DNA of 64,000 nt from Candidatus Bathyarchaeia archaeon (lineage in GTDB: Archaea > Thermoproteota > Bathyarchaeia > Bathyarchaeales > Bathycorpusculaceae), in NCBI GenBank assembly GCA_050015395.1, contig JBEKBM010000008.1, forward strand, positions 33,244 to 97,243, written 5' to 3'. Below, piece by piece: positions 1 through 64,000 of this stretch. The position numbers and the translations under genes were made by a program. How positions within the stretch are numbered: the first letter of the stretch is position 1; each line of letters opens with the position of its first letter. Under the pieces are notes generated by a model. The model saw only the letters and a list, made by a program, of their open reading frames with translations. It ran no database searches and had not been told where the DNA came from.

Positions 1-2
1 AA

Positions 3-1259
3 GTTAATGCTTCTTTCAATCGAGAATTAACACAGCAAAGCAATCTGCTGGAAAAATTTTATGGTTTACACCCTGAGGTTCCAATGAGCGATTGGCTAAA
101 CTGGATTCTTTTAGCCGCAGACTCCTTCATAGTGGAGAATACCGCTGGCAGGAAAGCCGTCATTGCAGGGTACCACTGGTTTGAACCTTGGGGCAGAGAC
201 ACGTTCATTTCATTGCCTGGCCTTATGCTGGTTACTGGCAGATTTAGCGATGCAAAGGAAATACTTCAAAATTACATTCAATACAGCCGAAATGGGCTTA
301 TTCCAAATTTTGTAGCCGATAAGTCGGGTGAGCCCGCCTACAACACTGTTGACGCCACACTTTGGTATGTTAACGCTGTGCTTCAATACCTAAAATACAC
401 TGGGGACTCCGCGTTTGTTCAAGAAAAGCTTTGGGAAAATCTCCAGGCAATAATTGATTATCATGAGCGGGGCACTTTATCTGGTATTCGTTTAGATTAC
501 GACGGCCTACTAATGCACGGTTCAAGGCTAACGTGGATGGATGCAGCAGTAGGCGGCAAAGAGATTACGCCAAGAGTTGGAAAAGCAGTGGAAATCCAAG
601 CTTTATGGTACAATACACTGCGAATCATGCAGTTGCTGGCCAACAACTTCGGTGAGAAAGCTTTGGCTGAAAAATACGCTGTGATGGCAGATAAAACCAG
701 CAAAAGCTTTAACGAAAAATTCTGGAGCACCAACGCAGGTTGCCTCTTTGACGTTCTGGATGCTAATGGCGCTGATGCATCGCTTCGTCCCAACCAGATT
801 TTCGCTGTCTCACTGGATTTTATCATGCTGGATAAAGACAAGAGCGCGCAAGTTGTCAACTTGGTGAATCGTGAGCTGGTAACACCTTATGGCTTGCGTA
901 CTTTAGCGTTAAGTGACCCAAAGTTTGTCGGTAAATGCTTTGGCGATAGTCTAAGCAGAGACACCTCTTACCATAACGGGACAATTTGGCCTTGGCTACT
1001 GGGGCCATTCATAACGGCATATTTGAAAATTAACAGCTACAGCACCCAGTCACGCGAGTATGCAATGAAAAATCTTGTTTTACCCTTATTCAGCAGCGGA
1101 ATCAACCAAGCAGGATTAGGCACATTAAGCGAAATATACGACTGTGACTCACCAAACACGCCGAGGGGTTGCATCTCGCAAGCATGGAGCGTTGCCGAGC
1201 CCCTGCGAGCCTACATAGAAGACGTACTGATGGTCAAACCAAGATTTCAGTCTACTTAG
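3..1259 (+). CDS. Archaeal glycogen debranching enzyme / amylo-alpha-1,6-glucosidase, C-terminal part (5' end outside window)
   Basis: AGYHWF.WGRDTFISLPGL, LTWMDA, YHNGTIWPWL and QAWSVAE motifs; frame is open from position 3. Confidence 0.9.
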   Translation, partial: VNASFNRELTQQSNLLEKFYGLHPEVPMSDWLNWILLAADSFIVENTAGRKAVIAGYHWFEPWGRDTFISLPGLMLVTGRFSDAKEILQNYIQYSRNGLIPNFVADKSGEPAYNTVDATLWYVNAVLQYLKYTGDSAFVQEKLWENLQAIIDYHERGTLSGIRLDYDGLLMHGSRLTWMDAAVGGKEITPRVGKAVEIQALWYNTLRIMQLLANNFGEKALAEKYAVMADKTSKSFNEKFWSTNAGCLFDVLDANGADASLRPNQIFAVSLDFIMLDKDKSAQVVNLVNRELVTPYGLRTLALSDPKFVGKCFGDSLSRDTSYHNGTIWPWLLGPFITAYLKINSYSTQSREYAMKNLVLPLFSSGINQAGLGTLSEIYDCDSPNTPRGCISQAWSVAEPLRAYIEDVLMVKPRFQST

Positions 1260-1619
1260 TTTTTGGCTTTTTTCTAAGCATTTTTGTGGCCGGATTTTGT
1301 CACAAATATTAGGGTTATCCCTATCGGTCAAAGCCAAACATGTGCCTGCTACCGCCTACCCCTAAGAGGTCAAAATATATACGATTTTTAGATACGTTTG
1401 TATATACACTTATTGAGCGTAGACAGAAGCTGCGCACTTCCAACATAAAAACATGTTTATTCATGCACATTTTCGCGCAATTAACCTGTTTATAGTTTAA
1501 ATAAGGTCAGATCAACGCTGAAGAAAATAATTTTAAAGTGGCTTTTTTGAAGTAAATGATTATGCTTACACCATTAGTAAATTACATGAGGTAAAGGCAG
1601 TTAGGATTGAGGCCTATCA

Positions 1620-1657
1620 GTTTCGCTATAAGCGAAATTATTTAAAATAGAGCGAAA
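1620..1657. repeat. Left copy of a 38-bp inverted repeat; contains palindrome TTTCGCT-ATA-AGCGAAA
   Basis: Reverse complement matches 2351-2388 at 31/38 positions by manual alignment. Confidence 0.85.
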
Positions 1658-1659
1658 GT

Positions 1660-2337
1660 TTAAAGCGTGTGTTTTTGACTCTGCCGAGAACTCCACTCCT
1701 TCTCAAGTTTTTCAAGCAGGGCGTCAGCAGCTTCTTCTCCTCGAGCTGGATAGTTAAAGAGGTCCACGTACAGCTGCACTTTACTAACGACGATAACTTG
1801 ACCTACTTCAGTAAAGCCGTAAAAAACTCCTTCATCATATGGCAAAACCATTGATACATTTCCTCCTTTTTCAGTTGGTCTCAAGTCCAACTGGTTAGCT
1901 ATATTCACAGCTTTGTCCCTTTCTTTGATGTAGAAGTGGATAGTCGTCGGTCTCACATATGGCGCAATAAGATTAGCACCAGCTAAGGCAGTGAGAGCAT
2001 ATTCTGCGCTGCTTAACCTCTGCATCTTTGAAGTGAAAACTTCAATATCTCTCTCAAAAGTATGATAATTCAAGAAAGTGTTCATAGAAGTATAGTTGTT
2101 AAATGCAGCCCACCTTTGCAAAAGTTTCACCGGATCTGACACAATTAGCCTGTATCGCTCATTTCTATCAACATGCCCTTGATCGATTAGCGACATGACA
2201 GTGGCGTGAGTAAAACCCAGAGAAACCTTTGCCTCTTTTGATAAGTCCTCGATGGTCCAGCCTTTGAAAGGATCAATAAGGAGAACTCGTAATACGCGGG
2301 AGGCTTTAGGTGAAAAAATGTTCTGTGTTTTTCTCAT
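1660..2337 (-). CDS. Type IV toxin-antitoxin AbiEi-like antitoxin / wHTH regulator (AbiEi_2 family)
   Basis: N-terminal HTH (WTIEDLSKEAKVSLG), YALT..AGA, C-terminal VSKVQLYVDL....RGEEAA. Confidence 0.8.
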   Translation of the reverse strand: MRKTQNIFSPKASRVLRVLLIDPFKGWTIEDLSKEAKVSLGFTHATVMSLIDQGHVDRNERYRLIVSDPVKLLQRWAAFNNYTSMNTFLNYHTFERDIEVFTSKMQRLSSAEYALTALAGANLIAPYVRPTTIHFYIKERDKAVNIANQLDLRPTEKGGNVSMVLPYDEGVFYGFTEVGQVIVVSKVQLYVDLFNYPARGEEAADALLEKLEKEWSSRQSQKHTL

Positions 2338-2350
2338 GTGAGAAAAGTAG

Positions 2351-2388
2351 TTTCGCTCTCATTTATATAGTTTCGCTAATGACGAAAC
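2351..2388. promoter_or_regulatory. Right copy of the 38-bp inverted repeat; holds the TATA box (TATATAAA on - strand) of the antitoxin gene and palindrome GTTTCG-N7-CGAAAC
   Basis: Seen in sequence; TATA lies about 25-32 nt upstream of the ATG at 2337. Confidence 0.8.
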
Positions 2389-2459
2389 AAAACCTAAACT
2401 ATAAAAACAGTTCAGAAAGTAATAATGTTCCAACCTCAAATACTTACAGGTGACTATGC

Positions 2460-3257
2460 TTGTATGATAGGAACCAGACTGAAGTTTCTAAGGGTGCGCT
2501 CGTTGAGCTGGCTCTAGCACTGGGACTTTACAAGGATGACGCAGTTTTAGTAGGTGGATGGACACCCTATTTCTTAAGTCAAGGTTATTTTGAGCATTGT
2601 GGCTCTATTGATATAGACTTGGTTCTGCGTCCTTCCATTATGGCTCGATACGAGTCGATTCGGGATATCGTGCTGAGTCTTGGTTATGAACCCACGAAAA
2701 ACCCTTTCCGGTTACGACGTGAACTTATATCTCTTAACGGAGCACCCTTTCATATTGATCTTGATTTTCTTACAGAGCCAGAAGCAAGAAGTCAATTGGA
2801 AGACCTGATAGAAGTTCAAGAAGGATTACAGGCGGTTTTCATTCCTGGTTGCAGCATAGTATTTACCTATAACTATCTGGAAACGGTCAGAGGGGTTTTG
2901 CCTGCGGGCGGAGAGGGCGTTGCCAACATTAAGACCTCTGATATCGTTGGAACATTAACGATGAAAGGTCTTGCATTGGGCCGTCCACGAAAGTTGGCGA
3001 AGGATAGCTACGACATATACGCGGTGGCTGGTTTCCATGGGGGAGATCCTTACAAAGCTGCCTCTTTCTTCAAGCAACTGGTCGAAACGCTAGGCAATAA
3101 CGTTAAACCTCAAGTTACAGATATAGCCCTTAAGAAGATCAGAGATGGTTTCGCTTCGCCCAACCATTATGCAGCTCAAGCAGTTTCACGCTTCGTTGAG
3201 GAAGACGTCTCAACAGACGCATCAGAAAGAGTCTCAGCATTCATTTCCAAAATTTAG
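2460..3257 (+). CDS. AbiEii-like nucleotidyltransferase (type IV TA toxin partner)
   Basis: VLVGGW..Y and GSIDIDL nucleotidyltransferase motif, KDSYDIY; adjacent to AbiEi-like gene; TTG start. Confidence 0.75.
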   Translation: MYDRNQTEVSKGALVELALALGLYKDDAVLVGGWTPYFLSQGYFEHCGSIDIDLVLRPSIMARYESIRDIVLSLGYEPTKNPFRLRRELISLNGAPFHIDLDFLTEPEARSQLEDLIEVQEGLQAVFIPGCSIVFTYNYLETVRGVLPAGGEGVANIKTSDIVGTLTMKGLALGRPRKLAKDSYDIYAVAGFHGGDPYKAASFFKQLVETLGNNVKPQVTDIALKKIRDGFASPNHYAAQAVSRFVEEDVSTDASERVSAFISKI

Positions 3258-3275
3258 ACGAAACGCGGCAAAAAA

Positions 3276-4316
3276 CTAGGGTTTTATTGCTTTTCTGAGG
3301 CTTTCAGCGGCGGTTTCTGGCGTGATTGTGTTTATGTATGTTCCTGTGCTTAACTCGAAGCCTGCCCAAATTGACAGTTTAGGGTAGACTTCCAAGTGCC
3401 AATGGTAATAGTCTTGTGCCTCTTGGTTTATGGCTAAGTGAAAACCGTAATTGTACGGTGGATCATTCACTAAATCCTTTAAGCCTTTGAGGCTTGCTTT
3501 GAGAGTTTTAGCGAACGCTGACACTTCAGCATCATCCAAGTCAAGGATGTTGACGGCATGTTTTCTAGGCATAATCCAGAACTCCATTGGGTTTATGCTT
3601 GCGTAAGGAGCGAAGCCAATAAAATCTGAATCTTCGCAAATAAGCCTTGGACCTTTTGATTCTTGCTCGATTATGTCACAGAAAACGCACTTGCCGTGTT
3701 CGCCGTAGAATGCTTTACTTGCATCCATCTCTTCTTGGATTATTACAGGAATGATTGGTGTCGCGATTACTTGACTATGCGCATGAGAAAGCGACGCACC
3801 TGCTAGCTGCCCATAGTTCCTAAAAATTGAGACAGATTTGACGTATGGTTTTGCGCTTAACTCTCTGAGCCTATCAATGTACGCATGGATGACCCGTTCC
3901 AACTGGGGCAGTTGGGCGTCAGCTGGGTCCTCATCATGATTTGGAGATTCAATTATAATCTCATGATGTCCAACCGCGTAGCCAAAACATTCGTTCTTTA
4001 AGATTTCGGCTTCATCTTCTGGTTGTTTGGGTGGACTGAACGCTGGGTAAAGGTTTGGGATGCAACGGACAAGCCAGTTTTTTGGGCGTTCGCCAACCAG
4101 CGGGTCTTTAGCCTTTTTTATTTCGCCATTCTCTTTCAAGTATAGCATTAAGGCTGGCGGCGTCATGTTCTCGTTGCCAACACACATCGGACAAATCCCG
4201 CTTTGGGCAGTTTCAGTTTTTTGTTTGGCAAAATCGGTGGGTCTTCGGCTTCGTTCTGTCGCAATAACGACCCAGCGGTCCAGTAAGTAATCTTTCCTTA
4301 ATTCATTGTAGGGCAT
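3276..4316 (-). CDS. galT: Galactose-1-phosphate uridylyltransferase (HIT superfamily)
   Basis: ELRKD....WV.IA.ER..RP, CPMC.GNE, GASLSHAHSQ (HxHxQ), YHWHLE. Confidence 0.9.
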   Translation of the reverse strand: MPYNELRKDYLLDRWVVIATERSRRPTDFAKQKTETAQSGICPMCVGNENMTPPALMLYLKENGEIKKAKDPLVGERPKNWLVRCIPNLYPAFSPPKQPEDEAEILKNECFGYAVGHHEIIIESPNHDEDPADAQLPQLERVIHAYIDRLRELSAKPYVKSVSIFRNYGQLAGASLSHAHSQVIATPIIPVIIQEEMDASKAFYGEHGKCVFCDIIEQESKGPRLICEDSDFIGFAPYASINPMEFWIMPRKHAVNILDLDDAEVSAFAKTLKASLKGLKDLVNDPPYNYGFHLAINQEAQDYYHWHLEVYPKLSIWAGFELSTGTYINTITPETAAESLRKAIKP

Positions 4317-4535
4317 ATGTTAAGCACTCTGACAAACAAAGGTACTGACGCATTTTAGCATGACAAGAGATTTGATATTGAAATTTAATTCCATTACTAA
4401 GGTGACTTGTCATCAATGTTAGCCCTTTTTCCTTTTCTAATCATAGCTTCTTAGAATAAATCTTTTACTGAGTAGGTCTAACGTCTTTCTTTACTATGAT
4501 AGCTAACTTATAGTTTTCTTGCTAATAGCCAGCAT

Positions 4536-5237
4536 TTAATATTCTTCATAATCGTATGAAAAAAGTGAAGTCTCAACTGTGAAGGGATTTTTATAGTTAA
4601 TGCCGTATTGCCGTTGAGGATAAATCTCTTGACCATCGAACATGTCATTGAATGTCTGAGTAAAGGATGTGCCTTGTTGATATTTTGGCTCAATCAAACG
4701 ATATTTAAATAATCTATTTTTAGCTGGTTTATGAATGACATTAAGCAGAAATGCACCAGCGAGAGCATCTCTGACATTCTTTAGATTCGCTTTTTTGAGA
4801 TTACTACTTACATTATGCTTTATGTCATTATAGTAACCCCACCATTCAGGTATATTACTGCTAAAAGGTGTAAGAACTGTTCTTTCTGGTAGACCTTTAA
4901 ACGTAACTTTCTTAGAGCATAATCCGTATATCTCATCAAAAGCTCGTATGCCACTTACGATAATTCCACTCTTTTCCTCTGCTCTCTTTAGAATTTCTAC
5001 ACAAGAAGGTTTCTCAACAAATTCAGAATATCTCGCCATCTCTTTGAAAGCAGAATCAATGTGACTACCTATACTCAGGAAGAGATTAAGCAGTTTGAAA
5101 GAATACGTTTGTTCATTTCCATCTAAGTAAGGAACATATTCAAGGAAGCTGTCAAATTGTCGTTCTATGTCTTTGTAATACTCCCAATAACCACCATTTT
5201 CAAAAGTAGGATTAAATCGCTTTTCTTCTTCTGTCAT
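4536..5237 (-). CDS. Hypothetical AT-rich accessory protein
   Basis: 233-aa ORF; contains WW..YN.IKH motif; preceded by repeat copy 1. Confidence 0.7.
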   Translation of the reverse strand: MTEEEKRFNPTFENGGYWEYYKDIERQFDSFLEYVPYLDGNEQTYSFKLLNLFLSIGSHIDSAFKEMARYSEFVEKPSCVEILKRAEEKSGIIVSGIRAFDEIYGLCSKKVTFKGLPERTVLTPFSSNIPEWWGYYNDIKHNVSSNLKKANLKNVRDALAGAFLLNVIHKPAKNRLFKYRLIEPKYQQGTSFTQTFNDMFDGQEIYPQRQYGINYKNPFTVETSLFSYDYEEY

Positions 5238-5248
5238 ATTAAGGTTTA

Positions 5249-5278
5249 TTCTACGCTATTCAGATTTAAGACTTATCT
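5249..5278 (-). repeat. Promoter-like repeat, copy 1 (+ strand TTCTACGCTATTCAGATTTAAGACTTATCT)
   Basis: Near-identical copies at 5654-5681 and 5873-5901; each lies just upstream of a minus-strand ORF. Confidence 0.85.
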
Positions 5279-5293
5279 CTCTAAGTTTCCAGC

Positions 5294-5331
5294 TTACCGA
5301 GACCATTATAGCGCCTTAATGTGCTCTGTAA
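5294..5331. repeat. Imperfect hairpin A (TTACCGAGACCATTA-N8-TAATGTGCTCTGTAA), flanked by 9-bp direct repeats CTAAGTTTC (5281-5289, 5338-5346)
   Basis: 12/15 arm complementarity; direct repeats read from sequence. Confidence 0.7.
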
Positions 5332-5369
5332 ATATCGCTAAGTTTCTAACCCCTGAATGGTCGCAGTAA

Positions 5370-5416
5370 TTTACCGAGACCTTCTAAAGGACTATGGTCT
5401 AATGTACTCGGTAAAC
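5370..5416. repeat. Imperfect hairpin B (TTTACCGAG...CTCGGTAAA), related to hairpin A
   Basis: Perfect 9-bp outer arms; shares TTACCGAGACC and TAATGTRCTC with hairpin A. Confidence 0.7.
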
Positions 5417-5428
5417 TTAGCTAAAATA

Positions 5429-5629
5429 CTAAGCTCTTTTCTCACCAAGTTTCTGTTTTTCATCAAGTTTCTTTTTATTAGCTTCTCTTCTATTAGCTAC
5501 GAAAATACCCCATTGTTTTTTATTGTAAAGAGCTTTACATGGGTTACTATGAAAGAGCTTATTTTCATCGTAAGTCTCAAAGACTATTCCGCATGGACAT
5601 TTTCTAATAATGATTGTGTCGGATAACAG
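5429..5629 (-). CDS. Small putative Zn-finger protein (CPCG...HS..C), about 66 aa, apparent CTG start
   Basis: Manual translation LSDTIIIRKCPCGIVFETYDENKLFHSNPCKALYNKKQW...EKRA*; downstream of repeat copy 2; no ATG/GTG/TTG start. Confidence 0.5.
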   Translation of the reverse strand: MLSDTIIIRKCPCGIVFETYDENKLFHSNPCKALYNKKQWGIFVANRREANKKKLDEKQKLGEKRA

Positions 5630-5653
5630 CTTCTATTCCCCGTCTAACTCTAT

Positions 5654-5681
5654 TTCTACGCTATGCAGATTTAAGACTTAT
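5654..5681 (-). repeat. Promoter-like repeat, copy 2
   Basis: TTCTACGCTATGCAGATTTAAGACTTAT. Confidence 0.85.
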
Positions 5682-5687
5682 TCTTGC

Positions 5688-5852
5688 TTATTGTTGCACT
5701 TTGAGTACATCTACAGCATAAATAACGAAACCAACCGCAATCACAATTATGCCGAGATACAAATCTAATTGGTAAGCGAGCAAGCGCGCTGTTAACAAGA
5801 CTATTAGTCCAACCACCGCTAAAGCCATTCCGACCAAACGAGTTACATTCAT
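5688..5852 (-). CDS. Small two-TM membrane protein, 54 aa
   Basis: MNVTRLVGMALAVVGLIVLLTARLLAYQLDLYLGIIVIAVGFVIYAVDVLKVQQ*; GGTGA RBS; downstream of repeat copy 3. Confidence 0.65.
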   Translation of the reverse strand: MNVTRLVGMALAVVGLIVLLTARLLAYQLDLYLGIIVIAVGFVIYAVDVLKVQQ

Positions 5853-5872
5853 GCTTTCACCCTATTTTTCTA

Positions 5873-5901
5873 TTCTGCCCTATGCGATTTAAGACTTATC
5901 T
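5873..5901 (-). repeat. Promoter-like repeat, copy 3
   Basis: TTCTGCCCTATGC-GATTTAAGACTTATCT. Confidence 0.8.
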
Positions 5902-6057
5902 TTATGTCAGACAAGCCAGAGAGAATGTGTTCCCATTGCACCTCCCTCTGACTTGTTTATCTGACTGGGTAATTGCCAGAAAGATAGTTGCCACAACTTT
6001 CTATCAAAGCCGAAAGCAACTAGCAAATAAGCCTTCTAATGTACTCTGGAAAACTTG

Positions 6058-6096
6058 ACTACGTACATTCAAAAACTATACCTTAATGTATGTAGT
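6058..6096. repeat. Imperfect hairpin D (ACTACGTACATT...AATGTATGTAGT); related arm TAATGTACTCTGGAAA at about 6037-6052
   Basis: 11/12 arm match; shares the CTTAATGT core with hairpin A. Confidence 0.6.
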
Positions 6097-6402
6097 ATTA
6101 AAACTTCTCTAAGTTTATCTTACTTTCCAGTTTTAGCATAGTTGCCTATCAATCAAGCTTTTTGGATACACCATTAGATTAAATTGGCAAGCACATGAAT
6201 AGAAAATCGTTTGGAAAAGATAAGTCAAAAGAAGAAGCGCCTGAATAAATCGCTGCTACAGGTTTTGCACTATTTTAATTTGATATTTGAACGAACACTA
6301 TTCAGGGATTGCTCTAATTTTGTTCTGAATTTGTTTTATTCGTTTTATAACCAGATTCAGGACACGTTATAAAATATAAACTTAGCAGGAGAGAAAGTAA
6401 AA

Positions 6403-6504
6403 ATGCAAATTGCTAAAAGTAAAACTGTAGCTTTTGCGATTGCTATGGTCTTAATGTTTTCAGTGGCAGCTTCAATGATGCTTGTACCAACTGCTGGTGT
6501 TTAA
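6403..6504 (+). pseudogene. Orphan signal-peptide stub (33 aa) of a truncated secreted/surface protein
   Basis: MQIAKSKTVAFAIAMVLMFSVAASMMLVPTAGV*; AGGAG upstream; stop falls right at the predicted cleavage region. Confidence 0.55.
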
Positions 6505-6538
6505 CGAAACACTACATGTTCTTTAGAAGAATTCAAAG

Positions 6539-6892
6539 ATGGATAAATCAAGTTCAAGATTGCGTTTAATTCAGTTTAAGGCAGGATTAAACAAGTGGCG
6601 AATAGTTTTTTTGGTTTTTGCGTTATCCTACGCCGTTTTGCTCGTGCTGAATCTTTCTAATGTGCCGATGCAATGGGGTGAGGTTGTCCAGCTGAATGGT
6701 GCATCATTTTTAAAATGGGGACTATATGGCCAGTTTGTTAATGGCGCATTCTATCCACCACTTTTTGATTCCATCGCAATGATTTTCTTTAATTTATTTG
6801 GATTAAGCTTGGTTTCAGGTAGTCTAGTTTCAGTTGTTTTTTCTATTCTGATAATCAAAGCTCCAATTACCCGAATCTTACGAAATGGATAA
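6539..6892 (+). pseudogene. Truncated ArnT/PMT-like (GT-C) glycosyltransferase, N-terminal fragment
   Basis: First TM, MQW(G)E and FYPPLFD motifs, then ends abruptly in the next gene. Confidence 0.6.
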
Positions 6893-8264
6893 AACGGGTA
6901 TATACATGCTTGACAAGCATAGCATAAAAAAACTACTTAGTGAAAATTACCCCTTGTTAAGCATTCTACTTGGGATTGTGCTGATTTCTGCTTCAATAGG
7001 TCCTTACCAAAACGGGGATACGCAATGGGAATACGAAGCTGCAACTGGAGTAATCAAGTGGGGCATGCCTTATGTGTCAAGTTGGGGCAACATTATGAAT
7101 CAGCCACCATTAGGCTTTTACATTGAAGCACTGTTCTTCAAAGCCTTCGGCTTATCAATCGACACGGGTGTAGTCCTAGTAACTTTGTTTGGGCTTGGAT
7201 GCGCTGTCTTGGTATACAAAATTGGCAAGGTTTTGTATAGTAAGACAACAGGATTGGTGGCAGCTGTGCTTTTTGGTTTGACACCATGGGAACTTATCCT
7301 TTCAAGAAGCTTCTTCATTGACGTGCAGTGCCTATTCTTGAGCCTGCTTTGTCTATTTATAGGAATCATTGCTATTCGCAAAGGTTCGTTTAAGCTTTTT
7401 ATGGTGACAGGGGCTCTTTTTGCCGCTGCTTTTCTGACAAAGTTATTTGCCGTTTATATATTGATTCCACTGCTGTTGTTCTATGTTTATTATCGACCGA
7501 AGAAGCTAAGACAAACATTTAGCTGGTTTGGAGCGTTTTTTTTACCTGTGCTAATATTTTCTTTTTTGTGGTATCAAGTAATTTCAGGGCAAGGGTTGCT
7601 TTCTGTTTTTTATCAGAGCGATCTCGTGAACCGTAATTCCAGCGGGGTTGTTCCTTCGTTCTTTTTTGTTTTCAATTTTCTTGTAAATTATGGGTTGGGC
7701 TGGTTTTTCATAGATGCAGCAATCTTATCTTTGCTCGTTTGCTTAATGTACAGAAAATTTCGAAAGTTACTTGTTTTTGATTTGATTTGCTTGGCAACCA
7801 TATTATCTGTTGTAAGCGTCAACACTTTTTTGGGGGCTGTTCTTAATCTTAATTCGCCTTATCTTAACGCTATTAAGTATGATTACCAGTCCTTGCCTTT
7901 CTTTAGTTTGTTAGCAGCGTCATTGGTGAGCAAAGCCCTTTCACTGTTTAATTCTTTAAAATCAAGGGGAAAACTAAAGAAGCTGCTCTTCTTTTTTGTC
8001 GCTTTGGGCGGGCTGGGCTTAGTGACGGCGTCAATATTTTACAACATGTATTATGTGCATCAATTTTCACCCTCAGATTTTTTGCTGTTCAGAGTGGCGA
8101 TGGGCAAAAATGTGGGTTATTCTCTTTTTAACCCCAATCCAATTGGCAAATATAGCCTTCTAATGGGTATTCAATATTTGGGATTCGCAATTGTGCTGTC
8201 AGGACTTATGTGGGCAAGTAGACATGAACTTGTCGGGCTGCTAAAGTTTAGGAAGAATAATTGA
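6885..8264 (+). CDS. ArnT/PMT-family (GT39/GT83-like) membrane glycosyltransferase
   Basis: GDTQWE, NQPPLGFY, SR.F.ID, AFLTK; about 12 TM segments. Confidence 0.85.
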   Translation: MDKTGIYMLDKHSIKKLLSENYPLLSILLGIVLISASIGPYQNGDTQWEYEAATGVIKWGMPYVSSWGNIMNQPPLGFYIEALFFKAFGLSIDTGVVLVTLFGLGCAVLVYKIGKVLYSKTTGLVAAVLFGLTPWELILSRSFFIDVQCLFLSLLCLFIGIIAIRKGSFKLFMVTGALFAAAFLTKLFAVYILIPLLLFYVYYRPKKLRQTFSWFGAFFLPVLIFSFLWYQVISGQGLLSVFYQSDLVNRNSSGVVPSFFFVFNFLVNYGLGWFFIDAAILSLLVCLMYRKFRKLLVFDLICLATILSVVSVNTFLGAVLNLNSPYLNAIKYDYQSLPFFSLLAASLVSKALSLFNSLKSRGKLKKLLFFFVALGGLGLVTASIFYNMYYVHQFSPSDFLLFRVAMGKNVGYSLFNPNPIGKYSLLMGIQYLGFAIVLSGLMWASRHELVGLLKFRKNN

Positions 8265-8584
8265 TTAGTCTTTTCATAATTAACGATTGCATAATAATTA
8301 TTACTATATTTCTTGGGCTCTGAAATTTGCAGCTCCAAAACTCAACTCCAAATTGACTAATAAAGAAATTAGCCCAAAATCAACAGCGGACAACAGCCCT
8401 AAGAAGGAAGCAATCTTCCATTAAATAGGGGGGCTATAAACAAAAAAGAGCCTATAGCTCAAAGCCTTGGGCAACATTATTTTCTTTATCTTTAAGGATG
8501 AAAGCTTAAGTATTGAGGGTAAAAGCATATATCTGTTGACCTGTCCTTGTTATTTTTCAACTTTAAGGCGAACTAGGCGGAAAT

Positions 8585-9490
8585 ATGGCGTTAGCGGATA
8601 AAATCCTAAAGCTCAAGAAAGAAAAGAAAGCTGTGATATTAGCTCATAATTACCAAAGACCAGAAATCCAGAACATAGCTGACTACGTCGGCGACAGCAT
8701 TGAACTGAGCCGCAAAGCGGTTGAGGAAAAAGATGCTGAAATGATTGTTTTCTCAGCTGTAGATTTCATGGCTGAATCAGCAGCGATTCTCAATCCAGAA
8801 AAGAAAGTTCTTTTGCCCTGTTTAGGCGCACGTTGTCCAATGGCGCAGATGCTTACGGTTGATGAGATAAAACGTGCTAAAGCCCAATACCCAAAGGCTC
8901 CAGTAGTGCTGTACGTGAACACTTTGGCTGTGTGCAAAGCCAACTGCGACGTTTGCTGCACCAGCGCCAATGCTGTGGAAGTCATAAAATCTCTCGACGC
9001 AGACACGATTCTGTTTGGTCCAGACCGTAATCTAGCCGAGTACGTTTCTGAGAAAACGGGTAAAACGTTGATTCCGATTCCTGAATGGGGATTTTGCCCA
9101 ACGCACCTGCTTTTCCAGCCTGAAGATGTAATGGTCCTAAAGATGCAGCATCCAGACGCGACTGTTATGGTTCATCCTGAATGTAGCTCTGAAATGCGCA
9201 AAGTAGCTGATTACGTTGGCAGCACCTCAAAGATGTGCCGTTACGCAAAAGAATCCAGCGCCAAAGACTTCATAGTTGGAACTGAAGAAGGTATTCTGCA
9301 CCGCCTGCGGAAAGAGAACCCTGAGAAAAACTTTTACTTGGCGTATGAAGATGCAATATGCCCAAACATGAAGTTGACAACGCTTGATCGCCTGTATATT
9401 GCGTTGAAAGAGGAGAAGAATGTGGTTAAGGTTCCGGAGGCAGTTGCGAAGAAGGCTCGTGCTTCACTTGAGAGGATGTTTGAGGTTTAA
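8585..9490 (+). CDS. nadA: Quinolinate synthase
   Basis: ILAHNYQ, CPMA, CCTSANA, HPEC, GSTS, CPNMK. Confidence 0.97.
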   Translation: MALADKILKLKKEKKAVILAHNYQRPEIQNIADYVGDSIELSRKAVEEKDAEMIVFSAVDFMAESAAILNPEKKVLLPCLGARCPMAQMLTVDEIKRAKAQYPKAPVVLYVNTLAVCKANCDVCCTSANAVEVIKSLDADTILFGPDRNLAEYVSEKTGKTLIPIPEWGFCPTHLLFQPEDVMVLKMQHPDATVMVHPECSSEMRKVADYVGSTSKMCRYAKESSAKDFIVGTEEGILHRLRKENPEKNFYLAYEDAICPNMKLTTLDRLYIALKEEKNVVKVPEAVAKKARASLERMFEV

Positions 9491-9894
9491 ACGGTTACTA
9501 TTGTTGTTTTGAGGATTTTTACTCCTCTTCTTGTTGTTAATTCGTCGCTTAGTTCGCGTAGTTCTGAGGCTTTACCTTTAACTGCTATGGCTTCTAAGCA
9601 GTCTCGTTGGCTAATGTGAATATGCATGGTTGCTGTAATCAGTGAGGAGTGTTCATGCTGCGTTTCGGTTAGTTCACTTTCAAGTCCTTTCACATCATGG
9701 TCATAAACCATCAGCAAAATGCCTGTTTGGATCGTATCTTCTTCTTTGAGCCATTTTCGCTCGGAAACGTACAGTCTTACAGCGTCTTGTATGGCTTTGC
9801 TGCGGCTTTCGTAGCCCATTTTGCTTATGATTTCGTCGAACTCTTTGAGGAGTTCAGGTGGGAACGTTACGCCTATGCGGGTGACTTTTGACAT
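9487..9894 (-). CDS. nikR: Nickel-responsive regulator NikR
   Basis: N-terminal RHH (RIGVTF..ELL.EFD...GY.SRSKAI.DA), YDH, QH, HIH..CLE. Confidence 0.93.
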   Translation of the reverse strand: MSKVTRIGVTFPPELLKEFDEIISKMGYESRSKAIQDAVRLYVSERKWLKEEDTIQTGILLMVYDHDVKGLESELTETQHEHSSLITATMHIHISQRDCLEAIAVKGKASELRELSDELTTRRGVKILKTTIVTV

Positions 9895-9946
9895 GGACAT
9901 CGCTGATGAATGTGGGTGTTTTGTACCTAAAAGCTTTTATACGTTT

Positions 9947-9976
9947 AGTAACACCATTTCGAAGAAAAGTGTTACT
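9947..9976. promoter_or_regulatory. Putative NikR operator AGTAACAC-N14-GTGTTACT, just downstream of TATA (TTTTATA 9935-9941)
   Basis: Perfect 8-bp inverted repeat; 6-16-6 geometry as in NikR sites; lies between divergent nikR and the NiCoT gene. Confidence 0.8.
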
Positions 9977-9992
9977 GAAGGACTTTGTGAAA

Positions 9993-11072
9993 TTGACGGA
10001 AAAAAACTCTGAGTTCGGGCTGTCAAGCAACGAGAAAATCAAGGTAGCTATAATTTTCGCCACTATTCTAACCGTTACCGTGTTTGGTTTTATTGCATCA
10101 TTTGTTATTGGAGAAATCGCCGTGGTTCTTGCAGGTCTCGGACTAATATGTTACGTTCTTGGGTTGCGTCACGGTGTTGACGTTGACCACATAGCAGCTA
10201 TCGATAATACGACGAGAAAATTGATTCAGCAGGGGAAGCGTCCCTCTACGGTTGGATTGTGGTTTTCTCTTGGGCATTCCACGATAGTCGTTGGTCTTAT
10301 AGTGGGTCTAGTCTTGGCGACGCGGGCTGTTGCAGCTAATATTCCTGCTCTTGAAAGTTCAGGTGCAATAGTCGGAACCCTAGTATCGGGTGGTTTTCTT
10401 TGGATTATAGGCTTAATTAACGCTGTCATCGTGCTTGGAATCTACCGAGTCTTCCAGGGTTTAAAGCAAGGTAAGTTAAATCAGGATGAGCTCGACAATC
10501 TGCTTGACAAACGTGGTTTCATGAATAGGTTTTTCCATCCGCTCTTCAAAATCGTAAGTGAACCTTGGCAGATCTATCCAATTGGTGTACTTTTTGGCTT
10601 AGGATTTGATACCGCGACCGAAGTTGCCCTCATCGCTATAAGCATAGGAGTAGGCGTTTCCACACATATTCCTCTGTATTATATTCTGATTCTTCCGTTA
10701 ATGTTTACGTGCGGCATGGTCCTGGTAGATACTTCAGATGGTGTTACGATGAGGGTAGCTTACGGTTGGGCTTTCTATAACCCCATACGGAAGATATACT
10801 ATAATTTGACAATCACGGTCATGTCGGTGCTTGTTGCGTGGGTGATAGGTACAGTGGAGCTTTTGCAGGTGCTTTCAACTGAATTGAACCTTAGCGGGTG
10901 GTTTTGGGGCTGGCTCAACGGACTGGATTTTGAATCGATAGGTTTCGGAATAGTTCTCATCTTCGTTCTGTCTTGGCTGGTTGCCTACGGGTACTGGCGG
11001 TACAAGCGATATGATAAGCAGTTCCCGCTCAACCAGTCAGGGCAATATTCAATAAACTCCGACACCAGATAG
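9993..11072 (+). CDS. HoxN/HupN/NixA (NiCoT) nickel/cobalt permease
   Basis: GLRHG.D.DHIAAIDN, FSLGHST, GLGFDTATE; likely TTG start at 9993. Confidence 0.92.
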   Translation: MTEKNSEFGLSSNEKIKVAIIFATILTVTVFGFIASFVIGEIAVVLAGLGLICYVLGLRHGVDVDHIAAIDNTTRKLIQQGKRPSTVGLWFSLGHSTIVVGLIVGLVLATRAVAANIPALESSGAIVGTLVSGGFLWIIGLINAVIVLGIYRVFQGLKQGKLNQDELDNLLDKRGFMNRFFHPLFKIVSEPWQIYPIGVLFGLGFDTATEVALIAISIGVGVSTHIPLYYILILPLMFTCGMVLVDTSDGVTMRVAYGWAFYNPIRKIYYNLTITVMSVLVAWVIGTVELLQVLSTELNLSGWFWGWLNGLDFESIGFGIVLIFVLSWLVAYGYWRYKRYDKQFPLNQSGQYSINSDTR

Positions 11073-11085
11073 ACAGCGAAGGAAA

Positions 11086-11523
11086 ATGCCTGAACCAAAA
11101 GAACTCGCAGCAACCATAGAATTCGCCCGAAAACTACACGGGCACGTAGGACCATACTTGGTTATCGGCTTAAAGATGGGTGTTGTAGCCAAAAAAGCCC
11201 TAAACATTTCCGACACAGAATGCACGCATCTGACGGCAGAAGCTGCTGTGCCGTTGCATCCGCCGTTTTCCTGCTTGCTAGACGGCATACAGGTTTCCAC
11301 AACCTGCACAATCGGCAACCAAAGACTCAAAATCAAAAACTCAAAAACCATTCAGGCAACCTTTAGAAGCCAAAAAGACGCAAAGACAGTGAAAATAACA
11401 CTTACCAAACACTTCAGTGAACAACTAGAACAAAAGCAAAAACAAGACAAGCTAGACGAAGCGTTCGCTTGGGAACTCGCCGAATTACCTGAGAATCAAC
11501 TATTCAACATTACCCTTGAGTAG
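11086..11523 (+). CDS. FmdE-family (formylmethanofuran dehydrogenase subunit E-like) protein
   Basis: LHGHVGPYLVIG.KMG, SCLLDGIQVST.CT.GN. Confidence 0.88.
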   Translation: MPEPKELAATIEFARKLHGHVGPYLVIGLKMGVVAKKALNISDTECTHLTAEAAVPLHPPFSCLLDGIQVSTTCTIGNQRLKIKNSKTIQATFRSQKDAKTVKITLTKHFSEQLEQKQKQDKLDEAFAWELAELPENQLFNITLE

Positions 11524-11575
11524 TTTAGAGCCAATAGTGTTTTTAGCAGCCCAGCGTTGAAATTAGTGAACAATC

Positions 11576-12010
11576 ATGCAAGACCTCGAAATAGCCAAAA
11601 AAAAAACAGCTCTATGATAAGCAGCTAACGCTTGCCATAGCTAAAAACGGCCAAATGCTGTTCCAAACCGACTCTCACAGAATTTCTGGTTTTATAGGTG
11701 CAATAGACAAATTGGGCGCCCAGCTAAATGGTGCTTCAGTTGCGGATCGAGTTGCTTGCAAAGCATTAGGTTGCTGTGCGTTTACGCTGGGATACGTGAG
11801 GTTTACGCGGTAGTTTTAAGCAAAAAAGCTAAAGCAGTGTTTGAAGAGAACAAGGTAGCCGTTGAGTGGAAGCAGTTAGTGGATAATGTTCTTGACTTAA
11901 ACAAGACGGGCGTGTGCCCCTTCGAGAAAGTTGCCGCTGGCATATCCGACTCCAAGGATTCTTATGGTGCATTCAAGGCTTTGCTGGAGAAGATGAAGCC
12001 CTGCAAATAA
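11576..12010 (+). pseudogene. DUF1893 (TM1506-like) protein disrupted by two frameshifts
   Basis: ATG at 11576; A10 tract at 11597-11606 shifts the frame; the ADRV..KA motif is in another frame; second shift near 11769; C-terminal CPFE. Confidence 0.7.
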
Positions 12011-12086
12011 AACGGAAGTTGGTCGCGAACGGTTTATATCAAGCAAATCCTAAAATAGTAAATTAGAAAAGAGGAGAAAAGAACAA

Positions 12087-12413
12087 ATGAGCACTGAACC
12101 TTTTCACGTAACAGACTCCAATTTTGAGGAAACAATCAAGAAAAACAAGATAGTTTTCGTTGATTTCTGGGCTAATTGGTGTGGACCATGCCGAGCTTTA
12201 GCTCCAACGGTAGTGGAATTAGCGAAAGAGTACAGTGGGAAAGCCTTAATTGGCAAACTTGACGTTGACGAGAACCCTGCTACGGCTGAGCGCTTCCAAG
12301 TTTTCAGCATACCAACCATGATAATTTTCAAAAACGGTTCTGAAGCTGAAAGACTTGTGGGCTTATGCCCAAAAAACAGGATAACTGACACTCTAAACAA
12401 ACATTCAGAGTAG
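12087..12413 (+). CDS. trxA: Thioredoxin
   Basis: DFWANWCGPC, SIPT. Confidence 0.97.
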   Translation: MSTEPFHVTDSNFEETIKKNKIVFVDFWANWCGPCRALAPTVVELAKEYSGKALIGKLDVDENPATAERFQVFSIPTMIIFKNGSEAERLVGLCPKNRITDTLNKHSE

Positions 12414-12415
12414 CC

Positions 12416-13057
12416 TTAGGCACTTTTCATTTTTTCATACATTTTCTCGAAAGTCCAGCGGATGCTCGACTTAAGCTCCTTGAGCCGTTCATCATCCACA
12501 TTTCTAATTATTATTTCTCTTATCAAGTCTCCCTCACGGACAATGTTGTAAGAGAACATTTTATCCGCTGTTAACTGCTTTGTCCTGACTAGCTCACTAT
12601 CTTTCTCTTGCATTTTAGCGAAGATTTTTTCAACAAGAAAATTACTGAAAGGCGGCGTGTTAACACTGAAGTTTTTGCTTTCATCAGGCAACACATGCAT
12701 ACCCTGTTTATCAAAAATAATCAGCGCCAACGGCTCATCAGTCATAGTTTTCAATGGTATAACGGTTTCCTGTTCAGGCATACGCTGGGCGACAGGCTTT
12801 GAAGTGTCAGACGTATATTGAACAACAACCTTTGGGGGTTCAGGCTCTTGTTTTGGCAAAACAACCTCTTTAGGCGCAGGAGCCTCAGGCGCTTCTTTAA
12901 TGTCTCCACGCCTGAAGCCCTTATCAAGCAAGATACCATTAACCGTATCCAAGGCAGCTTGAACCTCTTTAGATTCAGCAGTTAATTTTTCCAGTTGCTC
13001 TTCCATTCGCTTTTTGAATGCGATGAGTGATTTCATTTTTTCCTGGTCTTGAGCCAA
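12416..13057 (-). CDS. Conserved archaeal hypothetical protein with N-terminal coiled coil
   Basis: 213-aa ORF, TPPF..FL and RWT.EKM motifs; co-oriented with lig. Confidence 0.75.
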   Translation of the reverse strand: MAQDQEKMKSLIAFKKRMEEQLEKLTAESKEVQAALDTVNGILLDKGFRRGDIKEAPEAPAPKEVVLPKQEPEPPKVVVQYTSDTSKPVAQRMPEQETVIPLKTMTDEPLALIIFDKQGMHVLPDESKNFSVNTPPFSNFLVEKIFAKMQEKDSELVRTKQLTADKMFSYNIVREGDLIREIIIRNVDDERLKELKSSIRWTFEKMYEKMKSA

Positions 13058-13113
13058 CGTAATTCACGCACGCTGAGTATTTTAGCGGTTGATGCTTATC
13101 AGTTTTAGCTTTT

Positions 13114-14886
13114 CTATGCCTGCGGAGACTCGCTAATTTTCTTCAGTTGGGCACGATACATCTCCACTATCTCTTTTGAAGTAGTCGCGTCTTCTGGGCT
13201 TTTGTCGGTTCGGTATTTACCTGTGAAACGTGGAAAACGAATCGCTAAACCACTTCCCTTGCGTATTGAATCCATAGCGCATGTGTGAATGGGGCTTAAA
13301 GTGATTTCAGCACCTAAAATCTCAAGCACCAAGCTGGGTTCAAACCAAACGTCCGCCTCCAACATCGACTGGACACGCGAATTCTTGCGGGGAATCACAT
13401 GCTTCTGAAGCGTTTCATGAAGCGTTGCAAGGTCTTTGTCTGTGAAGCCTGTGCCGCATTTGGTGACGGTTTCAAAAGTGTCCCCTTCATCGTTATAGGT
13501 GGCTAAAAGCAAAGCACCGTACCTTCCCGCCCGTTTTCCTCTTCCATGAAAAGCGCCCACCACCACTAGGTCCACGGTGTCAGTCATCTCGCTTTTGTAG
13601 TCACGCTTGTATTTTATCCAAAGCCACCCTCGGCTTCCCGCTTGGTAAACTGAGTCTTTGGCGACGGATTTGCACATTAAGCCTTCGCAGCCTTCCGCTA
13701 TTGCTTCCTCAAAGAAGTCTTCAAGCGCCTTTGGATTGTTGACAAGTTTTTGAATGGCTGGTGTTACGCGGTCAGTTTTTTTAACTATTTTTTCAAGCTC
13801 TTTGCGTCTGTGGGGAAGAGGTTCAAGGGTTAAGTCTTTGCCGTCAACATAGAGTAAGTCAAAGGGGAAAAGCGAAATAGGATACTGCTCTATGGCTGCT
13901 TCCACGCCATACTTGCGTCTCCGATGCATTAACTCTTGAAATGGGCGCATATCGCCTGTTTCTAAATCCATCGCCACACATTCAGCTTCCAAAATCACTT
14001 CTTTTGCAGCAATTTTTTCCTTGATTAATTCAACCGCGTCAGGATACTGGCTAGAAATGTTCTCTAAACGCCTAGAAAACAGCACAACTTTGCCGTCTTT
14101 CTTGTGTGCCTGCACCCGTTCCCCATCATACTTGTATTCGGCTACGCATTTGCCGCCGAACTTCTCTAAAATCTCTTCAGGCGAAGCCAACCGCTCTGCC
14201 AGCATGGGCCTTATGGGTTCAAAAACCACAACTTGAAACTCTTTAATTCCATCCAAACCCTTTTCTACAACTACGTTTGCAACTCTGCCAAGGTCAGAAG
14301 AAATGCTATAAGCGCGCTCAACGAGTTCTCGGGCTTCCTTTCCGCCGCCGTACGCTATTGCTAACGCGTCAAGAACCGTCATGTCCGCAATGCCTAGCCG
14401 CAGGTTGCTTGTTACGGTGCGAATTATCCATTTTGCTTCTTTAGGCGAGGCATCAGTTAAAAGACTGGAGAGAAGCGCCATTTTGGTGTCTACAGCGCCA
14501 GAGCCGGAGGTTTTGGCCATTTTATCAAGCGTCTCATAGACGTGCTCAACCGTAAGCGTTCTAGTAAAGAAGGTGGATTGTTTCCGTTTAACCAAAAGTT
14601 TCTCTGCCGTTTCGCCGATGTCCCCGCTTTTTTGCAGTTCAGGTAGAATTACACTTTCGCTTTGTCCAGACGCTCGGGCTAGCGCTTTTATTGCTAGTTT
14701 TTCGGCAATGCCCATCTCAACGCCCATGAAGTCTGGGTACAATTTGCCCTGCGTTAAATAAACAACCCTTGCTATGACGTCTTTGGGCGTTTTTTTTAAC
14801 AAGTCAACTAGTAAATCTGTCATTTCTAGGCGTTTTGTGGTTGCTTCAATTTTTTCGTAGGAGTCAGCGATTACGGCGTAATCCAT
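13114..14886 (-). CDS. lig: ATP-dependent DNA ligase
   Basis: EYKYDGER, EGLMCK, WIKYK, IRFPRF. Confidence 0.98.
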   Translation of the reverse strand: MDYAVIADSYEKIEATTKRLEMTDLLVDLLKKTPKDVIARVVYLTQGKLYPDFMGVEMGIAEKLAIKALARASGQSESVILPELQKSGDIGETAEKLLVKRKQSTFFTRTLTVEHVYETLDKMAKTSGSGAVDTKMALLSSLLTDASPKEAKWIIRTVTSNLRLGIADMTVLDALAIAYGGGKEARELVERAYSISSDLGRVANVVVEKGLDGIKEFQVVVFEPIRPMLAERLASPEEILEKFGGKCVAEYKYDGERVQAHKKDGKVVLFSRRLENISSQYPDAVELIKEKIAAKEVILEAECVAMDLETGDMRPFQELMHRRRKYGVEAAIEQYPISLFPFDLLYVDGKDLTLEPLPHRRKELEKIVKKTDRVTPAIQKLVNNPKALEDFFEEAIAEGCEGLMCKSVAKDSVYQAGSRGWLWIKYKRDYKSEMTDTVDLVVVGAFHGRGKRAGRYGALLLATYNDEGDTFETVTKCGTGFTDKDLATLHETLQKHVIPRKNSRVQSMLEADVWFEPSLVLEILGAEITLSPIHTCAMDSIRKGSGLAIRFPRFTGKYRTDKSPEDATTSKEIVEMYRAQLKKISESPQA

Positions 14887-15116
14887 ATTTTTCGCTCAAA
14901 AGAATACTGATTGCAGCACTTATTAAAATTATATTGATGTTTTTTCTTTTTTAGTTGTCTTGCGGCGAATTCGCCTCTTGGAGACTTGGAACCCAGACTT
15001 TAGATATTCCTTCTTTTTGCACATCCATAGTCAATATACCAATATATAAACAAAACGAACGCATCGCAAATTTTTGAAGCATTTACCAGATAAAGGGAGA
15101 AGATGCTAACTATAAT

Positions 15117-15590
15117 TTATTCTGAAGAAGCTAAAGCTCCCAGAAGAATTATCCCGAGCCCTAGGAGTAATAAACCGCCAATAGAATCTCTCTTTTCTTT
15201 CTCAATTTTAAGCTGATTAAGGTATTGCGCAGTACGTTCGTAACTAAGCCTAGGATTATCTCTGTCGAATACGATAAATGCCTTTTGGGCTAAAAATTGA
15301 GGTATGTTGGAGCCCTTTTCAACAAACGGAAGCACTATTTTATTTAGTGCCACAGCCATGCCTAATTCATAGTTCACGTTCTCCAACCGAGAACCACCTT
15401 TTCCCATTATTGCCAATAGACAATCACTAGTCTGAATCTGGTTTCTTACAAATTGTTCATAGGGTAAGCTCATTGCCTCATTATTGGGAGACAATACTGA
15501 TATAATGCCATATCGCTCAAGATTATTTTTCAATTCATTAGCAACTGTGCTGTCTAAAACACTCGAAGAGATAAAAACCTTAAAAGTCAT
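15117..15590 (-). CDS. TIR-domain protein with C-terminal transmembrane tail
   Basis: VFISSS, NVNYELGMA (catalytic-position E), terminal GGLLLLGLGIILLGALAS. Confidence 0.8.
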   Translation of the reverse strand: MTFKVFISSSVLDSTVANELKNNLERYGIISVLSPNNEAMSLPYEQFVRNQIQTSDCLLAIMGKGGSRLENVNYELGMAVALNKIVLPFVEKGSNIPQFLAQKAFIVFDRDNPRLSYERTAQYLNQLKIEKEKRDSIGGLLLLGLGIILLGALASSE

Positions 15591-16180
15591 TTTTTAGCCT
15601 CGTATTTTTTTCCGAACTTTTCATTTAATTTCAAAGAAGCAACAACAGTAATTATAATCGCTTGTGCGGATGAACTGAGCGACATTGCACTTAATTTTGA
15701 AAATACCTCTTGTACGGTTTCCATTGGATTCTGTTTAAGTTCAACATAGCGGGCAGTTTCAATAAGCCCTTTTATTCTTATGTTCCCCTTTCTCAATGGT
15801 ATGACTGGTACGCCTTTACCAAGCGCATATCCTATTTCTTGATTAACCCAAGGGCTGGTTCTAGAATTCTGCGTAAATATAACAAGGAATAATTCACTAT
15901 TATCAATGGCGTTCTTTACTTGATCAGGAAGAAAACTACCCAAAGGTGCATCCCTATCGGCAAAGAAATTTTGGACGCGTAATGTTTCAAATATTTCGCA
16001 GAGGTCCTGCACGTACAACCCTGTGTCCTTTGTACTATGAGAAATAAAGAAAACGTATTTCTTTATGCTACTCTTTTCCTCATTCACCAAGTTCATTGAG
16101 AGCCACTTAGTATATTGATATGCACTAAGTCTATTCAAAAGGCTATCGCTTGGTTTATTACGCTTTTGATTTTCAGACAC
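15587..16180 (-). CDS. TIR-domain protein (TIR_2-like)
   Basis: FFISHSTKD, AIDNSELFLVIFT.NS..SPWVNQEIGYA; stop overlaps the next start (ATGA). Confidence 0.88.
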   Translation of the reverse strand: MSENQKRNKPSDSLLNRLSAYQYTKWLSMNLVNEEKSSIKKYVFFISHSTKDTGLYVQDLCEIFETLRVQNFFADRDAPLGSFLPDQVKNAIDNSELFLVIFTQNSRTSPWVNQEIGYALGKGVPVIPLRKGNIRIKGLIETARYVELKQNPMETVQEVFSKLSAMSLSSSAQAIIITVVASLKLNEKFGKKYEAKK

Positions 16181-16185
16181 ACTTG

Positions 16186-16899
16186 CTACAGAATATACAT
16201 AAAATTTCCTTTATCAAATGTGTAAGAGACAATATTCTTTCCTTTTATTTCTACGCTCCAATTTTGTGAGCTAAAACCACGGTCAGTCCTAGTCGAGTGC
16301 CGACCTTTTATTAGCCATAAATCGCCTTTTGGTTCGATTGAATTTACCGTCACCGAAGAGGGTTTCTTTTCCTGGTTTACGAACTCTGTCGCAATCTTCT
16401 TAGCTTCATCCATTTCAATTAATCCTTCTTTTAGTTCTTTTGTCGAGGGTTCTTTAATTTTTTCGGTTAAACCTGATAGCTCAAATGCTTTCTCAAGAAT
16501 CGCAGTTACTGTTCGAATGCATTCAGAATCACTTGCTAGGTCAAATTTGTCATAGTCTGTAATGTTTTCTATCAATCTCGGAAACTGCTTGTCCATTGAC
16601 ACGGTGTTGTCCATCCAGCAATAGATAGGAATACCCTTGGTTTTGGCAACAGCGATCTCAAATACAACCCAGTCTCTTGTGTGTTGATCAAGTACTACGT
16701 TGGGGGTCATGATGATGAAAAGACCCATAGAATTGCTAATTGCTTCAATGATTTTTTCAACGGGATTCTTTCCCTCCATTTCACGTATAGCAAAATAAGG
16801 GGTTATTCTCCTTCCTTTGAAGACAAGCGTAATTAGATCAATCAGTTTAGTATCTTTTGTGCTATGTGATACAAAGATTTGACAAGGATTGGAAGTCAT
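16186..16899 (-). CDS. TIR-domain protein with extra C-terminal helix+beta domain
   Basis: IFVSHSTKD, DWVVFEIAVAK.KG.PI; C-terminal EAKKIA.EFV...W.I.G. Confidence 0.8.
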   Translation of the reverse strand: MTSNPCQIFVSHSTKDTKLIDLITLVFKGRRITPYFAIREMEGKNPVEKIIEAISNSMGLFIIMTPNVVLDQHTRDWVVFEIAVAKTKGIPIYCWMDNTVSMDKQFPRLIENITDYDKFDLASDSECIRTVTAILEKAFELSGLTEKIKEPSTKELKEGLIEMDEAKKIATEFVNQEKKPSSVTVNSIEPKGDLWLIKGRHSTRTDRGFSSQNWSVEIKGKNIVSYTFDKGNFMYIL

Positions 16900-17122
16900 T
16901 TATTACCCCATTTAGAGAGATTACAATTATTATATAAGCTCAAGCAATCGCTTGTCAAAGGTAAGGAAAAGTAGATAAGCGTTGTCGCTAAGTAATTACC
17001 AAAATTTCTCATTTTCGTCTTTTTCGATGATTTTATTGGTTTTCTGAATAAAAATGAAGGTTTTTTAAGAAAAGCTTTTAGTCGTTATATGTAGCATGTA
17101 GTGGGTTTGTGAGGCGATTTGG

Positions 17123-17227
17123 ATGCAGAAGAAGTGTCCGGTTTGTAAGCAGGTTTATACTACGTTTGATAGTAAGAAGAAGTATTGCAGTGATGCTTGC
17201 GCTAAGAAGGCTGGCAAAGCAAAGTAG
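17123..17227 (+). CDS. 34-aa Zn-finger microprotein (CxxC...YCS..C)
   Basis: MQKKCPVCKQVYTTFDSKKKYCSDACAKKAGKAK*; GAGG RBS and TATA-like element upstream. Confidence 0.65.
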   Translation: MQKKCPVCKQVYTTFDSKKKYCSDACAKKAGKAK

Positions 17228-17750
17228 AGCCATAAGCTAAAAGAAGAAAGCAAGGCTACCCCAACAACGCGACACTACTTACACCACCTTAATGAAGCCC
17301 AACACCAAGCAGCCCAAAACTTTGGAGCCGCCAAAGGTCAAGCTGATTCGCCATCTTTGTCTATTTCCTGAATTGCATCATTAAAAAAATTGTGTATATT
17401 TAGTTCTTGTTTTTTCTTTTCTACCGCTTTTCCTCTACATCAAAAAACAGATTTTTCTATGTTGAAAAGCACTGTTCTGCATGCAAAGTGCGCGGTTTTC
17501 GTTCTATGCACATCTATGTTGAATCATATTTGGAGCCTATTAGGCTCATCTAGTAGACCGGGTAGGTAGGCTGAGCACACACAAATACCCTAAAACAAAA
17601 AACGAGAGCTAAATACATACCCAAGCAAAAAGCTTACTCTATTCCAGCAGAAAGCACCCATTCGGCAAATATTTTGGAAAAAAAGGAAATAGAATGCAAA
17701 GAACAGTTAACCGCCTTACAGATTCAAGTAAGGCAGTTTTATGCGTTGAT

Positions 17751-18275
17751 TTATTTTGGTGTTGTCAAATATTTAAGGTGTAATGGCTTGATTACGATTC
17801 CAGCCTTCAAATCAGCATGGAAAGTTTGGCTTTCAACCACCCACTCAGATAGTTCTGAATCATGCGCTCTTATGAACTCAGCGAAATTTGAAAAGTTTTC
17901 ATGAAGCGAAATGCAGACAGCATCCCAACCCATCCCTCTCCCGTCCAAAACGAGAATCACATTGGGTTGTTTCATGTACCATTCTCGCATTTTCTGTAAA
18001 GCTTGATTTTTTTCTTCGCCTGTTTTAAGCTTAAGTTTGCTTTTCAAAAACGTGAAAGCTGCTATTTCAAACCCGATTTGACCAAACTTTGGTATAACAG
18101 TGTATCCTTCTATGAAGTTTTCTTCGAGCATAGCTCTTCTTCGGGTCACTGTAGGTTGGGAAACACCTAGGGATTTTGCTAGTTGCCTATCGCTTCTGTG
18201 AGAATCCTTCATTAATTCAAACAGTATTTTGTAATCTATAGGTTTCAGTTCTTTCATTACAACCAACTTCATCAT
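17751..18275 (-). CDS. Lrp/AsnC-family wHTH transcription regulator
   Basis: DYKILFELMKDSHRSDRQLAK.LGVSQPTVTRRR..LE...I.GYT. Confidence 0.9.
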   Translation of the reverse strand: MMKLVVMKELKPIDYKILFELMKDSHRSDRQLAKSLGVSQPTVTRRRAMLEENFIEGYTVIPKFGQIGFEIAAFTFLKSKLKLKTGEEKNQALQKMREWYMKQPNVILVLDGRGMGWDAVCISLHENFSNFAEFIRAHDSELSEWVVESQTFHADLKAGIVIKPLHLKYLTTPK

Positions 18276-18419
18276 TCAATAGCGATTTTGGCATCATATA
18301 TAAACATCGTTGTTGAATAAACAAAAAATCGTTCCAGTTTAACAGGGCAACAGTAACATGGCAATCGATACTCTTAAGAGAAAAAACGCCTAGACAACAT
18401 GCAGGAGCTTTGAAAAATA

Positions 18420-19778
18420 ATGCCGCCTCAAATTTTAAACGGGGTAAAGCAAGAAGTCACTCAATTGCTTAGAGAGTTAATACGCATAGATACAACTAAT
18501 CCTCCAGGAAACGAAACCCAAGCAGCCATTTACGTAGCACAATACTTAGCTAACCAAGGTTTCAAGACTGAAATTATTGAGTCAGCGCCTGGAAGAGGCA
18601 ACGTAATCACGCGTCTTAAGGGAACAGGTGAAAAACCTAGCCTGCTTTTACTGTCGCATCTGGACGTAGTTGCAGCTAACCCAAGCGAATGGACCGTTGA
18701 CCCGTTTGCCGGCACAATTAAGGACGATTACGTTTATGGTAGGGGAGCCATAGACATGAAAAGCATGACAGCCAGTGAAGTGCTAGTCATGGAACTTTTA
18801 AAGAAGAATAATGTCAAGCTTAAAGGCGATGTCGTTTTGGCAGCTACTGCGGATGAAGAAAAAGGGGGTGAAGAAGGGGCAGGCTACCTTCTGCAGAATT
18901 ACCGAGAAAAAATTTGGTGCCCATACGTGCTTAATGAAGGCGGAGGACTAGCTGTTCCAACAGAAAAAGGAAACGTCTTTACAGTGCAGACGGCAGAAAA
19001 AGGAATTTTATGGCTTAAAATAAAAGCAAAAGGAACCCCAGGTCACGGTTCCACTCCAAACACAGCTGATAACGCTATTATGCGCATATACAAAGTCATC
19101 GATAAACTTGGAAATTACCAGCCGGAAACCATGTATATTCCCACACTTAAGAGGTATCTTGCTGAAATTGCAAAGCATAATCCAGAGCTTAACGAGCCAT
19201 TTGCACGTTTACTTGCCAATCCCAAGCAAAGCGAGCAAATATTAGACGAGTTAGCAAAAAAAGACAGAGCTTTGGCTGAGGAAATTAGACCGCGGACTAA
19301 AATGACTATTACACCAACTATGATTCATGGCGGTGTCAAAGAGAACATTATACCTTCAGAATGCGACGTAATATTTGACTGCAGAATACTTCCTGGGCAA
19401 AATGTGGCTAAAACAATTGATTTAATCAAAGGTTTGCTCAAAGATGTGGGCTTAGAAAAGCTGACTTTTGAGTTTATTCAAGTGCATGACGGCTCAGAAT
19501 CATCAACAGAAACACCACTTTACAGTACCATCACAAGCGTTCTTAGAGAATTTGAACCCAACTGCGGAGTAACACCAACACTAGCCACTGGCGGAACGGA
19601 TTCACGATTCTTTAGAGAAAAAGGTAGCATATGCTATGGTTTCCAACCAATGATCCCAGATGAACCAAACGATCAATTAAATAAACGAATGCACGGCATC
19701 GACGAGCGAATAACTATAGAAAACCTTGTTTACGGAACAAGCATACTCTATGAAACCGTGAAGAGGTTCATGAGCTAA
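18420..19778 (+). CDS. M20-family metallopeptidase/amidohydrolase (ArgE/DapE/Acy1-like)
   Basis: SHLDVV, GRGAIDMK, ADEE, NEGG, MHGIDER. Confidence 0.92.
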   Translation: MPPQILNGVKQEVTQLLRELIRIDTTNPPGNETQAAIYVAQYLANQGFKTEIIESAPGRGNVITRLKGTGEKPSLLLLSHLDVVAANPSEWTVDPFAGTIKDDYVYGRGAIDMKSMTASEVLVMELLKKNNVKLKGDVVLAATADEEKGGEEGAGYLLQNYREKIWCPYVLNEGGGLAVPTEKGNVFTVQTAEKGILWLKIKAKGTPGHGSTPNTADNAIMRIYKVIDKLGNYQPETMYIPTLKRYLAEIAKHNPELNEPFARLLANPKQSEQILDELAKKDRALAEEIRPRTKMTITPTMIHGGVKENIIPSECDVIFDCRILPGQNVAKTIDLIKGLLKDVGLEKLTFEFIQVHDGSESSTETPLYSTITSVLREFEPNCGVTPTLATGGTDSRFFREKGSICYGFQPMIPDEPNDQLNKRMHGIDERITIENLVYGTSILYETVKRFMS

Positions 19779-19929
19779 CAGAGCCCAATTTACCCTTTAC
19801 CTCTTTTTTGATTATATCATACTTGGGCTTTCTCAAACATTAAAACGCTCAAAACCTCACGGAATGCAAAATTTTTATACTTACCCATTCTAACAAGTAA
19901 GATAGCGCCACTTTGGTGTCAACCGCAAA

Positions 19930-20472
19930 ATGACCAGCATGCAAACAATAACTAATCGAGAGACGGCAAGTTTCGAAGCCGCTAAAATCATCGGGTTAAT
20001 CTCTGATACGCATGTCCCTAAAAGAGCCATGTGTATTCCCCAAAAAGTGTTCGAGGTCTTAAAGGACGCAGATTTCATTATACACGCTGGCGACTTAGTG
20101 GAATTATCAGTAATTGACGAACTAGAGCAGATTGCCCCAGTTTTAGCGGTTCATGGCAACATGGATGGCCAAGAAGTCAGCGGCGCTTTACCTGAGCTTA
20201 ATTCACTTAAAATTTTCGATTGGAAAATAGGCGTAATGCATGATCCGAACGTTCTTCAAGGTTCAGGTAAGATGGTGGAAATTGCTAAAGAGAATGGTTT
20301 CAACGTTTTTGTTTATGGGCATACGCATGCTTCCAAAATAAAATGGGAAGAAAAAAATCTCTTCATTAACCCTGGAAGCCCCACTGACCCAGCATCTTTC
20401 ATGATTAAGCCATCGGTTGGATTGCTAAAAATAACAAAACAAACCATAACGCCACAAATAATAAACCTTTAA
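19930..20472 (+). CDS. YfcE/MJ0936-family metallophosphoesterase
   Basis: SDTH, HAGD, GNMD, GHTH, NPGS. Confidence 0.92.
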   Translation: MTSMQTITNRETASFEAAKIIGLISDTHVPKRAMCIPQKVFEVLKDADFIIHAGDLVELSVIDELEQIAPVLAVHGNMDGQEVSGALPELNSLKIFDWKIGVMHDPNVLQGSGKMVEIAKENGFNVFVYGHTHASKIKWEEKNLFINPGSPTDPASFMIKPSVGLLKITKQTITPQIINL

Positions 20473-20685
20473 CCCGCTAGAACAGACCAATAAAGAATAA
20501 TATACAAGGATATTCCAAAAGACAGTGAAACAAGCCATACTGCCTTGATTATAATGAATAGTCACTGACTCCTTTACCTAACAATTAGATGCTCACAAGT
20601 GCAACCTCCGAAAAAACAATCCATAAACCTCAACCATGTTCGCGTGCTACGCGCTACAAACTCATGATTTGTCAAACGCTGAGCG

Positions 20686-21345
20686 TCACCACATTTTCAT
20701 ACATACACTTCCCAGAGAAGTGAGACTCGTCACTAACAAAGTTCCAGCCAAAACCAAATTACCCATCGAGTTACTTCCCTGTAGCAGTGAAGTCGAGAAG
20801 ATAACACACAAGAAAATGTAGAAGGACATAAAACCTAAAACACCCTGAACAACGCGAATCACTCCTCGAACTCTATAAACCTTCGACCGAACAAGCCTCA
20901 GAACAAAAGTCAATCTCTTCGAAACATCAGCAAAATCGTCTATGAACAAAGTTAAACCACCCAAAGCAAAGAAACGCCCAGCATTAACCGCAAGACTATA
21001 TCCGTTCCCAACAAATATACCGAAAAAAGAAATGGAGCCAAACAATAAAAGCAAAGTACACGCTAAGACAAAAATGATAAACCCATAAACATAATGATGA
21101 AACCACAACCTCCCTGTTTTCACCCTACCAACTCTCACGACAAAATAAATGTTAAAAATTGCAGCCAAAACCGCAAACCAAAAGAAGGAGCCATCAATAA
21201 GATATGGCGGATAAGGCTTCCAATAATACCTTGCCGAATAGAACCCCTCCAAAACCCCCAACACCGAGACAATGCTGAGAAGAGAATTGAAAGTCAATGC
21301 CAAACTGCAAATCTTTTTCCCATAAGCAAAAACAGTAGCCATCAA
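20686..21345 (-). CDS. Hypothetical multi-TM membrane protein
   Basis: About 6 hydrophobic segments; WFHHYVYG motif. Confidence 0.7.
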   Translation of the reverse strand: MMATVFAYGKKICSLALTFNSLLSIVSVLGVLEGFYSARYYWKPYPPYLIDGSFFWFAVLAAIFNIYFVVRVGRVKTGRLWFHHYVYGFIIFVLACTLLLLFGSISFFGIFVGNGYSLAVNAGRFFALGGLTLFIDDFADVSKRLTFVLRLVRSKVYRVRGVIRVVQGVLGFMSFYIFLCVIFSTSLLQGSNSMGNLVLAGTLLVTSLTSLGSVCMKMW

Positions 21346-21586
21346 ACATCCACCTTTCTGCCCGTTCCAGATAGTGCATTCTAATAATTAAATTATCTAT
21401 CTTAGCTAAGTACCCGCGTGCCAGTTTGTTGCTAATTCAATTGGTTTGTGTTAATTTCTGCTATCGCGCGGCCTTGAAAGCGCTAAAAGTTTTACTTTCA
21501 CTCACCCCTCCCCTGCTCCAAACAGTAGTTTTTGCAACCACCTTAAAAGCGCTAAATGCTAAAGCGGTATTTCAGAGGTAAGATAC

Positions 21587-21724
21587 ATGGAGCATTGTAA
21601 AAACCCTTGGAAAGACGACTGTAAAAGCGAAAACATCAAACTATACATTGAGATAAAAGGCGAAAAATTGCCTATCTGCCAACAATGCTGGAGCAAAATA
21701 GCTGACCAAGAACAAGAGTGGTGA
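21587..21724 (+). CDS. 45-aa Cys-rich microprotein (C.NPW...C....PIC..CW)
   Basis: MEHCKNPWKDDCKSENIKLYIEIKGEKLPICQQCWSKIADQEQEW*; GAGGT RBS; 7 nt before the next ORF. Confidence 0.7.
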   Translation: MEHCKNPWKDDCKSENIKLYIEIKGEKLPICQQCWSKIADQEQEW

Positions 21725-21731
21725 AAATGCA

Positions 21732-21968
21732 ATGGAAAACTTCAGCATTAACAGCGCCAAATCGTACATTGGAAAAAACGTTAACCTGCACTTAAAAGAT
21801 GGAGCCGTGATAATAAACGTGCAATTAATCGGAATCCATAAGGGCTCAGGAAAAAACAATCTCATCGAGTACACTCCGTATGGAAACCGTAGAAGCACCC
21901 GCATACCATTAAGAATCGTTGCTTGGGCTGAACTGTTAAACTCAAATTTGCTGCAAAGAGCCGCCTAA
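21732..21968 (+). CDS. Small hypothetical protein, possible Sm/SH3-like beta fold
   Basis: YIGKNVNLHLKDG.VI.NV pattern; GGTGA RBS. Confidence 0.65.
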   Translation: MENFSINSAKSYIGKNVNLHLKDGAVIINVQLIGIHKGSGKNNLIEYTPYGNRRSTRIPLRIVAWAELLNSNLLQRAA

Positions 21969-22031
21969 AATGTTACTAAAAAAAACATAAAAGCATAAAA
22001 GCAAAAATACAAGTCAAAACACTTCAAGCTT

Positions 22032-22412
22032 ATGCGTTGCTCAAACTGCGGCATCTGTTGCACAGAAACAGAAATGCTGCTCTCACAAAAAGACATCACG
22101 CGCTTAGAAAAGAAAGGCTTCAGCAAAAACTACTTCGTAAAATATGACAATCAAGGCTATGCACAACTCAAAAACCGAGAAGGCTACTGCGTTTTTTACG
22201 ACGCCAAGAAATGCCAATGTAATGTTTACGCTGATAGGCCTTCAGGCTGTCGAGTTTACCCTGTTATATTGGATGAAGAAAAAGGGATAGTTTTAGACGA
22301 TATCTGCGATTCACGAAACACTATTACAGAAAAAGAAAAAACGATAAAGGGCAAAAGAGTGTTTAGGCTTTTAAAGAGAATCGATAACGAAGCGGCAAAC
22401 AGGCGTTCTTAA
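22032..22412 (+). CDS. YkgJ-family cysteine-cluster protein
   Basis: CSNCGICC, CVFYD...C.VY..RP.GC..YP. Confidence 0.88.
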   Translation: MRCSNCGICCTETEMLLSQKDITRLEKKGFSKNYFVKYDNQGYAQLKNREGYCVFYDAKKCQCNVYADRPSGCRVYPVILDEEKGIVLDDICDSRNTITEKEKTIKGKRVFRLLKRIDNEAANRRS

Positions 22413-22433
22413 GCTTCTTTTAAAAATCAGAGT

Positions 22434-22607
22434 TTATTTCTTGTTGTTTTGGGCATGTTTGCATTGACAGCAAGTTATTTTTGTGTCTTTTTTAGCTTCA
22501 GCTTCTTCCCTTGTTATTACACAGGTTCTTACTAATTTGCCACAGCAATCACAGATAAATTGTACTTCAGCAACGCGGTCGTTAGATTGAAGGACCTTAA
22601 TGGGCAC
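22434..22607 (-). CDS. 57-aa Zn-binding microprotein (CDCCG...CCQC)
   Basis: GTG start 2 nt after the upstream RHH stop; MPIKVLQSNDRVAEVQFICDCCGKLVRTC...TCCQCKHAQNNKK*. Confidence 0.6.
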   Translation of the reverse strand: MPIKVLQSNDRVAEVQFICDCCGKLVRTCVITREEAEAKKDTKITCCQCKHAQNNKK

Positions 22608-22609
22608 AA

Positions 22610-22765
22610 TTATTTTCCTTCTTTTGCAACTTTGTCCTTAGCAAGTAAGTATTCAACGTATTCTCTCATAGTGCGGTTGGTTTCCTCGGCTCTTTTTCTG
22701 ATTTCTTCGTGAACTTTGTCGGTGACGGTTATGCATTTGTATCCTTTTCGTGGCAGAACTCCCAA
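22610..22765 (-). CDS. Ribbon-helix-helix microprotein (about 48-51 aa)
   Basis: PRKGYKCITVTDKVHEEIRKRAEETNRTMREYVEYLL; GAGGAG RBS; start TTG 22765 or CTG 22756. Confidence 0.65.
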   Translation of the reverse strand: MGVLPRKGYKCITVTDKVHEEIRKRAEETNRTMREYVEYLLAKDKVAKEGK

Positions 22766-22876
22766 TCTCCTCTTCCGTACTTTACAGTACGATTGAATAT
22801 ATAATTAACGGTGTCCCCCATATTGTGAAACCTTATATAAATGCACGTTCGCTAACTAGCTTAAGAGAGGAACAAA

Positions 22877-23071
22877 ACGCCGAAGAAAGGCTTTAAAAGC
22901 ATCACGGTAAAGGCTGAGGTTTACGATTACTTTTTTAACGAGTGGCTTAAGGTCAAAGAGGAATACGCCATTAAAAAAGGCATTCATAGCTTTTCAGCCT
23001 ATGTTACCTACACCTTAGCTCAACTGATGAACGAAGAAAAGAAACGAAAAAGTGAAAATAAGCCGCTTTAG
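22877..23071 (+). CDS. RHH-like small regulator (64 aa) with apparent ACG start
   Basis: (M)PKKGFKSITVKAEVYDYFFNEWLKVKEEYAIKKGIHSFSAYVTY..; GAGG RBS; TATA TTATATAA upstream. Confidence 0.55.
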   Translation, partial: TPKKGFKSITVKAEVYDYFFNEWLKVKEEYAIKKGIHSFSAYVTYTLAQLMNEEKKRKSENKPL

Positions 23072-23123
23072 TTGCCCTATCTTTAAATAATTCTTGAGAT
23101 GACTTGTCAACAGTGAAATTGAA

Positions 23124-24125
23124 ATGCCTTGCACGGTAATTGTCGGTGCCTTCTGGGGAGACGAAGGCAAAGGAAAAATAATCTCTTATTTAGCCCTCAA
23201 AGATAAACTCGATTTCTGCGTCAGAACCGGCTCAGTAAACGCAGCACACACCGTCTGGTACGAAGGCAAAAAATACGCTTTACACATGGTTCCCGCTGCA
23301 TTTTTAAACCCTAAAACACGCCTGCTCATTGCAGCAGGTGCAAACATCCATGTTCAGAAATTTTTTGAAGAAGTAGAACTCACAAAAGTGCAGGGCAGAA
23401 TAGGCGTAGATCTGAACGCTTCAATAATTGAGGAAAAGCACAGCGCCCAAGACAAGGCAAGCGCCGTCAACAAAGGCATTGGAACCACAGGTTGGGGTGT
23501 AGGACCTGCAATTGAAGAACGCGTCCGACGAACAGCGAAACTTGCCAAAGACATCCCCGAGTTGAAGCCGTACCTTACTGACCAAGTGAGAGAAGTCAAC
23601 GATGGCTTAGATGAGGGCAAAAAAGTGCTTCTTGAAGGCACACAAGGCTTCATGTTATCACTGTTCTTGAGCGGCGGCTACCCATACGTGACTGGAAGAG
23701 ATACAGGCGCATCAGCCATAGCCTCGGAAGCAGGAGTCGGACCAACAAGAGTTGACGGCGTTCTAATAGTTTATAAGTCATTCATAACAAGAGTTGGCGC
23801 CGGACCGTTACCGGGAGAAATAACAAAAGAGGAAGCGCAAAAAAGAGGCTGGTTTGAAGTCGCTGCCGGAACAGGTAGAGACAGACGCTCAGCACCATTT
23901 GATTTCGAGTTAGCAAAGAAAACCGCCAGGATAAACGGTGCCACACAAGCGGCAATAACAAAAATAGACAGCCTTTTCCCAAACTGCAGGGGTGCCAAAC
24001 AATACAGTGACCTATCCAAGGACGCTAAAGACTTCGTAGAAGAAGTTGAAGACAAAACAGGGGTGCCGGTTGTTTTGATTGGCACTGGACCTGAAGCAAT
24101 GGAGATTATTGACCGCAGAAAATAG
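23124..24125 (+). CDS. purA: Adenylosuccinate synthetase (short archaeal type)
   Basis: GAFWGDEGKGK, EGTQG, YPYVT, TKID, GTGP. Confidence 0.96.
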   Translation: MPCTVIVGAFWGDEGKGKIISYLALKDKLDFCVRTGSVNAAHTVWYEGKKYALHMVPAAFLNPKTRLLIAAGANIHVQKFFEEVELTKVQGRIGVDLNASIIEEKHSAQDKASAVNKGIGTTGWGVGPAIEERVRRTAKLAKDIPELKPYLTDQVREVNDGLDEGKKVLLEGTQGFMLSLFLSGGYPYVTGRDTGASAIASEAGVGPTRVDGVLIVYKSFITRVGAGPLPGEITKEEAQKRGWFEVAAGTGRDRRSAPFDFELAKKTARINGATQAAITKIDSLFPNCRGAKQYSDLSKDAKDFVEEVEDKTGVPVVLIGTGPEAMEIIDRRK

Positions 24126-24174
24126 CAACTTTTATCTTCTAAAACTGCAACCTCTCTTTTCAAGGCGTAATGGA

Positions 24175-25317
24175 ATGATGACGTCCAAGCGTTCTAGTAA
24201 AGTTTTAGCTAGCCTTCTAATACTTCTGTTTGCGGCAGGGTTACTCGTTGGAGCATTAGCGAGTTTTTACATCACTTACAGGCAAGCGAATAGCCTAAAC
24301 AGTCAAGTTACAAGTTTAGAAAGTCAAGTTTCTGACCTCAGAGGCTTCCAAAACGCCACTTACCAAAATATTACTATTCTTCAGAATGGCACGTCACTAA
24401 CCGCTTTATATGAAGACGTACGTAACTCCATCGTTTTAATAGAAGGCGACATCAGCAGCGGTATCCAGCAAGGGTCAGGCGTCGTCTACACCTTTTCAGG
24501 CAGAAACGTTGTATTAACCAATTACCATGTTGTTCTAGGCACCACAAACTTAAGTGTCACCTTCTCAGATGGAAACGGCTACTCAGCTACAGTTCTAGGA
24601 ACAGACCCGTACTCTGACTTAGCAGTTCTTTCCGTTAATGCATCTGCATCCGAATTTAAACCGCTCGATATCGCAAGTTCATCCACATTAGCTGTGGGCG
24701 AATCAGTCATCGCTATTGGAAATCCCTATGGACTGGTAGGTTCCTTAACAACAGGCGTTGTAAGCGCTCTAGGAAGAACAATAACAGAACCAGACACGGC
24801 TGGAGGATATGCAATAGCTAACATTATTCAAACAAGCACGCCTATAAACCCTGGAAATTCAGGAGGACCCCTGCTGAACGCGGCGGGAAACGTTGTTGGC
24901 ATTACAACAGCAATAGTTTCTAATTCACAAGGATTAGGCTTTGCTATTCCTTCAGACACCATACTAAGAGAAATAAACGATTTGATAACAACCGGCTCAT
25001 ACGATGGGCACTCTTATTTAGGAGTCGAAGGAGAGGACATGAGTTATAGCTTAGCCCAGCAGACCGGCGCCAGCGTTACTTATGGCTGGAGAATTGAGTC
25101 AGTAGTAAGCGGAGGACCCTCAGATGGCAAATTAAAAGTCAACGACATTGCAATTGCCCTCAATAACCAAACAATCACAAACGGCGATGGTTTAGCAAGC
25201 TACTTAGAAGAAAATACTCTGCCAGGCGACAATCTGGTCATAACTGTTATTAGAGGAACCTCGCAGATACAGGTAACTGTCGTTCTTGGAGCAAGACCTC
25301 CACCACCAACAACATAA
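24175..25317 (+). CDS. HtrA/DegP-like S1C serine protease with PDZ domain and N-terminal membrane anchor
   Basis: TNYHVV, DLAVL, INPGNSGGPL. Confidence 0.93.
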   Translation: MMTSKRSSKVLASLLILLFAAGLLVGALASFYITYRQANSLNSQVTSLESQVSDLRGFQNATYQNITILQNGTSLTALYEDVRNSIVLIEGDISSGIQQGSGVVYTFSGRNVVLTNYHVVLGTTNLSVTFSDGNGYSATVLGTDPYSDLAVLSVNASASEFKPLDIASSSTLAVGESVIAIGNPYGLVGSLTTGVVSALGRTITEPDTAGGYAIANIIQTSTPINPGNSGGPLLNAAGNVVGITTAIVSNSQGLGFAIPSDTILREINDLITTGSYDGHSYLGVEGEDMSYSLAQQTGASVTYGWRIESVVSGGPSDGKLKVNDIAIALNNQTITNGDGLASYLEENTLPGDNLVITVIRGTSQIQVTVVLGARPPPPTT

Positions 25318-25499
25318 AACCTAAATTTTTTGTTTTTCTTTTAATTTGAAACGCTAGCTGTATTGGCGATGTAGCCTCTACCAGGACAGCAGCAAAAATA
25401 ATGTGTGGGTGAGCACTCACACGCGGTAAAGATAGGTGCCTTTTTAGGGTTAATGGATGGTTGCAAAATAAGAGTGGGTAGCCAACGTTTTTTGGCCAA

Positions 25500-25781
25500 T
25501 TATGTTGCTGGCTTTTTTAGCGCTTCTTTTTCACGTTTTATGTCAGAATGATCTCTTTCTACAGCCTGATTAACTATCGTTCGAAAATAGCATTCTGAAC
25601 AGTAATGCTTTTCATCGATTTCATAAAGCGTGGTTGATATAGTTCCAATCGGTTGATTGCAGCCTGAGCAACGCCTAAATTTGTTTTCCTCTTTCGCTAT
25701 TCTTCCACTTGGTTCCTTTTGATTTCCAAAAACATCTTTTCTATGTGTGAAAAATTCACTGTCCCAACCCATGATTTTCAT
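25500..25781 (-). CDS. Small Zn-finger protein (CSGC...CSEC)
   Basis: LIM/treble-clef-like Cys spacing; GGAG RBS. Confidence 0.65.
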   Translation of the reverse strand: MKIMGWDSEFFTHRKDVFGNQKEPSGRIAKEENKFRRCSGCNQPIGTISTTLYEIDEKHYCSECYFRTIVNQAVERDHSDIKREKEALKKPAT

Positions 25782-26036
25782 TCTCCTTAAATGGAGAAGT
25801 GATGTTTATCATGTGAATTGCTAAATAAGCTTTTTCAATTTCCCCCGATAAAGCATATTTTGCATCCATAAGCAAATAAAAAAGGGGTTATATTCAACAT
25901 CACGGACATAGACAACATAGTCGACGTAAGCAAAAAACATGCAATAGAAAAGTTACTTCTGGTTGCCTTGCCTTCCGAGGCTTTGTGAACTAATGTTTTT
26001 TATAAGCGAGTAGCGATTCTTGTTTAGGCTTCAGCG

Positions 26037-27662
26037 TTGAGTTTCGAAATAAAAGAAAAAGACTTGCTTGGCAGAATAGGCAAACTTGAAACTAAAAGTG
26101 GAACAGTGGAAACGCCTCTATTATTCCCAGTAATTAACCCCAGCATTCAGCTTGTTTCGCCTAGAAGGCTTAAGGAAACGTTTGGTTTTGAAGCAGTCAT
26201 AACTAACGCTTACATACTCAAAAAACGATATGAGGATAAACCAGTCAACGAGGGCTTACATAAATTTCTAGACTTCGACGGCGCAGTAATGACTGATTCA
26301 GGAGCCTACCAAATCCTCGTTTATGGAGAAGTAGACGTTAGCCAAAAAGACATCGTTGCCTATCAAGAAGGCATCGGCAGCGACATCGCCACCATGCTTG
26401 ACATACCAACAGGCTGGAAAGTAACCAGAGAACAAGCCGAAGGCACCGTGACTGAAACATTGCACAGAGCAAAGGCTTTCTTTAAAACCAAAACGCGAGA
26501 TGACATTTTATGGGTTGGGCCAATACAGGGCGGAAGACACCTGGATCTTGTTGCAAACTCGGCGCTTGAAATGGGGAAGCTGCCTTTCCAAATCCACGCG
26601 CTTGGAAGCCCAACAGAAGTCATGGAAAGCTACCGCTACGACGTATTAGCCGACATGATTTTAACGGCGAAAAAATGCTTGCCCATAGAGCGTCCGTTGC
26701 ACCTGTTTGGCGCTGGGCACCCAGCTATGTTCTCGTTGGCTGTGGCGCTGGGTTGTGACCTTTTTGATTCAGCAGCTTACGCGTTGTACGCGAGGGAAAA
26801 CCGTTACATGACTGAGAACGGCACATGGCGGCTTGAAGAAATGGATTATTTCCCATGTTGCTGCCCCAGATGCTCCGCGGAAACGCCAAGGGGACTGGAA
26901 AAAAGGTCGAAGAAGGAACGGGAAGTTTTCTTGGCTGAACATAATCTCTACGTTTGCCAAGCTGAGCTTAAGCGCATTAAACAAGCTATAAGGAACGGCA
27001 GGCTTTGGGAGCATACGGAAATGCGGGTCCATGGTCATCCAGCGTTGCTTTCAGCATTAAAGCGATTGCGAAGTCATGCTGATTTTCTTGAAAGGTACAG
27101 TCCAACTGTGAAGGGCAGCGGATTCTTCTATTTCGACTCGGTGGGTCTTGTGCGTCCTGAAATAACTCATTATCGGAAACGGTTAAACCAGCGATATGAC
27201 CCGCCGAAGAATGCAAGGGTTCTTTTGCTTGTGCCGCAAACAAGGAATAAACCGTTTCATAGGGCGCCTGAGTTTAAGAAGATTAGGCATCTTTTCCGCT
27301 GTTTAGGCGAAGAGCTGGCTTCGAAAATTCACATTTGCGTTTACGCTGCCCCATTCGGGGTGGTTCCGTTGGAGCTTGATGAGGTTTATCCGCTCAGCCA
27401 GCATGAGGCTGCTTTGCCGCTTGACTTGGAAACCGTAGACTACGTTGCGGGCCAAACCCGTGAATACATTAGGCGCACGGCGTACACGGGTGTTGTTTTG
27501 CTTAATGATGCTAAACTTTGGAAAGACACCGTTAAAAAAGCCTGCAGGTCAGCGTGTAGAGCGAAGGGTTTAGCGTTTGATTCTGTTGATGCAGATGTGG
27601 AAGGAAGCAAAGAGATTTTAATTCGTTTAGAGAACATTTTGCGTAGACAATTGAGCGAATAA
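26037..27662 (+). CDS. tgtA: Archaeosine tRNA-guanine(15) transglycosylase
   Basis: TDSGAYQ, LDIP, PIQGG, HLFGAG, DLFDSAAY, CCCPRC; no C-terminal PUA domain. Confidence 0.95.
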   Translation: MSFEIKEKDLLGRIGKLETKSGTVETPLLFPVINPSIQLVSPRRLKETFGFEAVITNAYILKKRYEDKPVNEGLHKFLDFDGAVMTDSGAYQILVYGEVDVSQKDIVAYQEGIGSDIATMLDIPTGWKVTREQAEGTVTETLHRAKAFFKTKTRDDILWVGPIQGGRHLDLVANSALEMGKLPFQIHALGSPTEVMESYRYDVLADMILTAKKCLPIERPLHLFGAGHPAMFSLAVALGCDLFDSAAYALYARENRYMTENGTWRLEEMDYFPCCCPRCSAETPRGLEKRSKKEREVFLAEHNLYVCQAELKRIKQAIRNGRLWEHTEMRVHGHPALLSALKRLRSHADFLERYSPTVKGSGFFYFDSVGLVRPEITHYRKRLNQRYDPPKNARVLLLVPQTRNKPFHRAPEFKKIRHLFRCLGEELASKIHICVYAAPFGVVPLELDEVYPLSQHEAALPLDLETVDYVAGQTREYIRRTAYTGVVLLNDAKLWKDTVKKACRSACRAKGLAFDSVDADVEGSKEILIRLENILRRQLSE

Positions 27663-27664
27663 CC

Positions 27665-28270
27665 TTGATTCAAGCTGATTTACATATTCACACTGTTTAT
27701 TCTAGTGACTCTGTTATTCAACCGAAAACTTTGGTTGACCAGCTTGTAGCTCACAGTTTCATTAAGGTTGCAGCCGTAACAGACCATGACAGCGTAAGAG
27801 GCTGCGAGGCTACGGTTGAGTTGGCTTCGGCTTATCCTGACATTTTGATTATTCCAGGCGTTGAAATTAGCACGCTGTATGGCGACATGTTGATTTTGGG
27901 CACTGAAGAGTTGCCGCCAAGACCTTGGACGCCTGAAGCTGTGGTTGATTACGCTAAAAGCATAAGCGGGATCTCTATTGTGGCGCATCCTTATCGTGAG
28001 TATGGCATGGGCGATTTAGCGAGAAACTACAAAGTTGACGCCATAGAAGTCCTCAATGGCGGGTCCACGGCGGCGGCGAATAACGAGGCGAAGGAGCTTG
28101 CTAAGAGTATGGGTTTGCCTGGGACAGCTGGCAGCGATGCTCATCAATTGTCAGAGTTGTTTAGTGTGTGCTCTAAGATTGATGCTTCTTTGGATGTTGA
28201 CGCTGTTTTGAGGGCGATTAAGAAGGGTTCTGTATCTGCGCAGGTGACGAGAGGGTCAATACATATTTAA
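27665..28270 (+). CDS. PHP-domain phosphoesterase
   Basis: DLHIHT, TDHD, GVE, AHP, GSDAH. Confidence 0.92.
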   Translation: MIQADLHIHTVYSSDSVIQPKTLVDQLVAHSFIKVAAVTDHDSVRGCEATVELASAYPDILIIPGVEISTLYGDMLILGTEELPPRPWTPEAVVDYAKSISGISIVAHPYREYGMGDLARNYKVDAIEVLNGGSTAAANNEAKELAKSMGLPGTAGSDAHQLSELFSVCSKIDASLDVDAVLRAIKKGSVSAQVTRGSIHI

Positions 28271-28318
28271 AACAGCATTTCATTTTTAGTCGTTAACTGT
28301 TAACAAGGATTGGTTTGA

Positions 28319-29575
28319 TTGCAGGTTGGATTTTTGGGCGGCGCCAGAGAAGTTGGTAGAATTGGTATAACTGTTAAGTCTGAGCAGAGTAAGGTTGTGT
28401 TAGATTATGGTGTTATGCTTGATCATGAGCCGGGGTTTCCGATGCATGTTCCTCCGAAAGAAGTTGATGCGGTAATTTTAACTCACAGTCACCTTGACCA
28501 TTCAGGCGCCATACCAATTTTTTATATTAATGATAAGAAACCGTTGTATACGAACAGGCTTAATTTGGAGTTAACGCAGGTTCTTATTCAGGATTTTATT
28601 CATTTGTCTGGTTATTATTTGCCTTTTGAGTATCTTGAGCTTGATGCTATGATGCATAACAACAGGCATTTAGATTTTGGTGTTGAAGAAGCCATCGGTG
28701 ACATGAAGGTTAAACTGTTTGATGCTGGTCATACGCCGGGGAGCGCTCAGGTGCTCATTGAGGCGGACGGCAAGAAGATTCTTTATACTGGCGACTACAA
28801 CATGGAAGACAGCAAATTGTTAAAGGGTGCATCGATGGATTACGAGGATTTAGATGCAGTTGTCACTGAGAGCACTTATGCAAGTGAGGATCATACACCG
28901 CGGCCCGAGCTTGAGAGAAGTTTTGTTGAGGCGGCGACTGAGGTTGTTGAGCGAGGGGGGACCGTTCTGGTGCCAGCGTTCGGTGTGGGACGCGCCCAGG
29001 AAATTGCTTGTGTTTTAGCAGCGAATCATTTTGAGCACCCTGTTGTTTTGGATGGGATGGCTCGGGAAGCTAGCAGAATAATAATGAACTACAAAGAGTT
29101 CCTTAGGGATCCGAGGCTTTTTATGAATGCTATACACTCGCTGGATTGGGTTGATGGCTGGCGAGACCGACGGAGAGCATCGAAGGATCCTGGTGTTATT
29201 ATTTCGCCTGCGGGCATGTTGAAAGGTGGTCCATCACAGTTTTATGTTTCCAAAATAGGTAAAAAGGCAAATAATGCTATTTTCTTGGTTAGTTATCAGA
29301 TTCCTGGGACGCCTGGCAAACAGTTGTTGGATAAGGGTATCACCATGATTGATGGGAAAGTGAGTAAGGTTAAGGCGCAGTATCGGCATTTTGATTTCTC
29401 TTCTCATTGCGGTGCAAGTCAGCTTAAAGAAGGGCTGCGGCGGATTGGGGGTAAACCTAAAGTTTTCGTTGTTCACGGCGCGGAGGGTAACTGTGAGCTT
29501 TTGGCGAATTGGGCGAAGACTGAGTTGGGTTTGGATGCTGTGGCGCCGAGGACTGGAGAAACCTACGAGATATAG
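28319..29575 (+). CDS. MBL-fold beta-CASP ribonuclease (aCPSF2-like)
   Basis: HSHLDH, AGHTPGS, YTGD, ESTY, FSSH, VHG. Confidence 0.92.
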   Translation: MQVGFLGGAREVGRIGITVKSEQSKVVLDYGVMLDHEPGFPMHVPPKEVDAVILTHSHLDHSGAIPIFYINDKKPLYTNRLNLELTQVLIQDFIHLSGYYLPFEYLELDAMMHNNRHLDFGVEEAIGDMKVKLFDAGHTPGSAQVLIEADGKKILYTGDYNMEDSKLLKGASMDYEDLDAVVTESTYASEDHTPRPELERSFVEAATEVVERGGTVLVPAFGVGRAQEIACVLAANHFEHPVVLDGMAREASRIIMNYKEFLRDPRLFMNAIHSLDWVDGWRDRRRASKDPGVIISPAGMLKGGPSQFYVSKIGKKANNAIFLVSYQIPGTPGKQLLDKGITMIDGKVSKVKAQYRHFDFSSHCGASQLKEGLRRIGGKPKVFVVHGAEGNCELLANWAKTELGLDAVAPRTGETYEI

Positions 29576-29585
29576 GCTGTTTGTT

Positions 29586-30137
29586 ATGAAGATTGGTATT
29601 TTGGCTGTTGGGGAAATAGCCCCTGATGTGCTGGTTGGGCTTCAGCAGGGTTTAGTTAAGACTTTTCCTGATATCGCTTGCTCGGTTATTAAGGAAGTTT
29701 TGCCTGTTCCTAAGCTGGCTTTTGATAAGAAACGTAACCAGTACAGTTCCAGCGTGATTCTTAATGAAGTCAGGGCTTACGCGTCTAAACACGAGAAGTT
29801 TCATGGGGTTTTGGGCGTGGTTGATGTTGACATTTTTGTGCCTGAATTGAACTATGTGTTTGGTGAAGCGTACACTCCTGGAAGGGCTGCTTTGATTTCG
29901 TTGTGGAGGCTTAAGCCAAAGTTTTACGGTGAAAGTGCTGGCTCGGCTGTTTTTGTGTTGCGGGCTTTGAAGGAGGCTATTCACGAATTGGGGCACACGT
30001 TGGGTTTGCAGCATTGCCCGAGAAGCTTGTGTGTTATGCATTTTTCTAATTCTATTTTTGATACGGATAAAAAGCAAAGCTTATTGTGTGACCAGTGTTA
30101 TTTGCAAGCGGCGTTAGCTATTAGTAATTTAGGGTAA
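29586..30137 (+). CDS. amzA: Archaemetzincin Zn-metalloprotease
   Basis: KEAIHELGHTLGLQHC...CVM.FSNS....D.K....C..C. Confidence 0.93.
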   Translation: MKIGILAVGEIAPDVLVGLQQGLVKTFPDIACSVIKEVLPVPKLAFDKKRNQYSSSVILNEVRAYASKHEKFHGVLGVVDVDIFVPELNYVFGEAYTPGRAALISLWRLKPKFYGESAGSAVFVLRALKEAIHELGHTLGLQHCPRSLCVMHFSNSIFDTDKKQSLLCDQCYLQAALAISNLG

Positions 30138-30143
30138 GCAACT

Positions 30144-31013
30144 GTGACTGAGCAAGATAAGCTGGACAAGTTCAGGTTTCAAATTGTTTATTTGGCTCCG
30201 ATACTGGCAAGCCTTGTTTTCGGTTTAGGCTGCGCTTACTTGCTGATGCCACAGCCGCAGTCGACGGCTATTCCGGTTACGCCTATTCCTAACAACACTC
30301 CCGCAGCACCACTTGGCAATGCTCTCTACTTTGTCATTATTGTCGCGATAAGTGCAACGTTGTTTTATCTTTTGATTAAGCGGCGAAGCAAAAGAATCAT
30401 CAAAGGATTAATCGTTGTTGCTATGACGACTGCATCTTTGTTGTTGTCGCTGGTTTACTTGAACGCAATCCTCAATTATTTTCCAAGCTTGGACACCCTG
30501 CTCATACTCATACTCTTATCTGTAGCCATTACAGTACTGTTTGACTTTGCCATCTTCCGTTTAGGCAGCATACCCCGAAACGCAGCTGTAGTCGGCATCG
30601 GCGGTGCATTGGGCATCTTCTTCGGCTTCTCAATTCCACTATGGAGTGCGGTGCTGATTTTGGCGTTTTTGGGGGTGTATGATGTGTTTGCGGTTTATCG
30701 TGGTCCAGTGGGTAAAATTGCTCAGTCTTCAGCAGGAATGGATCAGCTTCAGGGTTTGAGCTTCTCGTTTAAGGATATTGAGATGGGGCTCGGCGACTTA
30801 GTTTTCTACTCCATGCTGACTGGAGCGATGTTCTTCAGTTTCTTACCCAGCATTCTACCATGCCTAGTGTCAATAGTGGGCATTATGGCGGGTTCAATCA
30901 TAACGTTTTTCATGCTTGAGAGAAAAGGAATCTTTCCAGGCTTGCCTTTCCCAATCATGCTAGGGTTAGCAGGCGGATTAATCACTGGTCTGGTTATTCT
31001 TCCGCTTATTTAG
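30144..31013 (+). CDS. Presenilin-family (A22) intramembrane aspartyl protease
   Basis: YD, GLGD and PGL (PAL-like) motifs; about 9 TM segments. Confidence 0.9.
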   Translation: MTEQDKLDKFRFQIVYLAPILASLVFGLGCAYLLMPQPQSTAIPVTPIPNNTPAAPLGNALYFVIIVAISATLFYLLIKRRSKRIIKGLIVVAMTTASLLLSLVYLNAILNYFPSLDTLLILILLSVAITVLFDFAIFRLGSIPRNAAVVGIGGALGIFFGFSIPLWSAVLILAFLGVYDVFAVYRGPVGKIAQSSAGMDQLQGLSFSFKDIEMGLGDLVFYSMLTGAMFFSFLPSILPCLVSIVGIMAGSIITFFMLERKGIFPGLPFPIMLGLAGGLITGLVILPLI

Positions 31014-31169
31014 TTCAATCGCGCTTTTTGTGGTAAAAAGCTAGCACAAATAGTACCCTATCCTGTATCCTCTGCGCTTTTTTAAAATCGTTGTTTTGGG
31101 TTGCTTATTTGGTTTAGGGTTTGGTTTGGGTTTTGTTTGAGGGGAAAAAGGTAAAAAAAGTGTGAGCTA

Positions 31170-31287
31170 ACATAGAAATCTCAGATGCCTATACATATCA
31201 TCCAGATATGTTATGAGAGAATTCACTAAGCGCGAAGCGGAAAAATTAACGTTGGCAGTTAAAGAGATAATGAAAAATGTCGTATGA
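31170..31287 (+). pseudogene. C-terminal remnant of a HEPN-domain toxin
   Basis: DAY..SRYVMREFTKREAEKLTLAVKEIMKNVV* with a small indel; overlaps the MNT start; no N-terminus present. Confidence 0.6.
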
Positions 31288-31594
31288 TCTTTTAGTGAAA
31301 ACTGCTCTGAAAAGAAAGGAAGCCTTCATCAATCTGTCAAAGTATTTGGAAACTATCAAAAAAACGGTTCTTAGACTTGACCCGAAAGCGCAAACCTACC
31401 TGTTCGGCTCAACCGCGGAGAAAGAACACAGTTACTCAAGCGACATAGACATCCTCATAATTACAAATCTGGATCCAGCAAAGATACATTGCGAGCTGTG
31501 GAAAGCTGGAATAAAAGAACCGTTCGAAATTCATGTGCACTCACCTAAAGAAGCCTATTTTTTCAAAAAAAGAGCAAAACTCGTAAAAATATAG
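31277..31594 (+). CDS. Minimal nucleotidyltransferase (MNT) antitoxin
   Basis: YLFGS.A.....SSDIDILI, PFEIHV. Confidence 0.88.
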   Translation: MSYDLLVKTALKRKEAFINLSKYLETIKKTVLRLDPKAQTYLFGSTAEKEHSYSSDIDILIITNLDPAKIHCELWKAGIKEPFEIHVHSPKEAYFFKKRAKLVKI

Positions 31595-31881
31595 TTTGGT
31601 CAGATACATCCATGAATGGAAGGCAACGGGACGCTAACCCCGAAATGGATCTGATAATCGCGGAAAAAGCCAGCAGCACGATGGTGCTGTCTTTTAGCTT
31701 CCAAGGGCACCATCAAGGATTGCCATGTTGCATTTCCATCTTATGCTTTTCTCTTTTATCTGCTGACACCTACTTATCCCCTTGGTAAAATTTGTAGTGT
31801 AAATTGCTTTTAAGGCTTAAGCAAACAGGCAGAATCTAACTTTACTGAGGTGCTTCTCTTCATGTATACGACATCAAATTG

Positions 31882-33852
31882 TTATAGATCTTTTATTATC
31901 GTTCTTATGCGCTGGGTTTCCTTATCCTTCTGTAGATAACTATCATATGCAATGAGGGTATTTTGGATCAAATTATCATAAGTTATATATCTGGCATTAT
32001 GAACAGCAAGTGCTTTTCGATTTGCCTCATCGTCATATTCAGGCGTTGGATTTGACCCGAGTATACAAATTATTTCAAATTCAGGGCTTTTATCTGGATA
32101 AACTGTTTTCAAGCATTTCAACAAGGCTGTTTTATACTTCTGAACTTGACCAATAAGAGCACTTGCTTTAACAGTAGCGCTGTACTTTTTCAGTTCTATT
32201 ATTATATGTTTGCCAGCCGCAGTTTTGTAACGAATATCTACTCTTGCACGCCTTTCCTCATCAGTTAAGCGTACGGTTGCAAACTCTTTCTTAAATGACT
32301 CTTCCATGCGTTTGTTTTCTGTAGGTCTTTCCCAAGAGGAATCAAGAAGCCATAAATGGTCGAAAAGGTATTCTTGAACTATTCGTTCTTTATCATTTGT
32401 TGCGATTTCTGAAAATTTTTTTAGAACTACAAGTCGACCATTTATGATCTCCCAGTAAAGGGTCGCTTCGAGTGAATCTATTTGCCCCATTAACGTTTGT
32501 AAAACGATAAACTGCTCATCTGAGCGTATTTCGTTCAGAGTGCTAAGCTTATCCTTTAGAGCGAGCGTTTCAAAAGCGATTATCCCATGTTTGTAAAGTT
32601 CTTTCTTAGCTTCAGGGTCCGAGACAGGGATAGATTCTATTTTCATGAATAGTGTTTCCGCAAATTTCTTTTTGTCAGGTGTAAGCGTTCCAAACCATTC
32701 GCTTATTTTTTTGTTTTCAAGCGCCTTTTTTGTAGCGCCCTCTTTCCGCCATGGTTCCCATTTAGAATCAACCGCTTTCAAGACTTTTTCTTTGAAGAAA
32801 GCCTTAAGCTTAATAAAACGGTCTTCATCCTCTTTTATAGCTTGGCGGCCAGTTGTTGAGATATCTGGCTTATCGTCATAATCCAAAAAATCGGCACGAA
32901 GTTCACCAATAAGATATTTTGAAAATACGCCGCCTTCTTTGACATCCTTTAAAATATCCTCATGAATTAGTTTGCCCCAAGCAAGCACAACGACCGTATT
33001 ACTACCTTCATCTATGCTTTTCTGTTCATCAAAAGTGCCCACCCATCCAGTGACGTTATAGCCCGCTTGACTATCAACAACACCATCTATCTTTGCATGT
33101 TTTTTCAAGTTTTTGCAGCTATTTAGAAGTTCTTCATCATCTGAGCCTATTAGCCATAAGTATTGAAGTTTTTTGAAATAGGCCCTATCTTCCACTGTAA
33201 TCCTTTGATTATCAACATAAACAGCAAAGTTTTCCTTTTCCCCTATTATGCTAAATCGCCTTGCTAATCGTTGTCGCAAAGGAGACTCTAAATTGAAAAT
33301 TGCTTTTTTTAGTTCCCTAAGGATAATTTGGGTACCTTTTGTAATGTCAATCCTTTGAGGGTCAACTTCACGTGGATGATACTGTGCAGGTTTAGTTCTG
33401 TCTGCATTAGGGCCATTCTCTTGCTTTATGTGGACTTCTATATCATGAGCGTTCATAATAAAACCGCTTTTTTCAGAAACGCTGCTATTTTCTTTAACGC
33501 TATGAACTTCTACTATGTTGGCAATTGAAAATAAAGCAAGTTTTCCAATTCCCTTTCGTCCAAAAACATGACGATGATATTTTGGAGTTATTGCATTTTC
33601 ACATTCTCTTCTGTGGTACCCCACATTGAGGTATTTTTGGTTGATGTCCTGACTAGACATACCTCTTCCGGTGTCCGTAACGACGATCTCTCCCTTATTA
33701 GGGTCTAAATCGATTCTAACTTCGTCCGCATCCGCATCCCATGAGTTAGCAACAACTTCTGATAGAACAGCCGATACATTGCTGTATAGATTTATTCCCA
33801 AGCTATCAAGAACGTTTAAGCTTATGCTTAATGTGTATTTTTCGTCTGACAT
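31882..33852 (-). CDS. GHKL (MORC-like) ATPase fused to a PD-(D/E)xK nuclease; HgiDII/BbrUII-like restriction enzyme
   Basis: SEVVANSWDADA, DTGRGM, GRKGIGK, GT; C-terminal RVDIRY....HIIIELK. Confidence 0.82.
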   Translation of the reverse strand: MSDEKYTLSISLNVLDSLGINLYSNVSAVLSEVVANSWDADADEVRIDLDPNKGEIVVTDTGRGMSSQDINQKYLNVGYHRRECENAITPKYHRHVFGRKGIGKLALFSIANIVEVHSVKENSSVSEKSGFIMNAHDIEVHIKQENGPNADRTKPAQYHPREVDPQRIDITKGTQIILRELKKAIFNLESPLRQRLARRFSIIGEKENFAVYVDNQRITVEDRAYFKKLQYLWLIGSDDEELLNSCKNLKKHAKIDGVVDSQAGYNVTGWVGTFDEQKSIDEGSNTVVVLAWGKLIHEDILKDVKEGGVFSKYLIGELRADFLDYDDKPDISTTGRQAIKEDEDRFIKLKAFFKEKVLKAVDSKWEPWRKEGATKKALENKKISEWFGTLTPDKKKFAETLFMKIESIPVSDPEAKKELYKHGIIAFETLALKDKLSTLNEIRSDEQFIVLQTLMGQIDSLEATLYWEIINGRLVVLKKFSEIATNDKERIVQEYLFDHLWLLDSSWERPTENKRMEESFKKEFATVRLTDEERRARVDIRYKTAAGKHIIIELKKYSATVKASALIGQVQKYKTALLKCLKTVYPDKSPEFEIICILGSNPTPEYDDEANRKALAVHNARYITYDNLIQNTLIAYDSYLQKDKETQRIRTIIKDL

Positions 33853-35306
33853 ATTGTTATGACATGCTCCTTAATGCTTTTAGCTATAACCTGTCCTAGC
33901 CTAACAGGAACTGCGTTCCCTATGTGAATGGCGATATTTTGTCCCGAAAATTGTACTTTAGGGTTAATAAAATCATAGTAAAAAGGGAAAGTTTGTAGTA
34001 GTGACGCTTCTCTTAATGATATCGCGCGGTTTTGGACGGGATGACCAAATCGTCCGTTCCCAATACCGATAAATTCAGTAGTGATTGTTGGACTAGGTTC
34101 TTTCCATCTCATCCTTCCATATACACTTCTAAAAGATTTTCCGGATTCTTTTTTGTGACATTCTAAAATCAAATCATCGGGCCAAGAACGCCAGTCTCCA
34201 CCTTCTGGGGTTGTCTTTATACGTAGCATGTTTTTTGGCGTAAGATTCCTTGATCTATGGAGTGGGTCTTTTTTATTTGGCGCACCCGCTTCTATGGGCT
34301 CAAGTTCACCTATTGCGTCTTTTACGTTCAGATAATTTTCTGGTAAATGAGTTCTATGTATTAGAGCTATGTCGCCTAAACGGGAAGCTAGTAAAACTAG
34401 TCTTCGTCTATGTTGAGGAATTCCATAGTCAGGGCATTTTACAATGTGATACCACAGGTGGTATCCTTCTTTTCGTAAACTGTCGATAAAGTCTGACAAT
34501 ACCTTGCCGTTGTTATAGGAAAGTAAAGTTGGCACATTCTCCATGGTAATTATGTCTGGTTGAACCTCGTTAATCAATCTAGAGAATTGATAAAGCAATT
34601 TCCACTTATCCGTTTCCTTTTTAGTATTGTGAGCATAGGGTGAAAAAGGTTGGCACGGCGCACAACCAGCAAGGATCCTGATTGAGCCCTCTGGGTATAG
34701 TTTTTTGATTTCTTGACCACTTATTAGTTCGATATCTAATCCCTTGAACTTGGCTGAATTGTTTTTTTCGTAGGGATATTTACAAGTTTCATCGATATCA
34801 AATCCGGCTACTACGTCAATTCCCTCAAGGAAAAATCCGTGCGCTAGGCCACCAGCGCCACAGAACAGTTCTACAGCAATCAACCGTTTTCTCGGAACAG
34901 GATTTGCTTTTTTCATTATTTTTCTTGCTACGAATCTTGGTCGCTTGAGAATGTCGTCATCCCAGAAGCGAAGAACATGCCAACCTAACTTACGCAAAGT
35001 TCTATTATTTTTTTTGTCCCTTTTTATGTTATCTTTAATCTTTTTCTCCCAAAAGACCTGATTTCGCTTAAACTGTTGTTTCTTTGTTGGGCGACCGTGC
35101 CAAAAAGTGCTATCACAAAAAATAGCAACCTTCTCTTTTGCTAATATAAAATCTGGATGAGCCATCATCTTAGGTTGTTTTTCATAATCAAGATAAAGTT
35201 GTTTTAATAATCGTTCCATCGTTCTCTCGATAAGAGTGTCTTTACTTTTGACCTTCCTCATTCTATCCGAAATCTGTTTTGACGGCTTTTCTATAGTAAC
35301 GGTCAT
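33828..35306 (-). CDS. Vsr-type very-short-patch endonuclease fused to a C5-cytosine DNA methyltransferase
   Basis: N-terminal SDRMRKVKSKDT..E, PDF, FCDSTFWHG, W..KI..N..RD, GW.VLRFW; C-terminal LFCGAGG, PCQPFS, ENV, PQ.R.R, GNAVP. Confidence 0.88.
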   Translation of the reverse strand: MTVTIEKPSKQISDRMRKVKSKDTLIERTMERLLKQLYLDYEKQPKMMAHPDFILAKEKVAIFCDSTFWHGRPTKKQQFKRNQVFWEKKIKDNIKRDKKNNRTLRKLGWHVLRFWDDDILKRPRFVARKIMKKANPVPRKRLIAVELFCGAGGLAHGFFLEGIDVVAGFDIDETCKYPYEKNNSAKFKGLDIELISGQEIKKLYPEGSIRILAGCAPCQPFSPYAHNTKKETDKWKLLYQFSRLINEVQPDIITMENVPTLLSYNNGKVLSDFIDSLRKEGYHLWYHIVKCPDYGIPQHRRRLVLLASRLGDIALIHRTHLPENYLNVKDAIGELEPIEAGAPNKKDPLHRSRNLTPKNMLRIKTTPEGGDWRSWPDDLILECHKKESGKSFRSVYGRMRWKEPSPTITTEFIGIGNGRFGHPVQNRAISLREASLLQTFPFYYDFINPKVQFSGQNIAIHIGNAVPVRLGQVIAKSIKEHVITICQTKNTH

Positions 35307-35309
35307 CAG

Positions 35310-35532
35310 TTATCACTCTTGATTTTAAGAACTCACGTAAAGCTTTACCCTTTCTGTCATCAAAGTGCCTTCGTTACCTAATGTTTAATGTTATTGTAAT
35401 TAGAATTACTAGCGTAATAGCCTTTATGGTTCTTAAGAAACTGTCGGTATTCATCCAAGCTTCTTTCAATATAGCGGTTCTTTGCTTGCCAAGGGATAAC
35501 TCATAAAAAAATCGTTCTGTAGACTTTGACAT
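35310..35532 (-). pseudogene. Possible degraded small wHTH (controller-like) gene upstream of the R-M operon
   Basis: GKQRTAILKEAWMN... and MTE(K)GKALREFLK fragments interrupted by a stop and a frameshift. Confidence 0.3.
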
Positions 35533-35640
35533 TAGCGTTTAGCTAAGACAAAATAGATAGTCACTGTTTTTCTTTTGCGCATATATAGCAAATGTTTGCT
35601 GGAAAGGTTTATTTCATTGCATGGTACTATGATGTGAAAT

Positions 35641-35700
35641 TGCAGGCGGATAATCATTGTCCGTTGGGATGTGGCCGTAAGGCTGAACCGTAAGCAAAAT
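35641..35700 (+). promoter_or_regulatory. Candidate structured 5' leader of rpl15e
   Basis: GCGGA..UCCGU stem, then GGGAUG-UGGCC-GUAA-GGCUG-AACC (GNRA hairpin flanked by GA elements). Confidence 0.45.
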
Positions 35701-35727
35701 GAAACATTTAGGAGGAAAATTTGATAG

Positions 35728-36342
35728 ATGGCATACAAGTACATAGCGGAAGAATGGGCGCAACCCGAAAAATCCTTCGTTGAAGAACTCATGCGCGAAA
35801 GATTGGTGCAGTGGCGAAAGCAACCGTCAACCCTACGCATAGAGCATCCGACAAGGCTTGACCGTGCAAGAAAACTAGGCTACAAAGCCAAACAAGGCTT
35901 CGTAATGGCACGCACAAAAGTGCGCAGAGGCGGACTACGAAAAAAGCGCCCGCGCTCAGGCAGACGACCCAAACGCATGGGAGTCGCCAAATTTAAACCA
36001 GCCAAAAGCATAAGGCTCATCGCTGAAGAGCGCACAGCAAAGCATTTCCCAAACATGGAAGTATTAAACAGTTACTGGGTAGGCGAAGACGGCAAGCACA
36101 AATGGTTCGAAGTCATACTGCTTGACCCGAAAAGCCCAGTTATAAAAACAGACAAAGACGTCAACTGGATAACAGAGAAACAGCACGCCAGCAGAGTCTT
36201 TCGAAGCTTAACAAGCGCAGGCAAAAACGTCAGAGGCTTACACCACCATGGAAGAGGAGCAGAAAAAGTTAGACCAAGCCACCGTAGAGGAGCAAGAAAA
36301 CGAGCAGCGCCTACTGGTAGAAAGCCAAACCCAGGGAGATAA
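35728..36342 (+). CDS. rpl15e: 50S ribosomal protein L15e
   Basis: [41 protein letters not shown]-like RSLTSAG. Confidence 0.98.
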
Positions 36343-36347
36343 ATTTT

Positions 36348-36623
36348 ATGCGTCAAATCAAAGTAGTAATAATTAAGCACAACAAAAAACAAAACATCGG
36401 CAGAGGATTTAGCCCAACCGAGCTGGAGAAGGCAGGCGTAAACAAGCAGCAAGCTAAACAAATCGGTTTACCCGTTGACGTCAAAAGAAAATCAGCCCAC
36501 GACCAAAACATCGCAACCATAAAAGAACACGCGGAAAAAGCAAAAGCACAAGCAGCAGCAAAACCTAAACCGCAAAAACCGCAAAAAACCGAACCCAAAC
36601 CAAAGAAAAAAGCTAAAAGCTAG
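36348..36623 (+). CDS. rpl13e: Ribosomal protein L13e (short archaeal form)
   Basis: GRGFS..EL..AG.....A..IGLPVD..RKS. Confidence 0.9.
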   Translation: MRQIKVVIIKHNKKQNIGRGFSPTELEKAGVNKQQAKQIGLPVDVKRKSAHDQNIATIKEHAEKAKAQAAAKPKPQKPQKTEPKPKKKAKS

Positions 36624-36648
36624 AAGCCCAAAGACAAATCGGTGTCCA

Positions 36649-37095
36649 ATGTCTTCTAAACCGCCAATAGCCTACATGGATATTCGAGTATTTGCGCACG
36701 CAACCGAGGATACAGGCAAAGTCCAAACTGCCGTACGCAACCTGTTGCCAGAGGAGCTGGCGGAAACCCTTGTTTTCGAAACAACAAGTTTAACGGGGCA
36801 CTATGGAAACCCCATCACTCTTTTATCGACCAAACTAACAGACAAAAAACTGCTTCCAGCAGCACTCGAGAAAATTGGTGCAGGCTTAAACTCACTCGAC
36901 AAAGAAGAATTAAGCCGCGACCTAAAACTTCATTTAGAGAAGGGAAACTTGTATTTGAGGTTCGACAAGCAATCAGCCTATCTGGGAACCATAAAGTTTA
37001 CGCAAAACGACCCTGTCCACTTCAAAATACACTTCAAAAACAAATCCGCTACGGAAATAACGGATCTATGCAGGAGCGCTGGGTTGCTGCCATGA
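36649..37095 (+). CDS. RNA-binding protein DUF54 (exosome/RNase P superoperon)
   Basis: HATED, GHYGNPI, LYLRFDKQ. Confidence 0.88.
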   Translation: MSSKPPIAYMDIRVFAHATEDTGKVQTAVRNLLPEELAETLVFETTSLTGHYGNPITLLSTKLTDKKLLPAALEKIGAGLNSLDKEELSRDLKLHLEKGNLYLRFDKQSAYLGTIKFTQNDPVHFKIHFKNKSATEITDLCRSAGLLP

Positions 37096-37826
37096 CACGA
37101 GCTTTCGCGGATTTGCATTTACGCGTTAACCCCAAAGACCAACAGGCAACACAGAAACTAATCAGCAAAGCCGCACGCTTCGGCTACAGCATGATTTCTG
37201 TCCCGTTCACTTCAAAACTAAACGAAGAAGAATTAACCCAGCTCAAAACAACCTGTAGCGGAGCAGGCTTAGATTTTGTTTCACGAGCAGATTTCCATCC
37301 AAGATCAGAAAATGACCTAACCCATTTCTTGCGGAAGTTCAGGCGAAGATTCGAAGTCATATGCGTCACATGCGACACCAAGGAAGTGGCAAGACAAGCC
37401 GCAAAAGACAGACGCGTAGACCTCCTAAGCTTTCCCAGCCTTGACTATCATAAACGGTTTTTTGACCACGCAGAAGCCGAATTAGCCAGCTGCAGCTTAG
37501 CAGCGTTGGAAGTGGATGTTAAGCCGCTTTTGATTTTGGAAGGCCCACCACGGGTTAGGCTGCTTATGAGTTTGCGCCGTGAAGTCGCCATAGCACGCGA
37601 ATTCCGTGTGCCCATAGTGGTTTCAAGCGGTGTTGCTGAAGAGCGGCTTATGCGGTTGCCACGGGACCTGGCAAGTTTAGCTTATTTGTTTGGGTTGGAT
37701 GAGGCTCAGGCTTTAGATGCAACTTCAACTAGTCCAGCGGCAATCGTTAAGCGTAACCGTGAAAAACTCAGCAGTCGATTTGTGGCACCGGGCATCAGCA
37801 TAGTTAAGGAGGGCAAGCCATCTTGA
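37092..37826 (+). CDS. rnp3: RNase P protein Rpp30
   Basis: FADLH, R.AA.D.RVD, PIVVSSG, R.PRDL; gene context. Confidence 0.88.
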   Translation: MTRAFADLHLRVNPKDQQATQKLISKAARFGYSMISVPFTSKLNEEELTQLKTTCSGAGLDFVSRADFHPRSENDLTHFLRKFRRRFEVICVTCDTKEVARQAAKDRRVDLLSFPSLDYHKRFFDHAEAELASCSLAALEVDVKPLLILEGPPRVRLLMSLRREVAIAREFRVPIVVSSGVAEERLMRLPRDLASLAYLFGLDEAQALDATSTSPAAIVKRNREKLSSRFVAPGISIVKEGKPS

Positions 37827-38137
37827 AGCGGGTTAAACGGCGTTACCTAGCCCTGCAACTTGACTGCGAAGCCATGCCTGCTGAACGCGAGTTTATTGAT
37901 GCAGTTTGGGCTGCCGTAACCAAGCTTTACGGCGAGGTTGGCGCAAGCTTAACTGGTTTAGCCTTGATTAATTTTAACGAGGAACGCAAAGTTGCTGTGC
38001 TTAGGGTCTCGTTGGCGGCGCTAAATATGGTGAGAGCTTCTTTGGCTACAATTACCAGCATTGCCGGCAAGGAGACTTCGGTGCATGTTTTGGGCGTTTC
38101 AGGCACGCTTAAAGCACTGTACGCACGCGCAAAGTAA
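37823..38137 (+). CDS. rnp2: RNase P protein Pop5/Rpp14
   Basis: KRRYL, LYGEVG, GVSGTLK. Confidence 0.9.
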   Translation: MKRVKRRYLALQLDCEAMPAEREFIDAVWAAVTKLYGEVGASLTGLALINFNEERKVAVLRVSLAALNMVRASLATITSIAGKETSVHVLGVSGTLKALYARAK

Positions 38138-38319
38138 CTTTGCTTTGTTTATGTGTAAACTTTTTGTTTACCTTTAGACAAGACACTTCGTAGCTAAGTC
38201 TCATATTTGCTTGAACAAACTTACAAAAGTACTACAGAAATGTTTATCAACTGCATAGAACCGTTAATCAACATTACAAACGCTCAGGGAGAAGCATAAA
38301 AAAGACAGAGTAGTGCAAA

Positions 38320-39540
38320 ATGGACCTAAAAGACTTCTATTTCAAAATGCCACTAAAAACCGAACCCATCATAGACGACACCACACTGCGTGATGGCATT
38401 CAAATGCCCGGCTTAGCGGCTGGACCAAAAGACGCCGCAAAAATAGCCCAGTTCCTAGCAGAAATCGGCGTCGAACGCATCGAACTATTCCATTATCAAG
38501 AGCCAGACAAGAAAGCAGCAAAACTTATCCAAGATTTGAACCTTGACTTGCGCGTCGCCGGCTGGTGCAGAGCATTAAAAGAGGACATTGACAGCGCCGT
38601 GGCATGCGGATTTAAAGAAGTTGGCATTTCTCACCCTGTCTCCGACTTACATTTTAAAGCTAAGTGGCCTGAAAAAAGCAGAGAGCAAATCTTAGCCAAC
38701 ATCGTTGACGCAGTTGAGTACGCGGCTAAAACCTGCGGACTGAGAACTTTCGTTCACGGCGAAGACAGCACACGCGCAGACTGGAACTTTGAGAAAAACC
38801 TAATCAACGCCGTTGCAGACGCAGGCGCGGAATGTTACCGTATCTGCGACACAGTCGGCATCGGCTTATCCGATCCAACGGCGCCTTTGCCCAGCGGTGT
38901 ACCAGCTAAAGTAGTAGCCATAAAGAAAGAAACCAGAATCGGCGCCATAGAGATTCATGCGCACGACGACTTCGGGAACGCTGTTGAAAACACGATGGCA
39001 GCAATTAAGGCAGCTTCAGGCGTATGGGACAAAGTTTACGCTAGCACCACGTATCTTGGAATCGGCGAACGCGCAGGCAACGCTGAAACCGAAAAAGTAC
39101 TTTTGAACCTGTACCTGCATTACGGCATCAAAAAGTTTGAAGGCAAAACCCAGAAGCTAAAGCAAACCGCCGACTACATTGGCAAAGCCACTGGCTACGT
39201 GGTTCCGCCTAACAAGGCAATCGTCGGCGACTACGGATTCGCACATGAGTCAGGAATCCACACGCACGGCGTCTTAGTTGACCCGTGGACGTATGAGCCT
39301 TACCCGCCTGAACTGGTCGGTAACGAGCGGCGTTTAACGATTGGGAAGCAGTCAGGAAAAGGCATAATCAAACACAAAATAACCGAGCTTGCAGGAAACA
39401 CTCCAAACGACCAAACAGTAGCCATAGTAGTGGAAAAAGTAAAAGACATCTACGCCAACGGCAGAAGAGCCTCATTGAAAGAGGAAGAATTCAAAAAAAT
39501 CCTCCGCATACTAAAAATACTCCCAGAAAACAACCACTAA
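38320..39540 (+). CDS. DRE-TIM metallolyase (homocitrate / isopropylmalate / Re-citrate synthase family) lacking the LeuA regulatory domain
   Basis: DTTLRDG.Q, EDSTRA, CDTVG, HAHDDFG, GIGERAGNA, HESGIH. Confidence 0.88.
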   Translation: MDLKDFYFKMPLKTEPIIDDTTLRDGIQMPGLAAGPKDAAKIAQFLAEIGVERIELFHYQEPDKKAAKLIQDLNLDLRVAGWCRALKEDIDSAVACGFKEVGISHPVSDLHFKAKWPEKSREQILANIVDAVEYAAKTCGLRTFVHGEDSTRADWNFEKNLINAVADAGAECYRICDTVGIGLSDPTAPLPSGVPAKVVAIKKETRIGAIEIHAHDDFGNAVENTMAAIKAASGVWDKVYASTTYLGIGERAGNAETEKVLLNLYLHYGIKKFEGKTQKLKQTADYIGKATGYVVPPNKAIVGDYGFAHESGIHTHGVLVDPWTYEPYPPELVGNERRLTIGKQSGKGIIKHKITELAGNTPNDQTVAIVVEKVKDIYANGRRASLKEEEFKKILRILKILPENNH

Positions 39541-39591
39541 ATTCAATTACTAACATTTAGCCTAAAAATCTAACAAAAATAAAAAAGGAAT

Positions 39592-40560
39592 TTAGCTGCT
39601 TGACTCGCACTTTTGCAGAAGCCGTTCCCAACGTTCATCAGTGAAACGTTGCATCTCATCCAGCACATGCTTATTTTGCGGAGTAAACAAGTGCCTGAAC
39701 CTGCCTTGGCCAGCAAGGTAATCTTTAACTGGCTTCTTCTTTTGCGGTGCCAAAGCAATCAGTTTGCTCGGCGTTGAAAGTTGCCGTTTGCCGTTCACTG
39801 CTTCCCAAATTGGGAACACGCATGATTCCACCGCCAACTTCGAGTACTCCATGGTTTTGCCTGGTTCACAACGCCAACCCCTTGGACAAGGGGCAAATAT
39901 GTGCAGAAACGCTGGTCCATTTACTTCTAAGCCCTTGCGGACTTTGGTTAGCATGTCTTTCCAGTAGTATGGTGTTGCAGTAGCCACATACTCCATGTCA
40001 TGTGCCAACATGATTTCGGTGATTGGTTTTTTCTTCTCAAGTTTGCCTGGAATTACTGAGCCAGCTGGAGTAGTTGTTGTTGCTGCGCCAGTCGGTGTTG
40101 AGCTGCTTCTTTGTATTCCAGTGTTCATGTAACCCTCGTTATCATAGAGGATAAACAGGAAGTCATGTCCACGTTCAACAGCGCCAGACAAAGCTTGCAA
40201 GCCAATATCACAGGTTCCGCCGTCACCAGCCAACGCAATAATATCAATGTGCTCCTGTTTCACCTTGCCCTTCTTGCGCATAGCTTTCAACGCAGCATCG
40301 ATGCCTGAAGCATTCGCAGCAGCATTCTCAAAAGCCGTGTGCAGCCATGGCAACGCCCAAGACGTGTACGGGTAAACTGACCCGACTATTTCCATGCAAC
40401 CCGTTGCTTGAGTCACAATTGTTGGTCCACGAGTGGCTTTCATTATCAAACGCAGCGCTGCTGCTGGTCCGCAACCTGCACATGCCCTGTGACCTGAAAG
40501 AAATAGGTCTGGTTTAGATGCAATATCTTTTGCTGTGAATTTCCATTCTTGAGTTGTCAA
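39592..40560 (-). CDS. porB: Pyruvate/2-oxoacid:ferredoxin oxidoreductase beta subunit
   Basis: GHRACAGCG, GDGG..DIG, DNEGYMNTGIQRS, PCPRGW. Confidence 0.95.
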   Translation of the reverse strand: MTTQEWKFTAKDIASKPDLFLSGHRACAGCGPAAALRLIMKATRGPTIVTQATGCMEIVGSVYPYTSWALPWLHTAFENAAANASGIDAALKAMRKKGKVKQEHIDIIALAGDGGTCDIGLQALSGAVERGHDFLFILYDNEGYMNTGIQRSSSTPTGAATTTTPAGSVIPGKLEKKKPITEIMLAHDMEYVATATPYYWKDMLTKVRKGLEVNGPAFLHIFAPCPRGWRCEPGKTMEYSKLAVESCVFPIWEAVNGKRQLSTPSKLIALAPQKKKPVKDYLAGQGRFRHLFTPQNKHVLDEMQRFTDERWERLLQKCESSS

Positions 40561-40572
40561 CTTTTTTCCTCC

Positions 40573-41805
40573 TTACTCCCTTAATCCGTAATATTGCACT
40601 TGAGTTTCCACATGTCCTGTTTTGGCGATTTGCACTATGTCTTCGAAGATTCTTCGCAGGTTACGCGGGCTCGTGTCTCTTCCGCCTAAACCGAAAATGT
40701 AATTGACGATTAGCGGATGCTCCTTTGCATCATACAGTACGTGTCGGACTTCATTGAAAACTGGACCGCCGAAGCCGCCGAAACTCATGCTTTTATCCAT
40801 AACTGCAATGGCTTTAACGTTTTTTAATGCATTTCGAAGCTCTTCGACTGGCAGCGGCCTAAACGTACGGAGTCGTAGAACCCCAGCTTTAACGCCTTCT
40901 TGCCTTAACTGGTCAACTATCACCTTTAATGTTCCAGCGGTTGAGCCAATACAAACAATTGCAACTTCAGCGTCCTCAAGCTGGTATGCATCTACAAGTC
41001 CGTTGCCGTAGCTTCTGCCGCTGATTTTAGCGTATTCACTGTTAACCTCTTGTATTTTCTTTAACGCGTTCTTCATGCCTTCTTCTTGTTGACGTTTAAA
41101 CTCGAAATAGTAGTTCTGCAATGCGTTTGGTCCCATTGTCATTGGATTATCAGGGTCAAGTTTGAAAGGAACCGTTTTTCCCTCATGAGTAAGCACGTTT
41201 GGCAATTGCCGTTCTCCAATGTACTGCTTTACTGCGTCTTCCGGAAGTACATCTACCCTTTCTAGCGTATGACTAATTGTAAATCCATCTAAACCCACAA
41301 TGATTGGCAACGAAACGCCAACATCTTCCGCTATCTTGAAAGCTTGAATAATAGAGTCATAAGCTTCCTGAGCGTTCTCAACGTAAATGTGAATCCACCC
41401 GCTGTCTCTCTCAGCCATGCTGTCCGAGTGGTCACCATGAATGTTAAGCGGCGCAGACAAAGCACGGTTAGCAACCGCCATCACAACTGGCGCTCGACAA
41501 CCAGAAGTAACAAAAAGCATCTCATGCATCAACGCTAAACCTGCAGAAGCGCTGGCAGTGAAAGTTCTTGCACCTGTAACTGAAGCGGCAAGACAAGCGG
41601 TCATCGCACTGTGCTCTGATTCAGTACAGACAAATTCTGTTTGGACCTCTCCGTTGGCGACGTATTCGCTGAATTTTTCAACTATAATTGTTTGGGGCGT
41701 AATTGGGTAAGCAGCAACTACGTCAACATCGCATTGTTTAGCTGCATAGGCAACTGCTTCATCTCCGTTTAAAGCCATAGTTTCCTGTTTAACCTGTTTT
41801 TCCAT
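40573..41805 (-). CDS. porA: Pyruvate/2-oxoacid:ferredoxin oxidoreductase alpha subunit
   Basis: AYPITPQT, ESEHSA, NRALSAP, GLGGRD. Confidence 0.95.
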   Translation of the reverse strand: MEKQVKQETMALNGDEAVAYAAKQCDVDVVAAYPITPQTIIVEKFSEYVANGEVQTEFVCTESEHSAMTACLAASVTGARTFTASASAGLALMHEMLFVTSGCRAPVVMAVANRALSAPLNIHGDHSDSMAERDSGWIHIYVENAQEAYDSIIQAFKIAEDVGVSLPIIVGLDGFTISHTLERVDVLPEDAVKQYIGERQLPNVLTHEGKTVPFKLDPDNPMTMGPNALQNYYFEFKRQQEEGMKNALKKIQEVNSEYAKISGRSYGNGLVDAYQLEDAEVAIVCIGSTAGTLKVIVDQLRQEGVKAGVLRLRTFRPLPVEELRNALKNVKAIAVMDKSMSFGGFGGPVFNEVRHVLYDAKEHPLIVNYIFGLGGRDTSPRNLRRIFEDIVQIAKTGHVETQVQYYGLRE

Positions 41806-41811
41806 GTCCTT

Positions 41812-42093
41812 TTACTCCTTTTCCATTTTCATTGTTATTGCTTTAGTTGGGCACTCGTTAGCGCATATTCCGCAGCCTTTGCAGAAGCCCATGTCAAACC
41901 AGATTTGGCCCTTGTCTGGACGCCATTTTATTGCTCCTTCAGGGCAAAACATTACGCATGTTAAGCAAAGTGTGCATTTTTCTAGGTCTCGTACTGGCAT
42001 GTAAGTTTTCCAATCACCAGTCATGAATCCAACGCTGGATTTTGAGCATACCCCAGCTATAGAGATTTCTTTCCAACTTTTTTCTTGACTCAT
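41812..42093 (-). CDS. porD: POR delta subunit (2x[4Fe-4S])
   Basis: TGDW, CTLCLTC..FCP, CKGCGICANECP. Confidence 0.93.
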   Translation of the reverse strand: MSQEKSWKEISIAGVCSKSSVGFMTGDWKTYMPVRDLEKCTLCLTCVMFCPEGAIKWRPDKGQIWFDMGFCKGCGICANECPTKAITMKMEKE

Positions 42094-42653
42094 TCTGTTT
42101 TTGCCTCCTTATACGCTTCCTTAATAATCGCAAAGTTTTTCTCTGCTAAGTCTAGTCTGAAACGTCCCTTCAACGTTTTCTCTATACCTTCTAAAGTAAC
42201 TATTCCAGTTGCCTTAGCGACACAACCCAGCATTGCCGTGTTGGTTATTGGTGCTCCCAAAATTCTTAGGGCAATTTCGGTTGCTGGAACGGTCCACACC
42301 TTGCCTTTTGCCACCTTAAGGCTTTCTTTCAGGGTAGCCGGTTCCTCGGTTGAATTAATAATTAGTATGTCTTCGTCATCGTTTAATCCAGCTGTAACTG
42401 GAACTGTTTTCAGCAGTGTGTTATCTAAAACTACAACAACATCAGGGTCGTAAATGGCGCAATGTAATCTTATTGGTTCAGTGCTTATTCTTGTAAAGGC
42501 AGTTACTGGCGCGCCCATTCGTTCAGGCCCAAATTCAGGGAATGATTGAATGTATTTGCCTTCATCAAGGGCTGTTCTTGCCAATAGTTCGCTGGCTGTC
42601 CATGCTCCTTGACCGCCTCTACCATGCCATCTAAACTCAATCATGTTTTTCAA
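42090..42653 (-). CDS. porG: POR gamma subunit
   Basis: HGRGGQG, FPEFGPERMGAP, NTAMLG. Confidence 0.93.
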   Translation of the reverse strand: MKNMIEFRWHGRGGQGAWTASELLARTALDEGKYIQSFPEFGPERMGAPVTAFTRISTEPIRLHCAIYDPDVVVVLDNTLLKTVPVTAGLNDDEDILIINSTEEPATLKESLKVAKGKVWTVPATEIALRILGAPITNTAMLGCVAKATGIVTLEGIEKTLKGRFRLDLAEKNFAIIKEAYKEAKTE

Positions 42654-43183
42654 ATAATCCTTTTCTCCGAACGTGTTTTTCTCATTAGATAGTCAAATAC
42701 CTTGATATATTTTTCTAGTAAAACTATCAAATTTCCCATTTAATGTAAAAATTGCTCTTTTTAAAGTTGACAAAGTTATCATTACAGATATGGTTAGGAC
42801 AGTTAATTAAAATTTTTGGATTTAGAGGTTAACCAAGTGAGCAATAAAGTTATATCCAACGCTTGGTGGCGACGTCTCCCGCGCAACCTTTTCCCCTCTT
42901 CTTTTTTTGATTATCACTTTTTCTTACCTAAGAGTTAGGAGAGGTCATTCATGGCTGAGTTAGGTAAGACGGTGAAGCAAGTTTACGATGCCACGCACGC
43001 ACTTAGGCATATATGGCTGATATTAATCAGTTATAAATATAAAACTATCATTCCCTCGAAAACATAACATAGTTTTTACACACTCTGCTTCAGGCTCGAA
43101 TCCAATTAGTTTTGAATTTTGATAAACGGAGTGCCACTATCGTAAAAGCTAATAATTAGTTTCAAGCTGTGTAATCAGAGAAC

Positions 43184-44071
43184 ATGATCGCTAAGATTCG
43201 AAGTTTTAAAGAATCCGATCTACCATTCCTTTTTGAACTGCTTAAAGAGCCAGATGGCGAACAAAGACTTCTCTACATGCACTATGGTGACGGCAATCTT
43301 CTTTCTTGGATTCAAGAACGTAGGCTTGAGGTTCTAATAGCTGAGGACAATTGCAGAATTATCGGGTCAGCGGCGTACAATGATGGGCATTGGGGGGAAG
43401 AAATCGAATGGCTCGTTGTTTGCAAAAACGCAGATGCAAAACTTGTTGAGGACATGCTTGTCAAAGAAGCTGAGAAGTATGTAAAGAAAGGCACGGTTTT
43501 TACCTCGGTAAACGCTGGAAGCCCAAAGATCGAAGAATGGGTGCAACGAGGGTATTGTCCGAATGGAGGACTGCATTATATGCTTACGAGACTTGCAGGG
43601 TTGAAAACCATCCCTAAAATCCCTGAGAGCATACTACTGCGAAGCCTAAAGCCAGAAGAAGAAAACGAGTTTGTTCACCTTGTCAACACTGGATTTGAGT
43701 ACGAAAGAGTCAGGCCGGGTGACATTCGAAAGTGGAAGACAGAGAACCCGCCTTTCGATGAAGAATGGATTCATGTTGCTGAGAGTAATGGAAAACTTGT
43801 TTCAGTTGTTGTCGCAAAACCTGATGTAGGCTATAACAGATTCTTCAATGCAAAAAGAGGTTATTTAGGTCCTGCAGCGACGCTCCATGAGTATCGGGGG
43901 AGGAATCTGGCGTCCGCACTCACAGTGCGTGCAATGAATTCCCTATTTGAGCAAGGAATGGACTCTGTGTGTTTATTCACTCTTGAAACCAATGTTCCGG
44001 CTATAAAATTGCTGCGAAAGATCGGTTTTGAAATTGGACATAGCTGGAAGTTCATGCATAAACATTTTTGA
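43184..44071 (+). CDS. Tandem GNAT acetyltransferase
   Basis: Two GNAT lobes; EYRGRNLA, N.PA.KL..K.GF. Confidence 0.85.
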   Translation: MIAKIRSFKESDLPFLFELLKEPDGEQRLLYMHYGDGNLLSWIQERRLEVLIAEDNCRIIGSAAYNDGHWGEEIEWLVVCKNADAKLVEDMLVKEAEKYVKKGTVFTSVNAGSPKIEEWVQRGYCPNGGLHYMLTRLAGLKTIPKIPESILLRSLKPEEENEFVHLVNTGFEYERVRPGDIRKWKTENPPFDEEWIHVAESNGKLVSVVVAKPDVGYNRFFNAKRGYLGPAATLHEYRGRNLASALTVRAMNSLFEQGMDSVCLFTLETNVPAIKLLRKIGFEIGHSWKFMHKHF

Positions 44072-44090
44072 TAGCCGGTGCTTATTTTGT

Positions 44091-44631
44091 TTAGTCTACG
44101 ATTCTCGCTCGTGAATGCTTTGCTTGCAACCCTTTTGATGAGAGCACGTTAAGAGAGCAGGATAATAATTCAAAAACCCTGTCGGGCTCGTATTCTGCGA
44201 AGAATTGCGCGATGCATGTTTCTGTGGCTGACAAGTCGCTCTCTTGCAGTTGATCTAGGCGTCGTAGAGTTGGGCGGTTGTTATTCTTTCTATGCCGAGG
44301 GTTTTGAGTATGTCGGTTTGGTTGAGCCATTCTTCCATTTTGTTTATGGAGGGTCTTTCGAGGAGTTGGGAGTAGACGAATATGAGGGTGCGGGGAGGAG
44401 CTGTTTTAGGTTGAGTTCGTTTGCTAGGTGGTCTATGATTTCGACGGCGAGGTGTCTCCTCACTTGGGTTACCGTTAGGTCTGATGTGGATACTTTTTTT
44501 ACTGCTTTGCCTTCGACTTCTTTTCCGAGGTATTTTATGACGTGTTGTCTGGGTTTTCCGTTTTCCCATTTTGATTCGACAAGTGCCAGATAGGTGCCTG
44601 AACGTTTCTTTATTTTCCTGACGAAGGGCAT
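44091..44631 (-). mobile_element. IS1634-family transposase remnant (5' portion, frameshifted and truncated)
   Basis: MPFVRKIKKRSGTYLALVESKWENGKPRQHVIKYLGK; continuation is split over frames with stops; no DDE core. Confidence 0.7.
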
Positions 44632-44853
44632 GGTGCATAATGTTTACACTACGCAAATGAAACTTTCGGCTGAAGATACGCGCTTTAGGAAAAATAACGG
44701 CAAAAACAGGAACTACGATAGCGTATAAAAACGGGTTGAAAGTTATGGAGATAAGCGCGCAGGCGGCCTTTTTTAGCACAAATGTTAAATATTGAGACGT
44801 TAAATAGTGAGGGCTAAAATAAAAAGTAACTTTCACGAGAATGGGCTGGGGAG

Positions 44854-47451
44854 ATGTTGAGAAATATGTCGAATAGAGCATTGGGGAGAACAATATGGGC
44901 AATTATAATAATAGTTATCTTAGTAGTAGCAATGGGAGCGGCAGTGATTTCTTATATAGCAACAAGGCCAATCACACAGATTTCTCTCACCACTACTACG
45001 CTGGCGACAACGCAGGGAACAGCTATTACCTTCTCAGTGCTTAATTTGGCATCAGACGGAAAAGCCACTATTTACTTCGGAGATGGGCAGTCGGCCACAG
45101 ATAGCGCGCGCTCATCTACGATGACTCATACCTATGAATATGCAGGTACATATATAGTAACGGCGCAGGAAACCGTCGGCGGCAGTACAGTATCGTCTAC
45201 GAACAGCGTTATGAAGCAGATTGAGATAACACCAACGGTGAGCTCCACCTTGGCTCCATTGATATCAATCCCTGTAATCTCCCTAAATTCAACGACGAAT
45301 CCAAACGAGCCAGTGGTGACTGCTAACACACCTGTAATTTTCAGTGGTGGTTATCTTGAAGCGCCTGCCGGCCAAAATATGATTATATCCGAGTACATTT
45401 GGGGCTTCGCCAATGGGGTTAATGATACGATACCAGCAAACAGCAACACGCTGGATCCAGCTGTAAATCCCGTTAACGCAACTTATACGCAGACAGGTCT
45501 GTATCCTGTAAGCCTGACCGTGGTAACGGAAAATTCGGTTAGCCTGCAGACCTACAATACTACCGTCGAGCGTACCGTGGCAGTGAGTTCTGCTGCTCAG
45601 CCATTTAAGCTGGCCGTTTCTGCTAGCAAAGTTTCTAACCCTGGAGTGATAAACGTAGCTGAAAACGTTCCTGGAGGTCCGTACTCATTTGACCCGCAGG
45701 TAGATTACGAAACCGTTGGCTACGAGGTAATCCTCAACACTATGGGGACGCTTCTTGTATACGACGGATCATCGACAACCCAATTCCTACCAATGTTAGC
45801 TGCATCGATCCCCACGGTTCAGAACGGCGGAATAAATGCCAACGCCACGGCGTACACGTTTACAATAAGGAGTGGCTTGAAGTTCTCCAACGGCGATCCG
45901 ATTACCGCTTACGACGTCTGGTATACGATGATCAGGAATCTGTTATTCGTGGGTGGGGCACCAGGCACACCTGATTGGATCCTAGCTCAATACTTGATTC
46001 CTGGAGCGACTATAGGAGCCTCAATAATGTCGAGCTCCTCTGATACCGCTGATTTCAACGCAATAATGAACGCAGTTACATATGATAGTAGTAGCAACAC
46101 AGTTACCTTTAACCTCACTTCGTCTGTGAGTCCGGCGCAGTTCTTCACTGCAGTTGCTTTCCCACTTGGGACTGGGATATTAGATGCAGCTTGGCTTCAG
46201 AGTGTTGGTGCCGGGATAACAATGTCGCCAGCAGGGTTCTACAGCTACCAGAATCAGGGCAATGAAGGCAGCTACAACTCAAACGTGCAGACGGACCCTG
46301 TTTCATCAGGTCCATACGAAATACAAAGCTATGTCCCAGGTCAGTCGGTAGTCTTAACCCCCAACCCAGGGTTTACAGGCGTACAAGGAATACCCGCTGT
46401 GAACGATACGATATTGATACAGTGGGTCAAGGACCCAGAAACAGCCTATCTCTTGTTCACAAGCGGACAATCTGATATCGTTACTGGGTTGCCAACGAGC
46501 TTTATGCCGCTGATCAAAAATCAGGTAGCAGCCGGACAGACCGACCTCTATCAGGTGCCATCCCTGTCGTGCTTCTTCTATGTGTTCAACATAAACGTAG
46601 ACACGTCGTTAATGAAGTCAACGTTCGGCAGCAACTTCAACATGCCTGCTAACTACTTCGCTAATACGCAAGTGAGGGAAGCGTTTACCTACGCTTTCGA
46701 CTACACCAATTACATAAATGAAATACTGGGCAACAAGGTATACGGCGAGAACTTCGGAAGCCCCTACGCAGGCGTCATAATCCCCGGCTTGCCATACTAT
46801 GTGCCGCCGAGCGAGCTCCAGAATGTTCCTACATATAACCTGACTTACGCTACGCAGCTTATGCAGCAGTCAGGAGAAGCCAACGTACCTGTCAACATAC
46901 CTATTGTAGTAGCAGCCGGCGATACGATCAACTACGCTGGCGCCGAAATGTGGGGAGCTGCTCTACACCAGATGGACCCCGACATAAGTGTGACCGTTGA
47001 ATATCAACCGTTTGCAACACAGATAGCTGAGCAAGTGCCTGGCCAGAATCCCATGCCACTATACTATCTAGGCTGGATAGCTGACTATCCGTATCCAAGC
47101 GACTTCATCAATGCCATGTATCTTGAGGGCGGCACCTATCCATCAGCGTCAGCCTTTACGACTGACTACTTAAATGCGACTGGATATCAGTCGGAGGCAA
47201 CTCAATATCAAGAGCTTAACACGTTGATTCAGGAGGCAAACGCCGCAACCAACCCGACAACGGCAGCTCAGCTCTACAAGCAGGCAGAACAGAGTGCTAT
47301 AAACCTGTACATGTACGTATATACGGTTCAGCCTAACTCCTTCTGGATAGTGAAGCCATACATGGCAGGTTACCATGGGATACAATCTCAGGAGAACTCG
47401 GAGATCGGCGGAGCTGCGGACTCGATCTTCTATTGGTGGATTAAAGGATAA
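44854..47451 (+). CDS. Peptide/nickel ABC substrate-binding protein (SBP family 5) with N-terminal TM anchor and two PKD-like domains
   Basis: IYFGDG..THTY..AGTY; YIW.F.NG..TY.QTGLY; FDPQ.DY, KFSNGDPITAYDV, SGPY, GWIADYP.P. Confidence 0.88.
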   Translation: MLRNMSNRALGRTIWAIIIIVILVVAMGAAVISYIATRPITQISLTTTTLATTQGTAITFSVLNLASDGKATIYFGDGQSATDSARSSTMTHTYEYAGTYIVTAQETVGGSTVSSTNSVMKQIEITPTVSSTLAPLISIPVISLNSTTNPNEPVVTANTPVIFSGGYLEAPAGQNMIISEYIWGFANGVNDTIPANSNTLDPAVNPVNATYTQTGLYPVSLTVVTENSVSLQTYNTTVERTVAVSSAAQPFKLAVSASKVSNPGVINVAENVPGGPYSFDPQVDYETVGYEVILNTMGTLLVYDGSSTTQFLPMLAASIPTVQNGGINANATAYTFTIRSGLKFSNGDPITAYDVWYTMIRNLLFVGGAPGTPDWILAQYLIPGATIGASIMSSSSDTADFNAIMNAVTYDSSSNTVTFNLTSSVSPAQFFTAVAFPLGTGILDAAWLQSVGAGITMSPAGFYSYQNQGNEGSYNSNVQTDPVSSGPYEIQSYVPGQSVVLTPNPGFTGVQGIPAVNDTILIQWVKDPETAYLLFTSGQSDIVTGLPTSFMPLIKNQVAAGQTDLYQVPSLSCFFYVFNINVDTSLMKSTFGSNFNMPANYFANTQVREAFTYAFDYTNYINEILGNKVYGENFGSPYAGVIIPGLPYYVPPSELQNVPTYNLTYATQLMQQSGEANVPVNIPIVVAAGDTINYAGAEMWGAALHQMDPDISVTVEYQPFATQIAEQVPGQNPMPLYYLGWIADYPYPSDFINAMYLEGGTYPSASAFTTDYLNATGYQSEATQYQELNTLIQEANAATNPTTAAQLYKQAEQSAINLYMYVYTVQPNSFWIVKPYMAGYHGIQSQENSEIGGAADSIFYWWIKG

Positions 47452-47493
47452 GCGCCTTTGTGCGCTTCACTTTTTTTCTGAGATGATTTTTCT

Positions 47494-48549
47494 ATGCGCC
47501 TTTGGGTATACGTCATTAGGCGTTTGCTGTTTCTTATTCCGACGCTGATCGGGCTTACTTTCATAGTGTTTATCCTTACCCATGTAAGTGGGACAAATGT
47601 GATATTATCCGGATATATGAACCCCAAACTGACTGGGCTTGCAAAGCAATTGCTTATTCAAAAGCTGACAAGCGAATTCCACCTTAACCAACCAATCTAT
47701 GTTCAATATTTTTACTGGTTATACCAAATACTGCGAGGCAACTGGGGCTTCACCAACACGCCTATATTCAGCGGTCAGGTAGGTACGGCCATAGCGCTCT
47801 TCCTTCCGAATACACTTATGATATCAGTGGTAGCGTCCATCCTGATATGGGTGATAGGCGTTCCCCTAGGCGTTTACTCCGCTGTCAACAGGGACTCTGC
47901 CGCTGACCACACGGTGCGCGTCGGATCCTTCACCCTGTATGCAATGCCTATATACCTTATAGGCGTCGTCCTGATCCTCCTGCTAGGCGTCTACCTAAAA
48001 GTACTTCCGTTCTCCGGCGTCGTAAACCCAGTCTCAGTTTCAGCTCTACCATGGGTTGTCAACGGAATCTCATACCCCACGCATATAATTATCATAGACG
48101 CGATCATACATAACTCATGGAGCGTAGCTGGCGATGCGTTCCTGCACCTTATCCTGCCCTCGGTCACGCTCGCACTAGCCATAGTTGCGAGCATGATCAG
48201 GATACTGAGGTCTTCAATGCTCGAAGTATTAGATCAGGATTACATCAGGCTGGCCAGGTCAAAAGGGATATCTGAACGAGCGGTAATTAACCTTCATGCG
48301 CGTAAGAACGCACTGTTGCCGGTAATTACACTTTTCGGCTATACCGTGGCCGGCCTACTAGGGGGAGCTGTAGTGGTGGAGACCATATTTAATTACCCAG
48401 GAATAGGATACTGGACTACGCAGGCCCTTCTCGCCAGCGATGTCGGAGGTATCATGGCCTCTGCGTTGCTTTTCGGTTTAATTCTTGTGTTTGCCAACCT
48501 GCTAGTAGACCTAGTATATGCGTTTATAGATCCGAGGATAAAATATTAG
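47494..48549 (+). CDS. Peptide ABC permease (DppB/OppB-like)
   Basis: YVIRRLL, R.SMLEVL.QDYIRLARSKG (EAA), VETIFNYPGIG. Confidence 0.93.
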   Translation: MRLWVYVIRRLLFLIPTLIGLTFIVFILTHVSGTNVILSGYMNPKLTGLAKQLLIQKLTSEFHLNQPIYVQYFYWLYQILRGNWGFTNTPIFSGQVGTAIALFLPNTLMISVVASILIWVIGVPLGVYSAVNRDSAADHTVRVGSFTLYAMPIYLIGVVLILLLGVYLKVLPFSGVVNPVSVSALPWVVNGISYPTHIIIIDAIIHNSWSVAGDAFLHLILPSVTLALAIVASMIRILRSSMLEVLDQDYIRLARSKGISERAVINLHARKNALLPVITLFGYTVAGLLGGAVVVETIFNYPGIGYWTTQALLASDVGGIMASALLFGLILVFANLLVDLVYAFIDPRIKY

Positions 48550-48560
48550 GAAGCAAAAAG

Positions 48561-49451
48561 ATGTCTGAAGCAGAGCTAAAAAGGAGAAAATGGGACAACA
48601 CTAAGCTGTCAATGTCCGTCTTTTTTGCAAACAAGGTCGCAGTCGTCGGTCTTATCATAATCATGATATATGTAGTAGACGCGCTGATTGTGCAGTTCTT
48701 CCCACAGCTCCTCGGCATCACTAACGTAGGTTCGCTTGTTCCGAACTTTATCAACCCAGCGCCCTCGCCACCTTCAATGGCGCACCTGTTTGGCACGACG
48801 TATCCAGGGGTGGATCTATTCACCAGCACGATTAAGGCGATAAGGATAGACCTATTCTATTCAGTGCTTGTTGTGGCTATAGGCGCGGCAGTCGGATCCC
48901 TAATAGGCGTTATCTCGGCCTATGTCGGTGGCCTAATGGATGAAATCGTGATGAGGATAACCGACGTATTCTTTAGCATACCGTATCTTATACTTGCGTT
49001 GGCCGTCGGCTTTGTCCTCGGCAGAAGTCTGCTGAACATGTCTATCGCCCTTGCAATAGTGTGGTGGCCTCTATATGCGAGGTACACGAGGAGTCAGACG
49101 CTAAGCACTAAGGAGTTTACGTTCGTTGAAGCGGCCAAAGCCTCCGGAGTCAGCAGGGTAAAGATCATGTTTAAACATATACTGCCAAACTCGCTGCCCC
49201 CCGTATTTATTCAAATATCCTTGGACTTGGGCTCAATAATGGTTATCTTCTCCACCCTTGCTTTCATAGGTTTCATAGCGAACGCAAGCGTGCCAGAGCT
49301 TGGTTACCTCACAAGCTTGGGCCTCAACTATGTTCAGACCGCTCCTTGGACGGTCATCTTCCCGGGCTTGGCTATCACCTTATTTGCTCTGGCGGTCAAC
49401 CTAGTCGGCGATGGGCTAAGGGATGTGATGGACCCACGGAGGAGAAGCTGA
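48561..49451 (+). CDS. Peptide ABC permease (DppC/OppC-like)
   Basis: HLFGT, MRITDVF, FVEAAKASG, HILPN, GDGLRD..DP. Confidence 0.93.
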   Translation: MSEAELKRRKWDNTKLSMSVFFANKVAVVGLIIIMIYVVDALIVQFFPQLLGITNVGSLVPNFINPAPSPPSMAHLFGTTYPGVDLFTSTIKAIRIDLFYSVLVVAIGAAVGSLIGVISAYVGGLMDEIVMRITDVFFSIPYLILALAVGFVLGRSLLNMSIALAIVWWPLYARYTRSQTLSTKEFTFVEAAKASGVSRVKIMFKHILPNSLPPVFIQISLDLGSIMVIFSTLAFIGFIANASVPELGYLTSLGLNYVQTAPWTVIFPGLAITLFALAVNLVGDGLRDVMDPRRRS

Positions 49452-49452
49452 T

Positions 49453-50805
49453 TTGGAGGACACGTTAAGGGTTTCGAATTTAAAGGTACAGTTCTACACT
49501 AGGAGAGGTATCTATAAGGCCCTTAACGGCGTGGATCTTTACCTTATGCAGGGTGAAGTATTCGGCGTAGCAGGGGAGAGCGGATGCGGCAAGACAACAC
49601 TAGGGCTAACGATAATAGGCCTTCTGCCGGTGAACGCGGCAGTGACGGCGGGGGAAGTCATCCTCCTCGGTGAGAGAGACTTAATAGCCACTCTGAGGAA
49701 ATTTACCTCAAAAGGACCGGACAAGTTCAACTTAAGACAGAGCGAGGAGGTCATGAAAAAGCTGAACAAGGAGTTGGCCAACATCCGGGGCAGTAGGATA
49801 TCCATGGTCTTCCAAGATCCGATGACGAGTCTTAACCCTGTCCTTCAGGTCGGTTTCCAAATAGCGGAGACTGTTATTACGCATCAGCCAAGATCACTCG
49901 CACAGAGGAAGCTTGCTAGGGCAAGGGCAACACGGGATGATATTGAGCAGATAATGAAGCTACTGAAGGAAGGGGCAGACGAACAAGTTATTAACAGATA
50001 CGCTGAATCGAAGGGGCTGCGCGGGATTGAGAACCAAGTCCTTAACGTGTGGAGGAGGAGCGATCTTGGGGAGGCCAAGAAAGGGAAGATTATTATGTCG
50101 CTCCATTCGGAGAAGTTGGGGTCATTTGAAAAGATGGTCCTGCAGAGTGTGGAAAAGAGAAAGAATATAGGCGGCTGGATGAGGGTCCCAGGTCTAAGCA
50201 GGGCAGCCAAGAATGTCCTATTAAAGGAAGGGTACATAGAGGCGATCGAACTTCTTTCGATGCTTGAGGTCCCCAACCCAGACAAAGTGGTAAGGATGTA
50301 TCCCCATGAGTTGTCAGGTGGTATGAGGCAGAGGATAGTAATAGCTATCGCGCTTGCGAACAACCCTGAGCTGGTCATATTGGATGAGCCGACCAGTGCG
50401 CTGGATGTAACTGTACAGGCTCAAATACTCGAGCTTACAAGGCACCTTAAACAAAGGTTCAACACTTCGTTTATATTCATATCTCATGACCTTTCTGTCT
50501 TAGCCGAAGTGTGCGATAGAATCGGCATAATGTACGCCGGCAAAATAGTCGAGATGGCACCTACAGAAGTAGTTTTCAACAAGCCTCTTCATCCATATAC
50601 GAAGATGCTCATAAAAGCCATCCCCACAATTGACGGTAATGAAATCCAAGGCATAGGCGGCGCTGTACCCGATATGAGGAACGTGCCACTAGGTTGCTCT
50701 TTTCACCCTAGGTGCCCAGATGCGACGGATAAGTGCAGAGCTATGAAGCCAGAAACGGTGGAAGTCGAAGAGGGGCATTTTGTCTCCTGCTTCCCTAAAC
50801 GGTGA
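49453..50805 (+). CDS. Peptide ABC ATPase (DppD-like) with a large insertion
   Basis: GESGCGKT, FQDP, YPHELSGGMRQR, DEPT, HPYT, C..HPRC..C..C. Confidence 0.92.
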   Translation: MEDTLRVSNLKVQFYTRRGIYKALNGVDLYLMQGEVFGVAGESGCGKTTLGLTIIGLLPVNAAVTAGEVILLGERDLIATLRKFTSKGPDKFNLRQSEEVMKKLNKELANIRGSRISMVFQDPMTSLNPVLQVGFQIAETVITHQPRSLAQRKLARARATRDDIEQIMKLLKEGADEQVINRYAESKGLRGIENQVLNVWRRSDLGEAKKGKIIMSLHSEKLGSFEKMVLQSVEKRKNIGGWMRVPGLSRAAKNVLLKEGYIEAIELLSMLEVPNPDKVVRMYPHELSGGMRQRIVIAIALANNPELVILDEPTSALDVTVQAQILELTRHLKQRFNTSFIFISHDLSVLAEVCDRIGIMYAGKIVEMAPTEVVFNKPLHPYTKMLIKAIPTIDGNEIQGIGGAVPDMRNVPLGCSFHPRCPDATDKCRAMKPETVEVEEGHFVSCFPKR

Positions 50806-50811
50806 TTAAGA

Positions 50812-52122
50812 ATGTTAATAGTGACAAGGCAACTGGTTAAACACTTCCCGATTAAAGGCAGTAGCGTACTCGGGAAACCACTTATGCTCAAAGCCGTTGA
50901 CGGCGTGAATATACAGGTGAGAGAAGGGGAGGTTGTAGGCGTAGTGGGGGAGAGCGGCTCAGGGAAGAGCACGCTCGGAAGGTTGCTCTTAGGCCTCCTA
51001 AAGCCAACGGCTGGTCACGTCTTCTTTGATGTACCGGACGATGTCTTACGAGAGTACGATGATTATGTGGCAAATAATGAGTTGAAGAAGGCAGCTGACA
51101 TTGAAAAAGAATACTCTATCTTCAGCAAAAAGCGAGATAGGCAAAAGGAGATCAGGAAGAAGACGAACATTGTCTTTCAGGACCCGTATTCGTCATTGGA
51201 TCCTCGGCTGAACATCTTGGACATCATAATGGAACCCATCATAGCTACAGGTTATATGCGGTCGAAGGAGGCGGTCAACAGATGCATGGAGCTCTTGGAC
51301 GAAGTCGGCCTTCCAAAAGATTTCGCCTATAGGTACCCTCATGAACTTTCCGGTGGCCAGAAACAGAGGGTTGCCCTAGCTAGGGGAATAGCCACACTGC
51401 CCAAGTTCTTGGTATTAGACGAGCCGACCAGTGCGCTGGACGTTTCGGTCCAAGCTCAGGTATTAGCACTTTTGCGCAGGATAAGGGAGAAGCATAACAT
51501 AGGAATGATCCTCATAACCCACAACATAGCCGTGATCTCCTACATGGCAGATCAAGTAAACGTAATGTACGCCGGCAAGATAGTGGAAAGCGGGCTAAAG
51601 AACGACGTAATATTAAGCCCAGTCCATCCATATAACGTAGCACTTATATCGGCTGTTCCAGGGAAGAAAGTCAAAGGAAACAAGATAATATTGAAGGGGG
51701 ACACTCCAAACTTAGTGGAGCCGCCACCAGGGTGCTCTTTTCACCCAAGGTGCCCAGTAGCCTTCAATATCTGCGGCTGGACTGCTGACGAAGTAGCTGC
51801 GGATCTGAAATACCTAATTGAGGATAAGTATGCAGACATGTTCAAAGGAGAAACCGTTATTTCCACAAATGGAAATGGCAACGTAATGATTAGAAACGTC
51901 AACATAAGTAACTTGAAGGAACTGCTCAACTTGGAAAAGGAAAAGTCGAGGAGCCTTGCTGCGATAGATAGGCTAAGCGAGTCTGAAGAGGGCGTCGAGC
52001 TAGAGCTCAAGCATTACCAAGCGCCTAAAATGTATCAACACGCTAATAGGTTAGTCTCCTGTTTCCTCTATGCGCCACGCGATGAAAAATTATCATCGCA
52101 AACGATAGACTCTGTAAATTAG
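50812..52122 (+). CDS. Peptide ABC ATPase (DppF-like) with insertions
   Basis: GESGSGKS, FQDPYSSLDPR, LSGGQKQR, DEPT, C..HPRC. Confidence 0.92.
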   Translation: MLIVTRQLVKHFPIKGSSVLGKPLMLKAVDGVNIQVREGEVVGVVGESGSGKSTLGRLLLGLLKPTAGHVFFDVPDDVLREYDDYVANNELKKAADIEKEYSIFSKKRDRQKEIRKKTNIVFQDPYSSLDPRLNILDIIMEPIIATGYMRSKEAVNRCMELLDEVGLPKDFAYRYPHELSGGQKQRVALARGIATLPKFLVLDEPTSALDVSVQAQVLALLRRIREKHNIGMILITHNIAVISYMADQVNVMYAGKIVESGLKNDVILSPVHPYNVALISAVPGKKVKGNKIILKGDTPNLVEPPPGCSFHPRCPVAFNICGWTADEVAADLKYLIEDKYADMFKGETVISTNGNGNVMIRNVNISNLKELLNLEKEKSRSLAAIDRLSESEEGVELELKHYQAPKMYQHANRLVSCFLYAPRDEKLSSQTIDSVN

Positions 52123-52198
52123 ATTGACTCCTCTTACGCTAAACTCCACCTACACGGTTTAATTCGGCGCGCTGTTGTTTATAGGAAGAGGCGGGAAA

Positions 52199-53110
52199 AT
52201 GGCAAACAAGAAAATCGGTTCATTTGACTTTTTCTTGATGTTATGCCTGATTATTTTTTGGGGTAGCTCATTTGTTGTAGCGAAAACATTGCTTTTGCAA
52301 GGATTGACTCCAATCGCTATCGCAACATTCAGGTTTCTGGTAGCAGGAGCGTTATTTCTAGTCGCTCTTGTGGTAAGGAAGGTTAGGAGACCACTTAGCT
52401 TAGTGCTTTTTGAAGGTAAAGACATTCTGGTGTTCGTAGGTCTATCTCTCGTAGGGGTTACTTTCTTCTTTATTGCCCAATACGTAGGCATCGAGTTGGC
52501 AGGCGCCTCCGTTGCTGCGATTTTAGTTTGCTTCCTTTCACCTATACTCATCACCTTGCTTTCTATGCGGATTTTTAATGAAGCCCTAAAGAGAAAGCAG
52601 TTCTTGGGACTTGCCGTTGCGGGAATTGGCACTTTGGTCGTCATCACAGGCGGCACAATGGATTTGAGAAGCAGCAATCCAACATTTCTCTTTGGAAGCT
52701 TAATTCTTCTGCTTACACCTATTCTTTGGGCTTCATACACCCTTGGAGGAAAAAGATTGATCGAGAAGTACAGTCCTTTCCTCGTTGTAGCATATGTAAA
52801 CATTATAGGCGGACTTTTCTTAGTTCCGTTCTCTTTGGCCGAAAACTCTCTCCACGGAATACTAACCTTGAATCTCCAAGCATGGGGGGCAATTCTGTAC
52901 CTAGCGGTCACGTGTTCGTTCGTGGGGTATTTTATCTGGTTCTACGTTATGAGCAAGGTAAAAGCCGCAGTCGCCAGTTCTTTTCTCTTCGCAGAACCAT
53001 TAGTGACAGTTTTGTTTGCAACAGCTTTCATCGGAGAAAACATCACTCCGCTAATCTTGGCCGGAGGGCTCTTAATCTTCACGGGCGTTCTTCTCATCAC
53101 AAGGAAATAA
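52199..53110 (+). CDS. EamA/DMT-family transporter
   Basis: FWGSSF...K, R F..AG, EPLV; 10 TM segments. Confidence 0.9.
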   Translation: MANKKIGSFDFFLMLCLIIFWGSSFVVAKTLLLQGLTPIAIATFRFLVAGALFLVALVVRKVRRPLSLVLFEGKDILVFVGLSLVGVTFFFIAQYVGIELAGASVAAILVCFLSPILITLLSMRIFNEALKRKQFLGLAVAGIGTLVVITGGTMDLRSSNPTFLFGSLILLLTPILWASYTLGGKRLIEKYSPFLVVAYVNIIGGLFLVPFSLAENSLHGILTLNLQAWGAILYLAVTCSFVGYFIWFYVMSKVKAAVASSFLFAEPLVTVLFATAFIGENITPLILAGGLLIFTGVLLITRK

Positions 53111-53246
53111 CAAGCATTCAGCCTATCAAACAGGCGACTTGCGCGATTCAACTTTAAAGTCGACGCAAAATGCCTCTAATGTTTTTTGCTACTTAAGGTT
53201 TGAGAGAAGACTTTAAAGCAAGAATCCAGTGCTTGTATAGCGAGAA

Positions 53247-53546
53247 ATGACAAACTCAAAGTACTCGATGAATTTTGCTCAGACGGCAATTGATTATATC
53301 AAGAAATTATCGTGGACTGAAAAGCAAAAAGCATTCTGGTATCCCTGCTCTGGAGGTTTTACTCGGCAACAACTCGCACGCGAATGTAGGGCACACTTCA
53401 GCACCGTTAGCCCTCTCTTTTACGAGGCGTTGAATTATGGAATAACTGAAGAAGAGAAAACCAGGGGGGAACTTCTTAAGAGAGCACTAGACTGCGTTCC
53501 CTCTTTTGAGCAAGTAGCTTTTCAAGAGAGAGACTGTATGAATTAG
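53247..53546 (+). CDS. Hypothetical protein
   Basis: 99-aa ORF after a TATA-like element, 17 nt before ltaE; no motif recognised. Confidence 0.45.
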   Translation: MTNSKYSMNFAQTAIDYIKKLSWTEKQKAFWYPCSGGFTRQQLARECRAHFSTVSPLFYEALNYGITEEEKTRGELLKRALDCVPSFEQVAFQERDCMN

Positions 53547-53563
53547 GAGAAGATAAGACGAGA

Positions 53564-54628
53564 ATGGCAAACAAAGAAATAATTGATTTACGAAGCGACA
53601 CGGTGACGTTGCCCACAGAGGAGATGCTGGAGGCAATTCGGCATGCAGAACTAGGAGACGACGTTTACGGGGAAGACCCAACGGTTAAAAAGCTTGAAGA
53701 AATGGCAGCCGAGAAGATGGGAAAAGACGCGGCTCTTTTAGTCACAAGCGGCACGCAAGCAAACCTAGTGTCTTTGATGAACAATGCAAAACGTGGAGAA
53801 CTAGTATTCTTGGAAGCGGAATCTCATATTTACTGGTATGAAGGAGGAGGGGTATCTGCAATTGCTGGACTACTGCCGTGGCTAATCAAGAGTCACTTGG
53901 GAGCGATCGATCCAGAAGACATTGAAGCAGCGATAAGACCGAAGAACATCCATTTTCCAGTGCCCTCTCTGATATGCATTGAAAATACGCACAACAGGTA
54001 TGGGGGAACAATAGTCACTCCTGATCAAATGCGAGCGATAAGCGAAGTGGCCAAAAGATATGGCTTGAAATTCTACATGGACGGCGCAAGAATATTCAAC
54101 GCTGCCGTAGCCTCAAAGACTAACGTAAAAGAGTTCACAAAGCATGTAGACAGCCTGATGTTCTGCCTATCTAAAAGCCTAAGCTGCCCAGTCGGCTCAG
54201 TGGTCGTCGGCACTCAACAATTCATCGAGAAAGCCAGAAAAACCCGGAAAGTTTTGGGCGGTGGAATGCGCCAAGCAGGCATAATCGCTGCGGCAGGCAT
54301 TGTTGCCCTTGAAAAGATGATTGACAGACTGGAAGAAGACCACAAAAATGCCAGGCGCTTAGCAGAAGGAATAGCAAAGATAAACGGGATCAAAGTTGAT
54401 TTAAATGCGGTGCAGACAAACATGGTTCGTTTCGATATGAGCGATTTAGGAGCCTCAGATGAACTGTTCGTTCTAAAGCTCAAGGAAAAGGACGTTTTAG
54501 TCTCAACCATGGCCAAGAACAGCATAAGAATGGTGACGCATCGCGGGATAGAAAAAGTTCATATCGAAAAAGCAATAAATGCAATTGACAGCGTAGCAAA
54601 AGAACTGCAATCAAAAAAACAATCCTGA
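53564..54628 (+). CDS. ltaE: Low-specificity L-threonine aldolase
   Basis: DLRSDTVT.P, GDDVYGEDP, SGTQAN, DGARIFNA, CLSK, GGGMRQAG. Confidence 0.95.
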   Translation: MANKEIIDLRSDTVTLPTEEMLEAIRHAELGDDVYGEDPTVKKLEEMAAEKMGKDAALLVTSGTQANLVSLMNNAKRGELVFLEAESHIYWYEGGGVSAIAGLLPWLIKSHLGAIDPEDIEAAIRPKNIHFPVPSLICIENTHNRYGGTIVTPDQMRAISEVAKRYGLKFYMDGARIFNAAVASKTNVKEFTKHVDSLMFCLSKSLSCPVGSVVVGTQQFIEKARKTRKVLGGGMRQAGIIAAAGIVALEKMIDRLEEDHKNARRLAEGIAKINGIKVDLNAVQTNMVRFDMSDLGASDELFVLKLKEKDVLVSTMAKNSIRMVTHRGIEKVHIEKAINAIDSVAKELQSKKQS

Positions 54629-54886
54629 CGTAAAGAAGCTCAAAGAAAAACCGAAAACGTTCACTTGGCTAAAGGTCACAGCGCGCTGGCTTGTCCCAAA
54701 ATTGGTGTAAAATGGTCATAACTCTTATTTTCTGATTTGGAGACAAATTTGAGCTTTTTAACCTCTTACGGAATAGTTCGCACCTTACCAACCAAGTGGG
54801 CACCATGAAAAACAGCCGCGCCATGTTCTAGCTCTCGCGATTGAAATTTTTGTTATTCTGGTCGCGCACTATAGAGGATACCGCCT

Positions 54887-55390
54887 CTAGTCCGGGTTTT
54901 CTTCTTTCTCTATTGTCTCTTCTATTTCCTTTTCTTCTTTGTGCATCTCCTCTGGAGATTGCGGAAATTGAGCAGATTCTTTTTTTATTTCGATTTCCTC
55001 TTCGACAATTTGCCGCGCGCGCTGTTCCTTTATTATGCGCTCCATCTCTCTTTGCTTTGCTTCTGGAATCAACTGATTCAGTTTACTAACAAGCTTCTCC
55101 GCTTCTTCTGTTCGAAGCGGAATATTTGCATCTCTGCGGTGGGGCAATAATATTTTAACTTCTCCCGTTTTTTCCATTTTCACAGAATCAATGTCAGATA
55201 AGCGGATATGTAATGGTGCAAAGACGCTCAAGATACGACCGATTGTTTCCCTTAGACCCTGAGCGTTTTCAAGTGCTTCCTCGATTTCGTTTTTCACGTT
55301 TCCTTTCACGTCTATTTTCAACAGATCGTTGGTAACCCTAATAATAAAATGCGGATGATCAATCTCCAAAACCAAATCTGTCTCTGACAT
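54887..55390 (-). CDS. Hypothetical protein (beta-rich N-terminus, acidic helical tail)
   Basis: ATG at 55390 with GGGG RBS; coherent 167-aa ORF. Confidence 0.65.
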   Translation of the reverse strand: MSETDLVLEIDHPHFIIRVTNDLLKIDVKGNVKNEIEEALENAQGLRETIGRILSVFAPLHIRLSDIDSVKMEKTGEVKILLPHRRDANIPLRTEEAEKLVSKLNQLIPEAKQREMERIIKEQRARQIVEEEIEIKKESAQFPQSPEEMHKEEKEIEETIEKEENPD

Positions 55391-55846
55391 TCTTAACCCC
55401 TTCAATTCTCGTTACTACTATAGACGTGGAAATAAACTTTCACTTGCGCGCGCTTGTGACTTCGGTTGCAGATATCACAGAACAGCTTAAGAGAGCAAAA
55501 TCTGCTGAAGAAGCAAACAGTACCTACTGGCAAGATTTCTCTCGTAGCATTGAAGCTTATAGACCCATGGTAATATAGCGGAGGTTATGAACTAATGAAA
55601 ACTGTAAACGGCTTTGCATTCTCTTAACTTTGGAGAAAATCTTGCACCTTCGGTAATGAGTCGCTCTTTGTTTGAACTGGCAACGAAGGCGATAGATAAT
55701 TGCAAGGCATTCAAAAAATACTATATGAGAATTGGTGAAAATGACTGAGAAAAACTTAAAACGGCAGTTGCCGAAACCATTTCTAGCAAATTGACCTTTG
55801 CTCTTGCATAAAGAAGCAAATTGAGTCGAAAATCGGGCTGGTTTAA

Positions 55847-57052
55847 GTGTTTAACACCTACAGAGGGATGCAGAAAGAGGCAAAATACCTAATCTACTCG
55901 TCAGTACTGCCTTCCGTAGCTTACGGCATGTTCTACACTGACATAGCCTATTTTCTCACCACAGTTCAAGGGTTATCCTTCAACCTCATGGGACTCATCG
56001 TAACGGTCATGGGCATATCCACTTTTGCAACCTGCGTTCCCATGGGAATTGTAGCAGACAAATACGGCAGAAAGCGAGTGCTCATACTAGGCAACATAAT
56101 AGCAAGCGTCATCATTGCGGTTTTCGCTTTAACCACAAACCCAGCACTGTTAATAATTGCTGCCATTTTCGAAGGCATTTCAGAAGCAGCTTCTTATTCG
56201 TCTAGCAGTGCGTTGCTTGCAGAAAAAGCTGAAGATGCGAAGAGGAACAGCGTCTTCTCCATGTTTGGCTTTGCCCAAAGCACAGCCTTCGGCCTCGGCG
56301 CTATTGCAATCCTGGCGACATCAACGATGGGTGGATTCACGAATAAGGAAAGCCACGTTCTTCTCTACGTAATATTTGCCGTTCTGAGTTTGTCTTCCAC
56401 ACTCATAATCTTCAAAGTTAGCGAATCAAAAAGGTCCACGAAAGCTAATGCAACCTTGAGTGAGCTGCTCCCAAGAAAGTCTAAAAATGTTTTGGTGAAA
56501 TATGCCTTCACGGGCGCGATAATTGCTTTCGGCGCAGGTATGGTCGTTCCTTTGATGACTGCTTGGATGAAGGCGCAGTACGGTATACCGGACTCGTTAA
56601 GCGGTCCAATTTTGGGCTTTTCAAGCATTGTAATAGGTATAACTACGCTTGCCGCTCCTTCGCTTGCGAAAAGATTTGGAGTAGTTAACGCTATAGTTGT
56701 GACGGAGGCAGTTTCAACCATATTCATGTTTACAACGCCGCTGTCTCCAAATTACATAGTGGCAAGCATCGTTTACACGTCAAGGGCCTTTCTTATGAAC
56801 ATGTCAAGTCCGCTGGCGCAGTCGATGATAATGGGGCTGGTCGCGGAAGATGAGCGTGGTGCGGCTTCAGGCGTAAGCTCTGCTCTTTGGAGATTGCCCA
56901 GCGCATTGAGCTCGTTCGTCGGTGCCTGGCTGATTGGCATGGGATTTTTGGCAGCACCATTCTTCTTGGCTGCCCTATTCTACATAGTCTCTATTAGCCT
57001 GTTTTGGTACTACTTCCGACACACAAAAATGCCCGAAGAAAAAGTTAATTGA
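55847..57052 (+). CDS. MFS transporter
   Basis: G..ADKYGRK motif A; 12 TM segments. Confidence 0.92.
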   Translation: MFNTYRGMQKEAKYLIYSSVLPSVAYGMFYTDIAYFLTTVQGLSFNLMGLIVTVMGISTFATCVPMGIVADKYGRKRVLILGNIIASVIIAVFALTTNPALLIIAAIFEGISEAASYSSSSALLAEKAEDAKRNSVFSMFGFAQSTAFGLGAIAILATSTMGGFTNKESHVLLYVIFAVLSLSSTLIIFKVSESKRSTKANATLSELLPRKSKNVLVKYAFTGAIIAFGAGMVVPLMTAWMKAQYGIPDSLSGPILGFSSIVIGITTLAAPSLAKRFGVVNAIVVTEAVSTIFMFTTPLSPNYIVASIVYTSRAFLMNMSSPLAQSMIMGLVAEDERGAASGVSSALWRLPSALSSFVGAWLIGMGFLAAPFFLAALFYIVSISLFWYYFRHTKMPEEKVN

Positions 57053-57196
57053 AGAATTTGTTTTATATGCCTATAGGCTTTGCAACGATTGGTTTTTTCA
57101 ATTTCTTGGCATGCCCTTTTTTGTTTTTTTTTTTAAGTTGACCGAACAGTTGATAGGCTGATTCAAGCTAAAAATCGTTGTAATGTGTGCTTAGAT

Positions 57197-58087
57197 TTAG
57201 TCGGAGCGATAGGATACTAGTACTATGGCTATTATTATGAGGAGAGCTCCGACGACCATGACCATAGTGAGTATCTCGTTTAGTAGAATGAAGGAAATTG
57301 CTGTAGCTATTAATATTTCTGATAGAAGCAGAATCGTGGATGTTGAGGCTGAGATGTGTTTTAAGCCTTCCAGCCATAAGTAGTAAGGAACGACCCAGCA
57401 AACAACGGCTGTGTAAATTATGGCAAGCCAAGCTTGAGCGGGAAGCGCAGGGATCTGGTCTGCTGAGGAGAAGACGAAGGGCAGCATCGGGAGCAGAGTT
57501 AAGGGCAAGATCCATGTTAAAGATTGAAGTACACCATTGCTTGTCATTACGAGTGTTTTATTGTATATTATGAAAAATGCCCAAATGACTCCTGAAGTGA
57601 TTAGTAACAAATCCCCGATCAATTGCCCTCCGCTTAACATCGAGAAATCTAGGTTAGTCGTCACAAATATAACACCAGTTAGAGCAGCTAAAACACCCAA
57701 TATTTTTCTTCTTCCCAGTGTTTCCCCTTGCAGCTTTGGGCTTAGTAATGCCACCCAGACGGCGCTTAAGTTTACGAAGAGCGCTGCTTTTGCTGCTGTA
57801 GTAGAGTTCATTCCGATGTACTGCAATAGGTACGCAACTCCATTGGTAACACCTAGGAAGAGGATTAGTTTCTTCTGTTTTATTGGATAAGTGAGCTTCT
57901 TAGTGGAAAGCATTATCAAGAACATCAGCGCTGATGCTAAAAGAAATCTTAAGAAAACAAATAAGTACGGGTCAACGTAGTTCAAACCGATTTTTATGGC
58001 GGGGAAAGAGGTCCCCCACAAGACACCGGCTAAGACAGTGAGAAAAACGGCTTTTGCCTGCTTTCCTCTCCAGCCTGACGTCCACAT
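57197..58087 (-). CDS. EamA/DMT-family transporter
   Basis: LWGTSF...K, RF, two EamA repeats. Confidence 0.9.
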   Translation of the reverse strand: MWTSGWRGKQAKAVFLTVLAGVLWGTSFPAIKIGLNYVDPYLFVFLRFLLASALMFLIMLSTKKLTYPIKQKKLILFLGVTNGVAYLLQYIGMNSTTAAKAALFVNLSAVWVALLSPKLQGETLGRRKILGVLAALTGVIFVTTNLDFSMLSGGQLIGDLLLITSGVIWAFFIIYNKTLVMTSNGVLQSLTWILPLTLLPMLPFVFSSADQIPALPAQAWLAIIYTAVVCWVVPYYLWLEGLKHISASTSTILLLSEILIATAISFILLNEILTMVMVVGALLIIIAIVLVSYRSD

Positions 58088-58258
58088 GAATTTTTTTCCT
58101 TCTCAGGATTTTATGTGAGCTTTTTTTCTTAAGGGTTGTGATGATGAGTGTCGCTTTGAAGTTTCAATTCCATTTTCTTTTTTTTACTGAGACCATCTAA
58201 GGGCTTAGAATGTAAGCAGTAGCAAAATTCTAAAACAAAGACAAGCATAAACTCAACC

Positions 58259-58399
58259 ATGAAAACTATGAAGAGGGCTCCTCTTTGCCCTTCATGTTAC
58301 AAAGAAATGATAGCTAAATATAACAATGAAAAAAGGTTCCTTTATTATGAGTGCCCTAAGTGTGGTAATCGCATCATAGTGAGTCATGCAGGACATTAA
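58259..58399 (+). CDS. 46-aa Zn-ribbon microprotein (CPSC...CPKCG)
   Basis: MKTMKRAPLCPSCYKEMIAKYNNEKRFLYYECPKCGNRIIVSHAGH*. Confidence 0.6.
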   Translation: MKTMKRAPLCPSCYKEMIAKYNNEKRFLYYECPKCGNRIIVSHAGH

Positions 58400-58441
58400 T
58401 GTGTTAAATTGTGCCATTTTATCAAGACGGCTCAAGAGTAT

Positions 58442-58537
58442 GGAATGTTCGTAGTAAAAACCCGCGCGGCTATAATAGTCTAAGAATAGTAACCTAGGGA
58501 GTTACCGTTCCCAGACTGTAATTTCTACCGAGATTCC
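58442..58537 (-). ncRNA. Candidate structured RNA: rod-like hairpin with G:U pairs on the minus strand
   Basis: 17-bp stem at 58477-58517 with 3 G:U pairs and 1 mismatch, 7-nt loop; outer stems GGUAGAAA/UUUUUACU and GGAAU/AUUCC. Confidence 0.4.
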
Positions 58538-58653
58538 CTCCTTTTTTGCTGCTTAGGGATCTATTCGGCAATAAGTTTTTAGGCAAAATGAGCAAATATA
58601 TCCTTCTAAACCTAAACATATTGGATATCTGTAGAAGTGAGGTAGCCTTCTTG

Positions 58654-59361
58654 TTGACAAAAATGTTGTTCTTAGACGACAGTTATCTCAAAGAGTGCAA
58701 CGCTGTTGTTGTTTCCGTTAAGGACCAAAAATACGTTGTGCTTGATCAGACCATTTTTTATCCTAAAGGAGGAGGTCAACCGTGGGATACTGGAAAAATC
58801 GTCAAAGACAATGAAACTTACAATGTGGTTTATGTAGGAAAATTTTCAGGAGAAATTTCTCATGAGGTGGATCAAGCAGGTCTTAAAGAAGGAGATAGAG
58901 TTCACTGCACCCTAGACTGGGCGCGAAGGTACAAACTTATGCGGAGCCATACGGCAGCACACTTGTTTGCTTCACTTTTATGTGTGGGAACTGGAGCTCT
59001 CGTTACTGGCAATCAGCTTGAGGAAGACTATATCCGTTTTGATTTCAACTTCGAAAACTTCGACAAGGAAATCTTAGACCAATACGTCGCTAAGGCGAAT
59101 GAGCTCTTCAGTAAGGATATTCCTGTAAAATGGTATGAGTTGCCGAAAGAGGAAACGATGAAAATCCCAGGTATAGTTAAGATGGCGGAAGCCCTGCCAC
59201 CCGATATACCTGTACTTCGCATCGTAGAAATAGTAGGCGTAGATAGACAAGCCGATGGAGGTACGCATGTGCACAGTCTGCGAGAAGTGGGTAGAATAGA
59301 ACTGATCAGAGCTGAAAACAAAGGAAAAAGCAACAAACGCGTCTATTTCAAAATCGCATAA
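58654..59361 (+). CDS. alaXM: Alanyl-tRNA editing protein AlaX-M
   Basis: DQTIFYPKGGGQP.D.G, HTAAH, DGGTHV; TTG start with GAGGT RBS. Confidence 0.92.
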   Translation: MTKMLFLDDSYLKECNAVVVSVKDQKYVVLDQTIFYPKGGGQPWDTGKIVKDNETYNVVYVGKFSGEISHEVDQAGLKEGDRVHCTLDWARRYKLMRSHTAAHLFASLLCVGTGALVTGNQLEEDYIRFDFNFENFDKEILDQYVAKANELFSKDIPVKWYELPKEETMKIPGIVKMAEALPPDIPVLRIVEIVGVDRQADGGTHVHSLREVGRIELIRAENKGKSNKRVYFKIA

Positions 59362-59409
59362 TTCATCGCGGATTTATAATTGATAAATAGAGACGAATTG
59401 AATTGAAAA

Positions 59410-60445
59410 TTGCTCAGACATTTGAAAGCAGATCATCACAACTTCACCACCGAAGAATTGCGCGCGGCGCGAGCAGAAGCGAAAAATTTGGAACTTACAC
59501 AAAAAACAAAGATTTGTGCGAGAGACGAAAAACTACCGCCAAACGTAGCTGGATTAGTTGCTCAGTTCTTAGCGTACTTGGAGAAAGAAGGCTTTTGCAA
59601 AGAAATAGAATACTCTAACCTGATTAGAAGGCTTTCTAAACTCGGAGCTAACTTACAAGACCCTGAAAACATCAAAGAAACTATCGGAAGGATGAACGTT
59701 AAAAATGGAATGAAACTGCTGTATGTCTATGCTTACAATGCGTTTGCATTGATGCTAAAAATTCCGTGGGTTCCACCAAAATACAAGCAAAGAAGAAATA
59801 ATTCCTTTCATACCTGACGAAACTGAACTTGACGCATTGATAACTGCTGCTCGAACAAGAAAGATGGCTGCTTATCTTCAAGGCTTGAAAGAGACCTTCG
59901 GCGACCCATCAGAAGTACTAAGAATCGATTGGATAGACATCTCAGAGAAAGAGCAAACGATAACGATTAATCATCCGGTTAAAGGTCACTTGCCGAGAAC
60001 GCTTAAAGTTTCAAACAAATTGCTTTCAATGCTTAATTGCTTGCCTAAGACATCAACAAGAGTCTTTCCTTGCACCTACGGCAGTATTGGTTGTGCGTAC
60101 ACAAGGCTGAGAAAGCGAACAGCTGAATTTCAAAAGAATCCTCGCCTCCTGTCGATAGAGCTCAGGACCTTTAGGCATTGGGGAGGCACAATAATAGCCT
60201 ACCACACTAACGGCAATGTTTTACTGGTAAAGAAGCTGCTAGGCCACAAAAATATCAACAGTAGCATGAAGTACATAGGCATGATACAGTTCAAAGATGA
60301 CCAGTTTGAAACCACAACTGCAACGACAATAGAGGAAATTCAGAAGCTCGGTCAAGCAGGCTGGACTAAATACGACGAAATAACAATCAACGGAGCTCAA
60401 ATTCACTTCTATACAAAACCAAAGAGGTTCTCTAACTATGCTTAA
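59410..60445 (+). pseudogene. Tyrosine recombinase/integrase, split by a 1-nt frameshift near 59790
   Basis: Removing one A restores KYKQEEIIPFIPDETELDALI; TFRHW, LLGHKNI..SMKY. Confidence 0.8.
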
Positions 60446-60559
60446 GACTCCAAACGAGTGGAATAAAGATAGCGTGCAAGGAATAAAGTTATATCTGCCT
60501 CGCACTTTCTAGGAATAAACATTCAAAGGTTTTAAATGAAGAAGTGGGCGAAAGGGGCT

Positions 60560-62020
60560 ATGGCAGAGGTAGTGTTGACTGCTGACAGGACTTTAATGAG
60601 CAATTATCATAATAACGAGTTCCTCGGGTTCGGTACGTGCGCGCCTCCAAATTTTATTCCAGAATGGCTCTATAGCTATCTCTTCTTTCCACAACTAAAA
60701 ACAAAAAATGGCCATCCGCAACAAGCACCTTATGGACTGAGAAAAACTGAAGCTCAACTCTTAAAAGAAGGCTTCCACGTTGAAACAGTTAGCCCAAAAT
60801 ATCTAAGTCGCTACCTTAATGATGCAAAAGTTCTTGGCATACACACAATGGATCCGTTTGGGTTAGGTCCAGCTTCTACAACTCTTGCTTCTCTTTTCAA
60901 GAAGGAACCCTACCTTGCAAAATACTTTCAAGTTTTGCTAAAAAGTCCAGCGATCAAAAAAGCGAAACAAAATGGGTTAAAGGTTATTGTTGGTGGACCG
61001 GGCGCATGGCAGTTTCGTTACCGAGAGAAAGCCGTCAAGGACTTAGGTATTGACTGTGTTGTTGAGGGTGAAGCGGAAAATGTTATTGGGAAACTTTTTA
61101 GAGCAACAATTGAAGGCCAAGAGATCCCAAGCCATTATGAAGTTGGAGTTGGCGAAGCACCAAGTTTAGAGGAGATTCCTGATATTGTTCAGCCTTCAGT
61201 TAACGGTTTGGTTGAGATTGGCAGGGGCTGCTGCAGAGGTTGCCAATTTTGTAATGTTACCTTAAGACCGTTAAGATGGTACCCGATTGAAAAGATTGAT
61301 CGTGAATTAAGCGTTAATATTGATTCAGGCAATACTGGTGTATGTCTGCACGCTGAAGATGTCATGCTTTACGGCTCAAAAAACACGACGCCAAACGAAG
61401 AGAAACTTGTGCAACTGCATGAATTAGTAACAAAAAGGTGCACAGGCTTAAGTTGGAGCCACTGTTCCTTGGCTGCAGTAGCATCAAACCCTAAGCTTCT
61501 TTCGAAGTTGTCGGAGCTTATCTTGCAGAATCAAACTTGGTGGGGAGCAGAAGTAGGCATTGAAACTGGTTCTTCAGAGATAGCGAAGAAGATTATGCCT
61601 GCCAAGGCTCATCCTTTTAGCGCTGACAATTGGCATGACGTTGTCTGCGAGGGCATGGGTGTAATGCATGACAACATGCTTGCTCCTGCTTGCACGTTGA
61701 TTGTTGGGTTGCCTGATGAACAGGAATCGGACATCCTTAAAACTATGGATTTAGTTGATGACCTTAAGGACATGCGATGCCTCATTGTGCCATTATTCTT
61801 TGTTCCGCTGGGCAAGTTAACAAATGAAGACTGGTTTACAAACACCAAACTAAATGAATTGCACAAAAAACTTTTGATTCAATGTGCTGAACGTGACTTT
61901 CGCTGGGTTGACAATTTGATTGATTTGTCTTTCTCGGACAAATGGTACCAGCGCATAACGAAAGAGTTCTATAAGGGCTTCTCAGCAATAGCAAAGCGCA
62001 AAGTGCGACAGATAGAATAA
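60560..62020 (+). CDS. B12-binding-like radical SAM protein (archaeal)
   Basis: APYGLRK.EA, MDP.GLGP, GGPGAWQ, GRGCCRGCQFC (CxxxCxxC), GIETGS. Confidence 0.9.
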   Translation: MAEVVLTADRTLMSNYHNNEFLGFGTCAPPNFIPEWLYSYLFFPQLKTKNGHPQQAPYGLRKTEAQLLKEGFHVETVSPKYLSRYLNDAKVLGIHTMDPFGLGPASTTLASLFKKEPYLAKYFQVLLKSPAIKKAKQNGLKVIVGGPGAWQFRYREKAVKDLGIDCVVEGEAENVIGKLFRATIEGQEIPSHYEVGVGEAPSLEEIPDIVQPSVNGLVEIGRGCCRGCQFCNVTLRPLRWYPIEKIDRELSVNIDSGNTGVCLHAEDVMLYGSKNTTPNEEKLVQLHELVTKRCTGLSWSHCSLAAVASNPKLLSKLSELILQNQTWWGAEVGIETGSSEIAKKIMPAKAHPFSADNWHDVVCEGMGVMHDNMLAPACTLIVGLPDEQESDILKTMDLVDDLKDMRCLIVPLFFVPLGKLTNEDWFTNTKLNELHKKLLIQCAERDFRWVDNLIDLSFSDKWYQRITKEFYKGFSAIAKRKVRQIE

Positions 62021-62210
62021 CCTCAGAAGATGAAATGTGAACCGCCTTCTATCTTGTAGCGCAAAATTTTTTCATGGCAAATGATGTTATCCTAATCTGC
62101 GTCTTGGCTTCTTCAAGCTAAAAAGCGGTATGCTCGCGTTTTTCAGTCACGATAAGTAAAAACTTTATATCGATAGTTTAACAGAAAAATAGTCAAGTAA
62201 GCGGGAGAAA

Positions 62211-62507
62211 ATGCCAAAAACTATTGAAGAAGTAAAAGATCAACTAAAGGCTCTCATGCCACTTCTAAAATCAAGATTTCATGTGGAAAGCCTTGAAATT
62301 TTCGGTTCTTACGCACGAGACGAACAAACCAAAAAAAGTGATTTGGATCTTCTTATTACGTTTTCTCAGCCTTATGATCTTTGGGAGTTTATAGACGTCA
62401 AAGAGTTCTTAGCAGAAGCATTACATATGAACATAGATTTAGTGCCAAAAGATTCGATAAAAAGTATGCTGAAGGATCGAATATTGCAAGAAGCTACTCC
62501 AATATGA
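62211..62507 (+). CDS. MNT nucleotidyltransferase antitoxin
   Basis: IFGSYARDEQ...SDLDLL. Confidence 0.92.
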   Translation: MPKTIEEVKDQLKALMPLLKSRFHVESLEIFGSYARDEQTKKSDLDLLITFSQPYDLWEFIDVKEFLAEALHMNIDLVPKDSIKSMLKDRILQEATPI

Positions 62508-62872
62508 AAAGAGACTTTAGGCTGTTTCTGAAAGACATATTTGACGCGATTGATGAAATAGAAGAATTCTCAAAAGACCTTACAATGAATGATTTTATAA
62601 TTAATAAAATGGCTGTTAAGGCAATAATAACGGACTTAATAATTATAGGCGAAGCAGTAGATAAAATTCCTAAAAACGTCAAATATTCTTACCGACAAAT
62701 CCCTTGGAGAACATGGGAAAGAATGAGGCAAACGAGAAACGAACTTGCACATGAATACTACAACGTGAAACCTCAAGTGTTGTGGTCGATAATAAAGTAC
62801 GAGTTACCACCTATCAAACTGTTAATCAAAGAAATAATAGACAAAGAAGAAACAACTACGGAATCGCAATAG
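62504..62872 (+). CDS. HEPN/DUF86 RNase toxin
   Basis: IIGEA, IPW, RNELAHEY (Rx4H); ATGA overlap with the MNT gene. Confidence 0.9.
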   Translation: MKRDFRLFLKDIFDAIDEIEEFSKDLTMNDFIINKMAVKAIITDLIIIGEAVDKIPKNVKYSYRQIPWRTWERMRQTRNELAHEYYNVKPQVLWSIIKYELPPIKLLIKEIIDKEETTTESQ

Positions 62873-63044
62873 CAATTAAAATTTATTTCAAAGCCCCCAA
62901 TCATAATGACGACATCTATAGGGATTAGAACCTCAAACTTTGAATTGTCCTAAATGATGACTATTATATTCGGCAAAAAATGTTTACCGCCGAACAAGTT
63001 AAATACTTTTGTGAAACTGAAAGGTGACATAAGCATTATGCTTT

Positions 63045-63121
63045 GCCGCCGTGGCTCAGCCCGGTAGAGCGGCTGGCTGTTAACCAGTCGGTCAAAGGTT
63101 CGAATCCTTTCGGCGGCGCCA
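63045..63121 (+). tRNA. tRNA-Asn(GTT), intronless, CCA encoded
   Basis: Acceptor GCCGCCG/CGGCGGC, anticodon arm GCTGG-CTGTTAA-CCAGT, T-loop GGTTCGAATCC. Confidence 0.97.
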
Positions 63122-64000
63122 AATCTACCTTAATTTTACAATCGGGGCTTAATTCAGGGTTTAAATCAGGTGCTTGTTTTGCCCAACAAATGGGAATCAA
63201 ATCACCGAGGCGGTTCTATAACAATTCGCTATGCTTTGCAAAGTGGATTTCTTCGCCATCAAGGAACACCTAAACAACCTTAAGCGTTATGTCAAAGTAA
63301 TGGGGTCAGTTTATTGATAGAGCTAAGATACGGGATTTCCTGTTAAAGATGGGAAAGTACATCGTATGATAAACTTGGACTAAAAATAATAGCGACTACA
63401 GTTAAGGTTCCCAAGAAAAGGTACTTTATCATTATTTCAGGATTTCTCGAAATTCATGAAAGGTAAAAATTTTTGTCGCAAGGAACAAGTTGCAAATTTG
63501 AGTCTTTGTCGCAATTTTCAATTCTCTTAATCGCTTCAATACATAACCGTCGATTTCCCAATATCCAATCTTTAATCTCTTCTAAATCGGATTCTGTTAA
63601 CTCTTCGGCGCTCGGATGGACAGAGAGTAGTCCATGGCTGCTTATTCAAATCCCCCTAGCGCCGCTTGGAAAGACTAAGCCCCGCTTTCTAAAAAAAAGA
63701 CAATGAGAGATTAGTGACATCTTAGAATTCAGGGTTTGCTGTGGCTCTGGAAAATCTTTAAGAGAAAAGGACATTCAAAGGCTAATGATAATTACGGCTG
63801 AAACCATGAAGTACCGCACAGAGCCTTCTCAGCCTCTATATTTTAATTTTTAAGAATTTTATGATTAACTTAACTGACTATTTGCGCTTTCATGTTATTT
63901 TGTGTCTATCATCCTTAAAATGCTTCTGAATGGTTCTGTTGAGTTTCTTACCCTGTGCATGAAAAGATGCATAGCTCTTTTGCGGATCCATTCAACCGTA

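Follow-up and report, generated by a model that had tools for sequence, protein, structure and literature searches.

A mobile archaeal AbiE-like cassette with divergent genes and a second, inverted copy of the predicted antitoxin operator

Why should the antitoxin gene of a toxin-antitoxin pair be framed by inverted repeats and face away from its toxin gene? AbiE systems have been studied as bicistronic, autoregulated bacterial operons. A locus in the 2.59-Mb genome of a Bathyarchaeia archaeon is arranged differently, and a first-pass annotation of the DNA analyzed here (64,000 nucleotides, called the window) had proposed that the framed segment is an invertible phase switch or, alternatively, that the left repeat is an antisense promoter or a second operator acting by DNA looping.

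The cassette and its two modules

The features of the locus are as follows.

1260..3275, no strand: insertion relative to genus relatives, between convergent glycogen-debranching and GalT-like genes
1615..3258, no strand: entire cassette, from the distal module over the antitoxin gene and the proximal module to the toxin gene with its promoter
1620..1657, plus strand: distal module M1, GTTTCGC-TATAA-GCGAAA-TTATTTAAAATAGA-GCGAAA, reading into the antitoxin gene from its 3' side
1639..1646, plus strand: TATA-like core of M1, TATTTAAA, spaced as in M2
1660..2337, minus strand: antitoxin gene, 225 aa, N-terminal winged helix and AbiEi_2 C-terminal domain
2351..2388, minus strand: proximal module M2, GTTTCGT-CATTA-GCGAAA-CTATATAAATGAGA-GCGAAA, followed after 13 nt by the antitoxin ATG
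2394..2407, plus strand: putative toxin promoter, CTAAAC then TATAAAAA, 6 nt past the outer arm of the M2 palindrome
2449..2462, plus strand: Shine-Dalgarno-like GGTGA, 6 nt, toxin TTG
2460..3257, plus strand: toxin gene, 265 aa, DUF1814/AbiEii-like nucleotidyltransferase, TTG start

Window positions 1-9000 were compared with the related genome G003. Only 1615..3258 aligned (87.5% over 1646 nt), the edges of the alignment being the outer edge of M1 and the stop codon of the toxin gene, and the chromosomal site of the cassette in G003 differs from the site here. The matches flanking the insertion are 2031 bp apart in the window and 23 bp apart in G003, G004, and G026; in four other genomes (G019, G016, G070, and G036), different inserts, roughly 3-6 kb long, occupy this gap between the glycogen-debranching and GalT-like genes. 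The coding content of the cassette is the antitoxin and toxin genes and nothing more. The locus is a horizontally mobile AbiEi_2/AbiEii (AbiE-like) toxin-antitoxin cassette.

The antitoxin matched Pfam family AbiEi_2 (PF09952) with 46.6 bits (cut-off 21, E 5.6e-12, residues 68-210), and so did all 44 aligned relatives, among which HTH_IclR was matched by 12 and MarR_2 by 10. Its AlphaFold2 model has a mean pLDDT of 92.8; residues ~5-80 match MarR/SmtB/CRP winged helices (Z 6.5-7.7, rmsd 1.5-3 Å, 60-79 residues), the strongest matches being of the MarR/SmtB type (Z 7-7.7). A sequence search of solved structures gave no match for the antitoxin, and Foldseek returned nothing from the PDB at E ≤ 0.001. 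Prediction of a two-copy antitoxin complex scored 0.00, a value that carries no weight for or against self-association.

The toxin matched Pfam family AbiEii (PF08843) marginally, with 24.5 bits against a cut-off of 22.5, and four of five aligned toxin relatives matched it as well. GGW, DID, K169, and KDSYD, which we take to be the four DUF1814 motifs, are invariant in the toxin alignment. For the toxin, the sequence search of solved structures gave a chance-level match only; PADLOC and NCBIfam recognized neither protein.

A repeat search found inverted arms of 38 nt at 1620-1657 and 2351-2388, 82% complementary and 693 nt apart; the runner-up inverted pair within 1300-3400 is 27 nt long at 70%. 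Our own count confirmed the agreement at 31 of 38 positions recorded in the first-pass annotation, and with it the framing of the antitoxin ORF, the left copy lying 2 nt from its stop codon and the right copy 13 nt from its ATG. The three half-sites per copy around a TATA-like core, also proposed there, were borne out by the sequence of both copies. Each copy, read in its own orientation, has the form TTTCG(C/T)-N5-GCGAAA-N14-GCGAAA, that is, a palindrome, a 14-nt TATA-like core, and a third half-site, with N14 containing TATTTAAA in the left copy and TATATAAA in the right one. The half-site centres are 11 and 20 bp apart; therefore, all three half-sites lie on one face of the helix.

A search of the 64-kb window for the strict palindrome TTTCGC-N4-7-GCGAAA gave a single match (0.02 expected), and the combination of palindrome and third half-site is found only at M1 and M2 in the whole genome; the half-site hexamer alone occurs 0.8 times per kb genome-wide. 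A scan with a degenerate module pattern gave two matches against none expected, a control that is circular because the pattern was derived from M1 and M2 themselves. An ACGAAAC half-site is also present past the toxin stop codon (3258-3264). It is not kept in G003 and was taken as a chance occurrence.

Archaeal promoters carry a TATA box ~30-32 nt before the start codon of a leaderless mRNA, with a purine-rich BRE ahead of it. The TATA-like sequence of M2 begins 32 nt before the antitoxin ATG, with GCGAAA one base upstream. TATA-like 8-mers show a small genome-wide peak at -32/-31 (9 and 14 of 1373 upstream regions versus 1-5 at nearby positions); the M2 sequence coincides with this peak, which implies a leaderless mRNA. 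Thus, M2 is predicted to be the leaderless BRE/TATA promoter-operator of the antitoxin gene. Repression of this promoter by the antitoxin itself is likewise a prediction, based on repeats that straddle the TATA box and on half-sites whose sequence covaries with the recognition helix.

The putative toxin promoter at 2394..2407 probably drives the toxin gene, as suggested by its C-TAAAC and TAAAA columns, which are invariant in nine clade sequences and followed by ~40 variable nt. GGTG and the position of the toxin start are invariant as well. The start codon is TTG in eight of nine aligned sequences and ATG in the ninth (L092); ATG is also found in the divergent relative L033 and in relatives with tandem genes; in the latter, it is adjacent to the stop codon of the antitoxin gene or overlaps with it.

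Gene order and modules among relatives

Inspection of the ORFs confirmed that the antitoxin gene faces away from the AbiEii-like toxin gene. Tandem antitoxin-to-toxin order is the usual one, as the first-pass annotation had assumed: it was found in 119 of 139 fetched relatives, and the available part of an account of AbiE agrees (Dy et al. 2014, PMC3985639). The remaining relatives comprise 12 with divergent genes, two with another layout, and six without a toxin match. Eleven of the 12 divergent relatives belong to one clade with the locus studied here, the twelfth being L162. L141, L162, and L071 show other layouts.

The bicistronic, regulator-first operon is absent here and in the 11 further clade loci. 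All 12 clade loci with both genes visible have the same divergent layout; they come from different assemblies and share 59-100% protein identity. The gap between the divergent genes is 119-124 nt, except in L033 (274 nt). The divergent clade is monophyletic (eight distinct rows, SH-aLRT 98) and lies within an otherwise mostly tandem clade of 90 rows. A quick tree gave no clear sister group for it, and the ancestral module layout is therefore uncertain.

M2 is conserved in all clade loci. Among loci whose sequence covers that end of the cassette, 11 have M1 (the window, L031, L032, L090-L097, and L114), representing 10 distinct sequences including that of the window; 17 of its 18 half-site positions and the first seven bases of its core, TATTTAA(A/G), are invariant among these, with variable spacers and an outer flank that is not alignable among clade loci. 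By this pattern of substitution, M1 is under constraint. It is absent from L033, the deepest and most distant clade member; hence, M1 is dispensable for the divergent layout. M1 and M2 are 727-730 nt apart; any coding region free of indels would give such a near-constant distance, which is uninformative on helical phasing. The two modules within a locus differ more from each other (distance 7.4) than orthologous modules do between loci (4.8 and 3.8); M1 and M2 are not homogenized and have evolved as separate orthologous lines.

The wider family was examined in 129 distinct loci. A module was detectable in 86 of them, and 74 of these 86 have two or more; two modules are the family norm, and they come in at least four layouts. 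Module calls reading TGCTCA or GCATTT (five loci) are probably mis-registered or due to chance and were left out of all arguments. Two direct copies upstream were found in about 31 loci, one module upstream together with one just past the toxin stop codon in 24, and back-to-back modules in eight. In nine loci, all of them divergent, one module is upstream and another, inverted, follows the stop codon of the antitoxin gene. TATA-like cores are kept in the second modules of the after-toxin and tandem-upstream layouts; the back-to-back second module has intact half-sites around a core that is not TATA-like. Beyond the second module, neither a conserved ORF nor conserved sequence was found in after-toxin and back-to-back layouts, and a role of second modules as promoters for a third gene was rejected for these two layouts. 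Since the DNA beyond is unconserved and the back-to-back core is not TATA-like, the feature shared by second modules is a putative binding site rather than a promoter.

The antitoxin appears to read these half-sites. Its helix motif tracks the half-site class across separate clades, a correspondence that is confounded by shared descent: recognition helix G(Y/F)xHAV pairs with half-site GCGAA(A/C), G(L/M)x(H/Y)YV with TTGA(G/A)C, GHA(Y/H)(R/K)V with G(G/T)GATA, and GEAFKV with GTGAAC.

Readings of the distal module

We favor, with a probability of roughly 0.55, an old and now fixed inversion of the operon that left M1 as a distal operator acting together with M2 by looping ~730 bp and by blocking transcription. 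M1 and M2 would be copies of the antitoxin's own operator, each with three half-sites clamping a TATA-like core. If both modules originally lay upstream, one inversion spanning M2 and the antitoxin gene would turn this gene away from the toxin gene and yield the order M1> <antitoxin <M2 toxin>. The first toxin codons, MYDR, are kept, and ATG became TTG at the inversion junction. M1 would thus be a second operator at the cassette edge, retained from an ancestral two-module design; it could also be a later gain. Extant tandem modules are separated by only 7-10 nt, so that inversion does not account for some 60 of the 71 nt found between M2 and the start of the toxin gene.

The M2 palindrome ends 6 nt from the TATA element of the toxin gene; therefore, antitoxin bound to M2 should repress both divergent promoters. 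Bound to M1, it would loop the ~730 bp to M2 and would stop plus-strand transcription, which would otherwise run antisense to the antitoxin gene and in sense direction into the toxin gene. Binding, looping, blocking, and the route of inversion are all inferred here from the arrangement of sites. The nearest ORF beyond M1 points towards the cassette in four of six loci with a visible ORF and away from it in two, which is uninformative on insulation.

Of the two roles that the first-pass annotation had offered for the left copy besides the switch, the second operator gained support from the relatives, and the antisense promoter keeps a lesser chance. According to the latter, M1 is an antitoxin-repressed promoter that fires on the plus strand from ~1671 when the antitoxin falls; the consequences would be convergent transcription, an RNA antisense to the antitoxin message, and perhaps transcripts that continue into the toxin gene, amounting to a self-reinforcing trigger. 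We consider this a tentative alternative. M1 is built like M2, with BRE-like GCGAAA, the TATA-like 8-mer TATTTAAA one base later, and a third half-site, and this geometry fits a promoter as well as an operator. Furthermore, the invariant M1 core and the TATA-like cores of the second modules in after-toxin and tandem-upstream layouts are consistent with a promoter, and the predicted start near 1671 obeys the -32 geometry of the genome's leaderless genes.

What such a transcript would encode or reach is less favorable to this reading. Synonymous conservation in the last 15 antitoxin codons is 0.63 versus 0.59 overall, which is no excess, window positions 1-6500 contained nothing that Rfam matched at E ≤ 1, and no tRNA was found in 1-8000; a functional RNA overlapping the 3' part of the antitoxin gene was rejected. 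An antisense protein was rejected too. A 61-aa ORF (1669-1854) begins at the predicted start of the M1 transcript, but its start is absent in G003, and across nine loci the best antisense ORFs are 4-61 aa long with shifting starts. Runs of five or more T occur on the antisense strand in seven of nine loci (0-4 per locus), some of them 3-21 nt from the predicted start; they do not help to decide whether transcription from M1 would reach the toxin gene. Finally, back-to-back second modules lack a TATA-like core and after-toxin modules face unconserved DNA; promoter function is therefore not a role that second modules share.

An extension of the promoter reading, which we regard as unlikely, is a self-reinforcing toggle in which M2 (sense) and M1 (antisense) act as facing promoters and the placement of two modules retunes the circuit throughout the family. 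If true, a drop in antitoxin would start antisense transcription from M1, lower the antitoxin further, and feed the toxin gene; two modules bound by the antitoxin and placed in tandem, back to back, flanking the operon, or flanking the antitoxin gene would be the defining feature of archaeal AbiEi_2 cassettes. To our knowledge, such a convergent-promoter trigger has not been described in any toxin-antitoxin system.

It is improbable that M1 is a functionless leftover of the inversion, formerly the distal upstream module. The inversion puts M1 in its place for free, and L033 manages without it; however, the half-sites and core of M1 are retained at 64-77% protein identity next to outside sequence that cannot be aligned, and M1 moves with the cassette to new genomic sites.

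Least probable, to a degree that we hardly credit it, is that the repeats are recombination sites, with the antitoxin segment flipping or the modules serving as cassette ends for excision and insertion. The inverted repeats frame the gene exactly, and a flip would give back the usual gene order; the ends of the cassette are marked by modules both in this locus and in the after-toxin layout, which by our own reading is a circular permutation of the two-upstream layout, and the cassette occurs in several archaeal phyla as judged from the titles of sequence records. Yet all 12 clade loci have a single orientation, the fixed divergent layout among relatives that the first-pass annotation had itself named as counting against its invertible phase switch, and the flipped order was not found in any near relative. 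No recombinase gene is present in the cassette itself. Pfam identified none in nine of the ten downstream ORFs of at least 110 aa up to window position 16180 (all but the one at 6539-6892), the genome has no Resolvase match, and the nearest Phage_integrase match (C8:3339-3860) is ~31 kb away. Moreover, M1 and M2 are not homogenized, and their arms share at most 9 nt of perfect identity. Rare flipping, or a recombinase acting in trans, may occur.

Comparison with known systems

With the candidate phase-variation switch, the more striking claim is removed. What the locus offers instead is an archaeal clade in which an AbiE operon was split into divergent genes and a second copy of the predicted operator was kept past the stop codon of the regulator gene, within a wider family that has two TATA-clamping three-half-site modules, several layouts, and a DNA specificity that seems to track the recognition helix. 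Such a family would form a compact natural series for studying archaeal repressor control of BRE/TATA promoters and the effect of operator placement on the balance of toxin and antitoxin. A limited literature search found nothing on archaeal AbiEi_2 antitoxin operators or on divergent AbiE pairs.

Short inverted repeats that bracket a segment whose flipping changes the pairing of promoter and gene are known from fimS, hin/gin, and the Bacteroides invertons. The locus studied here differs in that no recombinase gene was found near it and no second orientation among 12 related loci; furthermore, its repeats carry transcription-factor half-sites and a TATA box, not a recombinase core. The lac (O1/O2/O3), gal (OE/OI), and lambda (OL-OR) repressors use distal auxiliary operators and DNA looping. 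Likewise, the locus has a main operator, as predicted, at the promoter and a second copy hundreds of bp away, in or past a coding region; here, looping is inferred only and the host is an archaeon. Lrs14, MDR1, TrmB, and Phr are archaeal repressors that bind over the BRE/TATA region or the start site. Half-sites lie on both sides of the TATA box here, and they extend over the BRE position; by the same logic, binding should exclude TBP/TFB or polymerase. In contrast to these four, the regulator is the antitoxin of a toxin-antitoxin pair, and the mobile cassette of two genes holds its module in two copies.

The closest studied relatives are bacterial. The type IV, abortive-infection AbiE system of Streptococcus agalactiae (abiEi-abiEii), in the parts of the reports available, likewise combines a two-domain winged-helix antitoxin with a DUF1814 nucleotidyltransferase; the winged helix is N-terminal, and autorepression by the antitoxin depends on inverted repeats overlapping promoter elements (PMC3985639, PMC7319586). 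That system is bicistronic with a 4-nt overlap and has two 23-bp repeats 3 bp apart at a bacterial promoter. The antitoxin studied here is a member of AbiEi_2, not of COG5340, the module is a 37-nt unit of three half-sites around an archaeal TATA box, and the genes are divergent with a second module after the antitoxin stop codon. More than one operator set per cassette, as in the relatives of the TTGAGC class with two tandem upstream modules, is described for Mycobacterium tuberculosis Rv2827c-Rv2826c, where, in the available part of the account, the antitoxin binds two tandem pairs of inverted repeats at the Rv2827c promoter (Beck et al. 2020, PMC7319586). Both of these sets lie upstream of a tandem operon within 131 bp, whereas the two modules here are ~730 bp apart, inverted, and flank the regulator gene.

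The cassette and its two inverted modules

Two genes and two copies of a short repeat constitute the locus:

1620-1657, plus strand: M1, the distal module, located after the antitoxin stop
1660-2337, minus strand: antitoxin ORF, 225 aa; Pfam AbiEi_2, 46.6 bits (cut-off 21)
2351-2388, minus strand: M2, the proximal module, located before the antitoxin ATG
2460-3257, plus strand: toxin ORF, 265 aa, TTG start; AbiEii, 24.5 bits (cut-off 22.5)

A structure model of the antitoxin (pLDDT 92.8) revealed a winged-helix fold upon structure comparison; by this predicted fold and the family models the pair is AbiE-like. The predicted C-terminal domain of the antitoxin (residues about 95-221; 1675-2055, minus strand) aligned with nucleotidyltransferase folds (Z: ANT(2'') 7.7, MenT1 7.1, tm1012 7.1, MenT4 7.0, TglT 6.8) and may contain a toxin-like fold, Z scores near 7 not being decisive.

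A repeat search returned M1 and M2 as inverted copies of 38 nt, 82% complementary and 693 nt apart, and a manual count gave 31 of 38 matching positions. The copies bracket the antitoxin ORF, with 2 nt between the left copy and the stop codon and 13 nt between the right copy and the ATG. Read in its own direction, each has the form TTTCG(C/T)-N5-GCGAAA-N14-GCGAAA, a palindrome followed by a third, direct half-site, and a TATA-like A/T-rich 8-mer starts one base past the middle half-site. The first-pass annotation, which had described the repeats, the bracketing and three half-sites around a TATA-like core, was thus confirmed on all three points. The centres of the half-sites are spaced 11 and 20 bp; hence, all three lie on the same side of the helix. 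Palindrome and third half-site occur together only at M1 and M2 in the 2.59-Mb genome.

Only 1615-3258 of the window aligned with the genus relative G003 (87.5% over 1646 nt), the match being limited by the outer end of M1 on one side and by the stop codon of the toxin on the other. In G003 the cassette lies at a different site, between ORFs that we read as ITPase-like and ribosomal protein S15; the debranching-enzyme and GalT-like genes flanking it in the window are 23 bp apart there as compared to 2031 bp here. Different sites and shared match limits therefore identify M1, antitoxin, M2 and toxin as a mobile cassette with M1 as part of the unit.

Gene order and module layout among relatives

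Relatives were collected by orientation-blind searches (59 loci from species-representative genomes, 80 from metagenome contigs) and their layouts determined by tblastn. The order antitoxin then toxin, taken as the norm beforehand, was indeed found in 119 of 139 loci; 12 were divergent, two had another layout and six lacked a toxin match. Eleven of the 12 divergent loci were the window's closest relatives (L031, 87%; L090-L097, 67-77%; L032, 73%; L033, 59%). With the window counted, all 12 loci of this clade showing both genes were divergent. As judged from these sequences, the order has stayed unchanged down to a protein identity of 59%.

In a quick-method tree (LG+G4) of 116 distinct antitoxins, excluding L092 and L095, whose matched stretch overran the stop codon, and the duplicates L094 and L096, the clade formed a single branch (8 rows, SH-aLRT 98) within an otherwise mostly tandem clade of 90 rows; its sister group was not resolved. 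The window's own genome also harbors a tandem paralogue of the pair on contig 23. Since the clade is nested among tandem relatives and a tandem paralogue exists, the divergent order is derived and of single origin. In the paralogous pair (L002, 417-2166, minus strand) the antitoxin and toxin genes share 50 nt; in this antitoxin (338 aa) a NucS_C-like endonuclease domain is fused to the AbiEi_2 domain, and TGAACA-type repeats surround a TATA box upstream. Outside the clade, L071 carries a convergent pair (antitoxin 2501-3142, plus; toxin 3999-3193, minus) with two upstream modules; in L141 and L162 the toxin match lies on the opposite strand and is distant or decayed.

Of 129 distinct loci, 86 yielded a module in a de novo scan (rcH-N4-6-H-N13-15-H within 400 nt upstream, ≤1 mismatch). 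The half-sites were GCGAAA, GCGAAC, TTGAGC, TTGAAC, GTGAAC, GGGATA and GTGATA, and a further five calls (TGCTCA in four, GCATTT in one) are doubtful. Two or more modules were present in 74 of the 86 when each locus's own half-site was allowed up to two mismatches, at which some extra minus-strand calls may be palindromes read backwards.

Layouts of loci with two modules (distinct loci)
Two direct upstream copies with starts 44-47 nt apart: about 31
One upstream, one in the same direction at the toxin stop (6-18 nt past it or overlapping it): 24
One upstream, an inverted one past the antitoxin stop, all divergent: 9
Back to back: 8

No conserved ORF or sequence was found past the second module in the after-toxin and back-to-back layouts. 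In the latter, the second module has perfect half-sites around an ATGAAG-type core instead of a TATA box. Direct copies flank the whole operon in GCGAAC-class and TTGAAC-class relatives (L034, L036, L052, L053, L098-L123, L137, L157, L163, L164, L169); the second copy begins ≤18 nt from the toxin stop, where sequence conservation ends. The recognition-helix motif of the antitoxin tracks the half-site class across separate clades, a correlation confounded by shared descent; it suggests that the half-sites are read by the antitoxin.

Predicted roles of M2 and M1

The closest loci belong to Bathyarchaeia (Candidatus Bathyarchaeota) archaea, and the flanks in G003 encode, by our reading of the translations, Kae1-like and Bud32-like proteins; archaeal promoter rules therefore hold. 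The M2 TATA box TATATAAA, preceded by GCGAAA, begins 32 nt upstream of the antitoxin ATG. In a crude genome-wide count relative to ATG codons, TATA-like 8-mers peaked locally at -32/-31 (9 and 14 of 1373 upstream regions, as compared to 1-5 at each nearby position). Both positions are consistent with a leaderless antitoxin transcript. M2 is thus a predicted promoter with half-sites at the BRE position and in the TATA-to-start interval, the arrangement expected of an autorepressor operator. Past the M2 palindrome, C-TAAAC followed by TAAAA (beginning after 5-8 nt) and GGTG with a (T/A)TG start 6-7 nt downstream are invariant in nine clade sequences, and the approximately 40 nt between them vary. 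We infer a separate putative TATA promoter and a Shine-Dalgarno-led toxin start; this promoter would be near enough to the palindrome for co-repression.

M1 was found 2-23 nt past the antitoxin stop in the window, L031, L032, L090-L097 and L114; the set comprised 11 loci with 10 distinct sequences, the window included. Across the alignment of these copies only one position of the three half-sites varies (C/T), and the core is conserved as TATTTAA(A/G). Variation is seen in the spacer of the palindrome and in the latter half of N14, and the outer flank is unalignable. L033 has M2 alone. L114 (2217-2783) looks like a decayed cassette: its antitoxin match begins at residue 49, no toxin match was found in 2.2 kb upstream, and M1 is intact after the stop. 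M1 and M2 of one locus differ on average at 7.4 of 37 positions, orthologous M1 copies at 4.8 and orthologous M2 copies at 3.8, and a single core position distinguishes all M1 from all M2; by this comparison the modules are unhomogenised. The two-module feature is real and conserved.

Second modules in the four layouts share intact half-sites, not a downstream gene and not always a TATA box; M1 is therefore read as a distal operator. It would act together with M2, plausibly by looping of about 730 bp, and antitoxin bound to M1 at the cassette edge would obstruct plus-strand transcription, which would read the antitoxin gene in antisense and the toxin gene in sense. We assign this whole reading, with M1 as a predicted distal operator, a probability of roughly 0.55. 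The BRE-like and TATA-like geometry of M1 and its invariant core would also suit an antisense promoter repressed by the antitoxin, the main rival; however, neither a conserved antisense product nor synonymous constraint was seen, and T-runs directly follow the predicted M1 start in several loci. These observations do not favour the rival, to which we give a lower but appreciable probability. A relic without function is quite unlikely, as it fits the conservation of M1 poorly. That the repeats drive a phase switch, as had been proposed, or another recombination event is highly improbable: the layout is fixed in 12 of 12 loci and the cassette has no recombinase gene. Pfam searches of nine of the ten downstream ORFs of ≥110 aa up to 16180 (6539-6892 excluded) revealed no recombinase; a genome search gave no resolvase-family match and a nearest integrase-family match about 31 kb away.

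Distal-operator looping, invertons and archaeal BRE/TATA repressors serve as broader comparisons for the locus. Its closest regulatory parallel is found at the Rv2827c promoter, where inverted repeats occur as two tandem pairs (Beck et al. 2020, PMC7319586). AbiE, in the description of Dy et al. (2014, PMC3985639), is defined by a bicistronic order, whereas the window pair is divergent. A literature search, supplementary material being outside its scope, turned up no paper describing archaeal AbiEi_2 operators or divergent AbiE pairs. Judged by its sequence, the locus is best filed under the autoregulated toxin-antitoxin cassettes of AbiE type, as one in which the gene order is rearranged and a second operator is predicted at the 3' end of the regulator gene.

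Origin of the divergent layout and the insertion site

The divergent layout probably arose by a single inversion of M2 plus antitoxin. Starting from two upstream modules (M1> M2> antitoxin> toxin>), it would yield M1> <antitoxin <M2 toxin>, the arrangement of the window with M1 beside the antitoxin stop. The first toxin codons MYDR are retained, the start codon at the junction has changed from ATG to TTG, and the locus has lost the translational coupling of tandem relatives. Extant tandem modules lie just 7-10 nt apart; hence, most of the 71 nt from M2 to the toxin start is left unexplained by the inversion. Since L033 lacks M1, M1 could also be a later gain, and the tree does not indicate the layout of the clade's sister group.

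The convergent debranching-enzyme and GalT-like genes are separated by a gap (1260-3275) that is an insertion hot spot in the genus: among G003, G004, G026, G009, G019, G016, G070 and G036 it measures 23-27 bp in several genomes and is filled with different DNA of about 3-6 kb in four others, as compared to 2.0 kb here. Three short sub-elements in the non-cassette part of the insert (1276-1490) are found again, with 77-93% identity over 30-131 nt, at 17 other sites in the same genome, spread over contig 8 and 16 other contigs; they could represent miniature mobile elements or intergenic repeats dispersed through the genome. A 233-aa ORF beside the GalT-like gene (4536-5237, minus strand) matched no Pfam family with E ≤0.1. 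Adjacent ORFs of 157 and 197 aa at 15117-16180 (minus strand) both matched TIR-domain families, one also ThsB_TIR, and may represent a defence gene pair.

Follow-up and report, generated by a model that had tools for sequence, protein, structure and literature searches.

Three adjacent TIR genes in a Bathyarchaeia genome look like two separate modules at a variable location

Analysis of a 64,000-nt stretch of DNA from a Candidatus Bathyarchaeia archaeon (assembly GCA_050015395.1, contig JBEKBM010000008.1; hereafter the window) led us to interpret a cluster of three TIR genes as a compact accessory islet for defence in which two effector-less TIR modules, independent of each other, lie side by side, an interpretation to which we give a somewhat better than even chance. 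The modules, gene A and the gene pair B-C, look like separate units that are neighbours by chance. The cluster and its landmarks are arranged in the window as follows (L, G and P numbers below denote loci, genomes and proteins, respectively).

13114..14886, minus strand: lig, ATP-dependent DNA ligase (Pfam DNA_ligase_A_N/M/C); conserved flank, outside the module
14943..15060, minus strand: rps12 duplicate, 118 nt, promoter/leader and first codons; lig-side edge of the inserted segment
15117-15590, minus strand: gene C, ORF of 157 aa; tail-anchored TIR/NDT-like protein
15587-16180, minus strand: gene B, ORF of 197 aa from a GTG at 16180; ThsB-like TIR protein
16186-16899, minus strand: gene A, ORF of 237 aa; stand-alone TIR protein, separate module
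17123..17227, plus strand: zinc-ribbon-like ORF of 34 aa (MQKKCPVCK...); far-side landmark of the variable cassette
17751..18275, minus strand: AsnC-type HTH regulator (Pfam HTH_24, HTH_AsnC-type); conserved flank, outside the module

The original prediction described three same-strand, low-GC TIR genes near lig, and the ORFs, their spacing, the ATGA overlap and the TIR folds were all borne out. B and C overlap by 4 nt (ATGA), and the gap between A and B is 5 nt with the GTG start of B or 89 nt with its ATG at 16096. The GC content is 0.36-0.38 across 15000-17000 versus 0.46-0.48 in lig. With one strand and such short gaps, co-transcription and cooperation of A, B and C are possible in this organism. 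A TATA-like TTATATATAATAA lies ~30 nt upstream of the ATG of A, and no clear TATA-like element was seen before Met29 of B in a promoter scan whose sigma-70 model is not applicable to archaea. The predicted retention of the active-site Glu also held for all three proteins, as E81 of A, E115 of B and E75 of C are invariant in the family alignments; judged by sequence, the motifs of TIR competence, a Glu after the third strand and F-x-S-H/S-S-x-x-D at the first strand, appear to be present. As for the proposed architectures, the TIR domain plus beta sheet of A and, by eye, the membrane tail of C were recovered, and the N-terminal extension of B was probably a start-codon artefact.

The AlphaFold model of A (pLDDT 87.9) consists of a TIR-like domain (~1-142), a helix (153-178) and a small four-stranded beta sheet (182-235), and Foldseek matched it to the TIR domains of SpbK, plant TIRs, SARM1, MAL and Cat1. 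On Pfam TIR_2 (PF13676) A scored 21.9 bits, under the 28-bit gathering cut-off, and it gave a weak PepSY-like Pfam match; precomputed PF13676 assignments were found for 13 of 34 foreign A homologues. The family alignment of 25 sequences (A3) displays the motif TRDWVVFE with its invariant E81 and reveals swapped C-terminal domains in A relatives of 348-415 aa, and the accessory domains vary among the relatives in L083, L084 and G291. One relative adjoins cas1 in L082 (Pfam, 2e-50), another does so in L079 (by eye), and a third lies between PIN/RHH genes in L080 (by eye). At E <= 1e-8 the A-family profile matched 10 of 401 class genomes, among which G291 held the only close match outside the own genome, and no A relative was seen beside B or C outside the window's organism. 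A is a stand-alone TIR protein and belongs to a family with a variable accessory domain.

B scored 54.8 bits on TIR_2 (cut-off 28), 29 bits on ThsB_TIR (PF08937, cut-off 21.2) and 25.4 bits on Pfam TIR, and it was matched by PADLOC ThsB models down to 3.7e-10; A and C gave weak ThsB matches only. FxSHSTxD and WVNQE, including E115, are invariant in an alignment of 22 sequences (A1), and the Glu of WVNQE aligns with that of WTNYE in AbTIR, which we take to be the catalytic residue. Because B relatives mostly begin near Met29 in this alignment (P0038, P0058 and P0066 have longer, unconserved N-termini), the apparent N-terminal extension probably results from the GTG start, and translation likely starts with the ATG at 16096, giving ~169 aa. 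The distinguishing feature of B is instead a hydrophobic or amphipathic C-terminal helix, apparently a degenerate membrane tail to judge from its short, interrupted hydrophobic run. B was absent from five of five same-genus genomes, and tblastn with B returned one distant TIR match in phages and eight in plasmids, all at <35% identity.

The model of C (pLDDT 85) comprises a TIR/NDT-like domain (1-112) followed by a long helix (113-155); the helix closes with GGLLLLGLGIILLGALA, a stretch that on visual inspection looks like a membrane helix. C scored 32.7 bits on TIR_2, above the cut-off of 28, and stayed below cut-off on Nuc_deoxyrib_tr (PF05014, 19.3 bits, cut-off 28.8), on DUF4062/NIR (PF13271, 19.2 bits, cut-off 24.7) and in a weak CAP12-PCTIR match. 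In an alignment of 17 sequences (A2), E75 is invariant, the FISSS..D motif is kept by C and the tail GGLLLLGLGLLLL is conserved; the VNYELG of C falls within the weak PF05014 match (residues 49-96). Foldseek matched the model to NDT, the SARM1 TIR, TIR-STING, DNPH1 and MilB, and since the nearest folds are nucleotide N-glycosidases (NDT, DNPH1, MilB), the substrate of C may not be NAD+. One source labels C homologues 'nucleoside 2-deoxyribosyltransferase', five homologues carry precomputed PF13271 assignments, and the KpSwz chain in the PDB matched C only at E 0.87. ThsI, which in type VIII Thoeris combines a CMP hydrolase with TPR, was rejected as the identity of C, because C lacks a TPR domain and has a length of only 157 aa.

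With a profile of C, 16,609 proteins were matched at E <= 1e-3; at the stricter E <= 1e-10 there remained 917 cluster representatives, giant multi-TIR proteins included. We defined a working family of tail-anchored short TIR proteins by a length of ~150-170 aa, a TIR domain, a K/E-rich helix and a hydrophobic helix at the extreme C-terminus; C fits this definition fully, and B aligns across the tail. In all 13 short relatives fetched (153-164 aa), and likewise in P0121 (323 aa), a K/E-rich helix is followed by a hydrophobic C-terminal stretch; SHSTKD and WVNQEIG are found in six and five of the 13 short proteins, respectively. Single-gene tail-anchored TIRs adjoin HEPN and integrase genes in L102, a DUF4062 protein in L103 and, with no B, HD and RelA_SpoT proteins in L101, and the C-like proteins in L104 and L105 are paired with a different partner of 182-186 aa. 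The occurrence of C-like proteins without B in L101, L104 and L105 indicates that B-C pairing is not obligatory in the family. A full-length C match was present in one of 40 same-genus genomes, matches in PHROGs were limited to families of unknown function, and a literature search found no published study of tail-anchored short TIR proteins as a family.

B and C are paralogs (hhalign probability 99.4%, E 4e-21, 139 columns) whose Glu residues and tails align, and both descend from a large family of ~155-165-aa proteins made of a TIR domain, a charged helix and a C-terminal membrane helix. The pair recurs elsewhere. B and C are adjacent in L017 (118-666 and 663-1142, 4-nt overlap) and in L018 (listed ORFs 10007-10477 and 10464-10949, 14-nt overlap), in both cases among housekeeping genes outside recognisable defence islands, and two other Bathyarchaeia genomes, G286 and G448, hold the pair, neither of which gave an A-family match at E <= 1e-8 in the profile search of the 401 class genomes. 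By an exact 8-residue motif scan, which diverged copies would escape, the B motif was found at none of nine foreign A loci; the A motif was found at none of 60 B-search loci (L017-L076) and none of the seven fetched C-search loci (L099-L105), and across 105 loci no sequence other than copies of the window carried both the A and the B motif. Contig size, an indirect proxy for adjacency, pointed the same way: none of 34 foreign A homologues had a contig size in common with any B or C homologue, and nine of 16 foreign C homologues had a longest contig equal in size to that of a B homologue. The three genes had been expected to co-occur in other genomes if they worked together; no organism but that of the window showed the triplet, so the reading as a single three-TIR system did not pass the check set for it, and the proposed sensor/adaptor/anchor assembly could not be sustained, as A went unmatched where B-C recurs and only B and C are co-conserved. 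Complex prediction for B-C returned a score of 0.58, with a control at 0.45, and carries no weight for or against binding. An ORF of 248 aa that lies upstream of B in L018 was considered as a third component and rejected: it has no Pfam family and one weak PADLOC match, and it does not resemble the ORF with which L080 ends.

The location of the cluster is accessory and variable, as seen from a synteny break bounded by the rps12 duplicate and the zinc-ribbon-like ORF, low GC and patchy distribution. The 118-nt duplicate beside lig shares 97% identity with the genuine 5' end of rps12 in the own genome (G000:C24:49091-49208); the same element adjoins rps12 in five of five same-genus genomes tested, and L096 identifies it as the start of rps12. 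Homology of the region upstream of lig to the sister genome G016 stops at window position 14931. On the two sides, lig is conserved in five of five same-genus genomes (67-83% nucleotide identity), and the AsnC-type regulator is conserved in five same-genus genomes on contigs other than that of lig. Upstream of rps12, G016:C12 contains two copies of a 33-aa ORF near-identical to the zinc-ribbon-like ORF (L096 4260-4361 and 5171-5272), which frame different cargo, so that both landmarks of the cluster enclose other genes in this sister genome. The junction is also present in two further metagenome contigs. No Rfam match (14700-17900), no tRNA (11000-22000) and no flanking direct repeats (14800-17800, with only short two-copy repeat families of a chance kind) were detected, leaving the rps12 fragment as the only integration signature seen.

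The absence of a Thoeris-type effector nearby was confirmed by Pfam analysis of the 15 flanking ORFs (8585-25317), 12 of which belong to housekeeping families and three (213, 51 and 219 aa) to no family. The genome-wide search, covering SIR2_2/ThsA, Macro, ThcA and STALD, found no ThsA, ThcA or TM-Macro effector elsewhere in the own genome (98.9% complete) either. The only SIR2_2 protein (600 aa) matched the Aga_SIR2/SIR2 models (pAgo-associated or stand-alone) and gave no match to any ThsA model at E <= 0.01. The model of ThcA, the type III effector, had no match in this genome (G000), and Macro was found in a single protein of 184 aa, which consists of that domain alone and lacks any hydrophobic stretch. 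The STALD model was likewise without a match, but the STALD controls were equally silent, so little follows from this negative.

The absence of ThsA is not in itself new, because effector-less TIR defence genes are documented in E. coli, where, according to the accessible part of the study, single-protein short TIR systems requiring catalytic residues are protective (PMC11350192). [quoted passage not shown] They differ in being bacterial, and the accessible text describes neither a C-terminal anchor nor a paralogous TIR-TIR pair (PMC11350192). Likeness to Thoeris (types I-XI) lies in the ThsB_TIR and PADLOC ThsB matches of B and in a TIR gene within a two-gene operon; the partner here, however, has a TIR fold and is not one of the SIR2-SLOG, TM-Macro, caspase-like, SLATT or CMP-hydrolase-TPR partners named in the accessible part of a Thoeris survey, from which stand-alone TIRs were discarded (10.64898/2025.12.03.692087). 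The presence of several TIR genes in one locus recalls type III Thoeris (several TIRs plus a SLOG-type ThcA; NCBIfam NF058525, NF058526), but B reached 21.9 bits on the ThcB4 model against a cut-off of 220 bits and A and C did not score, which speaks against this assignment. TIR-like DUF4062/NIR NADases act singly or in two-gene systems, as far as the accessible text goes (10.64898/2026.09.04.749371), and Swarozyc, Vulcan and Vesta resemble the present genes in that the NADase domain is small, TIR-like and equipped with a catalytic Glu and acts by itself or together with one partner gene (10.64898/2026.05.01.722283 and 10.64898/2026.09.04.749371, each in part); C, however, is under the PF13271 cut-off, and there is no HEAT, phosphatase or portal-binding partner. 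C shares its model's fold with the NDT/DNPH1/MilB N-glycosidases; it is above the TIR_2 cut-off and below that of PF05014, and its membrane tail sets it apart from these soluble enzymes.

We favor two modules that would act independently, both probably cleaving NAD+ as a predicted activity. Module 1 would be gene A alone, in which the TIR domain is constant and the attached helix and small beta sheet are taken as the trigger-sensing part. Module 2 would be the translationally coupled pair B-C, derived from the duplication of a tail-anchored short TIR protein: B may have retained the canonical FISHSTKD and WVNQE while its tail degenerated, and C may have retained the membrane anchor and drifted to an NDT/DNPH1-like VNYELG with the Glu kept. 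On the inner membrane face, B would join the tethered C; viral infection would induce TIR-TIR assembly, and the Glu-dependent active sites would then cleave NAD+ or a related nucleotide, halting virus replication at the cell's expense and making a separate effector unnecessary. It is also conceivable, if distinctly unlikely, that B-C is an all-TIR signalling pair split by duplication into a soluble signal-maker (B) and a membrane-tethered receptor/executor (C), in which case C would respond to the product of B or to direct TIR-TIR contact.

Other explanations were weighed against the two-module reading. A single TIR-only system of three components, with A as sensor, B as adaptor and C as membrane-anchored NADase, appears very improbable to us: the same strand, the 5-nt (or 89-nt) and -4-nt spacing, the shared low GC and the Glu in all three would suit it, as would the several TIR proteins carried by type III Thoeris according to the accessible survey text (10.64898/2025.12.03.692087), but the triplet was encountered in the window's organism alone, A relatives stand alone, B-C pairs occur without A, and the type III proteins do not fit, with ThcB4 far under its cut-off and no ThcA in the genome. 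More can be said for B-C as a minimal Thoeris-like pair, although we consider it unlikely; here B would make an ADP-ribose-derived signal, which C would bind and then damage the membrane, and it is just as doubtful that the membrane helices of C would assemble for this purpose like type II TM-Macro or SLATT effectors. ThsB models are the best defence-model matches of B, C combines a single C-terminal membrane helix with a diverged active-site region, C-like proteins have differing partners (L104, L105), and the accessible survey text places many Thoeris effectors among membrane proteins and proposes 29 types of effector (10.64898/2025.12.03.692087). C nevertheless retains the invariant Glu and the FISSS..D of active TIRs, no SLOG or Macro fold was found among the C matches listed (~35, down to rank 50), and a lone membrane helix at the extreme end is a weak pore former; moreover, single-gene tail-anchored TIRs with B-type motifs exist, which implies that one protein can fill both roles.

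The proteins might alternatively have no immune role and be regulators or enzymes of nucleotide or NAD metabolism associated with the membrane, for instance NDT/DNPH1-like salvage enzymes, a case that the 2-deoxyribosyltransferase label of C homologues, the NDT, DNPH1 and MilB fold matches and the B-C pairs amid housekeeping genes in L017 and L018 would support. We judge it quite improbable, as the distribution within the genus is patchy, GC is low and the cassette is variable, relatives adjoin HEPN, integrase, DUF4062, cas1 and TA genes, and the PF05014 score of C (19.3 bits) falls short of the cut-off of 28.8.

With the claim of a three-TIR archaeal system having failed, effort on a chance juxtaposition can be spared, and a conserved TIR/TIR-membrane gene pair is now known in Bathyarchaeia, a class that to our knowledge has no cultured model and few described defences. 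If tail-anchored TIRs are membrane-sited NADases, a simple and common architecture would be added to TIR immunity, and B-C, if so interpreted correctly, would be a natural example of TIR paralogs splitting catalysis and anchoring. Should B-C instead prove to be a signalling pair, prokaryotes would have their own equivalent of sensor/executor TIR pairs and of membrane receptor-adaptor TIR stacks, and the single-gene tail-anchored TIRs would represent a class of antiviral sensors at membranes that is widespread but has gone unrecognised.

Three TIR-type genes, A, B and C, are arranged head to tail on one strand beside the ATP-dependent DNA ligase gene lig:

16186-16899, minus strand, A, ORF of 237 aa
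15587-16180, minus strand, B, ORF of 197 aa counted from GTG
15117-15590, minus strand, C, ORF of 157 aa

The stop of B and the start of C share an ATGA overlap, the GTG of B lies 5 nt from the stop of A, and GC content is 0.36-0.38 across 15000-17000 versus 0.46-0.48 in lig directly downstream. The ORFs, the overlap, the 5-nt gap (from the GTG) and the low GC described in the original prediction are thus all present. Its N-terminal extension of B is probably untranslated, since most B relatives in a 22-row alignment begin near Met29 of B, with longer, unconserved N-termini in 3 of the 22 rows; a start at Met29 would widen the A-B gap to 89 nt. The public protein collection entry for A (P0001, 197 aa, 83% of the ORF) starts at an internal Met and loses the first TIR strand, and relatives of 237 aa show the longer ORF to be the correct one.

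Against the Pfam TIR_2 cut-off of 28 bits, B scored 54.8, C 32.7 and A 21.9; B also exceeded the cut-offs of the ThsB_TIR and TIR models, and C fell below those of the NDT and DUF4062 families. The predicted model of C is confident (pLDDT 85) and comprises a flavodoxin-like domain (1-112) followed by a single long helix (113-155), and its Foldseek neighbours include NDT, SARM1 TIR, TIR-STING, DNPH1 and MilB. In the model of A, likewise confident (pLDDT 87.9), a TIR-like domain is followed by a helix (153-178) and then a four-stranded sheet (182-235), the N-terminal domain neighbouring SpbK, plant TIRs, SARM1, MAL and Cat1. The Glu previously noted at the catalytic position is invariant within the A, B and C family alignments, and WTNYE of AbTIR aligns with WVNQE of B.

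The three genes had been proposed to form one TIR-only defence system of sensor, adaptor and membrane-anchored NADase. Foreign relatives returned by large-database searches numbered 34 for A, 36 for B and 16 for C; with longest-contig size as an indirect proxy of adjacency, 9 of the 16 C relatives matched a B relative, and none of the 34 A relatives matched any B or C relative. B sits next to C and overlaps it in both close genomic loci (L017 and L018), with no A relative near them. Class-wide profile searches of 401 genomes matched C in 23 (E <= 1e-5), full-length in 8, and in 3 of these 8 (the window's own genome G000, the same-genus G286, and G448) a B-type gene lies directly upstream; A was matched in 10 genomes (E <= 1e-8), G286 and G448 not among them. 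A and B motifs occurred together solely in copies of the window in an exact-motif scan of 105 loci, which diverged motifs would escape. A conserved A-B-C triplet was therefore not found outside the window copies among the loci scanned and genomes profiled. The TIR genes are real; the three-part single system is not supported, as B-C pairs occur without A and A relatives stand alone.

Profile alignment of B with C spanned 139 columns (probability 99.4%, E 4e-21, 18% identity), placing Glu on Glu and tail on tail. The C-family profile, searched against 1.84 billion cluster representatives, gave 16,609 matches (E <= 1e-3), of which 917 reached E <= 1e-10 and 16 reached E <= 1e-30. Among the 16,609, the top 150 are a mixture of 150-170-aa proteins, aligned to about position 150, and giants with 3-7 TIR stretches each; P0093-P0102 and others are 1000-2300 aa long, their separate C-family stretches reaching E values down to 1e-50. 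All 13 short proteins fetched share the layout of TIR, K/E-rich helix and terminal hydrophobic helix, SHSTKD occurring in 6 and WVNQEIG in 5. Single-gene members in the class include one with B-type motifs and a C-type tail adjoining HEPN and integrase (L102), one adjoining a DUF4062 protein (L103) and a C-type gene alone adjoining HD and RelA_SpoT proteins (L101). From the profile alignment, the family layout and these single-gene members, the best reading of B and C is duplication of a tail-anchored TIR: B would have retained the canonical site but no clean anchor, and C would have retained the anchor and the Glu and drifted in its site (FISSS..D, VNYELG).

Two genomes that belong to a different family within the class each have a C-like gene overlapping a conserved 182-186-aa partner (L104 3792-4834; L105 3398-4599) that matched no Pfam family, the L104 copy also matching no PHROG or NCBIfam model; this arrangement is a different two-gene variant of the C-like tail-anchored TIR family. 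L104 has an additional TIR protein next door. In a Dehalococcoidales relative (L023), a TIR with a membrane tail is followed by a multi-pass membrane protein.

The main rival reading of the pair, and the most interesting one remaining, is that B-C forms a Thoeris-like relay with C as membrane effector. We rate it lower because C retains its active-site Glu and one-gene forms exist. The locus itself differs from Thoeris in missing the defining dedicated non-TIR effector: among 15 flanking ORFs (8585-25317) subjected to family matching, 12 belong to housekeeping families (NadA, NikR, NicO, FmdE, thioredoxin, ligase, AsnC-type regulator, M20 peptidase, phosphoesterase, CxxCxxCC zinc/iron-chelating-domain protein, adenylosuccinate synthetase and HtrA-like protease), and 3 have no family match. 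As anticipated, PADLOC matched only ThsB-type and other TIR models, none as a complete system. In G000 (2.59 Mb, 98.9% complete), the one SIR2_2 protein is matched by SIR2 models of the pAgo-associated or stand-alone kind and not by those for ThsA, and the one Macro protein is a 184-aa stand-alone form without a membrane part. STALD had no match in this genome, but the controls were equally silent, so this carries little weight. Nor does the locus fit type III Thoeris: B reached 21.9 bits on ThcB4 versus a 220-bit cut-off, and ThcA had no match in G000. Besides A, B and C, this genome has a further TIR protein on another contig.

L088 (G000:C3:20122-23580), ORF 631-2433, minus strand, SIR2 protein of 600 aa (PADLOC Aga_SIR2, 5e-36, plus stand-alone SIR2 models)
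L001 (G000:C22:17679-21065), ORF 961-1914, minus strand, fourth TIR protein, 317 aa

The fourth TIR protein joins an N-terminal TIR (PADLOC PDC-S66, 9e-18) to a C-terminal domain that carries an NDT-kind YFELGYA motif; its gene lies between those of a HEPN-like protein and of a 288-aa protein whose end resembles an Mrr/Cas4 nuclease, and the locus is a second small defence islet of G000.

Five same-genus genomes conserve lig together with the genes downstream of it and, on a different contig, the AsnC/M20 genes; B is absent from all five. Two elements lie at the borders of the TIR genes:

14943-15060, minus strand, 118-nt duplicate of the 5' part of the ribosomal protein S12 gene rps12, between lig and C
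17123-17227, plus strand, zinc-ribbon ORF of 34 aa (CPxC...C..C), on the opposite side of the cluster from lig

The former, 57 nt upstream of the lig ATG, shares 97% identity with the promoter/leader and opening codons of the true rps12 (contig C24 of G000); an rps12-type promoter may now drive lig, or the fragment may be a mere mark of a recombination junction. The latter is conserved as DNA sequence in three of those five same-genus genomes (G016, G110 and G150) and may be a landmark of an accessory-gene hotspot. In G016, two copies upstream of rps12 (L096 4260-4361 and 5171-5272) frame other cargo, namely a 229-aa membrane protein and, by eye, a PIN/AbrB-like (VapBC-like) pair. The TIR genes thus fill a variable slot that recombination has joined to the promoter region of lig. 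The junction is no assembly artefact of the MAG; the identical 35-mer is present in two further metagenome contigs.

Relatives of A stand alone in the loci described:

L082, 9947-11823, cas1 next on the same strand (Pfam 2e-50)
L079, 733-2850, cas1-like ORF next on the same strand, by eye
L080, between RHH/PIN genes, by eye
L083 and L084, long forms with different C-terminal domains
G291, same-genus form with an extra N-terminal domain

The two relatives just upstream of cas1, both in metagenome loci, are 56-61% identical to A. Just upstream of the L083 long form, a 249-aa ORF (323-1072, plus strand) resembles, by eye, the replication initiators of small plasmids or viruses.

No prokaryotic paper dealing with TIR-TM, TM-TIR, tail-anchored TIR or membrane-anchored TIR came up in full-text literature searches, nor did any that brings together 'TIR domain', Bathyarchaeota and defense. 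A broad Thoeris survey discarded stand-alone TIRs, and its supplementary tables may bear on TIR-TIR operons (10.64898/2025.12.03.692087). Precedents for a mechanism come from E. coli single-protein short TIR systems, which require the catalytic residues (PMC11350192), and from TIR-like DUF4062/NIR NADases, which act alone or with one partner (10.64898/2026.09.04.749371; 10.64898/2026.05.01.722283). What was observed directly comprises the folds and motifs, the paralogy and translational coupling of B and C, the conservation of this pair and the accessory location. Beyond this, we infer that both modules, A and B-C, are antiviral and that, once the TIRs have assembled, they cleave NAD+ or a related nucleotide in a Glu-dependent way; A would be a self-contained sensor-TIR, and B-C a membrane-tethered hetero-assembly.
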